Source of the DNA: Candidatus Electrothrix yaqonensis | GTDB taxonomy: Bacteria; Desulfobacterota; Desulfobulbia; Desulfobulbales; Desulfobulbaceae | Assembly: GCA_047651235.1 (NCBI GenBank) | Contig: CP178758.1 | Location: 870,001-902,000, forward strand | Direction: 5' to 3' | Length of the DNA: 32,000 nucleotides | Part shown: positions 1-32,000 of the stretch, in pieces | Position numbering within the stretch: the first letter of the stretch is position 1 | How the letters are laid out: the number at the start of each line of letters is the position of its first letter | Made by a program: the position numbers and the translations under genes | The notes under the pieces: generated by a model | Seen by the model: the letters and a program-made list of their open reading frames with translations, nothing else | Database searches by the model: none | Told to the model about the DNA's origin: nothing

Positions 1-49
1 CAGTACAGACTGAATACGGACTGAAGCGGTCCCGCCCGATACTTCCGCC

Positions 50-643
50 TCATGAATGTGATATATCCTCGTTTTTCGGCTGGTTCTGCTCTGCCTGTTC
101 CTTTGCCTGTGTCAGCCTGACAACACTCCAGATTGTACAACCGATGCCGGTGAATCCGGCAACAACGGACAGGGCGATGCTGCCGCAAATCTGTTTCAGC
201 ATCTCGAAAAACACCGCGCGGGAAAACGAAAACACGCCCTGGTCACTTTCCCCGGTGATATCAAGGGCAATTCTGCACGGCTTCTGCACCTCAATATAGC
301 CGATACTGCGTTTTGCGCTGCTTCCGCTGCTCATGGATATTGAGGAGGACGCGATAAAGGCAAACGGTTCCCCGGTTTCTGCATTGGTAAAGCGGATATT
401 CATGCCGTCCGGCAGCTCCTCGGAGCGGTTGTAGCTCCTGCCGTCAAAGACTGTCTGGTAATTGTTCCATAAATAATATCGTCCCGGTTCTTTGACAGCA
501 ACCTGTATGCTTCCGGGAACTATGAACTGTTCGTTCACAGAATCACCCAGAAAAAGGGGCACGATGATTATCAGGGGAATGACAACTCCGCCGAGAACAA
601 ACAGGCTGACTCCGACAATGATGGTTTTTACGCCGCGTTTCAT
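50..643 (-). CDS. hypothetical membrane protein (two hydrophobic helices)
   Basis: ORF 50-1012 trimmed to the ATG at 641-643 (MKRGVKTIIVGVSLFVLGG...), which removes the part overlapping the tautomerase gene. It has N- and C-terminal hydrophobic helices. No family recognised. Confidence 0.55.
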   Translation of the reverse strand: MKRGVKTIIVGVSLFVLGGVVIPLIIIVPLFLGDSVNEQFIVPGSIQVAVKEPGRYYLWNNYQTVFDGRSYNRSEELPDGMNIRFTNAETGEPFAFIASSSISMSSGSSAKRSIGYIEVQKPCRIALDITGESDQGVFSFSRAVFFEMLKQICGSIALSVVAGFTGIGCTIWSVVRLTQAKEQAEQNQPKNEDISHS

Positions 644-754
644 AGGCCCGAACCTTGATTCAATGATGGATGATTGGCATATAAGAGAATTGTATATCCT
701 GAATGCTCTGGCAGCAAAGGGATTCAGTATAAAAAACAGAACAGGAGAAGAACA

Positions 755-2990
<2,236 letters not shown>

Positions 2991-3187
2991 ATATGGTTAT
3001 ACTCAACATTGGAAGGACTTGAGCTTTCCGATCTCGACACCCACCGTTAAAACAGTGGGCTATTCTCTGTCGCCCCACCGGGGCTGCGCGAAAACAGCGT
3101 CCCGGAGGGACTGCCGAAAATAGCCCGGTCTTTCAAGGCCGGGACAGGAATTATTCCGATGGAAAGCATACCTGCTGGAGGAGTAAC

Positions 3188-3496
3188 ATGAGCAAAAAAA
3201 GAAAGGTTGCCGATCTGCCTGATTTTGATCCGGCAAAATTCCTGAAAGACGATGAAGATATTGCCGCTTACCTCACGGTCGTGATCGGAGAAAATGACCC
3301 CTCCCTCTTGGCTGCTGCTTTGGGGGATATTGCACGAGCCAAAGGAATGACGGAACTATCTCAATCCACAGGAATAACCCGCGAAGCTTTGTATAAAACA
3401 CTTAGGCCGAATGCCAAGCCGCGATTTGACACAATCAACCGAGTATGTGCAGCCCTTGGAGTTCGTTTGGTAGCCCAACCTGCTCATTCTCAGTGA
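3188..3496 (+). CDS. addiction-module antidote protein, HigA/XRE HTH family (orphan)
   Basis: 102 aa with a GGAGGA SD upstream. The pattern DFDPAKFLKDDEDIAAYL...MTELSQSTGITREALYKTLRPNAKPRFDTINRVCAALG is typical of HigA-type antidote proteins. No toxin ORF lies in the 197 bp upstream. Confidence 0.8.
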   Translation: MSKKRKVADLPDFDPAKFLKDDEDIAAYLTVVIGENDPSLLAAALGDIARAKGMTELSQSTGITREALYKTLRPNAKPRFDTINRVCAALGVRLVAQPAHSQ

Positions 3497-3498
3497 AT

Positions 3499-3605
3499 TA
3501 TAGCTGGAGCAACATAATTTGAATATGCCCACAAGAGGCATAAGTTTTGCCTTCACGCCTTTCAGATAGCTGATCCTGTATTCAGTTTATACTGCTCCAG
3601 CTATA
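3499..3605 (-). mobile_element. 107-bp MITE, copy A (inverted relative to copies B and C)
   Basis: Exact reverse complement of 4079-4185 and 18245-18351. It has a perfect 13-bp terminal inverted repeat TATAGCTGGAGCA that extends imperfectly to about 31 bp. It starts 2 nt after the higA-like stop and cuts the 3' end of the IS200 tnpA. Confidence 0.8.
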
Positions 3606-3946
3606 TCGACACAATAGCCGCGTGCCCAAAAACGATTACCCCAGTACGGTTTTTTCTTCAATTTGCGAAACTTGTTGAATACACGAATCGCGGTTCTGCC
3701 TTTAATGATGCCCATATAATCCGAAATCGACAGTTTCGGAGGAATCATCACGATAATATGAACATGATCTTTTTGAACATTCAGCTCAATCACTTCACAC
3801 TTTTTCTGCTCGCTGAATGCGCAGGTACAATTGAACACCTCCTGTCCGACTTCACCCTCAAGTATTCTTAATCGATACTTGGGAACCCAGACGATATGGT
3901 ACTGGCAATGCCAAATTGTATGTGATAGTTTTTTAAATCGACTCAT
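3587..3946 (-). CDS. tnpA: IS200/IS605 family Y1 transposase TnpA, 3'-truncated
   Basis: MSRFKKLSHTIWHCQYHIVWVPKYR..., HUH motif in DHVHIIV, and the RGY Tyr region. The ORF ends RGYCVD-IAGAV*, with its last ~28 nt inside the MITE at 3499-3605. About 30 residues that normally follow RGYxVxTVG are therefore missing. Confidence 0.8.
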   Translation of the reverse strand: MSRFKKLSHTIWHCQYHIVWVPKYRLRILEGEVGQEVFNCTCAFSEQKKCEVIELNVQKDHVHIIVMIPPKLSISDYMGIIKGRTAIRVFNKFRKLKKKPYWGNRFWARGYCVDIAGAV

Positions 3947-4035
3947 AATTTGCTCCTGATATTGTTGTGGGGACAACACGTCATGGAGCTTATTATGAGC
4001 TTTTGAGGTTCAACCGGCAAAGCCGCTGAACTCTG

Positions 4036-4056
4036 ACCACCCCCAGAGGGGGTGGT
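4036..4056. repeat. perfect 9-bp stem hairpin (ACCACCCCC-aga-GGGGGTGGT), probable IS200 left-end hairpin
   Basis: Read directly from the sequence. It lies ~90 nt upstream of tnpA on the tnpA strand, where IS200-type elements carry a subterminal hairpin. Confidence 0.5.
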
Positions 4057-4078
4057 TTTCTACTACGAAATAAAGTTG

Positions 4079-4185
4079 TATAGCTGGAGCAGTATAAACT
4101 GAATACAGGATCAGCTATCTGAAAGGCGTGAAGGCAAAACTTATGCCTCTTGTGGGCATATTCAAATTATGTTGCTCCAGCTATA
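4079..4185 (+). mobile_element. 107-bp MITE, copy B
   Basis: Identical to 18245-18351. It sits in the left arm of IS701-like copy 1, and about 50 bp of IS sequence present in copy 2 (about 8350-8403) are missing next to it. Confidence 0.8.
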
Positions 4186-4232
4186 TCAAAAAAATACCCG
4201 TCAATCGCCCTGATTATAACTTTATTCTTTTT

Positions 4233-5221
4233 ATGAACGCTCCCAGCCCCGAAAAAAGAAGTCCCCATGACAAATTCTTTGAGTTGACCGGCATCGCCCG
4301 GCAACTTACGTCTTTTCACGAAAGATATCATCATTTTTTTAAGAGACATACGGTAAGTTTGTCAGATAAAGCATTCCAATACTTGAAAGGTTTATTCCAG
4401 GCTGACAAAAAAACATGGAACGTATGGAGGAAAAGGTTCCGGGCGTTAAATATGAGCCCCTCCAGTATTTTCTTTCCGAATCGAACTGGGATTGGCGTCC
4501 TGTAAACAACCAAGTAGCTAAAGATGCGGATAACATTTTTGGAGGAAAGGAAGATAGCGCTCTTTTTATTGATGAATCCGGGATACCCAAAAAGGGTAAA
4601 ATGTCTGTTGGGGTTTCTCGTCAATGGTGCGGGCAGCTTGGTAAAACCGACAACTGTCAAGTAGTTCTACTTTGGCGATCATAAACATAACTAGCTTATT
4701 TTTATTAAGTATTTAAAAACCCCTGTTTTTAGTATTATTAATATTATTAAATAGTTAATGGTATGGTCACCAAAGTAGAATTAGTTGTCAGACGTGAGGT
4801 TAAGTCCCCGAAAAAAATTAAATATAGCCTAAGTAATGCGGAAAGTAACACGTCAACAAGACGACTTGCATATATGCAAGCTCAACGATATTGGGTTGAA
4901 CGGCCATTTCAGGATGCAAAAAATGAATGTGGAATGGGTGATTATCAGGCTCGGGGATGGCTGGCTTGGCATCATCATATGACTATGGTCATGATGGCCA
5001 TGTTGTTTATGGTCGAGCAACGATTATACCATCAAGTCGGTGTCCCGTTATTGAGTTGCGCTGATATAACAACATTACTCAAGTCAATTCTTCCACGTCG
5101 AGATGTAAACGAAGATGAAGTTATAAGACAGCTTCGTCAACGGCATGAAAAGAGGCAAGCTTCGATTGATTTCGCATATGAGAAACAACCGAATTGCAAA
5201 TTATTACCACAGCCTTTGTGA
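4233..5221 (+). pseudogene. IS701 family DDE transposase, disrupted (frameshift plus internal deletion)
   Basis: N-terminal MNAPSPEKRS...; then MERMEEKVPGVKYEPLQYFLSESNWDW...ALFIDESGIPKKG...SRQWCGQLGKTDNCQ in another frame. The C-terminal part RYWVERPFQDAKNECGMGDYQARGWLAWHHH resumes after the nested element. The segment carrying the middle catalytic Asp is missing. Confidence 0.7.
4665..4780. mobile_element. ~115-bp AT-rich MITE with IS701-like termini, nested in copy 1
   Basis: Termini TTCTACTTTGGCGATCAT ... ATGGTCACCAAAGTAGAA form an inverted repeat (2 mismatches in 18). They resemble the IS ends TTCTACTTTGTCAACCAT (8279) and CCAAAGTAGAA (9885, 5235). Confidence 0.55.
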
Positions 5222-5235
5222 GTGCCAAAGTAGAA

Positions 5236-5435
5236 TTAATCGTCTCGTCCATAGGCGAACCCGCCGTGTGATTTTTCAGCACTGCGAAAAATGCGTCATC
5301 AAGGCCGATGGCGGTCGAGAGGACGGATTTACGTCCCCCGCCCGGTTTGCGAATTCGTTCTTCTTTTTCAGACAGGCTGCCGTAAAAATTACGCATTCGC
5401 GTTTCTATCTCAGGAGAATATGTTTTTATCTTCAT
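5236..5435 (-). pseudogene. ISAzo13-type transposase, N-terminal fragment cut by IS701-like copy 1
   Basis: MKIKTYSPEIETRMRNFYGSLSEKEERIRKPGGGRKSVLS...LKNHTAGSPMDE matches the N-terminal GGGRK...GDPM region of ISAzo13-family transposases as I recall it. Homology stops at the IS right end (5235). Confidence 0.55.
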
Positions 5436-5760
5436 AACCGGATGAGAATAAACGCAACTATGAAATTGTCAATGACCTGTCAGCAAGTTCCGTTGTTATT
5501 AAATTTTCATTCCTTATGAAACCGTAAGGTTCTCCGACTGGGCCCTGATTTTTCAGAGTTCTTTTCAAGATAACCTCTTTTTGTCCTGCCTGAAAAGCAA
5601 ATACTCCCCGCATCAATGTGGAAGCAAAACCTGTTGCACTCTTTTTACAGCCCTGTTTAAATACATAACCACGAAATTCTGCTTGAACATACAGGTCTTA
5701 CCCTGTCCGATTTTCCATTCAGATCATGCCCTGAGAACAAACAGGGAAAAGGAAGCTGTC

Positions 5761-7914
5761 GTGATACATGACGCCACCCTCGGTATAGCCGTTCTGCTGG
5801 CTGCCGGACTTTTTGTTGCCAAACTGGCCCAGCTCCTCCGTCTCCCGTCGGTGACCGGCTTTATTCTTGCCGGACTGCTGCTGGGCGAGTCAGGCATCGG
5901 GCTGATCACTGTTGACCTGATAGGCCATCAGCTGGATCATTTCACCAGTATCGCCCTGATGCTGATCGCCTTCGGCATCGGTGAACATGTGGAGCTGCGC
6001 CGCCTTGACGGCATGGGCCGCGATGTTGCCTATATATCGGTGATTCAGGCTGCAGCCGCTTTTCTCCTAGTCCTGCTTGCCGCCCTGCCGACCACTTGGC
6101 TGGTCTCCGGCACCGAGGAAATCACGCGGGATCAGGTGGTTCTCTCCGTGCTTCTCGGCGCGATCGCCGTGGCCACTGCACCGGCAGCCATTCTCCATGT
6201 CACACGGGAGCTGGGCACACGCGGTCCCATGACCTCCACCCTTATGGCCGTGGTTGCGGTGGATGACGCCATTGCCATCATGATCTTCGGGATAGCTGTT
6301 TCCACGGCCCATAACCTCACCGGCACGGACGGACTTTCCCTGCAGTCGCTCCTGTTCTGTCTTTACGAAATCGGCGGTTCTCTGATCGCCGGTGTCATCA
6401 CAGGATGTCTTATCGGTTTCATTCTGGACAAGCTGCGCAACCGGGGTGAAATGCTGACAGCCGGACTGGCCCTGCTCCTGCTCTGCGGCGAGCTGACCCG
6501 GCTGCTCCATCTCTCCCCCCTGCTGGCAGGCATGATGACCGGTTTTGTGATGATCAACCATGCGGAACGGGACGTCCGGCTGTTCCGGATCATCAACGGC
6601 TTTGAGCCGCCGATCTATGTCATGTTTTTCACCCTGGCCGGTGTGCATCTGGATCTCTCCGCCCTGCGGCTGGCCGGGTGGGTTGGGATAGCCTATTTTC
6701 TGGCCAGAATTCTGGGAAAATACAGCGGCAGCTGGCTTGGTGCCTATCTGTCCGGCGCAGAAAAAAATGTACGTAACTTCCTCGGCCTCTCGCTGATCCC
6801 CCAGGCCGGGGTGGCTATCGGCTTTGTCTTTATGGTCAGTACAGACCCGAAGCTGGCTGCCTGGTCGGATACCATCACCCCGGTGGTCCTGGCCGGAGTG
6901 GTCCTGTCCGAGCTGTTCGGTCCGCTGCTGGTCCGTATTACGGTCGAAAAAGCCGGAGAAATCGGCCCGGATCAGGCCCGCAGTACGTCCAGTTCCGCAA
7001 TCTCCCGGTTTTTCGGATTCAGCACAGGCAAGGACGACAACCCCACTCTGCCCCCGTGGCAGGAAAATACGCTGCATCCGTCAGGTTCCCCTGCAGGGAC
7101 AGTGCTCGTCGGTACCTGCCATTTTGCCACTGCCAGAGCACTGACTAGGGTGGCGACTATTCTGGCGCATCATTTTGACTCCCTTCCCCTAGCTGTCCGG
7201 GTGCACTGCAGGACAGAAAATGCAGAAAACGGAAAAAACGGGCAGCTGACTGCGGAAGAACAGCAGGATCTCTTTCTGCCGGAAACCGATGAGGCGGCAT
7301 TGTTAGGTTATCCCCTGCAGACTAAGGTTATATACCACGAACGGGCCTCGGCCCTGATTGCCGCAACAGAAGAGGAAAATATCCGAGCCCTGGTCCTCGG
7401 TTATCCCCTCGGCAGAACTCCGCTGAAATTCCGGAAAATACTTGACCCGGTGGTGGCCAATGTCCGCTGTCCGGTGATTGCTGTCCGTTTTGTCGGCACA
7501 ATGACCTGGGAACGTATCCTGATTCCGTTTATCCTGCCGGAAGAGCTGGATGAGCTGCTGCCGGTTATTGAGGCGCTGGTGACCTCATGTCAGCCGAAAC
7601 TGACCTTTCACCACCTCCTTTACGCGGACAGCACCAAGGATGAACGACGGAGCAGGGAAAAAGAACTGGAGCAATGGGCGCGGTCCACGTTTTTTGACGC
7701 CCGTGAAATCACCTGTATTGCCGAAATAACCGAATCCCGGCGGGAATCAATCCTGACCGAAGCCCGGCGCCATGATCTGATCATTCTGAAAGGCATGCGG
7801 ACCGCCGGGCTGCAGCGCAGAATTTTCGGTTCGTTGACTGATGTGGTGGTGAAAAACTGCAGAAATCCGGTTTTTGTAGTATATCCTGCTGAGAGAGCGC
7901 ATAATCATTTGTGA
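5761..7914 (+). CDS. CPA2-family cation:proton antiporter fused to tandem universal-stress-protein-like domains
   Basis: Likely GTG start at 5761 (GGAAAAGGAAG upstream). Multi-TM Kef/NapA-like N-terminal ~400 aa (LRLPSVTGFILAGLLLGESGIGL...). The C-terminal ~270 aa has two USP-like units (VLVGTCHFATARAL...; ERILIPFILPEE...LIILKGMRTAGLQRRIFGSLTDVVVKNCRNPVFVV). Confidence 0.8.
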   Translation: MIHDATLGIAVLLAAGLFVAKLAQLLRLPSVTGFILAGLLLGESGIGLITVDLIGHQLDHFTSIALMLIAFGIGEHVELRRLDGMGRDVAYISVIQAAAAFLLVLLAALPTTWLVSGTEEITRDQVVLSVLLGAIAVATAPAAILHVTRELGTRGPMTSTLMAVVAVDDAIAIMIFGIAVSTAHNLTGTDGLSLQSLLFCLYEIGGSLIAGVITGCLIGFILDKLRNRGEMLTAGLALLLLCGELTRLLHLSPLLAGMMTGFVMINHAERDVRLFRIINGFEPPIYVMFFTLAGVHLDLSALRLAGWVGIAYFLARILGKYSGSWLGAYLSGAEKNVRNFLGLSLIPQAGVAIGFVFMVSTDPKLAAWSDTITPVVLAGVVLSELFGPLLVRITVEKAGEIGPDQARSTSSSAISRFFGFSTGKDDNPTLPPWQENTLHPSGSPAGTVLVGTCHFATARALTRVATILAHHFDSLPLAVRVHCRTENAENGKNGQLTAEEQQDLFLPETDEAALLGYPLQTKVIYHERASALIAATEEENIRALVLGYPLGRTPLKFRKILDPVVANVRCPVIAVRFVGTMTWERILIPFILPEELDELLPVIEALVTSCQPKLTFHHLLYADSTKDERRSREKELEQWARSTFFDAREITCIAEITESRRESILTEARRHDLIILKGMRTAGLQRRIFGSLTDVVVKNCRNPVFVVYPAERAHNHL

Positions 7915-7916
7915 AG

Positions 7917-8117
7917 ATGGCTAATCGAGAACAGCTGAACATACTCTGGCGAGGGGTTGCGGCGTGGAATGCGTGGCGCGAGGAGCATCCTGATGCGGAA
8001 ATTGATTTAAGCGGAGCAAATCTGGATAGGAGGGATTTGAGCGGAGCGAATTTTAGGAAGGCGAATGTTTGTGGGGTGAGTTTCATATCTGCGGACCTTG
8101 TAAAAATAGATTTTTAA
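7917..8117 (+). CDS. pentapeptide-repeat protein, N-terminal fragment
   Basis: MANREQLNILWRGVAAWNAWREEHPDAEIDLSGANLDRRDLSGANFRKANVCGVSF is a typical N-terminus of pentapeptide-repeat proteins. The ORF stops 3 nt before the inverted-repeat element at 8121. Confidence 0.6.
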   Translation: MANREQLNILWRGVAAWNAWREEHPDAEIDLSGANLDRRDLSGANFRKANVCGVSFISADLVKIDF

Positions 8118-8120
8118 TGC

Positions 8121-8244
8121 GAATTAGGGGTTGAAATCCATAACACAAAATCAACAAGATAAAACTGAAAAAATCTGCAGAATCGGAACAGTTTTTCTGT
8201 AACTATCTGTTTTTGCTGGGGCCGAATAATCCAACTCCTAATTC
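8121..8244. mobile_element. 124-bp inverted-repeat (MITE-like) element
   Basis: Termini GAATTAGGGGTTG ... CAACTCCTAATTC (12/13 complementary). The ends and the inner GGATTT/GTTGATTTTGT strings resemble the 20402-20519 element. No target duplication seen. Confidence 0.45.
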
Positions 8245-8278
8245 ACATTTTTACGGAGCTATTATCGGGGATGATTAT

Positions 8279-9885
8279 TTCTACTTTGTCAACCATAACC
8301 TTTTGATCTATTTGTAAAAACTTCTTACAATATCCGGATAAAGTTGTATCTTTCATTAGGAAAATTTTATCGCTTTTTGATCAAGCTAGCACCTGATAAC
8401 AGCTATCAAAAAAATACCCGTCAATCGCCCTGATTATAACTTTATTCTTTTTATGAACGCTCCCAGCCCCGAAAAAAGAAGTCCCCATGACAAATTCTTT
8501 GAGTTGACCGGCATCGCCCGGCAACTTACGTCTTTTCACGAAAGATATCATCATTTTTTTAAGAGACATACGGTAAGTTTGTCAGATAAAGCATTCCAAT
8601 ACTTGAAAGGTTTATTCCAGTCTGACAAAAAAACATGGAACGTATGGAGGAAAAGGTTCCGGGCGTTAAATATGAGCCCCTCCAGTATTTTCTTTCCGAA
8701 TCGAACTGGGATTGGCGTCCTGTAAACAACCACGTAGCTAAAGATGCGGATAACATTTTTGGAGGAAAGGAAGATAGCGCTCTTTTTATTGATGAATCCG
8801 GGATACCCAAAAAGGGTAAAATGTCTGTTGGGGTTTCTCGTCAATGGTGCGGGCAGCTTGGTAAAACCGACAACTGTCAAGTAGTAGTGTTTGCAACTTT
8901 GGGATATGGTCGCTTTTCAACGCCGATCGACTGTCGGCTGTATTTACCGAAAAGCTGGACGGATGACAAGGAACGTTGTCTTAAGGCTAAGATTCCCGCC
9001 GACAAAATTGTTTTCAAAACAAAGCATGAACAGGCTCTTGACATGGTCTTCCATGCGCGAAAGAATGGCGTTCGTTTTAACTGGGTGGGTTGTGATGGTT
9101 TTTACGGGAAGAATTCTCAATTTCTTCGGAAACTTGATAATAACGATGAAAAGTTCATGGCAGATGTTCATAAAGACCAAATAATTTATAATTTATATTG
9201 AAGATCCCAACCCTGTCGTTCCAAAAGCAAAATCGAACAAAGGGAAACGCCCGAGCAAGCTCGAAGCACAAAAAGAAGGCATACGTGTTGATAAATGGGT
9301 GATGCAACAACTTAATAATGCATGGAAACGGGTGAAAGTTCGAAATACGACCAAAGGCAAACTCATTGTGGATATTCTGCATAGGGAAGTGGCTATGGGA
9401 CGGTAAAGAGGCTGAAGCAAGAAAATGGCATTTAGTTGTCAGACATGAGGTTAAGTCCCCGAAAAAAATTAAATATAGCCTAAGTAATGCGGAAAGTAAC
9501 ACGTCAACAAGACGACTTGCATATATGCAAGCTCAACGATATTGGGTTGAACGGCCATTTCAGGATGCAAAAAATGAATGTGGAATGGGTGATTATCAGG
9601 CTCGGGGATGGCTGGCTTGGCATCATCATATGACTATGGTCATGATGGCCATGTTGTTTATGGTCGAGCAACGATTATACCATCAAGTCGGTGTCCCGTT
9701 ATTGAGTTGCGCTGATATAACAACATTACTCAAGTCAATTTTCCACGTCGAGATGTAAACGAAGATGAAGTTATAAGACAGCTTTGTCAACGGCATGAAA
9801 AGAGGCAAGCTTCGATTGATTTCGCATATGAGAAACAACGGAATTGCAAATTATTACCACAGCCTTTGTGAGTGCCAAAGTAGAA
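8279..9885 (+). mobile_element. IS701-like element, copy 2 (full length ~1.6 kb, transposase frameshifted)
   Basis: IRL TTCTACTTTGTCAACCAT at 8279 and IRR ...GCCAAAGTAGAA ending at 9885. It carries an IS701-type DDE transposase reading frame. Confidence 0.8.
8453..9871 (+). pseudogene. IS701 family DDE transposase, multiple frameshifts
   Basis: The reading frame must switch at the A7 run near 8626-8632, near 9190, near 9400, and at a 1-nt deletion near 9740 relative to copy 1. DDE candidates are FIDESG, WVGCDGFYG and YWVERPF. Confidence 0.75.
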
Positions 9886-9887
9886 GT

Positions 9888-9965
9888 AAAGAAAATATGA
9901 AAATTCAATTCGACGAGTTTCTGCCGAAGTGGAATTATGCCGCTGTTCCGTCAGGACGGCTTTGA
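9888..9965 (+). pseudogene. possible C-terminal remnant of an ISAzo13-type transposase
   Basis: KENMKIQFDEFLPKWNYAAVPSGRL* carries the F-x3-WNY C-terminal signature that I associate with ISAzo13-family transposases. It is squeezed between two IS ends. Confidence 0.35.
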
Positions 9966-10075
9966 ATCCCGTAGTTATTAGACCTCCTGCAAAACTTGGT
10001 GATTTGACAGAAACGGCGGATGCTGATATTTTTTCGGTCACTTTTTCGATTATCAACCCCGGAGGTCTGAAAATC

Positions 10076-10303
10076 ATGCTCACATTCGAAAAACTCTCCC
10101 GCCGCCCTGAAACATTCCGCCGTCTGACCGGTGTCGATATTGATCTTTTCAACGGAATGACGGAAAAGATCCGCCCTTTATGGGAAGAGCGGAGAGATAA
10201 TTTTGAAAAGGGCGGGAGAAAGCACAACTTGGAAGGAGCTGAAAACCACCTTCTCGCCATGCTCCTGCGAAGTCTTCGCTTATCTATTACCGTTGTTACG
10301 TGA
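10076..10303 (+). CDS. IS5-family transposase, N-terminal HTH part (orfA)
   Basis: GGAGG SD, then MLTFEKLSRRPETFRRLTGVDIDLFNGMTEKIRPLWEE...HLLAMLL (HTH_Tnp_4-like). The frame ends where LIYYRCYVTYEFLSFFF continues in another frame. Confidence 0.65.
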   Translation: MLTFEKLSRRPETFRRLTGVDIDLFNGMTEKIRPLWEERRDNFEKGGRKHNLEGAENHLLAMLLRSLRLSITVVT

Positions 10304-10944
10304 CATATGAGTTCCTCAGTTTTTTCTTCGATTCCGATGAGACGACGGTGATGCGCGCAGTGAAACGGATGGAAAAAATCGCGGTACGGGTGATTCATAT
10401 TGAAAAAAAGCGTGAAATCACACGGGAAGATGCGGAATACCTGATAATCGATGCGACGGAGCAGCCGGTTCAGCGCCTGAAGAAAGGACAGAAGAAGTAT
10501 TACAGCGGAAAGAAGGGAAAACACACGCTCGGAACGCAGTTTACCGCCGGTCCCGACGGACGGATTTTTTCGGTTTCGGCGTCGTATCCCGGAAGTGTTC
10601 ATGATTTCAGGATATATAAGGAACAGAAGGGGCGGGAGCGTTTTCACGGTATTCCGAAGAAGGCCGACAGCGGATATCAGGGAATCGCGGCATATGACCG
10701 GCGCGCCGAAATTCCCTTTAAAAAGCCCCGGAACGGTGAACTGACCGCCGAACAGAAGGCATATAATCTTGATTTATCGAAAAAACGTATCAAAGTTGAG
10801 CATGTCATAAGAGAGGTGAAGGTATTTAAAATCATGTCGGAAACATACCGGAACAGGCTTAAAGGCCATAATATAAAGAAAAATATCATATCCGGCATAG
10901 TGAATATGAAGGTTGCGGCACGGAAAATGAAGAAAGCTGCCTGA
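10300..10944 (+). CDS. IS5-family DDE_Tnp_4 transposase catalytic part (orfB)
   Basis: YLIIDATEQPVQR, KKADSGYQG and KKRIKVEHVIREVKVFKI give a D, D, E triad in the Harbinger/DDE_Tnp_4 pattern. The true coding frame opens near 10270 and needs a frameshift from orfA, either programmed or a mutation. Confidence 0.75.
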   Translation: MTYEFLSFFFDSDETTVMRAVKRMEKIAVRVIHIEKKREITREDAEYLIIDATEQPVQRLKKGQKKYYSGKKGKHTLGTQFTAGPDGRIFSVSASYPGSVHDFRIYKEQKGRERFHGIPKKADSGYQGIAAYDRRAEIPFKKPRNGELTAEQKAYNLDLSKKRIKVEHVIREVKVFKIMSETYRNRLKGHNIKKNIISGIVNMKVAARKMKKAA

Positions 10945-11032
10945 AGCGGAAAATTTTGAAAAAGGGAAAAACCTCACCGCCTGAGAAGAACAGGCAGTTC
11001 TGCAGGAGGTCTAAAGCAACATAGGAATTACA

Positions 11033-11074
11033 GGCGGCACTGTCCCTCACGGGATGGTGTCGCTTTTTTTATTT
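11033..11074 (+). terminator. Rho-independent terminator
   Basis: GGCGGCACTGTCCC-tcac-GGGATGGTGTCGC forms a 13-bp stem including 3 G-U pairs, followed by TTTTTTTATTT. It lies just right of the IS5 end and upstream of the EACC1/STAND operon. Confidence 0.55.
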
Positions 11075-11180
11075 TACCAGCTGATGTTACGCAGCCGAAA
11101 CGCAAAATCGGCAGATTCCACGTTTTGGGTGTCTCGTAACTTACTGATTTTTTATTTGCGTGCGTAACATCAGTTACCAG
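11075..11180. repeat. short inverted-repeat element (possible MITE)
   Basis: CTGATGTTACGCA (11081-11093) is the exact complement of TGCGTAACATCAG (11161-11173). It shares the GTTACGCAG string with the termini of the 20402-20519 element. Confidence 0.35.
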
Positions 11181-11375
11181 CTTGGGTTATCTTCTGATCG
11201 GGAAGTATTGTCCATTGCATCATCCGGCCTACCTGCTTTAAGGCATTTCTATCGTTTTTTTCTCCCAATCAAGCTATATTCTTTGTTGAATGTAACTTTT
11301 TGCCGACATGTCTGTACTGTTTAGAACATAAAAAAACAAGCGCAATTTATCCACAATAAATCCTACGAGAAAACC

Positions 11376-11753
11376 ATGAATGCCCATATAAAGTTTAAGG
11401 AAAATTCCCCCTCTGGAGAAAGTTCCTACCGTTTAAATAGTCTTGCAGAGTTTATAGAGCAAGAGGCTGACATCCCCGTGCAACTTGAAAAAGGTGAGCC
11501 CCAAAAGGGGAGTAAAACAGACTTGACTATCGCGCTAAGTATTGCTGGACTAGCCCTGTCTGCGGTTGCAACTCTTGTCTCAGTTCTCTCGTATTGGAAA
11601 TCACAACAACCGAACTACTCGGTTTCAATAAAGTGCGGCAATACGACAATCCAGCTCAATAATGTTTCTTCAGATGAGCTTCAAGCTGTAATCAAAAAAC
11701 TGGAAGAACAAAACCATTCCTCTGACCTAACCGTTCTTCTTGCGGAAGAATAA
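11376..11753 (+). CDS. EACC1-like (effector-associated constant component) single-TM protein
   Basis: 125 aa. N-terminal SSYRLNSLAEFIEQEADIPVQLEKGEPQKG, central TM LTIALSIAGLALSAVATLVSVLSYW, then YSVSIKCGNTTIQLNNVSSDELQAVIKKLEE. This order matches the EACC1 pattern as I recall it. The stop is 3 nt before the next ATG. Confidence 0.6.
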   Translation: MNAHIKFKENSPSGESSYRLNSLAEFIEQEADIPVQLEKGEPQKGSKTDLTIALSIAGLALSAVATLVSVLSYWKSQQPNYSVSIKCGNTTIQLNNVSSDELQAVIKKLEEQNHSSDLTVLLAEE

Positions 11754-11756
11754 CAC

Positions 11757-14700
11757 ATGTCTTCCGCAGAAAATAATCCGAGACGCATAGCTGTTGTTGT
11801 AAACTCTCTGACCGGAGACGAACTGAAAGCTGGCAATAGAGATGTGTCACGCATCTACAGCCTTCTTACAAACCATGAACTCGGGGCATGTTCAATTGAT
11901 AGCCCTAAGCCACTCCATGAATGTAAGAGTTGCAATGAATTAAGGGGGAGTGTTGCACCGGTAATTGAAAACTGGCATTTGACTGACCAGTTTATATTTT
12001 ATTTCTCAGGACATGGAACAGTCCTAAATGGAAGGTATTGTTTGCAATTAGGTGCTTCTTCTGAAATTCTTCCTTTTGACTGCTTAATGATTGACCTAGA
12101 AGTTAAAGGAGTACAACGGGCTATTATCATTCTTGATGCTTGTCATAGTGGTGCCGCAATACAGGGAAGCAAGAATTCTGATATCCTTGCCTCAATCAAT
12201 AAGGGGACTATTCCAAAAGGAATTGCTATCATAGCCTCATCCAGGGCCAGTCAAACAAGTCATGAAATGCCGGATGGCTCGGCGAGTGTTTTTACAGACC
12301 TTTTATGCAACGGTATTGAAACAGGCTTAGATCTGCAATGTACTGCTAACGGGCTGATCTCTGTCGATGACATTGTCTCTTATATCAGCAATAAGCTGAA
12401 AGCAGATAAAAAGTATTCATCATTTCTGCAACAGCCTGTATTCAAGATTGATAAAGCGGAGCGACCTATTTGGCTTGCAAAGAACAAAAGCGGAAAAACC
12501 TCAAAAAATAAAACAACACGCATTCAACAGAACATCAGAACACCAGAGGAACTGAAATTACTCTACGAGAAGACGGTCTATACAGAACATCCCTGCTTGG
12601 GAGCTTCATTGGATGATTTAGATTGGTCATTAGTAGAGAGTTATGCAACGGAACTTGGTGAAGATAAAGGCGACATGCAAGATAGAGAGATTGTGCTCAC
12701 AAAGCTCAAATTTTTCTCTCCCCTTGAAAATAATCCTACATTACATCAGTCAGCTGTACTGTGCTTTGCTATGTATCCAGAGAGGATGTATTCTCAGGCT
12801 AAATCAAATTTTGTCCTTGGAGATCAAGGAGAGGAATCCTTTGAACGACATGAAGTGAAAGGGCCGCTGAGTATTCAGATAGAGGAATTAATAAGAAAGA
12901 CCAAGCAGTCTCTCCGCAAAACGTCATCAATAGCGGATAGCGGAAAACGAGTAGAACAGTACGAGATTGATCAGAATCTAATACGAGAGCTTATCTCTAA
13001 TGCAGTTACTCATAGAGATTACCGATCCAACGGTGTCGTTAAAGTAACCGTTAATTCAGATTATATAGAAATTCAGAGTCCTGGTTCCTTTCCAGGCCAC
13101 TTGTCATGGGCAGAACTTCTCAAGTGTTCAGCTTATCCCGTTTCCAAACCTGTAAACGGAGCAATCTCTCAGTATTTGGCTCAGTTATTGGTATTTGAGG
13201 GAATAGGGCGTGGTTTTCGTATAATTCACAATTACATAACCGAGCATGGCAAGGAGAGCATTAAGTTTAAAGAACTACCTGGCCCGACAACTTCGGTGCG
13301 AATATTACGCCCTCGTGATCGAAATTTTGCTCATGGAGTGGTTACTGCGGCAGGTGAACAAAATATTGTTCAAGGAGCAGGTTCGCTAGGCAGGCAGGTC
13401 AATATTGCTCAAGATGTGAAAGGAGATGGCAATATATTCTCTGGCAGAGCAGAAAATATAACCTATCATCATTATCCCCGTCCTTCTGTTCCCCAACTCT
13501 TTCCGCCGCAAGACGACATCTTTCTTCATCGCGAGGAGGAACTCACTTGGCTGTATGAGCACCTGCATCCTGATAGGGTGGTTGCCATCTGTGGGCCGGG
13601 AGGGATGGGAAAGAGTGCCTTAGCCGCCCATGCGGTGCGTAAGTTACCCGCTGACCGCTTCTCGGACGGTATAGTCTTTCATTCCTTTTATCATCAGCCG
13701 GATACCACAATGGCCCTCCAGACTATTGCTCAAGCTTTTGGTATTGCAGCGGAGGCAGACCTAGAGCAGCTTGTGCGTAATGCCTTGATTGGTAAGCAAG
13801 CTTTGCTCATCCTTGACGGTACAGAAGAGGCTGAGGATCTTCGGGCCGTGTTAGATCTGCGAGGTGGCTGTGGCGTGCTCATCACCACTAGGAAAAAGAG
13901 TGACTCTGGATCACTTCGCCTAGAGTTGTCGCCCCTGTCTGATGACCAAGCTGAAGACATGTTGCGTGCTTGGGGCGAAATCAGTGACAACCAGCAAACC
14001 ATAGAACAGCTCTGTAGTTTGTTGGGTGGTTGGCCCATAGCACTGCGCCTAGCCGGGAACTATTTACGTAGCACCGGCGAGTCTGCAACGGACTACCTAC
14101 GCTGGTTACAGGAGGAGCCGTTCAAAGAGCTGGGGGATAGTGAGGAGCATCAGCGTGACAATGCAACCCTACTGCTCAAGCAGAGCACGGCCCAGGTGGG
14201 GGAGGATGCCCGCCTTGTGCTGGAACTGGCAGGCACCTCGGCTTATGATCTGCTGTCCGTTGCGCCCATGACCGTTCTGCTGGAGGACGATGAACTCCGC
14301 ACCCGCAAGGCCGTGAACGAGCTGGTCAATTACGGCCTGCTGGAACGCCGGGGAGAACGCCTGCATATAGGCCATGCCCTGATCCATGAGTACGCAGCCC
14401 GGAACCTGCCCCTGAGCAGGAAGGCACTGGCGCGGGTGGCCAGCTATTATATAGCTTGGTGCAGGGAACAGAGTGCTGCCGGCGTACCGGGTTATGCCCT
14501 GCTGGATGATGAGCGAACACATTGCCTGCGCCTGATACGTGCCTGTTTGGACAGTGGGCTGTGGCAGGAGGTGAAAGGGTTGGTTGAAGCAATCTCGCAG
14601 TACCTTGACCGGCAGGGTTGGTGGACAGAGCGACTGACCGCCTTGGAGATGCTCCTGACTGCGACCCGCAAGGCTGGCGAACGCATGGATGAAGGAGAAT

Positions 14701-15350
14701 GTCTGAATAACTTGGGCTACACCTGTTGGCGACGCGGGGAGTTTGAGCAGGCTCTTGCATGGCACGAACAAAGCCTGCCCATAATCCGTGAGCTGAGAGA
14801 CCGACAAGGAGAAGGCGTACTTCTGAATGACATTGGCAATATTTATAGAGAACAAGGCAAGTATGAGCAGGCCCTGCAATATTATCAGCAGAGTTTGAGC
14901 ATCCGGCAGGAAGTCGATGACCGGGAGGGGGCAGGGGTCGCACTAAACAATATTGGTCAGCTTTATTATTACCAAGGCAACTACGAGCAAGCCTTGCAGT
15001 ATTATGAGCAATGTTTACCCGTCATGCGAGAAGCAGGCGATAAAATCGGGGAAGGGACAACCCTGAACAACATTGCCACTATCCGCCGTACCCGAGGTGA
15101 GCCGAGCAAGGCTCTGGAGTATCATCAACAAGCCTTGACTATCAGCCGTGAGCTTGGTGACCGGGCCGAAGAAGCACAAAGCTGCTTAAATATCGGTCTT
15201 ACCTATCATGACTTGGACGATCTAGTTCAGGCCGAAGAGCACATTGCCTTGGCTGTGGAGATCGCAGAGGCCATCGGATATCCTGCTTTAGAGGAATGGC
15301 GGGAGGAGTTGGGGAAGGTTCGAGAAAAGCGACAAGACAAAATGATATAA
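11757..15350 (+). CDS. caspase (C14) / AlbA_2-HATPase_c_4-like / NB-ARC STAND NTPase / TPR fusion protein
   Basis: Caspase dyad FYFSGHG (His86, 12012-12014) and ILDACHSG (Cys129, 12141-12143). Middle module with LISNAVTHRDY, IEIQSPG and FEGIGRGFRI. Walker A GPGGMGKS (13593-13616), Walker B LLILDG (Asp687, 13815-13817), LITTRKK, GGWPIALRLAG. Five 40-aa TPR units at the C-terminus. Confidence 0.9.
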   Translation: MSSAENNPRRIAVVVNSLTGDELKAGNRDVSRIYSLLTNHELGACSIDSPKPLHECKSCNELRGSVAPVIENWHLTDQFIFYFSGHGTVLNGRYCLQLGASSEILPFDCLMIDLEVKGVQRAIIILDACHSGAAIQGSKNSDILASINKGTIPKGIAIIASSRASQTSHEMPDGSASVFTDLLCNGIETGLDLQCTANGLISVDDIVSYISNKLKADKKYSSFLQQPVFKIDKAERPIWLAKNKSGKTSKNKTTRIQQNIRTPEELKLLYEKTVYTEHPCLGASLDDLDWSLVESYATELGEDKGDMQDREIVLTKLKFFSPLENNPTLHQSAVLCFAMYPERMYSQAKSNFVLGDQGEESFERHEVKGPLSIQIEELIRKTKQSLRKTSSIADSGKRVEQYEIDQNLIRELISNAVTHRDYRSNGVVKVTVNSDYIEIQSPGSFPGHLSWAELLKCSAYPVSKPVNGAISQYLAQLLVFEGIGRGFRIIHNYITEHGKESIKFKELPGPTTSVRILRPRDRNFAHGVVTAAGEQNIVQGAGSLGRQVNIAQDVKGDGNIFSGRAENITYHHYPRPSVPQLFPPQDDIFLHREEELTWLYEHLHPDRVVAICGPGGMGKSALAAHAVRKLPADRFSDGIVFHSFYHQPDTTMALQTIAQAFGIAAEADLEQLVRNALIGKQALLILDGTEEAEDLRAVLDLRGGCGVLITTRKKSDSGSLRLELSPLSDDQAEDMLRAWGEISDNQQTIEQLCSLLGGWPIALRLAGNYLRSTGESATDYLRWLQEEPFKELGDSEEHQRDNATLLLKQSTAQVGEDARLVLELAGTSAYDLLSVAPMTVLLEDDELRTRKAVNELVNYGLLERRGERLHIGHALIHEYAARNLPLSRKALARVASYYIAWCREQSAAGVPGYALLDDERTHCLRLIRACLDSGLWQEVKGLVEAISQYLDRQGWWTERLTALEMLLTATRKAGERMDEGECLNNLGYTCWRRGEFEQALAWHEQSLPIIRELRDRQGEGVLLNDIGNIYREQGKYEQALQYYQQSLSIRQEVDDREGAGVALNNIGQLYYYQGNYEQALQYYEQCLPVMREAGDKIGEGTTLNNIATIRRTRGEPSKALEYHQQALTISRELGDRAEEAQSCLNIGLTYHDLDDLVQAEEHIALAVEIAEAIGYPALEEWREELGKVREKRQDKMI
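14697..15296 (+). repeat. tandem coding repeat: five ~120-nt TPR units
   Basis: Units begin ECLNNLGYTCW, VLLNDIGNIY, VALNNIGQLYY, TTLNNIATIR and QSCLNIGLTYH, each with a xYEQALQYYxQ-type core and a RExxDRxGEG linker. Confidence 0.7.
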
Positions 15351-15447
15351 GATGGCGGGCGGCGCTGGGACCAGTGTGATATTCATCGCCATGCTGCCTC
15401 AGCACATACGGGCTGCTGTTGAATAAGGCGATGTCTCCTGTGGGGGA

Positions 15448-16293
15448 TCATCGCCTTGTTTCGTCTCTGATCGCCTCAATTTCATCCTTTGATAAACCTG
15501 TCAGGGTTGAGATTAACTGGATATCAAGCCCTTGCTTCAGCCCGTTGCGTACAATTTCTCTCCCCCTTGCAGCCTTTCCCTCTTCATAATAGGTGTCCAT
15601 GGAGCTTTTCAGATCCCAGTAATCTTTTAAACTCTCCTGATAATCCTGTTGTTCCAAGGGATCAAACTTGGCCAGCTCAGCAATCTCAATCAGTCGTTTA
15701 AAAATGCCTGCGGCGAGTTCTTTGGGATGATCTTGGAGGCGATGAAGATTTTTAAAGGCATAGAGCCAGCGGTCATAATCTGAGCGCAGCTCCTCAAGGG
15801 CCTTTTTGAATTTAGGAATCTCCAGATAGATAAAGGTCAATTTATCGTAAAAGACCTGCCTGGTCTCCTGTTCCATCAATTTTACCCGATGATGAAGCTT
15901 GTCCTGATCAGCATCATCAAAACAGAAATCCAGGATGCCGATGGTGTAGACGCTCTTCAGCTCGTATTTCCAGTCTTTACCCTTTGCGGCCTGTTCCTGC
16001 ACGGCAAAGGTGGAATAGTAGAGACTGCGATCTTTGAAGAATTTCTGTTTGACCCGTTGTATCTCAACGATAAATTTCTCGCCCTGTTCATTGGTGCAGT
16101 AGAGGTCAAAGACGGCGTTTCGGTCCCTTGTTGTTTTGCCCAGGCGTTCACCGTTGAGGTAGGTGAGGTGCTTTATCTGTTCTTTATCATCCAGGAGTTC
16201 GTTTAAGAAAGCAATCAGCAGGTCCTTGTTGGGTTCTTCGCCGAAGACCTTTTTGAAGCCGTAATCTGTGAACAGATTGATATAGCGATCCAT
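15448..16293 (-). CDS. Rpn family recombination-promoting nuclease / PD-(D/E)XK putative transposase
   Basis: MDRYINLFTDYGFKKVFGEEPNKDLLIAFLNELL...AVFDLYCTNEQGEKFIVEIQRVKQ...IGILDF is the classic TIGR01784/Rpn-type N-terminus and D...E-x-Q/K nuclease core. Confidence 0.85.
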   Translation of the reverse strand: MDRYINLFTDYGFKKVFGEEPNKDLLIAFLNELLDDKEQIKHLTYLNGERLGKTTRDRNAVFDLYCTNEQGEKFIVEIQRVKQKFFKDRSLYYSTFAVQEQAAKGKDWKYELKSVYTIGILDFCFDDADQDKLHHRVKLMEQETRQVFYDKLTFIYLEIPKFKKALEELRSDYDRWLYAFKNLHRLQDHPKELAAGIFKRLIEIAELAKFDPLEQQDYQESLKDYWDLKSSMDTYYEEGKAARGREIVRNGLKQGLDIQLISTLTGLSKDEIEAIRDETRR

Positions 16294-16392
16294 CTCAGTT
16301 TATAATAGAGTGCTGATTGTCGGTTCACCGCTCAGCTGCGGATCAATTGTACAGTACCCTGCCCGTCGGGACAGGCAGGCCCTGAATCTGAA

Positions 16393-17979
16393 TCAGTTAT
16401 GCTCCCTGGTCTTGTGAAAGACAATATCCGGGAACAGCTCGGCAATGTGATTGAGGCGCCACTGCCCGTCTGCCAGAAAGGCCAGATGACCTTCCGCATC
16501 ATAGGCGAGATTGCCCTGATTTCTGGCCTCAAATGCCTTGAGTTTTTTGGGATCGTCGCAGCTGATCCAGCGTGCCAGGTTGTAGTTGACGGTTTCGTAG
16601 ATTGCATCCACGTTGTATTCGGCCTTGAGCCGGGCCATGGTCACCTCGAACTGCAGCACACCCACAGCACCAAGGATGTAATCGCTGCCCATGATCGGTC
16701 GGAAGAGCTGAACTGCGCCTTCTTCGGCCATCTGCATCAGACCCTTGTGCAGCTGCTTGGTTTTGAGCGGATTTTTCAGCAGCACCCGGCGGAAATGTTC
16801 CGGGGCAAAGTTGGGAATCCCGGTGAATTTAAGCGGTTCCTTGTCCGTAAAGGTATCGCCTATCTTGATGGTCCCGTGATTGTGGATGCCGATGATATCA
16901 CCCGGATAGGCTTCATCCACATTGGTGCGGTCCTGAGCCATAAACACGGTGGCCTTGCTCAGATTCACCTCTTTGCCTAACCGGTGGTGTTTCACCTTCA
17001 TGCCTCTGGTGAACTTGCCGGAACAGATGCGGAAAAAGGCGATCCGGTCCCGATGGGCCGGGTCCATGTTGGCCTGAATTTTAAAGGTGAAGCCGCTGAA
17101 AGTCTCTTCTTCCGGCGAGACCGCACGGGTGATTGCCGCACGGGGGCCGGGAGCTGGCGAGAGCTCGACAAAATTGTCCAGCAGCTCTTTGACCCCGAAA
17201 TTGTTGATGGCGCTGCCGAAAAACACCGGGGTCTGCCCGGCGTTGAGATAGTGTTCGTATTCAAAGGGATCGGCTGCACCCTGGAGCAGTTCGACATCCT
17301 CCCGCAGCTGATCAGCATCATGACCAAGCAGCTCGTCCAGCCGGGGATCATCCAGCCCCCTGACCACCACCCGGTCTTCCGGCCGGGTATTCTGGCTCGG
17401 GGTGAACAGGTTGAGTTCGTTGCGGTTCAGGTCGTACACACCCTTGAAGCCCTTGCCCATACCCACGGGCCAGGAAAGCGGTGCGCACTCGATCTGGAGT
17501 TTTTCTTCAATATCAGCCAGGATATCCAGCGGGTCCATGCCGTCCCGATCCAGCTTGTTGATAAAGGTGATGATCGGGGTGTCGCGCATCCGGCAGACCT
17601 CCATCAGCTTGGTGGTCTGGGCCTCCACGCCCTTGGCCGAATCAATCACCATCAGGGCCGAGTCCACGGCTGTAAGCACCCGGTAGGTGTCCTCGGAAAA
17701 GTCCTGATGGCCCGGAGTGTCCAGTAGGTTGATCTCAAAATCCCGGTAATTGAATTTCATCACCGAGGTGGTCACGGAAATGCCGCGTTCCTGCTCGATG
17801 GACATCCAGTCACTGGTGGCGTGGTTCGCTGTCTTGCGCGATTTGACCGCCCCGGCCATTTTAATGGCCCCGCCGAAGAGAAGGAGCTTTTCCGTCAGGG
17901 TGGTCTTGCCTGCATCCGGGTGGCTGATAATGCCGAAGGTGCGGCGTCGCTGTATTTCTTTTGTCAATCTGCTGCTCAT
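16393..17979 (-). CDS. prfC: peptide chain release factor 3
   Basis: [58 protein letters not shown] and INKLDRDG are translational GTPase motifs in the RF3 arrangement. 528 aa. Confidence 0.95.
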
Positions 17980-18049
17980 AGAATATCTGTGATAGGGATT
18001 TACCCGGTAAAAATAATGTAGTCAGAACGACCCGCTGCTCATAGCATTG

Positions 18050-18244
18050 TTAATAAAACTCCCAGGCCGTGACGGCCAGCAGCAGGCTCAGCAGCATCGG
18101 CCAGTAGGAGAGTTTGAAGAATATATCCTTCTCTCCAAAGAGACCGTGCCCTTTGCCGAATGAGACCAGGAATCTCTTGGTCGGCGTCATGATCACAGCA
18201 AAATAGATAACAAAAAAGAAATATTCAAGATAAAACAGCTGTCC
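18050..18244 (-). pseudogene. detached C-terminal fragment (M3-M4) of the Cache-pLGIC gene
   Basis: GQLFYLEYFFFVIYFAVIMTPTKRF...YWPMLLSLLLAVTAWEFY* has no start codon of its own. It is in frame with 18352-20269 once the MITE plus one TA is removed. Confidence 0.7.
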
Positions 18245-18351
18245 TATAGCTGGAGCAGTATAAACTGAATACAGGATCAGCTATCTGAAAGGCGTGAAGG
18301 CAAAACTTATGCCTCTTGTGGGCATATTCAAATTATGTTGCTCCAGCTATA
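18245..18351 (+). mobile_element. 107-bp MITE, copy C, inserted in the pLGIC gene
   Basis: Identical to 4079-4185 and flanked by TA. It supplies the TAG stop (18347-18349) of the truncated upstream ORF. Confidence 0.85.
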
Positions 18352-20269
18352 TGGAAATACTGCGTCGTATTGCCAGATGAGAAAAAACAACCACAAAAAA
18401 CAGAGAAGAACAGATACCCAGCACCTTGCTGATATCAGTGTCAGAAGGGAGAAGAATGATAAAAAACAGAATGATACTTACCACGATCAGCGGTGTAAGG
18501 TTGGAAATGAAGGCATTGATAAAAACTCTTCGTATACCGATATGATAGGATAATACCGGCAGGTCATTATGTTGGTAACCCTTTGTTGTAAAAAAATCTG
18601 TTTTTTTATCTCTTTTTGAAAAGGCAAAAAACGTTTTGGTCACTTCCCAGCCGGGAAGATCGATTTTTTCGTTCAGTCCGGGAAAGAGTACTGATGCCCC
18701 GAAATGTTCGCTGTCAAAATCAGGCACAAAAACTACCCGATCACTTTTTCGGGAGAACATCTGTATGGTCAGCTCCTCGATTTCCAGAGGATACTTTGCA
18801 GAGGAGATATAGGCCGGTATGGTGGCATGAAAGCTGGACAGAACGACTTTTTCATCCTTCGTCTCCCTGATGTCCAGACTGCCGATAGTCTGTTGCTTGG
18901 CCGGAAAAAAATGAATATTGCTCAGGTCATCATGAAAGTCGGCCGGATACCGCCGCCATATATGTCCGGACATGGACAGCTCGTTTGCAGTGGAAAAATC
19001 CAGTGTTTCAATATAAATCCCCGTAGGAATAAAAATTGGCCTGTCAGGATCTTTTTCCTGATAACGCTGCGTATAGTACACTGTTTGTTTTTCCACAGCC
19101 TGCTTGTTTTTCAGCTCCCTGGCCTCGGGATATGGTTTTTTATAGTACGTCAAAGAGGTTTTCCAGATTATGCCGATACCGGCTGCCAGGATCAGCGATA
19201 GCGCAGCAACAAAACGCCAGGCAACTTCTTTGGATAGCACTCTGTTTTCCTGACACCTGATCTGGATCAGAATCAGCAGGGTGGTCAGAAAAACAACCGC
19301 GCAGCAGACCATCAGAATGAGTCGATGCCGTAATTTATCTCTATTGATGACGATATCGTTTTTCATAAAGGTATTCTGCACAGACCAGCCGGAACTCGGC
19401 ACAGGCTCGGCAATCAGCCAGGACGCCTCACCGGTTGTCGTGCTTGTATGATCCAGAACCGCGCTCTCACCGAGCTTCGCCTTTTCTGCGAGTTCCAGTC
19501 TGTTGGAATCGTCTTTTATTTTCGCAATCTGCTGCAGCGTCTTTCCCGAAACAACATATTCTTTCTTCGGATGATAAAGATATGTCCCTGCAGCAGTTGT
19601 CAGACCGCCGAATCCTTTCCCGGAGCTTTCCACAGTCTTCTGCATGACAGTATTGAAATATTCCAGAGAAAGGTCTACAGCGACAACACCGGCAGGTTTC
19701 TTCTCCGCGCCGTCCTGCTCCGGCTGATAAAACAGGGCGGAATAGGTTACCATGCGGACATTGCGGGCTGTATCCCAATACGGTTCACTCCAGCTGTTTT
19801 TTTTCTCCTGAACAGGCGCCAGATACCAGCAGGAAAAGTAATCATCAATTTCATCATTCTTAACAGCCGTTACCGCAGCATCCTCCTGTCCGTTTTTCCC
19901 ATGCCAGCCTGCAGAATATAATTTCATTTCCGATGTATAGGCAGGAGGTTGAAAGACAATTCCTGCCCCGGCAAAGGCTGAATTCTCTTTGAGTACTTTG
20001 CGCAGTTTCTTGCCAGCTACTTCTTTTACAGCCTTATCCGTCTTTTTTTGAGATTTCAGATCAGCTGTTATCTCTGCAGCAACAGATTCAGCAGAATCCA
20101 TGACCTGCCGGGCAAGAGTATCCAGCTCCTGTGCCGCTCTCAGGGTTATTGCCTGAAAATTATTTTTTGATTTTCTATACACCTTTTCTTTATAAAAAAC
20201 GTAATCATATATCATAAAGACCATGCCGGACAGACTTAACAGACAAACGAAAATTAAGAATCTACGCAT
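18347..20269 (-). CDS. dCache sensor fused to a pentameric ligand-gated ion channel (pLGIC/GLIC-like), truncated after M2 by a MITE
   Basis: ATG at 20269 with AGGAG 7 nt upstream. N-terminal TM, then Cache motifs (CWYLAPVQEKKNSWSEPYWDTARNVRMVTYSALF, AGVVAVDLSLEYF, GFGGLTTAAGTYLYHP). Two TMs, then a GLIC-like ECD (PIFIPTGIYIETLDF, AKYPLEIEELTIQMFS) and M1-M2 (LSYHIGIRRVFINAFISNLTPLIVV...). Confidence 0.7.
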   Translation of the reverse strand: MRRFLIFVCLLSLSGMVFMIYDYVFYKEKVYRKSKNNFQAITLRAAQELDTLARQVMDSAESVAAEITADLKSQKKTDKAVKEVAGKKLRKVLKENSAFAGAGIVFQPPAYTSEMKLYSAGWHGKNGQEDAAVTAVKNDEIDDYFSCWYLAPVQEKKNSWSEPYWDTARNVRMVTYSALFYQPEQDGAEKKPAGVVAVDLSLEYFNTVMQKTVESSGKGFGGLTTAAGTYLYHPKKEYVVSGKTLQQIAKIKDDSNRLELAEKAKLGESAVLDHTSTTTGEASWLIAEPVPSSGWSVQNTFMKNDIVINRDKLRHRLILMVCCAVVFLTTLLILIQIRCQENRVLSKEVAWRFVAALSLILAAGIGIIWKTSLTYYKKPYPEARELKNKQAVEKQTVYYTQRYQEKDPDRPIFIPTGIYIETLDFSTANELSMSGHIWRRYPADFHDDLSNIHFFPAKQQTIGSLDIRETKDEKVVLSSFHATIPAYISSAKYPLEIEELTIQMFSRKSDRVVFVPDFDSEHFGASVLFPGLNEKIDLPGWEVTKTFFAFSKRDKKTDFFTTKGYQHNDLPVLSYHIGIRRVFINAFISNLTPLIVVSIILFFIILLPSDTDISKVLGICSSLFFVVVFSHLAIRRSISI

Positions 20270-20401
20270 TGCATTGCTCCTGAGTATATTTTTAAACAAA
20301 ATAGTCCTTTAACTTTAGTTTCCTTTCTTCTGTAAAAAGAAGAATTGTAGACTGTGCGCGATGTCCTGCTGCAAACAGAAAAATATAAAAAACAAGACAG
20401 G

Positions 20402-20519
20402 TAGGAGTTACGCAGTTGGATTTACAACCCGTTGATTTTGTTCAACTGACGGTTTGCAGCTCTAACAAGCGAACCTATTGTAACAACTGCGCTTCCTGTT
20501 TTCAACTGCGTAACTCCTA
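20402..20519. mobile_element. 118-bp MITE with 17-bp perfect TIR and 5-bp target duplication
   Basis: TAGGAGTTACGCAGTTG (20402-20418) is the exact complement of CAACTGCGTAACTCCTA (20503-20519). It is flanked on both sides by ACAGG (20397-20401 and 20520-20524). Confidence 0.65.
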
Positions 20520-20756
20520 ACAGGGTAAAAAATATTGTATCCTGTTTAAATTAACAACAAAACGATAACAATTGTCAAGGAATGTTACAATGTTGCTGCC
20601 AAAGGGGCAGGGCAGGGCAGCTCAGGTCGGCAGGTAAATTAAACAGGAGGGGAAACTGACGTTTTGATGCGGCGGTCCGGGGAATCACCCCGGACATGAA
20701 AAGCAGGTTAGCAGGTTAATTCAGGGGGGAGAGTGCTCTCAGGAAGCAGGAGGAAA

Positions 20757-21041
20757 TCAGTTCTGACTCTGAGCCTCACCTGGTTTTTTCTTGTCGGTTT
20801 TCTGCGTCTTACGGGCAGCCTCAAGTTCCTCTTGCAGCTTGCCAGCCTCCATCAATCTTTTGAGTTCCTCTTTTGCGTTCTGTTCTGCTTTTGCCTCGAA
20901 CTTGCGAGCCATATTTTCCAGTTCCTGCTCAACAATCTGCGGCTTCCCGTTCTGCGCTTCCTGTGCATCGGCAGACAAAGCAACGGAGAACGGGACCAAC
21001 AAGACGATTGACATTGCCGCTGCTGCGAATACTTTTTTCAT
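20757..21041 (-). CDS. small secreted charged/coiled-coil protein
   Basis: AGGAGAAAGAG SD, then MKKVFAAAAMSIVLLVPFSVALSADA (signal peptide), followed by a Lys/Glu-rich helix. No family recognised. Confidence 0.55.
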   Translation of the reverse strand: MKKVFAAAAMSIVLLVPFSVALSADAQEAQNGKPQIVEQELENMARKFEAKAEQNAKEELKRLMEAGKLQEELEAARKTQKTDKKKPGEAQSQN

Positions 21042-21216
21042 ACTCTTTCTCCTCATCTTTCTTCCTCCTCTGATATCACATGATGTCCATGCAATACCGC
21101 TCACACGGTACGGAAAAGTAAAAAAATCAGATACCTGTCACTGTCACCGCAGACTCTGAACCTTTTATCTGTTACCCGCTCCGTCCCGTAAAACAAAGGG
21201 TTGTATCGTTCTGCCG

Positions 21217-23577
21217 CTAATACGGCCGCATCGTCCAGATACCACAGGGGCAGGTGTCGGCGCAGAAGCCGCAGGCAATGCACTTGTTATCATCAGACAC
21301 ATACTTGTAGTTCACGCCGTCCACTGCCTGCTCATCAGGAATTTCCTGGCGGGAAATAGCGTGGGTCGGGCACATGGTCTCGCAGAGATGACAGTCCCGG
21401 CAGGCACCGCAGCTCAGGCAGCGGGCTGCCTGCTGGTTTTCCGTATCCCCCTTTTCCTCTGCCGGGTCGTAATGGGCAATGGTCAGAGTCTCGTACTGAA
21501 TAAGTTTCTTGGCAAAGGGCTGCCAGGTCTCATTGTTGATGGCTGCCACCAGATACTCTGCTGTCCGCTTGGCCGCGCCTAGGGCATTGGTGGCTAGACC
21601 AGGCCGTTCCACATCGCCCACAGCCAGAATTTTTTCATCGCTGGTCCGGCCTGCCTCATCGGTTTTGATCCACGAACCACCGGCAATTTCCATAACCTCA
21701 ACGCTGTCCGGCAGGAAAGGTAGACTGGGCACATCGCCGATGGAGATGATCACGGTCTGGGCCGGAAGCAGCTCGTCCTTATCCGTGACCAGCCCTTCTT
21801 CCGTGATTTCCTTGGTCATGATCGGCCACTTGAACACCGCCCCCAGAGCCTCGGCTGCCTCACGCTCCTTGCCGAAAGCCAGCGGCTTCTGGATATCTAC
21901 CAAGGTTACTTCCTCGGCACCGAGGCGATAACATTCAGCTGCCACGTCACAGCCCACATTGCCTGCCCCGATGATGACCACCTGCCTGCCGGTGGTCATC
22001 GGTTCCTCACTCTTGGCCGCCTTGAGGTAATCCAGGGCCGGGATAACCCGCTCATGGCCGGAAAAAGGAATGGTCTTGGGCTGATGGGTACCCACTGCGA
22101 CAATGATGTACTCGTACTCGTTCTTCAGCTCCTCCAGCTTTTCCCTGGTCATGTTCACGCCGAGATGAACTTTGATCAGGTCATTTTTGCGGAAACGTTC
22201 CACCTCCATATCCCAGATTGCCTTGGACAGCCGCTCCCAGGGAATAGTCTGGGCCAGTTTGCCGCCCAGCTCATTGCTCCGTTCATAAATATGGACCTCA
22301 ATACCGGCCAGGGCCAGATGCCAAGCCGCACCCATCCCGGCCGGTCCTCCGCCGATGATTGCCACCTTATGGCCGGTGGCCGGTTCGGAAGGGGGAGGAT
22401 CAACATTGTGCACTGCCTGCCCGAGTACGGCAACATCAATGGAGTAGTCCACCTTTTTCCGGGAGCAGTTCTGGATGCAGAGATTGGGGCAGATGGTGCC
22501 GCAGACCGAAGCCGGGAAAGGCGTGTAGCGCAGCAGCATCTCGTAGGCTTCGTCGTTCCGCCCCTCGCGGATCAGCCGCAGCCGGTCGATGGTCGGGATG
22601 TGCATGGGGCAGTAATAGGTGCAGGGCGCGGCAGAATCACGGTTGACCCAGTAGGGCCTGCGCCGCCGCATTTCGCCGGTCTCTACCACGCCGACAACTG
22701 ACCGGTCCAGTCCCGGCGCCAAGTCACGCAGCGGGTCGCCGCCGCCGAAGCCGTTGTTCCAGATGCGATGGGCAAACTCGGCCATAGGCATGGGGCCGGA
22801 AAACATCAGGGCCCGTTCCTGAGCAGTTACTGCAGTGAGCAGATTCCATTCCTCACGCCTGCTCATAGTCTCCAGCAATTCCGGACGACCGATGGCCTCC
22901 AGATAGCCGGACATTCTGTCCATAAGCCACTGCCATTCCTCGTCGTTCGGCTGGGTCAGCTTGGCGTTGGTCCGGGAATAGCTGTCATCGGTCTCGCCCC
23001 GAAAATAGACTGTCCCACCGACCATACCCACGCAGGGACGGTAGCCGAGCACATTGTCGGGATTCTTGGCTTCATGGCCGCAGATGACGCCGATGCCGCC
23101 GCAGTTGAATTCGGCAAAGGTATCTCCCACAGAGCCGAGCACCCACATCTCCGGCTTTTCATAATCCGGATTCCACTTGGTCATGGTCAGGCCGCGCGCC
23201 CCGATGGACCCGCCGATCATTACCCGCCCCCCGGCCATGGCGTTGCAGACCCCGTTGGTGGCATCGCCCTTGACAATGATATCCGCGCCGATATTCAGGT
23301 AGCCCACGTCGTCCGAGGCTGACCCTTCGCAGATAACTGTTGCACCGGGCATTCCCATACAGCCTACCCGCTGGCCCACCGGTCCTTTCACCTGGATAGT
23401 CAAGGGACGTTCCAAGTTACCGAGCCGCAGACCGATATTATGCTGGCCAAAGGATTCCAGGATCAGCTCGTCAGCATCAACGGCTGCACCGCGCACCTCT
23501 TCTTCAAATATTTTGGACGTCAGCCGCAGACCCTTTGCGTCCGTGCCGCTTATGGTAATTGTTTTTCGCTCGCTCAT
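21217..23577 (-). CDS. glutamate synthase GXGXG domain fused to GltD-like FAD/NAD(P)H oxidoreductase and 2x[4Fe-4S] ferredoxin
   Basis: N-terminal GXGXG beta-helix repeats (GPVGQRVGCMGMPGATVICEGSASDDVGYLNIGADIIVKGDATNGV...). Dinucleotide folds VAIIGGGPAGMGAAW and VVIIGAGNVGCDVA. C-terminal CLSCGACRDCHLCETMCP and CIACGFCADTCP. Confidence 0.9.
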   Translation of the reverse strand: MSERKTITISGTDAKGLRLTSKIFEEEVRGAAVDADELILESFGQHNIGLRLGNLERPLTIQVKGPVGQRVGCMGMPGATVICEGSASDDVGYLNIGADIIVKGDATNGVCNAMAGGRVMIGGSIGARGLTMTKWNPDYEKPEMWVLGSVGDTFAEFNCGGIGVICGHEAKNPDNVLGYRPCVGMVGGTVYFRGETDDSYSRTNAKLTQPNDEEWQWLMDRMSGYLEAIGRPELLETMSRREEWNLLTAVTAQERALMFSGPMPMAEFAHRIWNNGFGGGDPLRDLAPGLDRSVVGVVETGEMRRRRPYWVNRDSAAPCTYYCPMHIPTIDRLRLIREGRNDEAYEMLLRYTPFPASVCGTICPNLCIQNCSRKKVDYSIDVAVLGQAVHNVDPPPSEPATGHKVAIIGGGPAGMGAAWHLALAGIEVHIYERSNELGGKLAQTIPWERLSKAIWDMEVERFRKNDLIKVHLGVNMTREKLEELKNEYEYIIVAVGTHQPKTIPFSGHERVIPALDYLKAAKSEEPMTTGRQVVIIGAGNVGCDVAAECYRLGAEEVTLVDIQKPLAFGKEREAAEALGAVFKWPIMTKEITEEGLVTDKDELLPAQTVIISIGDVPSLPFLPDSVEVMEIAGGSWIKTDEAGRTSDEKILAVGDVERPGLATNALGAAKRTAEYLVAAINNETWQPFAKKLIQYETLTIAHYDPAEEKGDTENQQAARCLSCGACRDCHLCETMCPTHAISRQEIPDEQAVDGVNYKYVSDDNKCIACGFCADTCPCGIWTMRPY

Positions 23578-23588
23578 AGGTATAAGGA

Positions 23589-24314
23589 TCAGTGATTATG
23601 GGCTGCCCGCCCGTGTATCTGTTCTTCTTTCATTATCCGGATAATCCGTTCATCAAGGCAGGAACGGAGAAAAACGTTCATTTGCTGCTGGTCGCCGCTT
23701 TCATAAAAAGTGAGCATCAGCTGATTGAATTCCAGTTGCCGCTTCGCCGGAAGGTTAATCGCCGGGTAGCCGTGAGTCAGCAGGAAACCGTTCATCATAA
23801 ACCGGCCCGTACGTTTATTGACATCATAGAAAAACTGACATCGGGCCATAGTCAGAAAAAAATGAATGGCCCGGTCATAGACATCAGCAATTTCTTCGGC
23901 CTGTTCGAGCATTTTGTTAAACAGATCCGTCAGCTGCTCTGCCGGAGGCGGCATGTATTCAGTTCCCGCAATGGTTACGCCACCGGAGCGGAACTTTCCC
24001 CATTCCAAGGCATCTTCTTTGGCCGCAATCCCATGCAGCGTACAGGCTATCTCGGCACTAACAGTAAACCGGTCGTTCTTCACCAAGGCAAAGACTTCCT
24101 GCCAGGCATTGGACTGATTCAGGACAATCTGCTGATCACTCAACTTATGACCGCCAACGGTTATGCCGTCCAGCAGGGTCTGTACTTCCGGCAGGGTATA
24201 GTTGAGCCCCTCAAGATTAACCGCATCGCAAACCAATTCGGATAATTGCCGCTTGGCCAGCATCATGGCCTTGGCCCGGTTCGGCGGCATGTGCCAGTGG
24301 GAATCTATCATCAA
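23589..24314 (-). CDS. Fic/DOC family protein with degenerate active-site motif
   Basis: Fic-fold pattern (NLEGLNYTLPEVQTLLDG..., LHGIAAKEDALEWGKFRSGGVTIAG). The HPFxDGNGRxxR motif reads QFFYDVNKRTGR, so His is replaced by Gln and both Gly are lost. Confidence 0.75.
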   Translation of the reverse strand: MMIDSHWHMPPNRAKAMMLAKRQLSELVCDAVNLEGLNYTLPEVQTLLDGITVGGHKLSDQQIVLNQSNAWQEVFALVKNDRFTVSAEIACTLHGIAAKEDALEWGKFRSGGVTIAGTEYMPPPAEQLTDLFNKMLEQAEEIADVYDRAIHFFLTMARCQFFYDVNKRTGRFMMNGFLLTHGYPAINLPAKRQLEFNQLMLTFYESGDQQQMNVFLRSCLDERIIRIMKEEQIHGRAAHNH

Positions 24315-24328
24315 CCTGAAAAATTCCG

Positions 24329-24820
24329 TCAGTTAAATTTCCACTTCTTATATTGCAGGCTGACAGGACTTTTTGTAAAATCCGAACGGGTCATCTGTCC
24401 ATCAACGGAAAAATGACTGACGGTTCCGTCATCCGCGCAGAGCCATACCTCCACAGCTCCTTTGGCGAGATACAGTTGTATTTTTTCTTCCATTTCTTCC
24501 CGGCTGTTGGACGGGCTGACGATTTCAATGCATATTTCCGGTGCTTCTTCATACGGGGTTGCCTCGCCGTTCCGCTGCATAAATTCTTCTGAAGCCCAGG
24601 CGACATCAGCAACCTTCACGCCGTCATCAGTCTTGATGGAGCATTCGACGATCACACGCCCAGCGGGAAGTTTCCTGCGGAGGTAATAAACAGCCTCTGA
24701 CTGGAGAATGCCGTGATGATTGCTGGCCGGGCTCATCAGAATTTTCCCCCATTTATTCAGCTCAATCTTAAAGGGGAGATTCTGAAGATACGGATTCGCT
24801 ATGACGCTTGCCCAGTCCAT
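24329..24820 (-). CDS. Uma2 family (DUF820) PD-(D/E)XK endonuclease
   Basis: VADVAWASEEF...APEICIEIVSPSNSREEMEEKIQLYLAKGAVEVWL is the Uma2 signature (D...E-I-x-S-P-S...K...Y...G...E-x-W). Confidence 0.85.
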   Translation of the reverse strand: MDWASVIANPYLQNLPFKIELNKWGKILMSPASNHHGILQSEAVYYLRRKLPAGRVIVECSIKTDDGVKVADVAWASEEFMQRNGEATPYEEAPEICIEIVSPSNSREEMEEKIQLYLAKGAVEVWLCADDGTVSHFSVDGQMTRSDFTKSPVSLQYKKWKFN

Positions 24821-24841
24821 TACTGTTTGCTCTGCCAGTAT

Positions 24842-25186
24842 TCAGTCTGTTTTTTCATACAGTATTTTTCCAGTCTTCTTTATTTCATTGCAAAAAGAGC
24901 TTTTATTTTTCTGGATGATATCGTACTCACCCTTTTGTATATACGAGTAGATCAATGGGAATTTTTTTACTCAATTTATAAATTTTCTTGCGGACCAACA
25001 TCTTATTCCGCATCTTCTCGGCATAATTTTTTGCTATTCCAAGAGAGTCCAGCACGACGAGTAAATCAAGGTCGCTGTCCTCTGTAAAGGAATCGCCAGC
25101 ATATGAGCCGAACAAAATTATTTGATAGGGATCAGTCTTCCTGATATTTTTTACTATTTCAGGAAGATATTTTTTTTATCTTCCAT
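24842..25186 (-). pseudogene. MNT/Pol-beta-type nucleotidyltransferase, two frameshifts at homopolymers
   Basis: The ATG at 25186 abuts the protease stop. Frame is lost at the A8 run (plus-strand T8, 25170-25177); A9 would give MEDKKKYLPEIVKNIRKTDPYQIILFGSYAGDSFTEDSDLDLLVVLD. A second shift at GGG (24930-24932) separates ...LLVYTKG from EYDIIQKNKSSFCNEIKKTGKILYEKTD*. Confidence 0.7.
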
Positions 25187-26113
25187 TTATTTTTCCTTCA
25201 AAACAAAATTTATACTATGGTCACCTTTCCCCACAATTGAGACTTCTTTTTCAAGATAATACCAGCATACCATTTCGAAAAGATTCATAAATTGATAAAT
25301 CGAATTGGCCAAGTTGTACTCATCTGTATCTTTTTTTACAATTGTCTTTCCTAATAACTGTTCTGACTCATCAACATCAATAACAAATGAATGATCCTTA
25401 TAATGATTAGTAAAATGATCTCCTAAACTTTCGGGGGTTGAACCAGATGGGAGTTTTTTATTACTTAATAACCTAGAAGCATATTGAGCGGCAGATTCAT
25501 TGACCCTTTCAAAATACCCTAAAACAGAAAGACTGAGATTATCCTTTAGAAAACGACTAAACATTTCAGATGACTTCGGATATTCAGAAGAAAGTTCAGC
25601 TATTTTTCTCAGAGCATTGGACATTGCTACAGCAGGAAGTTTGTTTATTTGAGGATCTATCGGTCCTATTTCGCTCATAAGGCCCATATGAATCTCATCG
25701 GCTCCTAATGAAATAAGAGTTGCTGCTGACTTAGCACGCCTTGGGATAGCAACACTAAACTTTTTCTTTGCAAGTCTTTTACATGATTTACTAATCAAAT
25801 ATGCTGGCTCAATGCTTCCGCCACGACTGTGAATAATTAACAAAACATCAATTTGTTTTTCTACACTACTAAGAGCCCGATAAATAGCATCCGAATGATT
25901 ATGGCTTATTGAACGATTATCGTCATATAAAAAAATTATATTATATTTCTTCTCAAGACCAGATGACCTAATCAAAGAATCAATATGACCAAGAACGGTA
26001 TTCTTAATAAACTCTTCATTTTCCTTGTGATTTTGAACCAGATTAATCACCTCTGAAAAATCATCAAGATCAAGTTTTTCTTCTTCTTGTTCTACTTCCT
26101 CTTTTTCAGGCAT
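25187..26113 (-). CDS. SDH-family Clp-fold serine protease
   Basis: LLIIHSRGGSIEPAYLISKSCKR...VAIPRRAKSAATLISLGADEIHMGLMSEIGPIDPQ matches the SDH/ClpP-fold serine proteinase core as I recall it. Acidic N-terminus. Markedly AT-rich (~32% GC in a sampled line). Confidence 0.7.
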   Translation of the reverse strand: MPEKEEVEQEEEKLDLDDFSEVINLVQNHKENEEFIKNTVLGHIDSLIRSSGLEKKYNIIFLYDDNRSISHNHSDAIYRALSSVEKQIDVLLIIHSRGGSIEPAYLISKSCKRLAKKKFSVAIPRRAKSAATLISLGADEIHMGLMSEIGPIDPQINKLPAVAMSNALRKIAELSSEYPKSSEMFSRFLKDNLSLSVLGYFERVNESAAQYASRLLSNKKLPSGSTPESLGDHFTNHYKDHSFVIDVDESEQLLGKTIVKKDTDEYNLANSIYQFMNLFEMVCWYYLEKEVSIVGKGDHSINFVLKEK

Positions 26114-26141
26114 TCTTTTCCTTTAAAATAACACGTTGTAA

Positions 26142-26172
26142 TGCACCGCCTCATTCTTGGTAAGGCGGTGCA
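26142..26172. other. 9-bp perfect hairpin at the island/operon junction
   Basis: TGCACCGCC-13 nt-GGCGGTGCA lies between the stop of the FMN-domain gene (26186) and the protease start (26113). The T/A runs are on the wrong side for a canonical terminator on the gene strand. Confidence 0.35.
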
Positions 26173-26185
26173 GAAAAAACAACTG

Positions 26186-27826
26186 CTAACAGGCGTACTT
26201 AATCCCCAGCTTCTCCGCCGCATCCGCATCATCAATGCCGAGGGCGTCGGACATGCCGATGGGCAGGCTCTGGGAACGCCCAAGCGGAGCCATGATTTTC
26301 TTCATCTCCGTCCTGATGGACATGAAGGTTTCAGCCACCCGCTGGGCGACATCATCCGGGTCCAATCTGCGAAAGAGCTTTTCGTTCTGGCTGGTGATGC
26401 CCTTGGGACAGATGCCCACGTTGCAGACATTGCAGCGGCCCAGCTCATTGCCCAGGCAGCCCGCGCAGGCCTGCATGATGTACTTGCCGATATGTACGCC
26501 GGACGCGCCGAGCATAATCAGGGCCATACCGTTCTGGGTCACGTTGCCGTTCTTGCCCACCCCGCCCGCAGCAAAAAGCGGAATTTCGTTCTGGCGGCCC
26601 TGGGCGACCAGTTCCTGATAGCATTCGCGCAGGTTGGAGGCAATCGGATGACCGGTGGCATCCATAGAGACGTTATAGGCTGCCCCGGTACCACCGTCGA
26701 TGCCGTCGATGAGCAGCCCGGAAGCATAGGGATTGCGCACCAGATTATTGAGCACCGACTTGGCTGAGTTGGAAGCGGAGATCTTGGGATACACCGGTAC
26801 CCGGAAACCAAAGGCCATCGACAGGGTCTGGATCATTTTCATGACACTCTCCTCAATCGAGTAGAGCGTCTGATGCACGGGCGGGGAGGGCAGGTCAACG
26901 CCTTCCGGCACCCCGCGCAGGCGGGCGATCAGCTTGGAGACCTTGAACCACATGAGCAGGCCGCCATCACCGGGCTTGGCGCCCTGACCGTACTTGATCT
27001 CAATAGCTGCCGGATCACACTGCATCTCCGGGATAGCCCGGATAATCTCGTCCCAGCCGAAATAGCCGGAGGCGATCTGCAGAATAATATACTTGAGGAA
27101 CGGGCTTTTCAGCACCCAAGGCGGACATCCGCCCTCACCGGTCGCCATGACCACCGGAATACCCAGAACCTCATTACAATAGGCAACCCCCTGAAGCAGG
27201 CCGAGCCACATATTGGGGGACAGCCCGCCGAAGGACATGGAGCCGATGACAAAGGGAAAAATTTCCCGGGTCGGCGGAATCCACTCACCGGCAGCCTTGC
27301 GGCGGATGTACTCTTCCGGCGGCAGAACCCGACCGAGAACAGTGTTGGTGTTGAACTCATGCCGGCCTGCATCCAGAGCCGGGTCGGTAAGCATGGAGAT
27401 CCGACCGAAGGAAATGCGGTCCAGGATGGTCCGGCCCGGCACATTGCGGCGGCCGCCCCGTTTCCAGGATTCACCCTTCTGGTCCATATGGAATTTGGAC
27501 CGTTGTTCGTTGGAATTCGGCTTGGGACTGATGGCCTCATTCGGACAGACTGAAGCGCACATACCGCAGCCGATGCACATTTTGTCCACCTCGGTATTCT
27601 GCCGGATGCCGACAAAATGGCGGTACTCGTTGCCGCGCTTCTTTTTCAGGATATCCAGCTTGGGCACCCGCTGCCTGCGGTAGGTCAGGTAGATAGCCTG
27701 CTTGGGACAGACTGCCGTGCATTGACCGCACAGGGTGCAGCGGTCTTCGCGGTGCTCTATAATCCAGGGCAGATCAACAGGGGTCAGGCTGCTTGGCTGA
27801 GTGTAAACTGATCGAACTGAGACCAT
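26186..27826 (-). CDS. glutamate synthase FMN-binding domain protein with N-terminal 2x[4Fe-4S]
   Basis: CTLCGQCTAVCP and CIGCGMCASVCP, then a GltB domain-2 core (GSMSFGGLS, IKYGQGAKPGDGGLL, PPVHQTLYSIE, DGIDGGTGAA, LFAAGG). It overlaps the upstream gene by 43 nt. Confidence 0.9.
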   Translation of the reverse strand: MVSVRSVYTQPSSLTPVDLPWIIEHREDRCTLCGQCTAVCPKQAIYLTYRRQRVPKLDILKKKRGNEYRHFVGIRQNTEVDKMCIGCGMCASVCPNEAISPKPNSNEQRSKFHMDQKGESWKRGGRRNVPGRTILDRISFGRISMLTDPALDAGRHEFNTNTVLGRVLPPEEYIRRKAAGEWIPPTREIFPFVIGSMSFGGLSPNMWLGLLQGVAYCNEVLGIPVVMATGEGGCPPWVLKSPFLKYIILQIASGYFGWDEIIRAIPEMQCDPAAIEIKYGQGAKPGDGGLLMWFKVSKLIARLRGVPEGVDLPSPPVHQTLYSIEESVMKMIQTLSMAFGFRVPVYPKISASNSAKSVLNNLVRNPYASGLLIDGIDGGTGAAYNVSMDATGHPIASNLRECYQELVAQGRQNEIPLFAAGGVGKNGNVTQNGMALIMLGASGVHIGKYIMQACAGCLGNELGRCNVCNVGICPKGITSQNEKLFRRLDPDDVAQRVAETFMSIRTEMKKIMAPLGRSQSLPIGMSDALGIDDADAAEKLGIKYAC

Positions 27827-28920
27827 ATCAGGAGTTCCTTTCGTTCTGGTGGAATAATAACAGTGTGTTCACGCATGGGCTGGAAATCAAGGGATGGGTC
27901 GCGGTCCGGCACCAGAGCATCGACGCCGCACATTTCCGAGGCAATGGCCCAGGCTCCGGGGCGACCGCCGACCGTGGCAGGACGCAGTTTTTTGGCATCC
28001 ATCACCAGCATGCAGGTTTCATCGGGCAGGGTGCCGATCACCGCATTGGGACCGTCGATGATCAGGCGGCGGCAGGCTGTGCGCAGCCCTTTGAGAAAAT
28101 CCCCTTGGGGATGGGCATCCAGCTCTTCCGTCTTCAGCGGGGTGATCACATGCTTGTAGGCAGCCAGGGGCAGGCCGAGCTTTTTGGTCACATAATGGAG
28201 GATATGGGCAAAAACCTCGGAGTCGGACTGGTAGCCCATGTAGCCGGGAATTCTCTTACCTTCCAGCCATTCCTTAATCGGCACAAAAGCGGTGTTCTCG
28301 CCGTTGGTCATAGTGGCGACGCCCTGAATGAAGAAGGGATGGCAGGCGTAAAGATTAATACCGTAATTGGTGTTCTGCCGCCCCTGAGCCATAACCACCC
28401 GTGCCTTGATCCGGCCATCGTTCAGGCCGAGAGCATCCCCCACCTCCAAAGGCCAGCCCACCTCTTTGATCATAACCACATCAGGCCAGAAAGAGAAGAT
28501 GGTCAGGTCATTGCCGTGTTCCTCGCCATCTTTCCGCAGATTGAGACGGGTCTGCATAAACCGGTCTTCGAGTTCCGCTTCAGTCAGTCTTTCCGGTTTC
28601 TTATAGACCCGGACAATATACTGGAACCGGTCTTTTGCCTCGATCAGATCCGGATTGATTTTAAACCAATGGTCGTATTTCTGCTCAAAGCCCTGTTCCT
28701 CCATAAGCCGCTGCAGGCGCCGGGCAGCTGCCTCGGTATGGGCAATACCGGACAGGATGACCTGATCCTCTTTTTTATATTTAAAATCTTCAAAACTGAC
28801 ACCGCGCAGCAGCAGACCGAGACCGCTGCCGTCATACCCCTCCTGCATGGCCTCCATGCCGGTCAGCACCTCATAGGGTGAAAAGGGGATATCTGCGGTT
28901 TTCAGGGCTAATCGACACAT
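27784..28920 (-). CDS. class-II (Ntn) glutamine amidotransferase, GltB domain-1-like
   Basis: Starts MCRL (Cys directly after Met, the Ntn nucleophile). Also GYDGSGLG, AQGRQNTNYGINLYACHPF and TNGENTAF. Confidence 0.9.
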   Translation of the reverse strand: MCRLALKTADIPFSPYEVLTGMEAMQEGYDGSGLGLLLRGVSFEDFKYKKEDQVILSGIAHTEAAARRLQRLMEEQGFEQKYDHWFKINPDLIEAKDRFQYIVRVYKKPERLTEAELEDRFMQTRLNLRKDGEEHGNDLTIFSFWPDVVMIKEVGWPLEVGDALGLNDGRIKARVVMAQGRQNTNYGINLYACHPFFIQGVATMTNGENTAFVPIKEWLEGKRIPGYMGYQSDSEVFAHILHYVTKKLGLPLAAYKHVITPLKTEELDAHPQGDFLKGLRTACRRLIIDGPNAVIGTLPDETCMLVMDAKKLRPATVGGRPGAWAIASEMCGVDALVPDRDPSLDFQPMREHTVIIPPERKELLIWSQFDQFTLSQAA

Positions 28921-29026
28921 AAAATGGCTCCCGGAAATTCAATAATGCATTTTTTCGACAAAACTGCGGAAACGACTGAGCAAACGGAACTTCAGCAGGT
29001 TAGCTCGTCGATACAGAAAGAACTTG

Positions 29027-29055
29027 ACAATACAAAAAAAGGGGCAATCTGTCAA
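29027..29055 (-). promoter_or_regulatory. candidate sigma70 promoter for the glutamate synthase operon
   Basis: On the minus strand: TTGACA (29055-29050), 17 nt, TATTGT (29032-29027), about 100 nt upstream of the GATase ATG. Pattern match only. Confidence 0.3.
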
Positions 29056-29203
29056 CAGAAAGCACCCGGCACAGCTTGCTTCTGCTGTCTGGGGCTGCAG
29101 CAGGAGCGTTCTACGAGGCTGCGGAATTTTGAAAAAAGGAAAAAAGCAGGAGATACGACCGGCAGGAAACAGGAATGTCTGCAGGAACTTTCGGTAAAAA
29201 AAC

Positions 29204-29232
29204 TTGCATGATTGCTGTCAGGAGGGTATAAA
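29204..29232 (+). promoter_or_regulatory. candidate sigma70 promoter for the PilZ gene
   Basis: TTGCAT (29204-29209), 17 nt, TATAAA (29227-29232), about 55 nt upstream of ATG 29288. Confidence 0.4.
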
Positions 29233-29287
29233 AAATTATACTCAAAATGGAGAAATCTCATGATAACATGAAAGGAGGCATGATACC

Positions 29288-29692
29288 ATGAAAGCAACAC
29301 ATGAAAAACGCAGACATTCGAGGATAAACCTGTCAGGATATTATACAGCGGATCTCATCGGCAGGACTTCAGTGAATATCGGGATAGTGCAGAATGTATC
29401 CCTTGAAGGAATCCAGCTTTATGATCTGCCGGATAATTTTACAGCCGAGATAGGCAAGCAGTTCAAGATTAAAGTTTCAGGTTTTCCGGATACAGCAGAA
29501 TACGTTCTGACCGTCCAGTCAAAATGGAGATGCAAAAACGGACCGCACTTTGCTGTCGGTTTTGAGATTGTTCAGGCTCCTGCTGAATGGAACCTGTTAA
29601 TTTGGCAGGTTATTCCGCCGAAAAACGCTGTCAGCAGCAAAAGCAGCAAAAACAAGACGCTTCAATCTCAGCAGCATCTTGCCTACGCCTAA
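29288..29692 (+). CDS. PilZ domain protein (c-di-GMP receptor type)
   Basis: AAGGAGG SD. RRHSR (RxxxR) near the N-terminus and NVSLEG (D/NxSxxG) about 25 residues later are the two PilZ c-di-GMP-binding motifs. Confidence 0.8.
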   Translation: MKATHEKRRHSRINLSGYYTADLIGRTSVNIGIVQNVSLEGIQLYDLPDNFTAEIGKQFKIKVSGFPDTAEYVLTVQSKWRCKNGPHFAVGFEIVQAPAEWNLLIWQVIPPKNAVSSKSSKNKTLQSQQHLAYA

Positions 29693-29720
29693 TGCATAGA
29701 ATCATTCAGCTATAACAAAT

Positions 29721-29756
29721 ATCTCCGGGGATAAACCGAGCTTATCTTCCGGAGAT
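29721..29756. terminator. hairpin between convergent genes, probable bidirectional terminator
   Basis: ATCTCCGG(g)GATAA-accgagc-TTATC(tt)CCGGAGAT, followed by TCCATTTTTCT on the plus strand. Confidence 0.5.
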
Positions 29757-29765
29757 TCCATTTTT

Positions 29766-30134
29766 CTATTCCGCCTCTGCCGCAGCCTCAGCTTCCAGAA
29801 AATCCTCTTCTGTCAGCTCAAAGTCCGCCCCATGTGCGTCGTCCACTTTGAGCACGATGGTCATCTTACCCTGATAGGGCGGTTCAAAATCAAATTTTCC
29901 TTCCGTGTCGGTTTCTCCTTCAAGGATTTTTTCTCCCTTGGCATTGACCACAATCACCGTGCCGTTCTGTACTTTTCTCCCTCCCATAAAAAAGGCTTCC
30001 ACGTAGACCCGGTTATTTTCCACATAACACCATAATGTGGTGGCATGGGCATAGACAGAAGCGGCAATGGACAGGAACAGCATGGTCGCTGCCAGGAGCA
30101 CAGCGGTTTGTCTGAATGATTTGAACGTGTACAT
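29766..30134 (-). CDS. small secreted beta-rich protein, possibly metal-uptake associated
   Basis: GGAGG SD. Signal peptide MYTFKSFRQTAVLLAATMLFLSIAASVYAHA, then alternating beta-strand pattern (VENNRVYVEAFF, GTVIVVNAKGEKILEGETDTEGKFDF) and an acidic tail. It is downstream of the metal ABC genes on the same strand. Confidence 0.55.
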   Translation of the reverse strand: MYTFKSFRQTAVLLAATMLFLSIAASVYAHATTLWCYVENNRVYVEAFFMGGRKVQNGTVIVVNAKGEKILEGETDTEGKFDFEPPYQGKMTIVLKVDDAHGADFELTEEDFLEAEAAAEAE

Positions 30135-30225
30135 GACGGATTACCTCCTTTTGTATGAGAAAAATGGACTACCTTTTCCCGAAAAAAGATCAATCGGAAA
30201 TCAGGCCAGTTGTTATTTCATTGTT

Positions 30226-31119
30226 TCACCCTTCTCCCTGATTCGGTCCGCTTCGAGACAAAAGCGGACGCGAGATCAGAGCTCCGTAAAACAGGATACT
30301 GGAGACCAAGGCGATTACAGCACCGCTGGGCACAGGTAGTAGTCCGGAAAGCAGCAGCCCGGAGGCTGTACTGAGCGTGGAAAAAATAACGCTGAGCCAG
30401 ACAAAGCAGCGCAGATTTGGAGCAACCAGCTGGGCTCCGGCGGCCGGAACCACAACCAGAACCAGAACCAACAGCGCGCCGATCAGCTTGAGGCTGGATA
30501 CGACCACAATGGTCATCAGGGTGACAAACAGGTATTCCAGAAAGACCGGCGACAGGCCGCGCGCCTTGCCCAAGGTCCGGTTGAAGCTGGCGAGCATGAA
30601 CTGGTTAAAGTTGCAGGCAAAGATAATGCTGACCAGCAGAGAGGAGATAGTGAGAGCGATCAGATCCTGATCGTTCAGGGTGATCAGGCTGCCGAACAGA
30701 ATACCTTCCACCTGATGGATATTGAACTGGCTGGTCACCAGGATCATCAGGATAATACCGAGCCCGAGCACCTGGGCCAGGACCACCCCGATGATGGTAT
30801 CATTGGCCAGCCGGGTCCGGTTTTTGACAAAGGTCATCAGCAGGGCAACAATGAGGCAGAAGCCGTACAGTCCGGCATAGGTGCCGTCCACCGGCTCACC
30901 GATCAGCAGGCCGATGGCAACCCCGCTCATGGCGGCGTTGCCGATGGTCTGGGTGAAAAAGGACAGCTTCTTGGTCACCACCACCGTACCCACAGCCCCG
31001 AGGAGCGGACCAATGATCAGGGCGGCCAGCAGGCCGCGGATCATGAAGGTGTGCTCAAAAATTGCCGGAAGATAGCCTGCAACGGCCCAATTCTTAAAAA
31101 TATCGTAGAGAGAATCCAT
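30226..31119 (-). CDS. metal (Zn/Mn-type, ABC-3 family) ABC transporter permease
   Basis: 297 aa, 8-9 TM. FMIRGLLAALIIGPLLGAVGTVVVTKKLSFF and later segments are typical of ZnuB/MntB-like ABC-3 permeases. Confidence 0.85.
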   Translation of the reverse strand: MDSLYDIFKNWAVAGYLPAIFEHTFMIRGLLAALIIGPLLGAVGTVVVTKKLSFFTQTIGNAAMSGVAIGLLIGEPVDGTYAGLYGFCLIVALLMTFVKNRTRLANDTIIGVVLAQVLGLGIILMILVTSQFNIHQVEGILFGSLITLNDQDLIALTISSLLVSIIFACNFNQFMLASFNRTLGKARGLSPVFLEYLFVTLMTIVVVSSLKLIGALLVLVLVVVPAAGAQLVAPNLRCFVWLSVIFSTLSTASGLLLSGLLPVPSGAVIALVSSILFYGALISRPLLSRSGPNQGEG

Positions 31120-31182
31120 AGATGAATCCGTGTATCTCCAGTTCAGGGTTCAGAGGTATCTGCATACGGACGCATGCCGGAA

Positions 31183-31893
31183 TCACCCCAGCAAGGTATA
31201 CTGTTCCAGCAGACTGGAATGATCCAGCCCCTTGGCGGGACCGTCATAGAAGACCGTCCGGTTGACTGCGGTAACGGCATTGCAGATGCGTGAAATCATA
31301 TCCATACTGTGACAGACCATCAGAATGGTGATCCCCTGTTCTTCGCGCAGATTGATCAGCATCTCCTCAAACTGCCGTATCCCAACCTCGTCGATATTGC
31401 TGGCCGGTTCATCCAGCAGAAGAAGCTCCGGTTTCGGCTCCAGGGCCTGAGCCAGCAGTACCCGGCGGAATTCCCCGCCGGAAAGCTGGCCCACGCAGCG
31501 GTCAATGAGATGGCTGCAGTCTGTGGCGGCAAGAATCTTTTCGATCCTCGCCCTCATAGTCCGGCGGAGCCCTAAAAAAACCGGCAGCTTCTTCAGCATG
31601 AGAAAGAGAAAATCAAACACCGTAATCGGTACGGAATGATCAAACTCCAGAAACTGGGGCACATAGCCGATCCGGCTGCTTTCCCGGAAGAGAAAGCGGA
31701 TGGTCCCTTTATGGGGCATACCGCCGGTAATGCTGCGCATCAGGGTAGTTTTTCCTGCCCCGTTCGGGCCGGTCAGGGCATGAATATGCCCCTTTCTGAC
31801 GCGCAGATTGATGTTGTCGAGGATTCGGTTTCCCCGGAGGGAAACCGAAAGGTTCTCTATTTCAAGCAGGTTATGCTGGTTTTCGGCAGTCAT
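31183..31893 (-). CDS. metal ABC transporter ATP-binding protein
   Basis: ATG at 31893 (MTAENQHNLLEIENLSV...). Walker A GPNGAGKTT, signature LSGGEFRRV, Walker B LLLLDEP, H-loop VCHS. Confidence 0.9.
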   Translation of the reverse strand: MTAENQHNLLEIENLSVSLRGNRILDNINLRVRKGHIHALTGPNGAGKTTLMRSITGGMPHKGTIRFLFRESSRIGYVPQFLEFDHSVPITVFDFLFLMLKKLPVFLGLRRTMRARIEKILAATDCSHLIDRCVGQLSGGEFRRVLLAQALEPKPELLLLDEPASNIDEVGIRQFEEMLINLREEQGITILMVCHSMDMISRICNAVTAVNRTVFYDGPAKGLDHSSLLEQYTLLG

Positions 31894-31894
31894 C

Positions 31895-32000
31895 TTATTG
31901 AGCCTGCTCCTCCTGCACCTTCGGGACAAGGTTCTCCTGCACGTTTTTCTGCATATCCTTCATACGTCCCTCAATCTGCTTCTGCTGCATTTCCGGCACA
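31895..32000 (-). CDS. 3' end of an upstream gene running off the window (unknown product)
   Basis: Open frame ...PEMQQKQIEGRMKDMQKNVQENLVPKVQEEQAQ* ends 1 nt before the ATPase ATG. The product cannot be assigned from 35 residues. Confidence 0.35.
   Translation of the reverse strand, partial: VPEMQQKQIEGRMKDMQKNVQENLVPKVQEEQAQ

Follow-up and report, generated by a model that had tools for sequence, protein, structure and literature searches.

The window (the whole 32,000-nucleotide stretch of DNA that was analyzed) contains a gene pair that probably (probability roughly 0.7) forms an intact two-gene EACC1-caspase cell-suicide module of the abortive-infection type in a cable bacterium, operating by a mechanism like that of KrAvs12. 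The small gene (125 amino acids [aa], positions 11376..11753), whose product is a predicted latent pore-forming pro-toxin of the EACC1 family, is followed after a gap of 3 nucleotides (nt) by a large gene (1197 aa, positions 11757..15350) encoding a caspase, a HATPase_c_4 module, an NB-ARC domain, and TPR units. Both ORFs are confirmed, uninterrupted, and on the same strand (+, as are all features given below with a position range), and they and every motif quoted in the first-pass annotation lie where it had placed them. The pair combines recognizable domains, intact catalytic motifs, a conserved loop in the small protein, gene pairing, and co-inheritance. The domain matches, the near-universal synteny, and two publications (PMC7159879 and PMC12642450) agree with the initial proposal of a conflict or abortive-infection module made of EACC1 and a caspase-STAND-TPR protein, a kind of system that is already known, computationally (2020) and experimentally (2025 preprint). 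For both window proteins there is a counterpart with 100% identity in the MAG of a cable bacterium, Candidatus Electrothrix sp. YB6; that of the large protein is P0012.

Domain architecture of the large protein

Profile searches with Peptidase_C14, HATPase_c_4, NB-ARC, and TPR_12 all gave matches above the Pfam gathering cut-offs. The N-terminal domain (aa 9 to 229, positions 11781..12443) matches Peptidase_C14 (E = 6.6e-11; score, 42.8 bits; cut-off, 21.4) and retains the anticipated His-Cys dyad, with H86 (positions 12012-12014) in an SGHG motif (aa 84 to 87) and C129 (positions 12141-12143) in a DACHSG motif (aa 127 to 132) of the metacaspase type (D127-A-C-H-S-G). Among 48 homologues, conservation of G-H-G and D-x-C-x-S-G reaches 90% or more, and the H and DxCHSG motifs align with those of Arabidopsis metacaspase-4, the nearest solved sequence for this domain. 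As judged by its sequence, the protease is a metacaspase-like C14 enzyme. The NCBIfam model "caspase, EACC1-associated type" matches the large protein with E = 2.6e-22 and 79 bits, below its cut-off of 140.

The caspase is followed by a conserved middle module (aa 254 to 520, positions 12516..13316), in which Pfam, AF2, and Foldseek identify an alpha/beta linker domain and a GHKL-like HATPase_c_4 domain. The Pfam HATPase_c_4 match spans aa 428 to 506 (positions 13038-13274) and scores 30.9 to 33.1 bits (cut-off, 26). The AF2 model of the module (pLDDT 87, pTM 0.85) has as its best Foldseek match in the PDB 3LMM (DIP2311 of Corynebacterium diphtheriae; E = 1e-11, 268 columns), whose linker domain and HATPase_c_4 correspond by both Pfam and fold, followed by the catalytic domains of histidine kinases and PDK. 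The motifs NAVTHRDY (aa 415 to 422), SPG (aa 441 to 443), and EGIGRGF (aa 481 to 487) represent the NAxxHRDY, SPG, and EGxGRGF motifs conserved in AlbA_2-HATPase_c_4 proteins. Across 48 sequences there is no variation at residues E411, N415, A416, H419, R420, Y422, G443, E481, or G486; the E-x-x-x-N-A box of the module is invariant, and a G-x-G-x-G box is retained as well.

An AlbA_2-HATPase_c_4 identity had been proposed for this module, and the linker domain, the HATPase_c_4 domain, and the motifs bear it out, but the AlbA_2/Schlafen part is absent: PF04326 has no match in the large protein even at E ≤ 1 and is recorded for none of its homologues. The module aligns to the region of AlbA_2-HATPase_c_4 proteins located after their AlbA_2 domain. 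Unlike those proteins, the window protein lacks an N-terminal SLFN_AlbA_2 and a C-terminal wHTH and has a caspase in the AlbA_2 position, followed by NB-ARC-TPR; the AlbA_2/Schlafen label was therefore rejected. Among relatives, the ~270-residue module and the caspase stay together as one cassette, and the C-termini vary. Our best guess, a speculative one, is that the module is a second element acting on the protease, one that binds a nucleotide or ligand and has a regulatory or dimerizing role.

Beyond the cassette lies a variable linker with degenerate N-I repeats (aa 521 to 585, positions 13317..13511), which falls at the low-pLDDT end of the model and differs in length and sequence among homologues. 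Within it, at nt ~13350, the G+C content steps from ~0.42 to ~0.53 and GC3 from 0.35 to 0.55. The next domain (aa 597 to 798, positions 13545..14150) is the expected NB-ARC STAND NTPase (E = 4e-11; score, 43.1 bits; cut-off, 23.5), with NACHT borderline, AfsR (8k60) as the nearest solved sequence (E = 1e-16), and the NCBIfam model FxSxx_TPR covering aa 583 to 863. Its motifs are intact: Walker A GPGGMGKS (aa 613 to 620, positions 13593-13616), which includes K619; LLILDG (aa 683 to 688; Walker B LLILD687); LITTR (aa 708 to 712; TTR712); and GGWPIAL (aa 757 to 763). The C terminus carries the five TPR units originally counted, in an exact 40-residue register over all five (aa ~978 to 1177, positions 14688..15287), and is the predicted ligand sensor. 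TPR_12 matches at 133.7 bits, above the gathering cut-off, in 3 stretches, and TPR_10 and TPR_1 match in 4 stretches each.

The small protein as a divergent EACC1

The assignment of the small protein to EACC1 in the first-pass annotation stands through profiles of intermediate sequences but not by direct search: the Pfam EACC1 profile scores 17.7 bits (cut-off, 23.6) over profile positions 8 to 106 of 107, and no NCBIfam EACC1 model matches the small ORF. A profile of the small-protein family recovered 236 cluster representatives, nearly all of 120 to 130 aa; Pfam EACC1 matches 45 of the 150 that were scanned (best E = 6e-8) and is the only family to recur among them. By hhalign, the family aligns with 97.6% probability to P0244, which, at 33 bits, clears the Pfam EACC1 cut-off. 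Because both direct searches fall short, we assign the protein to EACC1, as a divergent member, by transitive profile evidence.

The AF2 monomer model (pLDDT 90.6, pTM 0.82) is a confident compact alpha+beta fold, with strands at aa 3 to 7, 36 to 39, and 51 to 56 and helices at aa 14 to 31 and 61 to 77; a Foldseek search of all 125 aa against the PDB matched no solved structure, gasdermins included. A single small-residue-rich hydrophobic segment (aa 50 to 73, LTIALSIAGLALSAVATLVSVLSY, positions 11523..11594), with a Kyte-Doolittle 19-residue maximum of 2.23 at aa 52 to 70, accounts for the one central TM helix noted earlier and shows the strongest conservation in the family. In the model, this segment forms the strand at aa 51 to 56 and the helix at aa 61 to 77 and is packed inside the fold, as expected of a latent toxin.

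Directly before this segment, after strand 2, is the loop G45-S-K47-T-D49-L50 (positions 11508..11525), which family conservation and its position in the model mark as the predicted caspase cleavage site. The conserved loop pattern is G-x-K/R-(D)-G-G-L: of 150 family representatives, 125 have the G and 144 have K/R, and D follows K/R in 91 of the 101 sequences matching the motif. Cleavage at D49 would yield fragments of 5.5 and 8.2 kDa, as computed from the sequence, of which the N-terminal part (aa 1 to 49, strand-helix-strand, positions 11376..11522) is predicted to be autoinhibitory from the model and by analogy to Ktedonobacter racemifer. Metacaspases, which carry the DxCHSG signature, prefer Arg or Lys at P1, and since the protease has this signature, the cut may follow K47 and not D49.

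Co-inheritance and genomic setting

The small and large ORFs are co-conserved: EACC1 adjoins the gene for the caspase and module in 29 of 30 informative, distinct (nonredundant) related loci, as opposed to 0 of 53 caspase-less loci encoding relatives of the middle module. One further EACC1 lies beside a caspase-NACHT gene without the module. Pairwise identities of EACC1 and caspase are correlated (r = 0.85), a value reached in 0 of 2000 Mantel permutations. The clade is centered on cyanobacteria, Chloroflexota, and the cable bacterium, and its divergence puts it below the Pfam and NCBIfam cut-offs. Relatives include cyanobacteria, Caldilineaceae, Saprospiraceae, and Polyangiaceae, all of which we take to be filamentous, colonial, or social. 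Relatives occur in mobile or defense-island contexts, with phage capsid genes, toxin-antitoxin pairs, and integrases.

The locus lies, as initially described, in an IS-rich accessory tract, and it has foreign codon usage (GC3 of 0.35 to 0.55 versus 0.64 to 0.72 in core genes). Broken transposase genes flank the pair, and IS remnants (DDE_5 and DDE_Tnp_4) lie upstream; a terminator-like hairpin with a 15-pair stem and a T run (positions 11032..11065) separates the upstream IS5-like element from the operon, leaving a 300-nt intergenic region before the EACC1 start codon. Downstream are prfC and the PD-(D/E)XK neighbor that had been reported, a PDDEXK_2/Rpn-family gene. This neighbor is an Rpn-family putative transposase and no part of the EACC1-caspase system, because no such gene adjoins the pair in any of the eight related loci (L001 to L008) for which gene lists were examined. 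The suggested likeness to Avs systems was not recovered by PADLOC, which gave no Avs HMM match and recognized no other complete system.

Relation to known systems and proposed mechanism

The earlier statement that no such system had been characterized is outdated. Two-gene EACC1-caspase loci were described computationally as "System 4" by Kaur, Burroughs, Iyer, and Aravind (2020, eLife; PMC7159879), who noted a "TM helix with a patch of small residues", which the hydrophobic segment of the small protein matches, and tied EACC1 systems statistically to a multicellular habit (650 of 671 organisms). The window pair resembles System 4 in its 5' gene (whose small product has alpha+beta flanks around a single conserved hydrophobic helix rich in small residues), in its 3' gene (a caspase first, then variable domains, STAND NTPases and repeats among them), and in the multicellular habit of the organisms, but in this clade the "constant" part is the caspase plus the ~270-residue HATPase_c_4 module, of which the text and one supplementary file of that study make no mention.

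In a bioRxiv preprint, Evans et al. (2025; PMC12642450) characterized an EACC1 and caspase-Avs12 (KrAvs12) pair from K. racemifer, in which KrAvs12, triggered by a phage tail connector protein, splits EACC1, putatively at Asp49, into fragments of 5.7 and 7.1 kDa. Toxicity comes only from the pore-forming C-terminal fragment, the 5.7-kDa N-terminal fragment being nontoxic and modeled as autoinhibitory; only cleaved EACC1 permeabilizes liposomes, and a C152A mutation or deletion of EACC1 abolishes toxicity. Here too, EACC1 is directly upstream of a protein that joins a caspase-like protease at its N terminus to a STAND NTPase sensor, and the predicted cut is in the loop that precedes the hydrophobic segment (K47/D49 here, Asp49 there), with predicted fragments of similar size. 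The K. racemifer caspase, in contrast, is fused directly to Avs12, with no GHKL-like module reported, and the NB-ARC-TPR sensor may be unrelated to that of KrAvs12. The HATPase_c_4 module is an extra nucleotide-binding-like domain on the protease relative to known systems of this kind, and the literature searched contains no description of the caspase plus HATPase_c_4 cassette or of a cable-bacterium host.

EACC1 is best read as a latent pore-forming effector cleaved by the caspase, which would make the caspase the activator and not the terminal effector. The two-gene module first proposed holds, but a reading of EACC1 as a passive membrane partner or sensor does not agree with Evans et al. 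The C-terminal TPR array would sense a trigger, probably a phage protein, upon which the NB-ARC NTPase, by analogy to STAND and caspase biology, would oligomerize in a nucleotide-dependent manner and gather and activate the metacaspase-like domains. Homology to the K. racemifer proteins suggests that the protease would then cut the EACC1 loop, giving an autoinhibitory N-terminal part (~5.5 kDa) and a C-terminal part (~8.2 kDa) containing the hydrophobic segment. Freed C-terminal fragments would form membrane pores and kill the cell, a step demonstrated solely with the K. racemifer homologue; the precedent for this mechanism is one preprint on that one homologue. The scheme resembles the Apaf-1 apoptosome, bacterial NLR-like/Avs proteins, and caspase-activated gasdermins in its repeat sensor and STAND switch, induced-proximity activation of a protease, and cleavage of an autoinhibited pore former; it differs in having protease and NTPase on one polypeptide and no CARD adaptor.

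Alternative explanations

Counted against a KrAvs12-like suicide module are the scores of the small ORF and caspase below the curated EACC1-specific cut-offs, the lack of a PADLOC match, and the absence of the HATPase_c_4 module from the published model. The same biochemistry might serve developmental or stress-induced programmed cell death, producing ghost cells or fragmenting filaments for dispersal, instead of phage defense. Multicellularity of the cable-bacterium host fits such a role, as do the presumed habits of the groups in which relatives of the system occur. The same holds for the statistical tie of EACC1 systems to multicellularity (PMC7159879), the existence of EACC1-DnaK fusions, which hint at stress sensing (PMC12642450), and the occurrence in cable-bacteria filaments of ghost cells of unexplained origin together with caspase-domain genes without assigned function (PMC12163305). 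The accessory tract, the foreign codon usage, and a genomic context that differs in the closest Electrothrix relative nevertheless give the locus the look of a mobile defense gene and not of a conserved developmental one, and the characterized homologue responds to a phage protein, making a developmental role unlikely.

Under the model of Kaur et al., the caspase is activated by EACC1, acting as a membrane-embedded sensor or anchor, and then autoprocesses the large protein to release its C-terminal domains as the effectors. The strong conservation of the hydrophobic segment is compatible with this arrangement, and the poorly structured linker could be an autocleavage region, but homologues share no conserved cleavage motif in this linker, and what lies C-terminally here, an NB-ARC-TPR, is a sensor/switch instead of a toxic effector. 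With EACC1 modeled as a compact, latent-toxin-like fold enclosing its hydrophobic segment, and found by Evans et al. to be both substrate and toxic agent, we consider this arrangement quite improbable. That the pair is a decaying remnant with no current function is suggested by the broken transposase genes on its flanks and by its atypical G+C and GC3, yet this is very improbable given that every catalytic and nucleotide-binding motif is intact in two uninterrupted ORFs and that the residues invariant in 48 homologues are retained. The close Electrothrix homologues also speak against decay: at 67 to 74% identity, they remain full length and keep the same gene pair.

Domain architecture of the gene pair

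Two ORFs, lying on the same strand with a gap of 3 nt, encode a 125-aa putative EACC1 (11376-11753) and a 1197-aa multidomain protein (11757-15350), referred to below as the small and large proteins. Each matches, at 100% identity, a protein encoded by the MAG of a cable bacterium, Candidatus Electrothrix sp. YB6; the two counterparts are ACL93V_04080 and a "tetratricopeptide repeat protein."

In the large protein, four Pfam families exceed their gathering cut-offs, as the first-pass annotation had anticipated for each: Peptidase_C14 at aa 9-229 (42.8 bits; cut-off, 21.4), HATPase_c_4 (PF13749) at aa 428-506 (30.9-33.1 bits; cut-off, 26), NB-ARC at aa 597-798 (43.1 bits; cut-off, 23.5), and TPR_12 over three stretches (133.7 bits; cut-off, 30.1). 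The N-terminal caspase-superfamily peptidase has both residues of its His-Cys dyad (H86 and C129), and its signature, D127-A-C129-H-S-G, is of the metacaspase type, aligning with DSCHSG of Arabidopsis metacaspase-4. The NCBIfam model for EACC1-associated caspases (NF047832) matches the large protein over 193 of 211 profile positions (E = 2.6e-22), although its score of 79.3 bits falls short of the curated 140. Walker A (GPGGMGKS), Walker B (LLILD), sensor-1 arginine (TTR), and GxP (GGWPIAL) motifs are found in the NB-ARC region, whose nearest solved sequence is AfsR, and the TPR region (aa ~978-1177) resolves into the five units originally proposed, each of 40 residues and in exact register. 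The remaining motifs named in the first-pass annotation, K619 included, likewise lie where it had placed them.

The small protein as a divergent EACC1

The earlier assignment of the small ORF to EACC1 holds through the homology of its family, but not through its own Pfam score. The Pfam EACC1 profile aligns with the small protein over positions 8-106 of 107 (E = 0.0037), but its 17.7 bits are below the 23.6 required, and the same weak match recurs in 8 of 11 close homologues. A family-profile search of 1.84 billion cluster representatives recovered 236 proteins, nearly all of 120-130 aa; Pfam EACC1 was matched by 45 of the 150 family members scanned, the best at E = 6e-8, without a second family recurring. 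One homologue (P0244) clears the cut-off at 33 bits, and hhalign matches it to the Electrothrix-clade profile with a probability of 97.6% (E = 4e-12). The small ORF situated 5' of a Polyangiaceae homologue of the large protein (locus L006) also clears it, at 29.3 bits. Because this transitive profile evidence is strong, the small protein is classed as a divergent EACC1, an assignment made by sequence homology. Further searching with the EACC1 profile yielded hardly anything new and did not retrieve the EACC1 of Ktedonobacter racemifer.

An AlphaFold2 monomer built from the family alignment is a compact alpha+beta fold predicted with confidence (pLDDT 90.6, pTM 0.82), in the order strand 1, helix 1, strand 2, a loop at aa 40-50, strand 3 and helix 2, strands 4 and 5, helix 3, and strand 6. 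The single hydrophobic segment of the protein (aa 50-73) corresponds to strand 3 plus helix 2 of the model, for which no similar solved structure was found.

Pairing and co-inheritance of EACC1 with the caspase

An EACC1 homologue is located directly 5' in all eight loci reached through homologues of the large protein (L001-L008); that of L008 has no gene call and was found by six-frame translation. A contig scan with the single N-terminal 520-aa sequence as the query gave no match. With an alignment of the middle module (aa 254-520, an alpha/beta linker domain plus HATPase_c_4) as the query and one genome per species, 80 loci were returned. The caspase is fused ahead of the module in 27 of these, and EACC1 adjoins 25 of the 27, L032 and L066 included; the remaining two are L015, which is without upstream DNA, and L025, which is without EACC1. 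EACC1 was beside none of the 53 caspase-less module loci. Co-conservation of the small with the large ORF, which the first-pass annotation had put forward as a check, is borne out across genomes, with the pair present in 29 of 30 non-redundant informative loci.

In one locus (L091), the caspase is joined straight to NACHT-HEAT without the middle module, yet EACC1 lies upstream (E = 2e-47), so EACC1 goes with the caspase rather than with the module. Across 31 loci, pairwise identities of EACC1 and caspase are correlated (r = 0.85, a value reached in 0 of 2000 Mantel permutations), which fits inheritance of the two as a unit. Two of the pairs are rearranged: the EACC1 gene of L032 (~3733-4251) is divergent from the caspase gene, and L066 (2977-4285) has an IS inserted between the two genes, with transposase ORFs at ~3495-4285.

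Modularity of the large protein

The 86 homologues of the large protein recovered by BLAST form three tiers of similarity. Full-length homologues with the same four modules comprise Electrothrix relatives (67-74% identity) together with proteins from Symploca, Okeania, Microcoleaceae, and Microcystis (31-35%). Many others have only aa 1-~520 in common, at 43-52% identity, and diverge beyond this point, and some have the caspase alone (aa 1-~250). The constant part in this clade is thus the caspase plus the middle module, and the C termini of relatives include NB-ARC-TPR, NACHT with FGE-sulfatase, NACHT with WD40/HEAT, protein kinase, sigma54-AAA, FtsK, vWA, and CHAT.

A step in G+C content from ~0.42 to 0.53-0.61 occurs inside the large gene at nt ~13350 (aa ~520-530). 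GC3 is 0.35 for EACC1, caspase, and HATPase_c_4, as opposed to 0.55 for NB-ARC-TPR, whose overall G+C content is ~0.54, and 0.64-0.72 for core genes of the window. The step coincides with the boundary at which homologues exchange C termini and is shared by L003, from an Electrothrix relative, and by L002, suggesting an old chimeric junction.

The linker that follows (aa 521-585; 13317-13511) contains four degenerate repeats of ~11 residues around N-I (EQNIVQG, RQVNIAQD, GDGNIFSG, and AENITYHHY), and similar N-I or H-I motifs recur in homologues, whose linkers are otherwise hypervariable. A conserved autocleavage motif in this linker was considered and rejected: a stretch resembling the EACC1 loop, VKGDG, is confined to Electrothrix sequences, and the rest of the linker is hypervariable.

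A GHKL-like module without AlbA_2

The second module had been read as AlbA_2-HATPase_c_4, of which the AlbA_2 portion has to be withdrawn. The SLFN_AlbA_2 profile (PF04326) had no match at E<=1 in aa 242-591 and none in any homologue; an AlbA_2/Schlafen nuclease was rejected because this domain is absent. Generic AlbA_2-HATPase_c_4 proteins have AlbA_2 at residues ~15-130 and HATPase_c_4 at ~297-387. In one such protein, with AlbA_2 at residues 15-129, it is residues 133-357 that align to aa 264-488 of the large protein, so the caspase occupies the AlbA_2 position.

AlphaFold2 modeled aa 250-540 with confidence (pLDDT 87, pTM 0.85). Among solved structures, the predicted fold is closest to DIP2311 of C. 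diphtheriae (3LMM; E = 1e-11, 268 columns, TM 0.62), followed by the catalytic (GHKL) domains of histidine kinases and PDK. DIP2311 is itself an AlbA_2-HATPase_c_4 protein of unknown function, and such proteins have the NAxxHRDY, SPG, and GxGRG motifs in common with the window module. All 48 sequences compared have the same residue at nine positions (E411, N415, A416, H419, R420, Y422, G443, E481, and G486). These residues make up E-x-x-x-N-A and G-x-G-x-G boxes that resemble GHKL motifs I and III, and S-P-G seems to stand in place of the adenine-contacting Asp of motif II (D-x-G-x-G).

The module is tandemly duplicated after the caspase in L009, L010, L017, L019, L032, and protein P0018. A 1907-aa protein from a Thermoanaerobaculia MAG (L030, ORF 4137-9857) carries, after the module, a CHAT protease and then NB-ARC and TPR, with neither a C14 caspase nor a neighboring EACC1, which means that the module can be combined with a different protease of clan CD. 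The stretch aa 279-444, comprising the linker domain and the start of HATPase_c_4, is matched by PADLOC models associated with pAgo, namely Aga_SIR2-PNTD1-PNTD2 (E = 1e-12) and a pAgo model; the middle module may therefore also occur in Argonaute-associated defence proteins. The literature search returned neither a meaning for the label "PNTD1/PNTD2" nor a published study of the HATPase_c_4 domain, and the two studies of the EACC1-caspase system, Kaur 2020 (PMC7159879) and Evans 2025 (PMC12642450), make no mention of such a module in it.

Predicted cleavage loop and proposed mechanism

The pairing of EACC1 with a caspase was defined as "System 4" (EACC1 + caspase-X) by Kaur 2020, who proposed EACC1 as a membrane sensor and linked the pair to a multicellular habit in 650 of 671 organisms (PMC7159879). 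The EACC1 domain of that system is defined by one conserved hydrophobic helix, which bears a patch of small residues and has alpha+beta elements on either side, and the small protein agrees with it in its hydrophobic segment and alpha+beta model. For the K. racemifer pair, a phage tail connector triggers caspase-Avs12, which cuts EACC1 into fragments of 5.7 and 7.1 kDa, putatively at Asp49 (Evans 2025, bioRxiv, PMC12642450). Toxicity is confined to the C-terminal fragment, only cleaved EACC1 permeabilizes liposomes, and toxicity is lost with a C152A mutant, likewise with deletion of EACC1 (PMC12642450). The system studied here belongs to this known kind, its mechanism already tested in one homologue, and the original finding is genuine and correct in its core interpretation.

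The best-conserved polar motif of the EACC1 family, G-x-K/R-(D)-G-G-L, is situated in the loop that follows strand 2 and precedes the hydrophobic segment. Its glycine is conserved in 125 and its K/R in 144 of 150 sequences, and D follows K/R in 91 of 101 motif matches. The window version is G45-S-K47-T-D49-L50, and a hypothetical cut at D49 would yield computed fragments of 5.5 and 8.2 kDa, similar in size to those of K. racemifer, such that the window EACC1 would fit the published cleavage model by analogy. Metacaspase-type enzymes usually prefer a basic P1, and because the caspase bears a metacaspase signature and K47 is near-invariant, K47 is an alternative P1 to D49. The L091 EACC1 has K-E in place of K-D, indicating that the acid is under less constraint than the lysine.

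By homology, the most likely course of events is that the TPR array would sense a trigger, leading NB-ARC to oligomerize and the caspase to become active; the caspase would then cut EACC1, which would form a pore and kill the cell. Direct support from the present analysis is limited to the parts list, the integrity of the motifs, the pairing, and the conservation. The Avs-type logic proposed for the system is retained in its layout, the caspase, NB-ARC, and five TPR units corresponding to effector, NTPase, and repeat sensor, but not at the level of models: PADLOC-DB 2.0 has no Avs/AVAST model that matches it (Avs12 being outside this comparison), its matches being to generic TPR, caspase, and pAgo-associated-domain models.

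Distribution and wider implications

Two aspects are undescribed in the literature searched: a sub-clade, falling under curated thresholds, in which a GHKL-like HATPase_c_4 without AlbA_2 is fused to the caspase, and an EACC1-caspase-HATPase_c_4 system in a cable bacterium. The sub-clade defined here is widespread, spanning cyanobacteria, Chloroflexota, Bacteroidota, Planctomycetota, and myxobacteria, and is missed by current Pfam, NCBIfam, and PADLOC cut-offs. Its caspase is joined to a GHKL-like domain that is conserved and as yet unstudied and whose invariant residues resemble a nucleotide pocket, making the system a test bed for HATPase_c_4 function, and the conserved loop G-x-K-D-G-G-L offers a place to map protease cleavage specificity. 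The pair in Ca. Electrothrix sp. YB6 brings cable bacteria into the range of protease-gated EACC1 pore systems. How the dead "ghost" cells of these filaments arise, and what their caspase-domain genes do, are questions still to be answered (PMC12163305).

A broader reading, which we consider improbable, would make HATPase_c_4 a second nucleotide-driven switch and the EACC1 pore the executioner of ghost-cell formation or programmed filament breakage. HATPase_c_4 would dimerize or license the adjacent caspase, creating a dual-NTPase death sensor. Were the joint reading true, HATPase_c_4 would be the sole switch in STAND-less relatives (caspase and module with vWA or kinase), and cable bacteria would have multicellular programmed cell death going beyond phage defence alone.

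Genomic neighborhood

Upstream of the pair are a split DDE_5 transposase (two ORFs, 8635-9201 and 9366-9758), an IS5-like DDE_Tnp_4 element (two overlapping ORFs, 9929-10303 and 10300-10944), and a strong terminator-like hairpin (11032-11065), with ligA and a Na+/H+ exchanger-Usp gene further upstream; an IS200-type Y1 transposase is on the minus strand at 3587-3979. Downstream, also on the minus strand, are an Rpn-family PDDEXK_2 gene (15448-16293) and prfC (16393-17979). The Rpn gene, considered as a third component, was left out because it was next to the system in 0 of the 8 related loci examined (L001-L008). In the nearest Electrothrix relative, the same pair has a different neighborhood. 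A phage-borne origin was also discarded, matches in viral contigs amounting to just two, both distant and generic.

The promoter region of the operon contains a MITE-like element of ~100 nt (11074-11189), with perfect 13-nt inverted repeats (CTGATGTTACGCA and TGCGTAACATCAG) 67 nt apart and a flanking direct repeat, TTACCAGC; the window holds no other copy (2 matches versus 0.02 expected). No Rfam RNA families were detected in 8000-18500, and a promoter scan gave fewer matches than in shuffled sequence.

Cyanobacterial homologues reside beside phage capsid/cement, TRADD-like_N, and HetE-N genes (L001, 283-1800 and 9646-10233; L002, 2882-3295), the TRADD-like_N and HetE-N genes being markers of other conflict systems, and toxin-antitoxin pairs also neighbor cyanobacterial relatives of the system. 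Within the window, a second low-GC accessory patch occurs on the minus strand at 23589-26113, between glutamate-synthase-like genes (GC 0.35 at 25-26 kb). It encodes a Fic/DOC protein, a Uma2 putative restriction endonuclease, and an SDH-type ClpP-like serine protease and may be another defence or toxin cluster.

Follow-up and report, generated by a model that had tools for sequence, protein, structure and literature searches.

Residues ~254-526 of a 1197-aa protein from the cable bacterium Candidatus Electrothrix sp. YB6, located between a caspase-like protease head and a STAND NTPase, form a conserved folded module. Profile and structure comparisons give good support for this module being the body of the COG2865/DIP2311 family (PDB 3LMM), in which an alpha/beta N-subdomain precedes a GHKL-type HATPase_c_4 domain. 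Taken as a whole, the observations are best explained, with moderate confidence on our part, by a COG2865-type body placed behind a caspase as an effector-proximal input/regulatory domain in an EACC1-caspase system.

The protein is encoded on the plus strand at 11757..15350 of the window, by which we mean the whole 32,000-nucleotide stretch of DNA that was analysed. The operon and its immediate surroundings contain the following features.

9978..11014: IS element directly preceding the operon, with a DDE_Tnp_4 transposase and terminal inverted repeats of 19 nt.
11376..11753, plus strand: EACC1-like gene (XOF34481.1, 125 aa), predicted pore-forming toxin precursor; Pfam EACC1 at E=0.0037, under the gathering score.
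11757..12506, plus strand: protease head of caspase type, covering residues 1-250; the His of its dyad lies in FYFSGHG (81-87) and the Cys in LDACHSG (126-132).
12531..12872, plus strand: residues ~259-372, the N-subdomain of the module, made up of four helices and a beta-hairpin, with motifs HPC, DDLDW, LHxSAVLCF and GPLS.
12873..13316, plus strand: HATPase_c_4 domain of GHKL/Bergerat type (residues ~373-520), with N-box-like RELISNAVTHRDY, G1-like IEIQSPG and G2-like FEGIGRGF.
13317..13511, plus strand: G/N/I/Q-rich linker of 65 residues (521-585).
13512..14636, plus strand: STAND NTPase of NB-ARC type; its Walker A motif is GPGGMGKS (613-620) and its Walker B motif LLILDG (~683-688).
14637..15350, plus strand: TPR array, presumed target-recognition sensor of the STAND part (TPR_12 at 2.6e-39 and related families).
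15448..16293, minus strand: PD-(D/E)XK family transposase gene (PDDEXK_2 at 7.6e-74), immediately downstream of the operon.

There is good support for an EACC1-caspase two-gene system here, in which the large ORF comes second. Only 3 nt separate the stop codon of the EACC1-like gene from the caspase start, and the EACC1-like protein has a predicted TM helix (L50-W74) with Asp49 just ahead of it. A local jackhmmer search with this ORF collected 60 ORFs, the majority directly 5' of caspase genes and with Streptomyces loci included. On the head, the NCBIfam model caspase_w_EACC1 scored 79.3 bits (2.6e-22), below its cutoff of 140. The flanking domains proposed from the sequence were borne out: the head matches Pfam Peptidase_C14 above the gathering score (residues 9-229, 6.6e-11), the NB-ARC profile covers residues 597-798 (4e-11, 43.1 bits against a gathering score of 23.5), and TPRs cover residues ~967-1175. 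A PADLOC search of the large ORF returned no Avs model among its matches; the PADLOC-DB used dates from 2023 and may predate Avs12.

This arrangement agrees with published descriptions of the EACC1-caspase conflict system, which Kaur et al. 2020 termed 'System 4' and to which the EACC1-KrAvs12 system of Evans et al. 2025 belongs; EACC1 is cleaved by a caspase-Avs12 fusion and then forms pores (PMC12642450). The window shares with these systems a small gene for a TM-helix EACC1 protein directly 5' of one whose product begins with a caspase and ends in a variable region, STAND NTPases and repeats being among the forms this takes, and a multicellular host, but its protein has an extra conserved module before the variable region (a comparison made, for KrAvs12, with the published description). 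Neither Kaur et al. 2020 nor Evans et al. 2025 mentions a Schlafen, AlbA, HATPase or GHKL domain behind the caspase.

The base composition of the operon changes along its length, with GC3 at 0.35-0.39 in EACC1, caspase and module and at 0.54-0.61 in the NB-ARC/TPR part; in the linker it is 0.26, and the rise to above 0.5 falls at nt ~13420-13540, the 3' end of the linker. No tRNA gene lies in the window, no direct repeats marking an integration site were found around the operon, and a simple sigma-70 scan for a promoter upstream of EACC1 gave nothing convincing.

The sequence-only reading had held that residues ~265-520 were more than a linker, and this proved correct: a five-sequence module profile detected 14,920 proteins at E<=1e-3 (385 of them at E<=1e-30) among 1.84 billion representatives, AlphaFold2 returned folded models, and 15 of the 16 invariant columns of a 46-sequence full-length alignment fall inside the module. 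This required an exhaustive profile search, as a word-indexed homologue search recovered only 4 relatives. The HMM envelope of the module spans residues 254-526 (~270 residues; 12516-13334 of the window). The end of the originally proposed interval, 12540-13560, overshoots by ~226 nt, with 13560 corresponding to residue 602, past the linker and into the start of the NB-ARC domain. Every peptide quoted in support of the proposal was located in the ORF, with TLHQSAVLCFAMYPERMY at residues 328-345, GPLSIQIEEL at 369-378, RELISNAVTHRDY at 410-422, IEIQSPGSFP at 437-446 and LLVFEGIGRGFRIIHNY at 477-493. AlphaFold2 modelled the whole module from a shallow alignment at moderate confidence (pLDDT 72, pTM 0.75), and its first 114 residues from a 45-sequence alignment at pLDDT 91.5.

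The layout initially read into this region was AlbA_2 (Schlafen-like) followed by HATPase_c_4, of which the second half stood. Pfam HATPase_c_4 (PF13749) scores 30.9 bits on the full protein (residues 428-506) and 33.7 bits on the excised segment, where the gathering score is 26, and also matches 34 of the 46 caspase-bearing relatives and 60 of 67 others. The first half is not AlbA_2/Schlafen, which was rejected by Pfam, hhalign, a catalytic-motif test and Foldseek. AlbA_2 (PF04326) had no match to the 1197-aa protein at E<=1 and is absent from the 25 most frequent families in the 46 caspase-bearing relatives, and when the N-subdomain profile was compared with six true AlbA_2 heads by hhalign, the probability was 0.3%. 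The Schlafen catalytic motif Ex4(E/D)xK (PMC13056530) has zero occurrences in the ORF and is present in all six true AlbA_2 heads, at residue ~5-11. When the pLDDT-91.5 model of the N-subdomain was compared with the PDB by Foldseek, no Schlafen structure was returned and all matches had E>2; the AlbA_2 head of relative P0097, used as a positive control, found human SLFN12 at 4e-5. The N-subdomain profile found nothing under E=0.3 among PDB sequences, and the subdomain did not recover 3LMM when searched alone and matched neither a Pfam family nor a known fold.

Membership in a protein family that classically combines AlbA_2 with HATPase_c_4 was nonetheless upheld. Six classical relatives have AlbA_2 at residues ~5-125, followed by the module, whose profile match starts at ~125-146, and then by a wHTH domain, so that the caspase of the window protein stands where these relatives have AlbA_2. 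With both the AlbA_2 head and the wHTH tail absent, the presumed nucleic-acid-binding and nuclease parts are exactly those that the window protein is missing.

These results bear on two alternative roles. The first is that the module is a second effector, either a Schlafen-like tRNase or an active ATPase/kinase that damages the cell, an idea suggested by the family name and by the cleavage of tRNA by eukaryotic and bacterial Schlafen domains. Because the nuclease domain is lacking (no AlbA_2, no Ex4(E/D)xK and no Schlafen fold match), tRNA cleavage as posited in the sequence-only reading is refuted, which essentially disposes of the nuclease version; there is also no kinase substrate domain such as DHp, and the system already has a dedicated toxin in EACC1, leaving this role extremely improbable overall. 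The second is that the module binds phage DNA or RNA and signals to the caspase, which is the main proposal of the sequence-only reading minus AlbA_2. Annotation treats the family as DNA-binding or as a transcriptional regulator, the pAgo literature has called it a 'Schlafen DNA-binding domain' (PMC6299218), classical members end in a wHTH, and the module is found in Argonaute-associated proteins; however, both recognised nucleic-acid-binding folds (AlbA_2 head and wHTH tail) are missing from the window protein, neither subdomain resembles a nucleic-acid-binding fold in the PDB, and 'RecG C-terminal' in Pfam is no more than a name. We therefore regard a nucleic-acid sensor as improbable.

Closer inspection of the second half of the module places it among the GHKL domains. 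Searched against PDB sequences, the five-sequence profile matched 3LMM at 4.4e-11 and the ATP-binding domains of the histidine kinases DevS/DosT at 3e-4 to 5e-4; the profile was needed, as the single segment gave only a marginal match to 3LMM (E=0.32). Foldseek with the pLDDT-72 module model matched 3LMM at E=1e-10 over 261 columns and histidine-kinase CA, PDK and BCK domains with E values from 4e-4 to 1e-2, the CckA CA domain aligning over 135 columns at an rmsd of 4.0. The canonical GHKL N-box contains a Mg-coordinating Asn with a Glu four residues ahead, and the module has the corresponding E411-x3-N415 in RELISNAVTHRDY, aligned to the DevS/DosT N-box and with both residues invariant in 46 relatives. 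In the G2 loop, FEGIGRGF, G484 and G486 are likewise invariant in 46 relatives. The G1-box Asp (DxGxG), which contacts adenine in canonical GHKL ATPases, is not present; its place is taken by Ser441 in IEIQSPG and by Asn (NPG) in most relatives, where DevS has TDNGRG, and ATP binding is therefore uncertain. The module resembles histidine-kinase CA domains, SpoIIAB and PDK/BCK in its Bergerat-type fold, as judged by profile and Foldseek, and has the N-box Glu/Asn and the G2 glycine loop in common with them, but differs in the Ser/Asn at the G1 position, in having no DHp/phospho-acceptor domain, in an N-box extended by a family-specific HRDY, and in its novel N-subdomain.

Conservation of this pocket weighs on a further alternative, in which the module is a passive scaffold or spacer, a pseudo-enzyme domain that sets geometry or self-association and receives no ligand input. 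Loss of the G1 Asp would fit such a role, as would the existence of close relatives that do without the module and its tolerance of any C-terminal partner or none. The equivalents of the GHKL nucleotide pocket are, however, the most conserved positions of the whole protein, in caspase-linked and classical relatives alike: E411, N415, H419, R420, P442, G443, G484 and G486 are invariant in the 46 caspase-bearing relatives and invariant or >=90% conserved in the 67 non-caspase relatives. This would not be expected of a mere spacer, and we consider a purely structural role doubtful.

The sequence-only reading had called the layout unusual. It was not described in the literature searched, but it is recurrent rather than a one-off insertion: 84 of the 152 top representatives carry caspase and module at the same positions, and caspase-module genes occur at 28 genome loci, 24 of them preceded by EACC1 at a distance of 0-74 bp. 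The modules linked to caspases make up a sequence subgroup of their own, with phmmer E values of 1e-40 to 1e-80 against the window module compared with 1e-12 to 1e-20 for classical ones. No viral counterpart was found in BFVD, which gave only weak histidine-kinase matches.

Other heads also precede the module. Among the 67 non-caspase relatives, 23 carry DUF4062, six AlbA_2 and three TIR_2, and further matches of the module are to PADLOC models with the name SIR2-PNTD1-PNTD2 and to a pAgo family, the SIR2 link consisting of model names only. One TIR protein (P0053: TIR_2 at 5-119, module at 144-402, nSTAND1 at 478-850) has the same layout as the window protein; like a DUF4062-module-wHTH protein (P0004), it combines an effector head, the module and a downstream domain, but the heads of both are of NADase type rather than proteases and no EACC1 partner is implied, these two being known here from the proteins alone. 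Proteins of the COG2865/DIP2311 family (3LMM), including pSlfn-HisKinase(-HTH), have a homologous body in which E-x3-N-A-x2-H-R-D-Y, N/S-P-G and E-x2-G-x-G are conserved as in the window protein, and carry it directly behind an effector-type head. The window protein differs from them at both ends, with a caspase instead of the AlbA_2/Schlafen nuclease head, and with linker, NB-ARC and TPRs replacing the wHTH/DIP2311-like_C/Fic-like_C tail.

The range of heads also speaks to the possibility that the module is a caspase substrate or autoinhibitory pro-domain, which would mask the caspase or be cut off to release the C-terminal part. It directly adjoins the caspase, the linker after it offers Asp at D520, D554, D558, D584 and D585, and Kaur et al. 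2020 suggest auto-proteolytic release of variable domains behind the EACC1-associated caspase. On the other hand, the caspase-module hinge (residues ~236-264) is without Asp, and EACC1 is the only demonstrated substrate in this type of system. The module also occurs behind non-protease heads, and whatever conserved role it has must therefore extend beyond proteolysis. We judge this possibility decidedly improbable.

Caspase and module are frequent companions without being inseparable. Their identities co-vary (Spearman 0.71), while the C-termini that follow them are homologous in only 8-33% of pairs and comprise NB-ARC/TPR, NACHT, WD40, REC-LuxR or nothing; a 555-aa Crocosphaera protein (L017) consists of caspase and module only, with EACC1 upstream and no same-strand ORF downstream. 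When we collected caspase genes with an EACC1-type ORF <=800 bp upstream on the same strand, the module was present in 24 of 52, and 24 EACC1-linked caspases are without it. In close relatives, the caspase is followed at once by nSTAND1, NACHT or nSTAND5 with no module between them, and two Microcystis sequences have a clean breakpoint at the module start, the module-free L033 being 97% identical to L010 over residues 1-264 and unrelated beyond. This breakpoint and the ~11 losses or gains of the module on the caspase tree weaken the notion of caspase and module as a fixed 'constant unit'. 'Semi-constant' is the defensible wording for the module after the caspase, and, as these sequences show, it is dispensable for an EACC1-caspase system.

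Perez Taboada et al. 2026 describe the module unit as the 'HisKinase' partner of bacterial Schlafen nucleases, whose commonest fusion partner it is at about 53% (PMC13056530); their two Schlafen-'HisKinase' constructs had no defence phenotype. In the literature on the Schlafen tRNase (PMC13056530) and the DUF4062 NADase, the heads are established or treated as effectors and the fused domains are viewed as sensors. We found no functional study of the module in the literature on HATPase_c_4, COG2865, 3LMM, DIP2311 or PNTD. With a caspase in the nuclease's place, the domain gives the impression of a regulator or sensor that can be moved between unrelated immune effectors, and among the three guesses of the sequence-only reading, it is the 'second sensor', broadened to a sensor/regulator, that the evidence favours.

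In this system the STAND/TPR part would detect a trigger and oligomerise, the activated caspase would cleave the upstream EACC1 protein, and the C-terminal fragment of EACC1 would form membrane pores, each step as shown by others for a homologous system. We tentatively suggest that the module itself acts as a ligand-binding switch that gates the effector head: it would bind a ligand, probably a nucleotide, and thereby license the head in front, possibly by associating with itself in a ligand-dependent way, like other GHKL domains. For the window protein, this would mean a second checkpoint working in series with the STAND/TPR sensor, and in minimal caspase-module proteins the module would be the only input domain.

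A more far-reaching proposal, which we offer as speculation and think unlikely, is that the COG2865 body is a universal portable ligand-controlled switch, perhaps sensing nucleotide or energy state, that licenses at least five unrelated effector heads (Schlafen tRNase, DUF4062/NIR NADase, TIR, SIR2 and caspase). If true, its presence in caspase-module-STAND proteins would make activation depend on two keys (an AND gate), much as eukaryotic inflammasomes are controlled by multiple checkpoints.

Collectively, these data refine the published picture of EACC1-caspase systems, in that 'variable' is too simple a description of what follows the caspase, which in a large subgroup starts with a semi-constant module. 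They also warn annotators against taking a HATPase_c_4 match to imply a Schlafen or nucleic-acid-binding domain. As a unit, the module is separable: its AlbA_2 head can be exchanged for a caspase, TIR or DUF4062 NADase, and in the version with a caspase it forms part of EACC1 pore-toxin systems in multicellular bacteria. Natural pairs with and without it, such as L010 and L033, are ready comparison constructs, and a handle on the module would be a handle on one regulatory domain with several read-outs, namely tRNA cleavage, NAD+ loss and EACC1 cleavage.

The window carries a 1197-residue ORF whose product (XOF34482.1) is annotated just as 'tetratricopeptide repeat protein', with the following layout.

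11757..15350, + strand: ORF, 1197 aa
residues 9-229 of the ORF: Peptidase_C14 (Pfam)
residues 254-526, window 12516-13334: the module (HMM envelope)
residues 597-798: NB-ARC (Pfam)
residues ~967-1175: TPRs (Pfam)

These Pfam domain positions bear out the sequence-only reading in placing a further region after the protease and ahead of the STAND NTPase, and all of the peptides it quoted were found (residues 328-345, 369-378, 410-446 and 477-493). Its end coordinate of 13560 (residue 602) ran too far, through the linker and into the start of NB-ARC. The claim that the region is not itself a linker also holds, because a five-sequence module profile retrieved 14,920 proteins at E<=1e-3 (385 of them at E<=1e-30) among 1.84 billion cluster representatives, AlphaFold2 returned folded models for the whole module (pLDDT 72, pTM 0.75, from a shallow alignment) and for its first 114 residues (pLDDT 91.5, 45 sequences), and, of the 16 columns that never vary when 46 full-length relatives are aligned, 15 fall within it. 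The linker proper, between module and NB-ARC, spans 65 residues (521-585, window 13317-13511), is G/N/I/Q-rich and contains quasi-repeats (GEQNIVQGAG...GRQVNIAQDVKGDGNIFSGRAENI).

We are highly confident of the module's identity as an N-subdomain followed by a GHKL-type half, together matching the body of classical COG2865/DIP2311-type proteins. Profile and model comparisons assign the second half to the GHKL type, and the earlier HATPase_c_4 call was correct here, with PF13749 (gathering score 26) reaching 30.9 bits on the full protein and 33.7 bits on the excised segment. Against PDB sequences, the module profile identified 3LMM (4.4e-11) and two histidine-kinase ATP-binding domains, those of DevS and DosT (3e-4 to 5e-4), while Foldseek with the module model returned 3LMM at E=1e-10 over 261 columns and next histidine-kinase CA, PDK and BCK domains. 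3LMM is DIP2311 of Corynebacterium diphtheriae, of unknown function (PDB entry). An N-box-like motif (R-E411-L-I-S-N415-A-V-T-H-R-D-Y) and a G2-like loop (F-E-G-I-G-R-G-F) show little or no variation in caspase-bearing and classical relatives alike; where canonical GHKL ATPases have the G1-box Asp, the window module has Ser and most relatives have Asn.

The N-subdomain (residues ~259-372) comprises four helices and a beta-hairpin, with the motifs HPC, DDLDW, LHxSAVLCF and GPLS, and matched no Pfam family, no PDB sequence below E=0.3 and, as a model, no Foldseek structure below E=2. An AlbA_2 (Schlafen-like) domain had been proposed for this first half; we reject that assignment on five concordant tests, namely Pfam, the layout of relatives, profile-profile comparison, the catalytic motif and Foldseek. 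PF04326 gave no match at E<=1 in the window protein and lay outside the 25 most frequent families of the 46 caspase-bearing relatives. Where AlbA_2 is present, in six of 67 relatives without a caspase, it occupies ~5-125, the module profile extends from ~125-146 through HATPase_c_4 as far as ~375-390, and a wHTH follows. Since AlbA_2 precedes the module profile in true AlbA_2 proteins, the window module corresponds to the body of AlbA_2-body-wHTH proteins, and the caspase stands in the place of the AlbA_2 head. Aligned profile to profile, the N-subdomain (45 sequences) and the six genuine AlbA_2 heads gave a probability of 0.3%. Foldseek searches with the whole module and the N-subdomain returned no Schlafen structure among their matches; in a positive control, human SLFN12 was matched at 4e-5 by the AlbA_2 head of a classical relative (P0097), a protein colinear with 3LMM over head, body and tail. 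Bacterial Schlafen domains are phage-activated tRNases with the catalytic motif Ex4(E/D)xK (PMC13056530). This motif occurs in all six genuine AlbA_2 heads and nowhere in the window ORF, and it seems highly improbable that the module is a second effector.

The heads preceding the module were surveyed in the 67 relatives without a caspase.

DUF4062: 23 of 67
AlbA_2: 6 of 67
TIR_2: 3 of 67
unannotated sequence or nothing: the remainder

Judged from these domain orders, the module is a portable unit found behind effector-type heads, and we regard its being a caspase substrate or pro-domain as very unlikely. Recent published work describes DUF4062 as a TIR-like NADase effector and gives its auxiliary regions a sensor role. 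One 906-residue relative (P0053) has the window protein's layout with TIR replacing the caspase: TIR_2 (5-119), module (144-402), nSTAND1 (478-850). Other unusual arrangements include caspase, module, REC and LuxR HTH (P0026, 734 aa), an unknown 200-residue head, module and then DO-GTPase2 (P0043/P0045, ~800 aa) and a 2918-residue protein with the module at 1135-1402 (P0008). In PADLOC, the module also lies inside the models called Aga_SIR2-PNTD1-PNTD2 and inside one pAgo family (PDLC02402, PDLC02418 and PDLC02394; Argonaute-associated 'SIR2-PNTD1-PNTD2', 'SIR2-Kinase-PNTD1-PNTD2' and pAgo), in the last together with AlbA_2 at the N-terminus. Ryazansky et al. 2018 (PMC6299218) described such proteins as a 'Schlafen' DNA-binding domain joined to SIR2 or pAgo. 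To us, that of a direct nucleic-acid sensor is a distinctly unlikely role for the module. Under the name 'HisKinase' it is the commonest Schlafen fusion partner (34.0% alone and 19.2% with HTH), presumed by the authors to be a sensor, and the HisKinase constructs tested gave no phenotype (PMC13056530).

A caspase (~1-250) followed by the module (~255-520) was found in 84 of 152 top representatives, at lengths of 485 to 1752 aa. C-terminal to the module, the caspase-bearing relatives carry NB-ARC (19/46), NACHT (13/46), TPR, nSTAND3, WD40, NA-iREase1, REC with a LuxR-type HTH, unannotated sequence or nothing. A genome scan yielded 80 loci, mostly from filamentous or colonial cyanobacteria, Caldilineaceae, Planctomycetota, Polyangiaceae and Saprospiraceae. 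An ORF resembling EACC1, the predicted pore-forming toxin precursor of two-gene caspase systems, lies 0-74 bp upstream of 24 of 28 caspase+module genes (the window's included), and another 24 caspases with an EACC1 link are without the module. Caspase and module identities correlate (Spearman 0.71, 4,957 pairs), homology between C-terminal regions is confined to 8-33% of pairs, and module presence requires ~11 changes on the caspase NJ tree versus 22.5 with shuffled labels. Two Microcystis proteins, L033 without the module (601 aa, 5983-7785) and L010 with it (1290 aa, 3320-7189), are 97% identical over residues 1-264 (caspase and hinge) and unrelated beyond; the breakpoint is exactly the module start, making this a natural domain swap. 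Close module-less relatives join the caspase straight to nSTAND1, NACHT, nSTAND5 or an ARC6-like domain, and a 555-residue Crocosphaera protein (L017) consists of caspase and module alone, with EACC1 upstream. Across these sequences, the caspase version of the module is recurrent, EACC1-linked, semi-constant and dispensable; that it is a passive scaffold we consider unlikely.

The host, Candidatus Electrothrix sp. YB6, is a multicellular cable bacterium, and the surroundings of the ORF are as follows.

8635-9201: DDE_5 transposase ORF, apparently truncated (profile positions 31-215 of 272)
9978-11014: IS element, 19-nt terminal inverted repeats, 95% complementary
10300-10944: DDE_Tnp_4 transposase gene in the IS element
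11376-11753: EACC1-like ORF, 125 aa (XOF34481.1, annotated hypothetical)
15448-16293, - strand: PDDEXK_2 (PD-(D/E)XK) transposase gene

The defence operon is thus flanked on both sides by mobile-element genes. The end of the EACC1-like ORF lies 3 nt ahead of the caspase start. Iterative search places this ORF in the EACC1 family, although Pfam gives it just E=0.0037. Its protein has a predicted TM helix (L50-W74) directly preceded by Asp49, and the mapped cleavage site of Ktedonobacter EACC1 is likewise Asp49 (PMC12642450). Many EACC1 homologues show [KR]-D-[GS]-G at this position; the Asp is missing in some (L004, L005). A strong terminator-like hairpin (11032-11065, 15 pairs then a T-run) sits just past the IS end, ~310 nt upstream of the EACC1 start, and a scan upstream of EACC1 found no convincing sigma-70-type promoter for the operon. 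Elsewhere, directly downstream of the NAD-dependent DNA ligase gene, 3040-3085 scored 37.6 bits for the Acido-Lenti-1 sRNA of Rfam, whose gathering score is 37; such a borderline match is not expected of a Desulfobulbaceae genome and may have arisen by chance.

GC3 is 0.39 in EACC1, 0.35 in the caspase, 0.37 in both the module N-subdomain and its GHKL-like half, 0.26 in the linker (lowest in the gene), 0.61 in NB-ARC and 0.54 in TPR, with the switch within the ORF at nt ~13420-13540, the linker 3' end; host housekeeping genes are ~0.56 GC overall. In the YB6 genome the module therefore groups compositionally with the EACC1-caspase side and not the STAND side, suggesting that an AT-rich EACC1-caspase-module cassette was recently fused to a STAND-TPR part of host-like composition.

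In a homologous system, a phage protein triggers a caspase-Avs12 fusion, EACC1 is cut at Asp49, and its C-terminal fragment forms membrane pores (PMC12642450). At the window locus, the NB-ARC/TPR part would sense a trigger and then oligomerise, after which the caspase would cut the EACC1 encoded upstream. We tentatively propose, with confidence somewhat short of even, that the module acts as a regulatory or input domain close to the effector, probably a ligand-binding (perhaps nucleotide-binding) switch, because no positions of the protein are more conserved than its pocket-equivalent residues, it occurs with five unrelated effector heads (SIR2 by PADLOC model names), it is the sole non-protease domain in some proteins and it goes with the effector side. 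Against this regulatory-switch proposal stand the lost G1 Asp, the dispensability of the module in close relatives and an N-subdomain without a recognised fold.

The domain family, the EACC1-caspase system and STAND sensors are already known. The literature searched contained no description of the Schlafen-'HisKinase' body as a separable unit, of the module paired with caspases in EACC1 systems or of the head-module-STAND layout. The strongest open reading is that the module could serve many immune effectors as a general switch that gates them; we hold this doubtful, and the natural pairs with and without the module identified here make it testable.

Follow-up and report, generated by a model that had tools for sequence, protein, structure and literature searches.

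It is very probable that, in the multicellular cable bacterium Candidatus Electrothrix yaqonensis, a gene encoding a sensor-fused receptor channel has recently been turned into a likely null allele by a MITE, which entered the gene at a TA in codon 640 and was presumably mobilised in trans by an IS630/Tc1-mariner-type enzyme. The insertion with its boundaries, the net gain of 105 nt, the truncation of the gene and, for the repaired protein, its homology and its predicted fold are established in the window, i.e. the whole 32-kb stretch of DNA that was analysed. The parts of the interrupted gene are as follows (positions are those of the window; the basis of each assignment is given in brackets).

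18350 to 20269, minus strand: 5' part of the gene, codons 1-640, comprising a signal-anchor helix, a dCache sensor, two membrane helices, a beta-sandwich extracellular domain, M1 and M2 (ORF, sequence, domain matches and structure model)
18350 to 18351, no strand: TA, target copy on the upstream side, the last two bases of the ATA codon (Ile640) (sequence)
18247 to 18349, minus strand: MITE copy C, 103 nt, non-coding, whose inverted terminal repeats occupy 18247-18271 and 18325-18349 (identity to copies A and B)
18245 to 18246, no strand: TA, target copy on the downstream side (sequence)
18050 to 18244, minus strand: stranded 3' segment of the gene, made up of 64 codons and the stop TAA, which encodes M3, the M3-M4 loop and M4 (translation, C-terminal alignment and model helices)

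The interrupted gene and its repair

The truncated gene starts with the ATG at 20269 on the minus strand, which is preceded by AGGAG 7 nt to its 5' side and lines up with the N-termini of homologues. According to the original prediction the ORF at 18347-20269 (minus strand) ends with ...HLAIRRSISI* and has its stop inside MITE copy C, and both the coordinates and the sequence agree with this; the stop is the TAG at 18349-18347, that is, the opening three bases of the element. The reading frame predicted on the same strand beyond the MITE was recovered as well: from 18244 to 18050 it reads GQLFYLEYFFF...TAWEFY* (64 codons plus stop), and its 5' end carries neither a start codon nor a ribosome-binding site. 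The first in-frame start of this orphaned fragment is GTG 18196, from which translation would drop 16 residues of M3.

Deletion of 105 nt in silico had been expected to join ...SIS-I-GQLFY in frame, and the computed junction does so. The repaired protein shows no gap at the join when it is compared with homologues of 697-725 aa, the syntenic orthologue included; the join is covered by 13 homologues, and the 105-nt deletion is the only one that aligns gap-free to them. Removal of 99 nt keeps the frame but leaves two extra residues (YI) found in no homologue, and deletions of 101, 103 or 107 nt break the frame. The sequence of the homologues is reproduced only by a net removal of 105 nt (103 plus one TA), after which one TA is left at the site (ATT TCC ATA GGA); the empty-site sequence reconstructed in this way is ATTTCCATAGGACAGCTG. 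The proposed duplication of the TA target therefore stands for copy C, with its 105-nt net gain and the single TA after repair, while copies A and B come without an empty site and, as TA flanks all copies, a duplication cannot there be distinguished from a TA belonging to the element. The length of about 714 aa proposed for the repaired protein has to be corrected, since it counts 704 aa from ATG 20269 and 714 aa only from an upstream TTG at 20299. The closest full-length homologue shares 47% identity with the window protein and the search for a nearly identical intact allele was unsuccessful (the only other member of its 90% cluster, P0033 with 191 aa, spans the Cache domain and not the junction), so that the empty site is a reconstruction from the protein alignment and not an observation.

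Orthologues do not stop at ...RRSISI; all of the full-length ones continue as SHLAIRRSI[SA]IGE[LI]FYLEYFFF. The downstream 64 codons are homologous to the C-termini of orthologues, as the original prediction implied: aligned alone, they align over their full length with the C-terminal 64-65 residues in 12 homologues, with 37-52% identity and E values from 6e-21 to 2e-13, and the alignment stops at the last residue of the homologues. A family search in a set of 1.84 billion representatives returned 1,775 family representatives; among the best 150 of them almost all match to profile positions 327-332 of 332, with the alignment ending at, or a few residues from, their own C-terminus. The best homologue (P0001), the syntenic orthologue, is without an indel at the insertion site and is flanked like the gene of the window, by a GXGXG/Fer4/Pyr_redox oxidoreductase upstream and prfC downstream. 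The window protein has no excess of decay, as it deviates at 9 of 141 conserved positions compared with 10-12 of about 145 in the three closest intact relatives.

As the opening triplet of the element is TAG, translation halts directly after M2, and with the M3-M4 segment stranded without a start codon the four-helix membrane domain of the channel cannot form. Judged from its sequence, the interrupted gene most likely represents a null allele, in which an M2-terminated product together with an untranslated M3-M4 segment would result in loss of channel function.

A dCache sensor fused to a putative pentameric channel

Domain matches and structure prediction support the repaired protein as an N-terminal periplasmic dCache sensor followed by two membrane helices and a putative, divergent pentameric ligand-gated channel (Pro-loop receptor). 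The sensor part gave 53.9 bits with MCP-like_PDC_1 (cut-off 27) and 28.1 with dCache_1, which is under the cut-off of 45; PDB profile matches reached 7e-16, and in Foldseek the dCache domains of histidine kinases and chemoreceptors were matched with TM 0.70-0.75 (E ~1e-12). In the AlphaFold model of the repaired protein (pLDDT 75) a beta-sandwich is followed by four helices, the predicted strands lying at 412-581 and the predicted helices at 583-605, 613-637, 640-668 and 678-703. Whole GLIC chains were matched by the channel part with TM 0.72-0.74 (E ~1e-10), and GABA-A receptor subunits were found too. The model helices and the GLIC fold matches bear out the earlier description of a receptor channel with four helices; the break had been placed at the M2/M3 junction, and it indeed falls at 640|641, between model helices 613-637 and 640-668.

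The sole sequence link to known channels is a match of the family profile to GLIC chimeras (E 7e-4 to 4e-3), in which the YP[LF][ED] loop is aligned. The Pro-loop Y-P-L-E is (nearly) invariant in the family and aligns with Y-P-F-D of GLIC, and T-P-L, with the M1 proline, is invariant. In ten family members tested, the Pfam models Neur_chan_LBD and Neur_chan_memb gave no match even at E <= 10. As these models are silent, the channel assignment was taken from structure prediction, and it is from the predicted fold and the weak profile match, not from Pfam, that the protein is considered a probable channel.

The Cache-fused channel family is large (the 1,775 representatives mentioned above) and unannotated, and to our knowledge none of its members has been characterised. 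DeCLIC, the solved example of a pentameric channel bearing an N-terminal domain, differs in that this domain is not known to be a Cache domain. The present family resembles prokaryotic pentameric channels with N-terminal sensors in having a periplasmic sensor in front of a ligand-binding beta-sandwich and a pore domain of four helices, but it is too divergent for the Neur_chan models, and in its predicted structure the Cache and channel modules are separated by two membrane helices. The MCP-N/Cache architecture of such channels was reported by Tasneem et al. (2004), with Cache fusions in Methanosarcina, Cytophaga and Microbulbifer (PMC549065).

In one subclade of the Cache-fused family the gene lies at the end of contractile-injection-system operons (eCIS-adjacent homologues). 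This neighbourhood hints at an unexplored role of such channels.

The 103-nt element, its origin and its mobilisation

Two further copies of the element are present in the window.

3501 to 3603, plus strand: MITE copy A, with TA at 3499-3500 and 3604-3605 (107-nt repeat match)
4081 to 4183, minus strand: MITE copy B, with TA at 4079-4080 and 4184-4185 (107-nt repeat match)

The 107-nt unit of TA, 103 nt and TA (18245-18351, 3499-3605 and 4079-4185) is 100% identical in all three copies of the 32-kb window, and its 37-nt core was matched three times in the window compared with none expected from shuffles. The terminal inverted repeats measure 25 nt with 21/25 positions matching, or 27 nt at 85% with the flanking TA, and the element termini are TAGCTGGAGCA...TGCTCCAGCTA. 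The element is shorter than 300 bp, has a GC content of 42% and stops in 6/6 frames, and as single-stranded DNA it folds to one long hairpin (-18.8 kcal/mol, z = -4.4). It is a small, non-coding, TA-flanked inverted-repeat MITE by its size, terminal repeats, TA duplication (copy C) and copies. Copy A lies 2 nt past the stop codon of a higA-like antidote gene and deprives a tnpA of the IS200 type of its 3' end (truncation at profile position 114/126), copy B adjoins the left end of an IS701-family element with an internal deletion, and the two are inverted relative to each other with 473 nt between them.

The element behaves like TA-duplicating MITEs of the RUP or Correia type. RUP of S. pneumoniae is about 107 bp long, has terminal inverted repeats, inserts at TA, carries stops in all six frames and has copies whose high conservation suggests recent mobility; RUP often lands in IS elements, inactivating transposase genes, and is linked to IS630-Spn1 (PMC2229807). 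The truncation of the IS200 tnpA by copy A and the position of copy B beside the IS701-family element are RUP-like in this respect. Nevertheless, there is no sequence similarity between the two and the host phyla differ; RUP is tied to its parent IS by matching termini, whereas no parent of the present element was found in the window, and RUP is described as intergenic, whereas copy C sits in a cellular gene. Correia (NEMIS) elements of Neisseria occur in forms of about 107 and 155 bp, with terminal inverted repeats of about 24 bp, a terminal TA with target duplication and transcripts that form long hairpins (PMC2229807). Their sequence is unrelated to that of the element described here, and they carry IHF sites and promoter motifs, whereas the promoter scan at this locus remained at background (3 promoter-like sites found compared with 4.7 expected). 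Terminator-like hairpins numbered 9 compared with 2.2 expected, spread over the coding sequence, with one weak hairpin inside the element.

No member of the element family turned up in the collections searched. Neither the 44-nt core nor the consensus of the 25-nt terminal repeats was matched in exact and degenerate scans of GTDB representative genomes, JGI metagenomes and IMG/VR, blastn of the element against plasmids and phages gave no match, and Rfam had nothing at the element. A looser ends-only pattern returned four metagenome matches, which were rejected, since their interiors are unrelated and they represent chance matches or unrelated hairpins. Within the 32-kb window the terminal 11-mer is matched by the six MITE ends only, and there is neither an IS630-type transposase nor a longer element with the same termini. 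Candidate parents in the window were the IS5-family element, rejected for its unrelated termini (TTAGACCTCC...), and the IS701-family copies, rejected as they have no sequence in common with the MITE.

The proposed sequence of events is that the non-autonomous 103-nt element landed at the TA in codon 640 of a 704-codon gene and duplicated this TA; a DDE transposase of the IS630/Tc1-mariner type, probably encoded elsewhere in the genome, would have moved it in trans by cut-and-paste. This type of enzyme is suggested because the family characteristically targets and duplicates TA. It is rather unlikely that a TA-duplicating MITE was here moved by a different transposase family, for example of the IS5 group or one as yet undescribed. 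IS5-group enzymes make 2-3-bp duplications and an IS5-family element is close by, the window lacks an IS630 gene, and no parent could be matched, since the searched collections contained nothing related to the element or to its ends; but the termini of the nearby element do not fit, and a strict 2-bp TA duplication combined with inverted repeats of about 25 nt is a hallmark of IS630/Tc1-mariner elements and their MITEs, as in RUP (PMC2229807).

The original prediction also called the gene inactivation recent. Inactivation is made likely by the stop within the element; "recent" is argued from the three identical copies and the undecayed 3' fragment, which point to a recent insertion and to an element family that has been active lately or is active now. 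Another reading is that the gene is still alive, either because its halves form a working channel or because precise excision makes the element a reversible switch: the 3' fragment is fully intact, identical copies suggest that the family may still move, and exact removal of the element with one TA restores the gene perfectly. This is highly improbable, as the M3-M4 fragment lacks a start codon and a ribosome-binding site, a start at its GTG would cost part of M3, and excision of the Tc1/IS630 type would be expected to leave a footprint, which is usual for cut-and-paste excision of such elements.

The idea that the element is a hairpin repeat of the REPIN or PATE kind, moved by a tyrosine transposase of the Y1 (HUH) type, namely that of the IS200-like gene, was considered because the Y1_Tnp gene is bracketed by the inverted copies A and B and the element folds into a single hairpin, and there is very little chance that it is correct. 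The Y1 protein scores 128 bits with the NCBI IS200 equivalog model (cut-off 55) but 31.6 with the REP-associated transposase model (cut-off 80), and copy A ends it ahead of the catalytic tyrosine region, the catalytic tyrosine of IS200 TnpA lying beyond the truncation point. Y1 elements are inserted beside a 4-5-nt target, with no duplication and without terminal inverted repeats; here the common flank is TA only, inverted repeats form the termini, and a gain of 105 nt fits 103 + 2. The REPIN/RAYT reading was rejected on the missed RAYT cut-off, the truncation by copy A and the TA duplication at copy C.

That the interruption is an assembly artefact, with a repeat misplaced in the gene, is scarcely credible: exact multi-copy repeats can confuse assemblers and a single genome carries the interruption, but the gene-to-element junction is also present in an independent short-read assembly (Logan, run SRR31704081), which breaks 27 nt into the element, a frame-exact insertion with duplication of an existing TA is a signature of transposition not expected of misassembly, and the window is part of a 3.74-Mb contig. 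The left junction is thus present in reads and is not solely a product of assembly; a look-up of the right-hand junction in the SRR31704081 assembly through the 48-aa residual ORF gave no record.

Meaning for the gene and for cable bacteria

Inactivation by MITE insertion and Cache fusions of pentameric channels are both already established, and the present case is a known kind of knockout which changes no general understanding. Its consequence for annotation is direct: the 640-aa "hypothetical protein" at the locus is a truncated pseudogene, and the intact gene would encode a Cache-fused pentameric channel of 704 aa. A search of the literature on mobile elements in cable bacteria found nothing relevant. 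The genomes of these bacteria are hard to close, partly through repeats.

There is a slim chance that an active, lineage-restricted MITE family in this multicellular bacterium acts through heterogeneous or reversible insertion as an on/off switch; if so, precise excision within filaments or populations, leading back to ATT TCC ATA GGA, would toggle a chemosensory channel. On the preferred reading of a simple insertional knockout, the receptor channel appears to be dispensable in this strain, though a related genome keeps the locus between the same neighbours, and for a MITE family in cable bacteria the case documents the TA preference, the exact boundaries and activity that is probably recent.

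Interruption and in silico repair of the gene

A minus-strand gene is interrupted by a short element. Small and non-coding, with inverted repeats at its ends, a duplicated TA and dispersed identical copies, the element is a MITE of the TA-duplicating kind.

20269-18347, minus strand: truncated ORF, ATG 20269 to TAG 18349-18347, AGGAG 7 nt upstream of the ATG
18349-18247, minus strand: 103-nt element (copy C), TA on either side
18244-18050, minus strand: orphaned 3' fragment, 64 codons, GQLFYLEYFFF...TAWEFY and stop, without a start codon at its head

As originally predicted, the truncated ORF ends ...HLAIRRSISI with its stop inside the element, of which the TAG is the first triplet, and the same-strand frame beyond it lacks a start codon (the earliest in-frame one is a GTG 16 codons in). 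The called gene on record is the 640-aa truncated product. Deleting the element together with one TA, 105 nt in all, joins both parts in frame as ...SIS-I-GQLFY...; deletions of 101, 103 or 107 nt give frameshifts. Removal of 99 nt keeps the frame too, with two extra residues, so the boundaries are set by the homologues and not by frame alone. Sixteen relatives were found among 5.8 billion proteins, the full-length ones having 694-789 aa, and every homologue covering the join reads through it gap-free (SHLAIRRSI[SA]IGE[LI]FYLEYFFF), which agrees with removal of 105 nt and rules out removal of 99 nt. One TA is left in the repaired site (ATT TCC ATA GGA); taken with the gap-free homologues, this is explained most parsimoniously by a 103-nt element whose ends are symmetrical and whose insertion duplicated a 2-bp TA. 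The restored frame and the target duplication that had been proposed therefore stand. The proposed length of ~714 aa is obtained only from an alternative TTG start at 20299; from the ATG at 20269, which is in register with the homologues' N-termini, the protein has 704 aa.

Orthologues continue beyond RRSISI. When 1.84 billion representatives were searched exhaustively with a profile of the channel half, 1,775 matched at E <= 1e-3, and almost all of the best 150 extend to profile positions 327-332 of 332, the match ending at or a few residues before their own C-terminus. The 64-codon fragment alone was aligned over its full length to the last 64-65 residues of 12 homologues, reaching their final residue (37-52% identity, E 6e-21 to 2e-13).

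The encoded protein and its relatives

Pfam recognised the N-terminal sensor (MCP-like_PDC_1 over the cut-off, dCache_1 under it) and gave no match to the C-terminal half in ten family members at E <= 10. Searched against the PDB, the family profile found GLIC chimeras at E 7e-4 to 4e-3, the invariant Y-P-L-E of the family being aligned with the Y-P-F-D of the GLIC Pro-loop. The AlphaFold model, built on a 17-sequence alignment (pLDDT 75, pTM 0.63), comprises an N-terminal helix, a dCache fold, long helices 310-341 and 347-374, a short helix, a beta-sandwich (412-581) and four helices (583-605, 613-637, 640-668 and 678-703). With Foldseek, its first half matched dCache domains of the PDB (E ~1e-12, TM 0.70-0.75) and its second half whole GLIC chains over ~330 columns (E ~1e-10, TM 0.72-0.74), as well as GABA-A receptor subunits. 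On these fold and profile matches, the protein is predicted to be a Cache-fused, divergent pentameric ligand-gated channel, an architecture described since 2004 (PMC549065). The model and the GLIC matches thus bear out the receptor-channel with a four-helix channel domain of the original prediction, and its break at the M2/M3 junction falls after residue 640, between helices 613-637 and 640-668. Sensor, extracellular domain, M1 and M2 remain in the truncated product; M3 and M4 are gone, and channel function was presumably lost by the insertion. That the split gene still functions, or that it is a reversible switch, is improbable.

The best homologue (P0001, 47% identical) has the same neighbours as the window gene, a GXGXG/Fer4/Pyr_redox oxidoreductase and prfC, and is its positional orthologue. 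In 90% clustering, the window prfC groups with Candidatus Electrothrix gigas, communis, aestuarii and others, so that the host is an Electrothrix-like cable bacterium. Between glutamate-synthase-like genes, the window carries Fic/DOC-family and Uma2-family (putative restriction endonuclease) genes at 23589-24820 (minus), and the orthologous locus L001 has DUF4760, PIN and small ORFs instead; this intergenic slot seems to act as a hotspot where accessory genes vary. Three full-length Cache-fused channel homologues, 38-39% identical (P0012, P0007 and P0011; L009/L010 5001-7085, L011 5001-7151 and L012 8001-10133), are encoded immediately 3' of extracellular contractile injection system (eCIS) genes (CIS_TMP tape measure, AAA ATPase, eCIS_core) on the same strand. 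For P0012, this arrangement was found in 22 more places; the window gene and P0001 are outside the eCIS context. A possible link of pLGIC-like channels to eCIS operons may merit a look.

Elsewhere in the window, an Rfam match to Acido-Lenti-1 RNA (3040-3085, plus), barely at the gathering score (37.6 against 37 bits), is located between ligA and a higA-like gene. A 1,197-aa protein (11757-15350, plus) combines caspase (Peptidase_C14), NB-ARC/NACHT and TPR domains, typical of bacterial STAND/NLR-like defence or cell-death proteins, and is followed by a PDDEXK_2 (Rpn-family) gene (15448-16293).

The inserted element

The 107-nt unit (TA, element, TA) is repeated with 100% identity at 3499-3605 (copy A) and, in opposite orientation, at 4079-4185 (copy B). 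The element ends in 25-nt inverted repeats (21/25), and its 37-nt core gave 3 matches, against none in shuffles. The inactivation had been called recent, with which the identity of all three copies and the intact 3' fragment agree, but they do not date it. Neither a stop nor a frameshift interrupts the fragment, in which the family's conserved residues persist. The window protein deviates from otherwise conserved positions at 9/141 columns, and its three closest intact relatives at 10-12 of ~145; two of the nine deviations (E642Q, I657V) lie inside the fragment, a number too small to suggest relaxed selection. Codon 642 of the repaired gene (18316-18318), two codons past the insertion, is Gln (CAG), with Glu in 13/13 homologues there, and could be a lineage-specific or post-insertion change.

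Remnants of mobile elements are packed into 3499-5239, in the order copy A, tnpA, inverted copy B and an internally deleted IS701-family element that begins at the TA flanking copy B.

3188-3496: higA-like antidote gene, copy A 2 nt past its stop
3587-3979, minus strand: IS200-type tnpA, 3' end replaced by copy A
4184-5239 and 8404-9889: IS701-family (DDE_5) elements, 99% identical in overlap
9978-11014: IS5-family element (DDE_Tnp_4), 19-nt inverted ends TTAGACCTCCTGCAAAACT

Since the missing tnpA tail is not on the far side of copy A, deletion or recombination between MITE copies is suggested. Both IS701-family copies look defective, the first lacking ~430 bp internally and the second having its transposase split across frames. 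The IS5-family element directly adjoins the latter, with its transposase in two ORFs (9929-10303 and 10300-10944).

A REPIN/RAYT or Y1-mobilised hairpin repeat was considered on account of the Y1 transposase gene that lies between the mutually inverted copies A and B, but is improbable. The bracketed gene passes the model for IS200 equivalogs but not that for RAYT, and copy A cuts it off ahead of the catalytic C-terminus, the region that holds the catalytic tyrosine of IS200 TnpA; Y1 elements are not known to duplicate targets or to have terminal inverted repeats. An assembly artefact is very improbable: a separate short-read assembly (run SRR31704081) carries the gene and the first 27 nt of the element, so the left junction is present in reads, and the TA-duplication signature is exact. 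That assembly ends inside the element, as expected at a repeat. A natural two-gene arrangement is ruled out by the homologues.

The closest analogues of this MITE are RUP of S. pneumoniae (107 bp, TA target, tied to IS630-Spn1 by matching termini) and the Correia/NEMIS elements of Neisseria (~107 or ~155 bp, ~24-bp inverted repeats, TA at termini) (PMC2229807). RUP frequently knocks out IS transposase genes (PMC2229807), and similar behaviour is seen here, with copy A cutting tnpA short and copy B lying right against an IS701-family element. The MITE would be moved in trans by an IS630/Tc1-mariner-type transposase; no such gene lies within the 32-kb window, whose only other inverted-repeat IS has unrelated ends. 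No relatives of the element or its termini were found in reference genomes, metagenomes, viral contigs, plasmids or phages.

This is very probably a clean textbook example of a MITE knockout, its empty site reconstructed in silico. The architecture of the interrupted gene was already known, if poorly annotated; the MITE belongs to a family lacking from every collection searched.

Follow-up and report, generated by a model that had tools for sequence, protein, structure and literature searches.

Accessory genes between the FMN and GXGXG/GltD genes of a split glutamate synthase operon in cable bacteria

We analysed a 32,000-nt stretch of the Candidatus Electrothrix yaqonensis genome (contig CP178758.1, positions 870,001 to 902,000; hereafter the window). 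A split, three-polypeptide glutamate synthase (GOGAT) operon lies on its minus strand, as do all features given below, and the genes for the FMN and GXGXG/GltD subunits are separated by four co-oriented genes. Subunit 1 (27784..28920) is a putative, divergent glutamine amidotransferase-like protein of 378 residues, corresponding to GltB domain 1. Sequence searches of Pfam, NCBIfam and PDB gave no matches for it, while its homologues carry source names such as 'glutamate synthase domain-containing protein 1' and 'glutamine amidotransferases class-II' ('GATase class-II'). A Foldseek search with a low-confidence model (pLDDT 54) returned GOGAT large subunits as the top seven matches (TM 0.41-0.47), and the Cys at position 2 is present and invariant. 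The gene overlaps by 43 nt that of subunit 2 (26186..27826), which combines the FMN/glutamate synthase core (PF01645, E 5e-59, 200.8 bits against a cutoff of 20.4) with two [4Fe-4S] ferredoxin domains matched by several Fer4 families, and which shares 94-96% protein identity with its Electrothrix orthologues (dN/dS 0.03-0.07). Subunit 3 (21217..23577) joins a GXGXG domain (PF01493, 39.7 bits against a cutoff of 32.5) to a GltD-like FAD/NAD(P) oxidoreductase that carries Fe-S domains (PF14691 (Fer4_20), PF07992 (Pyr_redox_2) and Fer4_7). The GOGAT genes have a GC content of 0.55-0.59 and a GC3 of 0.64-0.74; across the four inserted genes GC3 runs from 0.24 to 0.60. All open reading frames listed in a first-pass annotation were recovered at their minus-strand coordinates, as were the gaps of 0, 21, 14 and 11 nt that it gave for the inserted genes.

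The first of these genes follows the FMN gene after 72 nt and encodes a predicted SDH-family serine protease of the ClpP fold (25187..26113). It scores above the cutoff for PF01972 (E 5.6e-15, 55.5 bits against 31.3) and below that for the NCBIfam equivalog NF047768 (75.7 bits against 250), and it is full length when compared with a homologue of 78% identity. No homology was seen between the flanks of the protease and those of this homologue's locus. With a GC content of 0.337 and a GC3 of 0.239, and found in none of the ten other cable-bacterial arrays described below, the protease is in all likelihood a recent, horizontally acquired, low-GC arrival, the sole recent one among the four genes. 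Homologues elsewhere adjoin AbiJ and restriction-modification (RM) genes.

Directly after the protease lies a pseudogene of an MNT-type nucleotidyltransferase (NTase; 24842..25186), of which the fragment 24927-25115 remains as an open reading frame. Its matches are PF01909 and, with a score short of the cutoff, NF047752 (MntA). The first-pass annotation had called this gene a pseudogene, and alignment to the intact orthologue in L083 (114 residues, 82% nucleotide identity, likewise following the FMN gene) bears this out: two 1-nt frameshifts are present, a deletion in an A-run and an insertion at GGG, which fall within 25166-25180 and 24922-24938. Where the pseudogene meets the next gene we found a 12-codon open reading frame, MKKQTEYWQSKQ followed by a stop codon (24820..24858), left from a HEPN toxin gene. 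Its first ~26 nt match those of the 137-residue HEPN gene of L083 exactly, the first 8 codons alone being homologous to HEPN, and its stop codon overlaps the ATG of the Uma2 gene by 1 nt. As the HEPN homology ends after ~26 nt and then joins the Uma2 start, a deletion is marked at this point. The NTase is a decaying antitoxin, the remains of a HEPN/MNT pair whose two genes are both complete in L083 at the same position. HEPN/MNT (HepT/MntA) is a type VII toxin-antitoxin (TA) system (PMC7641770). The window retains its GS...DxD core in the NTase pseudogene, the NF047752 match and the L083 gene order, in which HEPN comes after the NTase. It differs from an intact module in that the toxin is deleted and the antitoxin frameshifted, and the module would therefore be non-functional here.

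The third gene (24329..24820) encodes a Uma2-family protein of the PD-(D/E)XK fold (PF05685, E 7e-17, 61.9 bits against a cutoff of 27), for which a nuclease role is predicted by family. The arrays of Electrothrix L083 and Electronema L005 contain orthologues of 89% and 87% amino acid identity, respectively. With a dN/dS of 0.07-0.09 and a dS resembling that of the flanking genes, Uma2 is an old array resident under purifying selection.

Adjacent to the GXGXG/GltD gene, a Fic/Doc-fold protein with the non-canonical motif QFFYDVNKRTGR is encoded at 23589..24314 (PF02661, E 7e-11, 43.3 bits against a cutoff of 24). Alignment to the PDB sequence of FICD (E 3e-8 over residues 28-223) pairs HPFIDGNGRTSR with QFFYDVNKRTGR and TVAIEGN with AVNLEGL. 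Its likeness to the Fic/Doc family (FICD/HYPE AMPylases and the phage P1 Doc kinase) thus comprises the Fic fold, as judged by Pfam and by this alignment, and an N-terminal xxxLEG motif resembling the inhibitory helix. However, the AMPylase motif HxFx(D/E)GNGRxxR is not satisfied, with His replaced by Gln, Gly by Val and Gly by Lys. Replacement of the catalytic His by Gln is not peculiar to the window: the motif QFFYDVNKRxGR is family-wide and near-invariant in 124 homologues, among which the copies of cable bacteria form one clade. The locus also draws attention to a large Fic/Doc-fold family, highly conserved and with more than 2,000 members, in which the catalytic His is missing. Relatives of ~70% identity with the same QFFYDVNKR motif have no GOGAT gene beside them in genomes that include those of Thiothrix and Desulfobacula, and relatives of 64-66% identity lie on Piscirickettsia plasmids.

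We considered and rejected the possibility that this protein is the Doc toxin of a Phd/Doc TA system. Doc is a small toxin of ~126 residues with the motif HxFx(D/N)(A/G)NKR, preceded by the gene for its antitoxin Phd. The window protein shares the D-x-N-K-R core (as D-V-N-K-R) and the trailing Arg, but it is ~230 residues long, lacks the His of the Doc motif and scores 19.4 bits against TIGR01550 (Doc), below the cutoff of 38.65. Across the arrays compared, no Phd-like antitoxin partner was found beside the gene; its upstream neighbour differs in every array, and it thus has no constant partner.

The three parts of the operon had been described as interrupted by an insertion, with contiguity in related genomes named as the check. 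In 73 of 80 related Desulfobulbales loci the FMN and GXGXG/GltD genes are 6-218 nt apart (median 63), which establishes that the window carries a real insertion. By contrast, an insert is present at this junction in every sampled cable bacterium (Ca. Electrothrix and Ca. Electronema), in 11 distinct arrays (the window, L081, L083, L087, L092, L093, L002, L004, L005, L006 and L007). A concatenated GOGAT tree recovers the insert-bearing loci as a single clade in 200 of 200 bootstraps, with the insert-free L001 and L003 as sister group. The array seems to be a synapomorphy of all the cable bacteria sampled, and what it holds varies from genome to genome. The ~64 gene instances include HEPN/MNT, BrnT, PIN, DUF4160/DUF2442, Uma2, GHKL ATPase and MqsA-like proteins, and all called array genes are on the operon strand. 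With 11 distinct arrays between the same two GOGAT genes, the junction is a horizontal-transfer hotspot. A separate lineage, L066, has an unrelated DsrC-like gene at the same place.

The Fic-like gene lies on the GXGXG/GltD side in 10 of the 11 arrays, although L005 and L093 have genes in between; in the eleventh, L006, it has been lost and a remnant kept. In Electrothrix the gap to the GXGXG/GltD gene is 10-17 nt. The native leader of the latter gene (23578..23602) is preserved by every cable-bacterial locus and can also be recognised in L001, which has no insert, and in Electrothrix it holds the last codons and the stop of an extended Fic open reading frame. Between cable bacteria the Fic-like gene shows a dN/dS of 0.07-0.16 and a dS of 0.55-0.87, near that of the flanking FMN gene (0.76-1.0). 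It is the array's constant anchor gene and under purifying selection; its fixed position in Electrothrix and its strong constraint could also reflect a domesticated role.

A putative sigma-70-like promoter of the operon (TTGACA-17-TATTGT, 29027..29055) lies 106 nt upstream of the first gene. It is the best promoter-like match (10 of 12 consensus positions) in weak consensus scans whose match counts are near chance; the block TTTGACAGA..CTTTTTTTGTATTGTCAAGT is conserved in Electrothrix L081, L083 and L087. Just past the stop codon of the FMN gene, a stable hairpin with a 12-bp stem and a 7-nt loop (26142..26172) occurs once in the window, with an MFE of -27.7 kcal/mol over an 81-nt stretch (z = -4.0). 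Its orthologues in L081, L083 and L087 reach -27 to -36 kcal/mol (z -5 to -6) and carry compensatory changes. No U-tract directly follows the hairpin, which is very stable and could attenuate read-through. Inside the array, terminator-like stems are limited to weak ones of 5 bp. Since the inserted genes are co-oriented and lack a convincing terminator, read-through from the operon promoter is plausible, in line with the view of the first-pass annotation that they would be co-transcribed with the electron-input subunit or affect it polarly.

Two arrays retain traces of how genes may have entered. In L083, a 76-nt duplication of the 5' end of Uma2 flanks the BrnT pair. In L087, a 38-nt duplication of the 5' end of the Fic-like gene flanks a DUF2281/PIN pair, and a ~100-nt duplication of the FMN 3' end and hairpin flanks an MqsA-like pair. 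Direct repeats of at least 25 nt are absent from the window array. The mode of entry called insertion with long target duplication has been described for RM systems (Furuta et al. 2010, PMC2853133; Nobusato et al. 2000, as cited in PMC2853133). As there, the inserted genes of L083 and L087 lie between direct repeats of more than 30 bp that are copies of the local target, with no transposase or integrase; the repeats span a start or stop codon, so that the neighbouring gene remains intact. The difference is that the inserted units here are TA pairs inside an array.

It had been proposed that the four genes form one hitchhiking addiction or defence cassette. That their families are of TA or defence type is borne out by the resemblance of the NTase to MntA, by the SDH homologues near AbiJ and RM genes, and by PADLOC candidates, although the latter are weak (NTase to PDC-S09, Uma2 to PDC-S03, Fic to PDC-S04/SoFic; E 1e-7 to 6e-9). 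PADLOC gave no match for the SDH protease and no complete known anti-phage defence system among the four genes. Co-orientation and tiny gaps would likewise suit insertion as a unit, yet we hold this to be very improbable. GC3 spans a wide range across the four genes, and their ages and histories differ: the Fic-like gene and Uma2 are common to Electronema and predate the Electrothrix/Electronema split, the NTase comes from a different, partly deleted HEPN/MNT module, and the protease is recent. The four-gene combination was found in no other genome compared. Nor are the same four genes conserved together with a metabolic role; the Fic-like gene alone is constant, and it also occurs elsewhere without GOGAT. 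The locus is instead a lineage-wide variable hotspot.

In our view, the 2.6 kb in the window is probably the present form, in this genome, of an old accessory-gene array that undergoes continual remodelling at the one intergenic junction of the split GOGAT operon. An ancestor of Ca. Electrothrix and Ca. Electronema gained an insert between the FMN gene and the native GXGXG/GltD leader, and a His-less Fic/Doc-fold gene has been retained there as an anchor. Upstream of it, small genes of TA or defence type are gained and lost, always in operon orientation. Entry may proceed through long target duplication, with the insertion falling at the boundary of a start or stop codon and the neighbours left intact, and exit by deletion. 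The passengers, which show no convincing promoters or terminators of their own, would be read from the conserved operon promoter through GXGXG/GltD. Their strict co-orientation would then make sense, as an antisense or terminating insertion would deprive the operon of its third GOGAT subunit and be lost to selection. The cargo would represent selfish or defence modules rather than GOGAT components, and linkage to GOGAT may slow its loss. A further-reaching version makes the junction an integrase-free gene-capture platform, where promoterless TA or defence cassettes are captured time and again through long target duplication at the start or stop codons of genes, expressed from the promoter of a central nitrogen-assimilation operon and kept since their deletion risks that operon, and where the Fic/Doc-like anchor perhaps has its own role in the array or in coupling expression to GXGXG/GltD. 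We consider this unlikely.

The remodelled array has to be weighed against a neutral permissive site, one of a small number that accept DNA harmlessly, in which tolerated junk is expressed from its own TA promoters, neither brings a benefit nor is stabilised by the operon, and is co-oriented only through the purging of harmful insertions. TA modules usually do carry their own promoters. The collapse of the L006 array to a remnant with the operon undamaged, the pseudogene and gene stub in the window, the fast turnover of array content and the DsrC-like gene of L066 all agree with a neutral site, which we regard as possible, if doubtful: the Fic-like gene and Uma2 are under purifying selection across two genera, and no sampled cable bacterium has reverted to the empty state. 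It departs from the remodelled array solely in why the array persists, and sequence alone cannot decide between the two. A domesticated Fic-like protein, possibly together with Uma2, would instead be an accessory or regulatory component of GOGAT, for example a nucleotide- or subunit-binding pseudo-enzyme translationally coupled to GXGXG/GltD. The near-constant placement of the gene and its short Electrothrix gap, its low dN/dS and co-divergence with the flanks, and the extension of the Electrothrix Fic open reading frame into the native leader would be expected in that case. We nevertheless judge domestication quite unlikely, given the relatives without a GOGAT neighbour and on plasmids, the intervening genes in L005 and L093, the loss in L006, and the other Desulfobulbales that have the same GOGAT without the Fic-like gene. 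Sedentary chromosomal integrons offer a further model, being arrays of small, co-oriented, mostly promoterless and TA-rich genes behind an upstream promoter. The cable-bacterial arrays look similar, their small, co-oriented, TA-rich genes being apparently promoterless behind one upstream promoter, but we attach hardly any weight to a recombinase-driven cassette array. In the loci examined, the genes called beside the array include no integrase, the gaps of 0-21 nt are too short to hold attC sites, and no boundary repeat is shared, the duplications copying the local target as opposed to a common site.

Co-transcription would mean that the electron-input subunit of GOGAT is expressed only once RNA polymerase has crossed a shifting collection of selfish or defence genes, and that the expression of those genes is tied to the control of nitrogen assimilation. 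The locus also offers a natural series of 11 states in two genera, with an insert-free sister lineage for comparison. It bears on how addiction and defence genes colonise and persist inside an operon, on how an orientation constraint shapes what can insert, and on how insertion with long target duplication acts on TA modules.

Defence islands and transfer hotspots bounded by core genes are known for variable TA and defence content, fast turnover, pseudogenes and remnants. The cable-bacterial array resembles them in holding variable content of this type between core genes, with quick turnover and with pseudogenes and remnants included. It differs in that the core genes on either side follow one another as cistrons of a single enzyme operon, and in that every insert must match the operon orientation. 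A closer parallel in position is found in Helicobacter, where a PabI-family RM system lies between the genes for the glutamate synthase large and small chains, gltB and gltD, and where post-segregational killing has been suggested to ensure that the operon is kept and expressed (Kojima et al. 2015, PMC4615327; Furuta et al. 2010, PMC2853133). In both cases cargo is carried between glutamate synthase genes. In cable bacteria, however, the cargo consists of TA-type singletons and pairs as opposed to an RM system, and the site holds a multi-gene array whose content varies by species; the array itself is a fixed feature of two genera, with a single conserved gene as its anchor.

All seven open reading frames named by the first-pass annotation are present on the minus strand with the positions it assigned them, and the gaps of 0, 21, 14 and 11 nt that it reported were reproduced. 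Within the glutamate synthase (GOGAT) operon, gene 2 (26186-27826, minus strand; hereafter the FMN gene) encodes two ferredoxin-type Fe-S domains and the FMN core (PF01645, E = 5e-59), while gene 3 (21217-23577, minus strand; the GXGXG/GltD gene) encodes a fusion of a GXGXG domain with a GltD-like Fe-S/FAD oxidoreductase. Gene 1 (27784-28920, minus strand; 378 aa) shares a 43-nt overlap with gene 2; Pfam, NCBIfam and PDB sequence searches returned no match to it. Its homologues are labelled "glutamate synthase domain-containing protein 1" or "glutamine amidotransferases class-II" by their sources, Cys2 of the product is invariant, and the best seven PDB matches of a low-confidence AlphaFold model (pLDDT 54) are GOGAT large subunits. 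On the basis of these names, the invariant Cys2 and the matches of the model, gene 1 is a probable GATase, with the predicted structure lending weak support.

The proposal that the genes between the FMN and GXGXG/GltD genes represent an insertion was borne out by comparison with relatives. A scan with the FMN subunit, using one genome per species, yielded 80 Desulfobulbales loci, and in 73 of these the two genes lie 6-218 nt apart (median 63). Wider spacings of 0.8-4.7 kb were found in five loci of the Ca. Electronema clade. The Ca. Electrothrix loci were found through close homologues of the Fic-like protein of the window, and the operon is interrupted at the same place in all loci so recovered; the window itself is Electrothrix-like, its FMN subunit being 94-96% identical. 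A metagenome scan with the Fic-like protein returned just 12 loci, adding two arrays (L092 and L093) and no further type of context. When the three GOGAT proteins were concatenated for tree building, the genomes carrying an insert grouped as a single clade (200/200 bootstraps), with the insert-free loci L001 and L003 as its sister group. An FMN-only tree had put L001 and L003 beside Electrothrix; the bootstrapped three-gene tree resolved their placement. Most simply, one insertion took place in an ancestor shared by the two genera of cable bacteria. At the same junction in L066, from an unrelated Desulfobulbia lineage, we found a co-oriented DsrC-like gene (3713-4048; PF04358, E = 5e-25), and the junction is therefore permissive beyond cable bacteria too.

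Eleven distinct arrays were observed, described here in gene order starting at the FMN gene. The window array consists of the SDH protease, an MNT pseudogene with a HEPN stub, Uma2 and Fic. Among the Electrothrix and Electronema relatives, L083 carries MNT, HEPN, MqsA-like, Asp-protease-like, BrnT, BrnA-like, Uma2, p217 and Fic genes; L087 carries genes for 75 aa, MqsA-like, 128 aa, 162 aa, 67 aa, p217, HEPN, MNT, DUF2281, PIN and Fic proteins; and L081 carries PIN-like, 75 aa, p213, HEPN, MNT and Fic. The L093 array reads BrnT, BrnA-like, MNT, HEPN, MNT, Fic and a 295-aa membrane protein, and that of L007 reads 158 aa, 95 aa, DUF2281, PIN and Fic. DUF4160 and DUF2442 precede Fic in L002; in L004 the same pair is followed by three low-GC ORFs, HEPN, MNT and Fic; and L005 contains GHKL ATPase, Uma2, p210, DUF4160, DUF2442, Fic and 204 aa. 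In L092, a 96-aa gene is followed by a BrnA-like antitoxin fragment that is in frame with the Fic-like gene and forms a single 290-aa ORF with it (2573-3445). L006 holds a collapsed remnant, in which a DUF2442 fragment runs directly into the final ~100 nt of the Fic-like gene and the native GXGXG/GltD leader comes next (11638-12485); array loss can occur without destroying the operon. Every one of the ~64 gene instances in the arrays has the orientation of the operon. Four co-oriented genes out of four are unremarkable for the window by itself; co-orientation over all arrays is not chance.

A gene of ~215 aa, missing from the window array, occurs in five others (L081 6649-7290, L083 7351-8004, L087 5928-6581, L099 147-776 and L005 13695-14327), adjoins Uma2 in two of them, and shows 81-84% identity between Electrothrix and Electronema arrays. 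None of the Pfam families matched it; it contains D...E.K-like motifs, and a distant paralogue lies 3' of the Fic-like gene in L005.

The anchor of the array is the Fic-fold protein (23589-24314, minus strand), which adjoins the GXGXG/GltD gene in 10 of the 11 arrays, its last ~100 nt being kept in L006. Comparison with orthologues gave dN/dS values of 0.07-0.16, and its dS within Electrothrix (0.55-0.87) agrees with the 0.76-1.0 of the flanking FMN gene, in keeping with vertical co-divergence. Copies from cable bacteria fall in a single clade, with a sub-clade each for Electrothrix and Electronema. The protein aligns to human FICD across the core, with an inhibitory-helix-like AVNLEG facing FICD TVAIEGN. 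Its active-site motif, QFFYDVNKRTGR, is near-invariant among 124 homologues; the catalytic His is replaced by Gln and two Gly by Val and Lys, the latter replacements producing a Doc-like D-x-N-K-R core. Lacking the His, the protein is unlikely to work by the canonical mechanism of an AMPylase or of a Doc-type kinase. The upstream neighbour changes in every array, and the Fic-like protein hence has no fixed antitoxin-like partner. The 217-aa gene located 5' of it in L083 was considered as a constant partner and rejected: it is conserved in cable bacteria, is absent from the window, and is unrelated to the 217-aa neighbour in locus L109. The family has >2,000 members at ~70% identity in Desulfobacterota and Gammaproteobacteria. 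Outside cable bacteria, members often, not always, lie amid small TA-type genes, and never adjoin GOGAT in the contexts examined. Homologues of 64-66% identity also occur on Piscirickettsia plasmids, beside a small recombinase between IS6 copies; 41 Piscirickettsia plasmids matched the query. On the Piscirickettsia salmonis plasmid NZ_CP039208.1 (L110, 3489-4760), for example, a 66% identical homologue has a small 'recombinase family protein' 3 nt downstream of it, both flanked by IS6 transposase genes.

The first-pass annotation had read the four window genes as one cassette, which does not hold, as they differ in age. GC3 rises along the array from 0.24 (protease) through 0.46 (NTase) and 0.54 (Uma2) to 0.60 (Fic-like), with the GOGAT genes at 0.64-0.74. 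The Uma2-family gene (24329-24820, minus strand) has orthologues in the arrays of Electrothrix L083 (89% aa identity) and Electronema L005 (87%), with dN/dS of 0.07-0.09. The NTase shares 82% DNA identity with an intact 114-aa MNT gene at the same position in L083; in the window copy 1 nt is lost from an A-run and 1 nt gained at GGG, and the two frameshifts fall inside 25166-25180 and 24922-24938. As both frameshifts fall at homopolymers they may be sequencing errors, but the deletion of the partner HEPN gene is real and long ORFs are intact throughout the window. Of that HEPN gene, 3' of the NTase, 8 homologous codons are left, and the deletion fuses this remnant to the Uma2 start codon. Decay of an orphan antitoxin following toxin loss is expected for the HEPN/MNT module (PMC7641770). 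The SDH-type ClpP-fold protease (25187-26113, minus strand) is found in none of the other arrays. Its closest homologue (78%) is located on an unrelated 7.4-Mb contig, and the neighbours of the SDH homologues examined include AbiJ-like and RM genes. Pairing of the protease with the NTase was ruled out, since in L083 and L093 the NTase occupies this site and the protease is absent.

A route of entry is suggested by three TA pairs in relatives, each of which lies between direct repeats copied from the local target, the repeats spanning a start or stop codon. These comprise a 76-nt duplicate of the Uma2 5' end around the BrnT pair in L083, a 38-nt duplicate of the Fic 5' end around the DUF2281/PIN pair in L087, and a ~100-nt duplicate of the FMN 3' end and hairpin around the MqsA-like pair, also in L087; a weaker case of 25 nt occurs in L004. 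Such duplications are the hallmark of "insertion with long target duplication", as described for RM systems, where according to the authors repeats across start and stop codons keep the target genes intact (PMC2853133). The window array has no such repeat. Target duplication and donor-flank homology were likewise looked for around the SDH protease and not found, the short similarity at its two ends (AAGGAAAA) being no more than a ribosome-binding site would give.

A sigma-70-like promoter (TTGACA-17-TATTGT; 29055-29027, minus strand) lies 106 nt 5' of gene 1, inside a block conserved among Electrothrix loci. Promoter-like sites in the scan were at chance level and terminator-like sites ~2 sd above it; within the array, no promoter site stands out from chance and the terminator-like stems are weak, of 5 bp only. 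We relied solely on the conserved operon promoter from this output. The native GXGXG/GltD leader (~25-30 nt) is kept in all arrays and recognisable in the insert-free L001, and the Electrothrix Fic ORF reaches 11 codons into it. The earlier reading is partly right: TA/defence-type genes have been inserted in the operon and are probably read together with it, though not as a single cassette. Directly 3' of the FMN stop codon lies a strong hairpin (26142-26172, minus strand) with a 12-bp stem and no U-tract; the folding energy of the 81-nt stretch containing it is -27.7 kcal/mol (z = -4). The hairpin is conserved among Electrothrix loci, where the base changes are compensatory, and a further copy, duplicated along with the FMN 3' end, lies within the array of L087. 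It could lend stability to the transcript upstream of it or reduce read-through; candidate roles are transcript stabiliser, attenuator and recombination-prone site. Rfam gave one sub-threshold match only, to the mammalian lncRNA element MIAT_exon5_3 (23922-24273, plus strand, opposite the Fic-like gene; 24.5 bits versus a gathering score of 90), which we regard as chance.

Elsewhere in the window, a HigA-like 'addiction module antidote' gene (3188-3979; PF21716) lies downstream of and co-oriented with ligA, and the ORFs of at least 90 aa listed upstream of it include no toxin; an IS200-type transposase gene follows on the other strand, within a low-GC stretch (3500-5500). Transposase fragments (DDE_5, DDE_Tnp_4) form a low-GC cluster at 8453-10944. 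A 1197-aa caspase (Peptidase_C14)-NB-ARC-TPR protein is encoded at 11757-15350, and caspase-nSTAND-WD40 relatives lie directly 5' of the GOGAT operon in other Electrothrix (L081 1-2459; L083 1-1775). A PD-(D/E)XK 'transposase' family gene (15448-16293; PF12784, E = 8e-74) adjoins prfC (16393-17979), which in other Electrothrix loci comes after the GOGAT operon at a shorter distance.

The locus is best described as an old, operon-embedded accessory-gene hotspot typical of cable bacteria. PADLOC identified no complete known defence system in the window array, and a search of the cable-bacteria literature found no account of the GOGAT array. The pattern seen across genomes is clean and open to test, and conceptually it has a direct precedent. 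A chromosomal integron array is similar in form; however, the array here leaves no room for attC sites and an integrase was not seen near the locus. The closest precedent is the "operon insertion" of RM systems, among them a PabI-family system that lies in Helicobacter between the genes for the large and small chains of glutamate synthase and has the orientation of the operon; the authors suggest that post-segregational killing could enforce maintenance of the operon (PMC4615327). In contrast to those insertions, the cable-bacterial cargo comprises TA-type singletons and pairs, arranged in a multi-gene array whose content varies by species, and the array is fixed over two genera with a conserved anchor gene.
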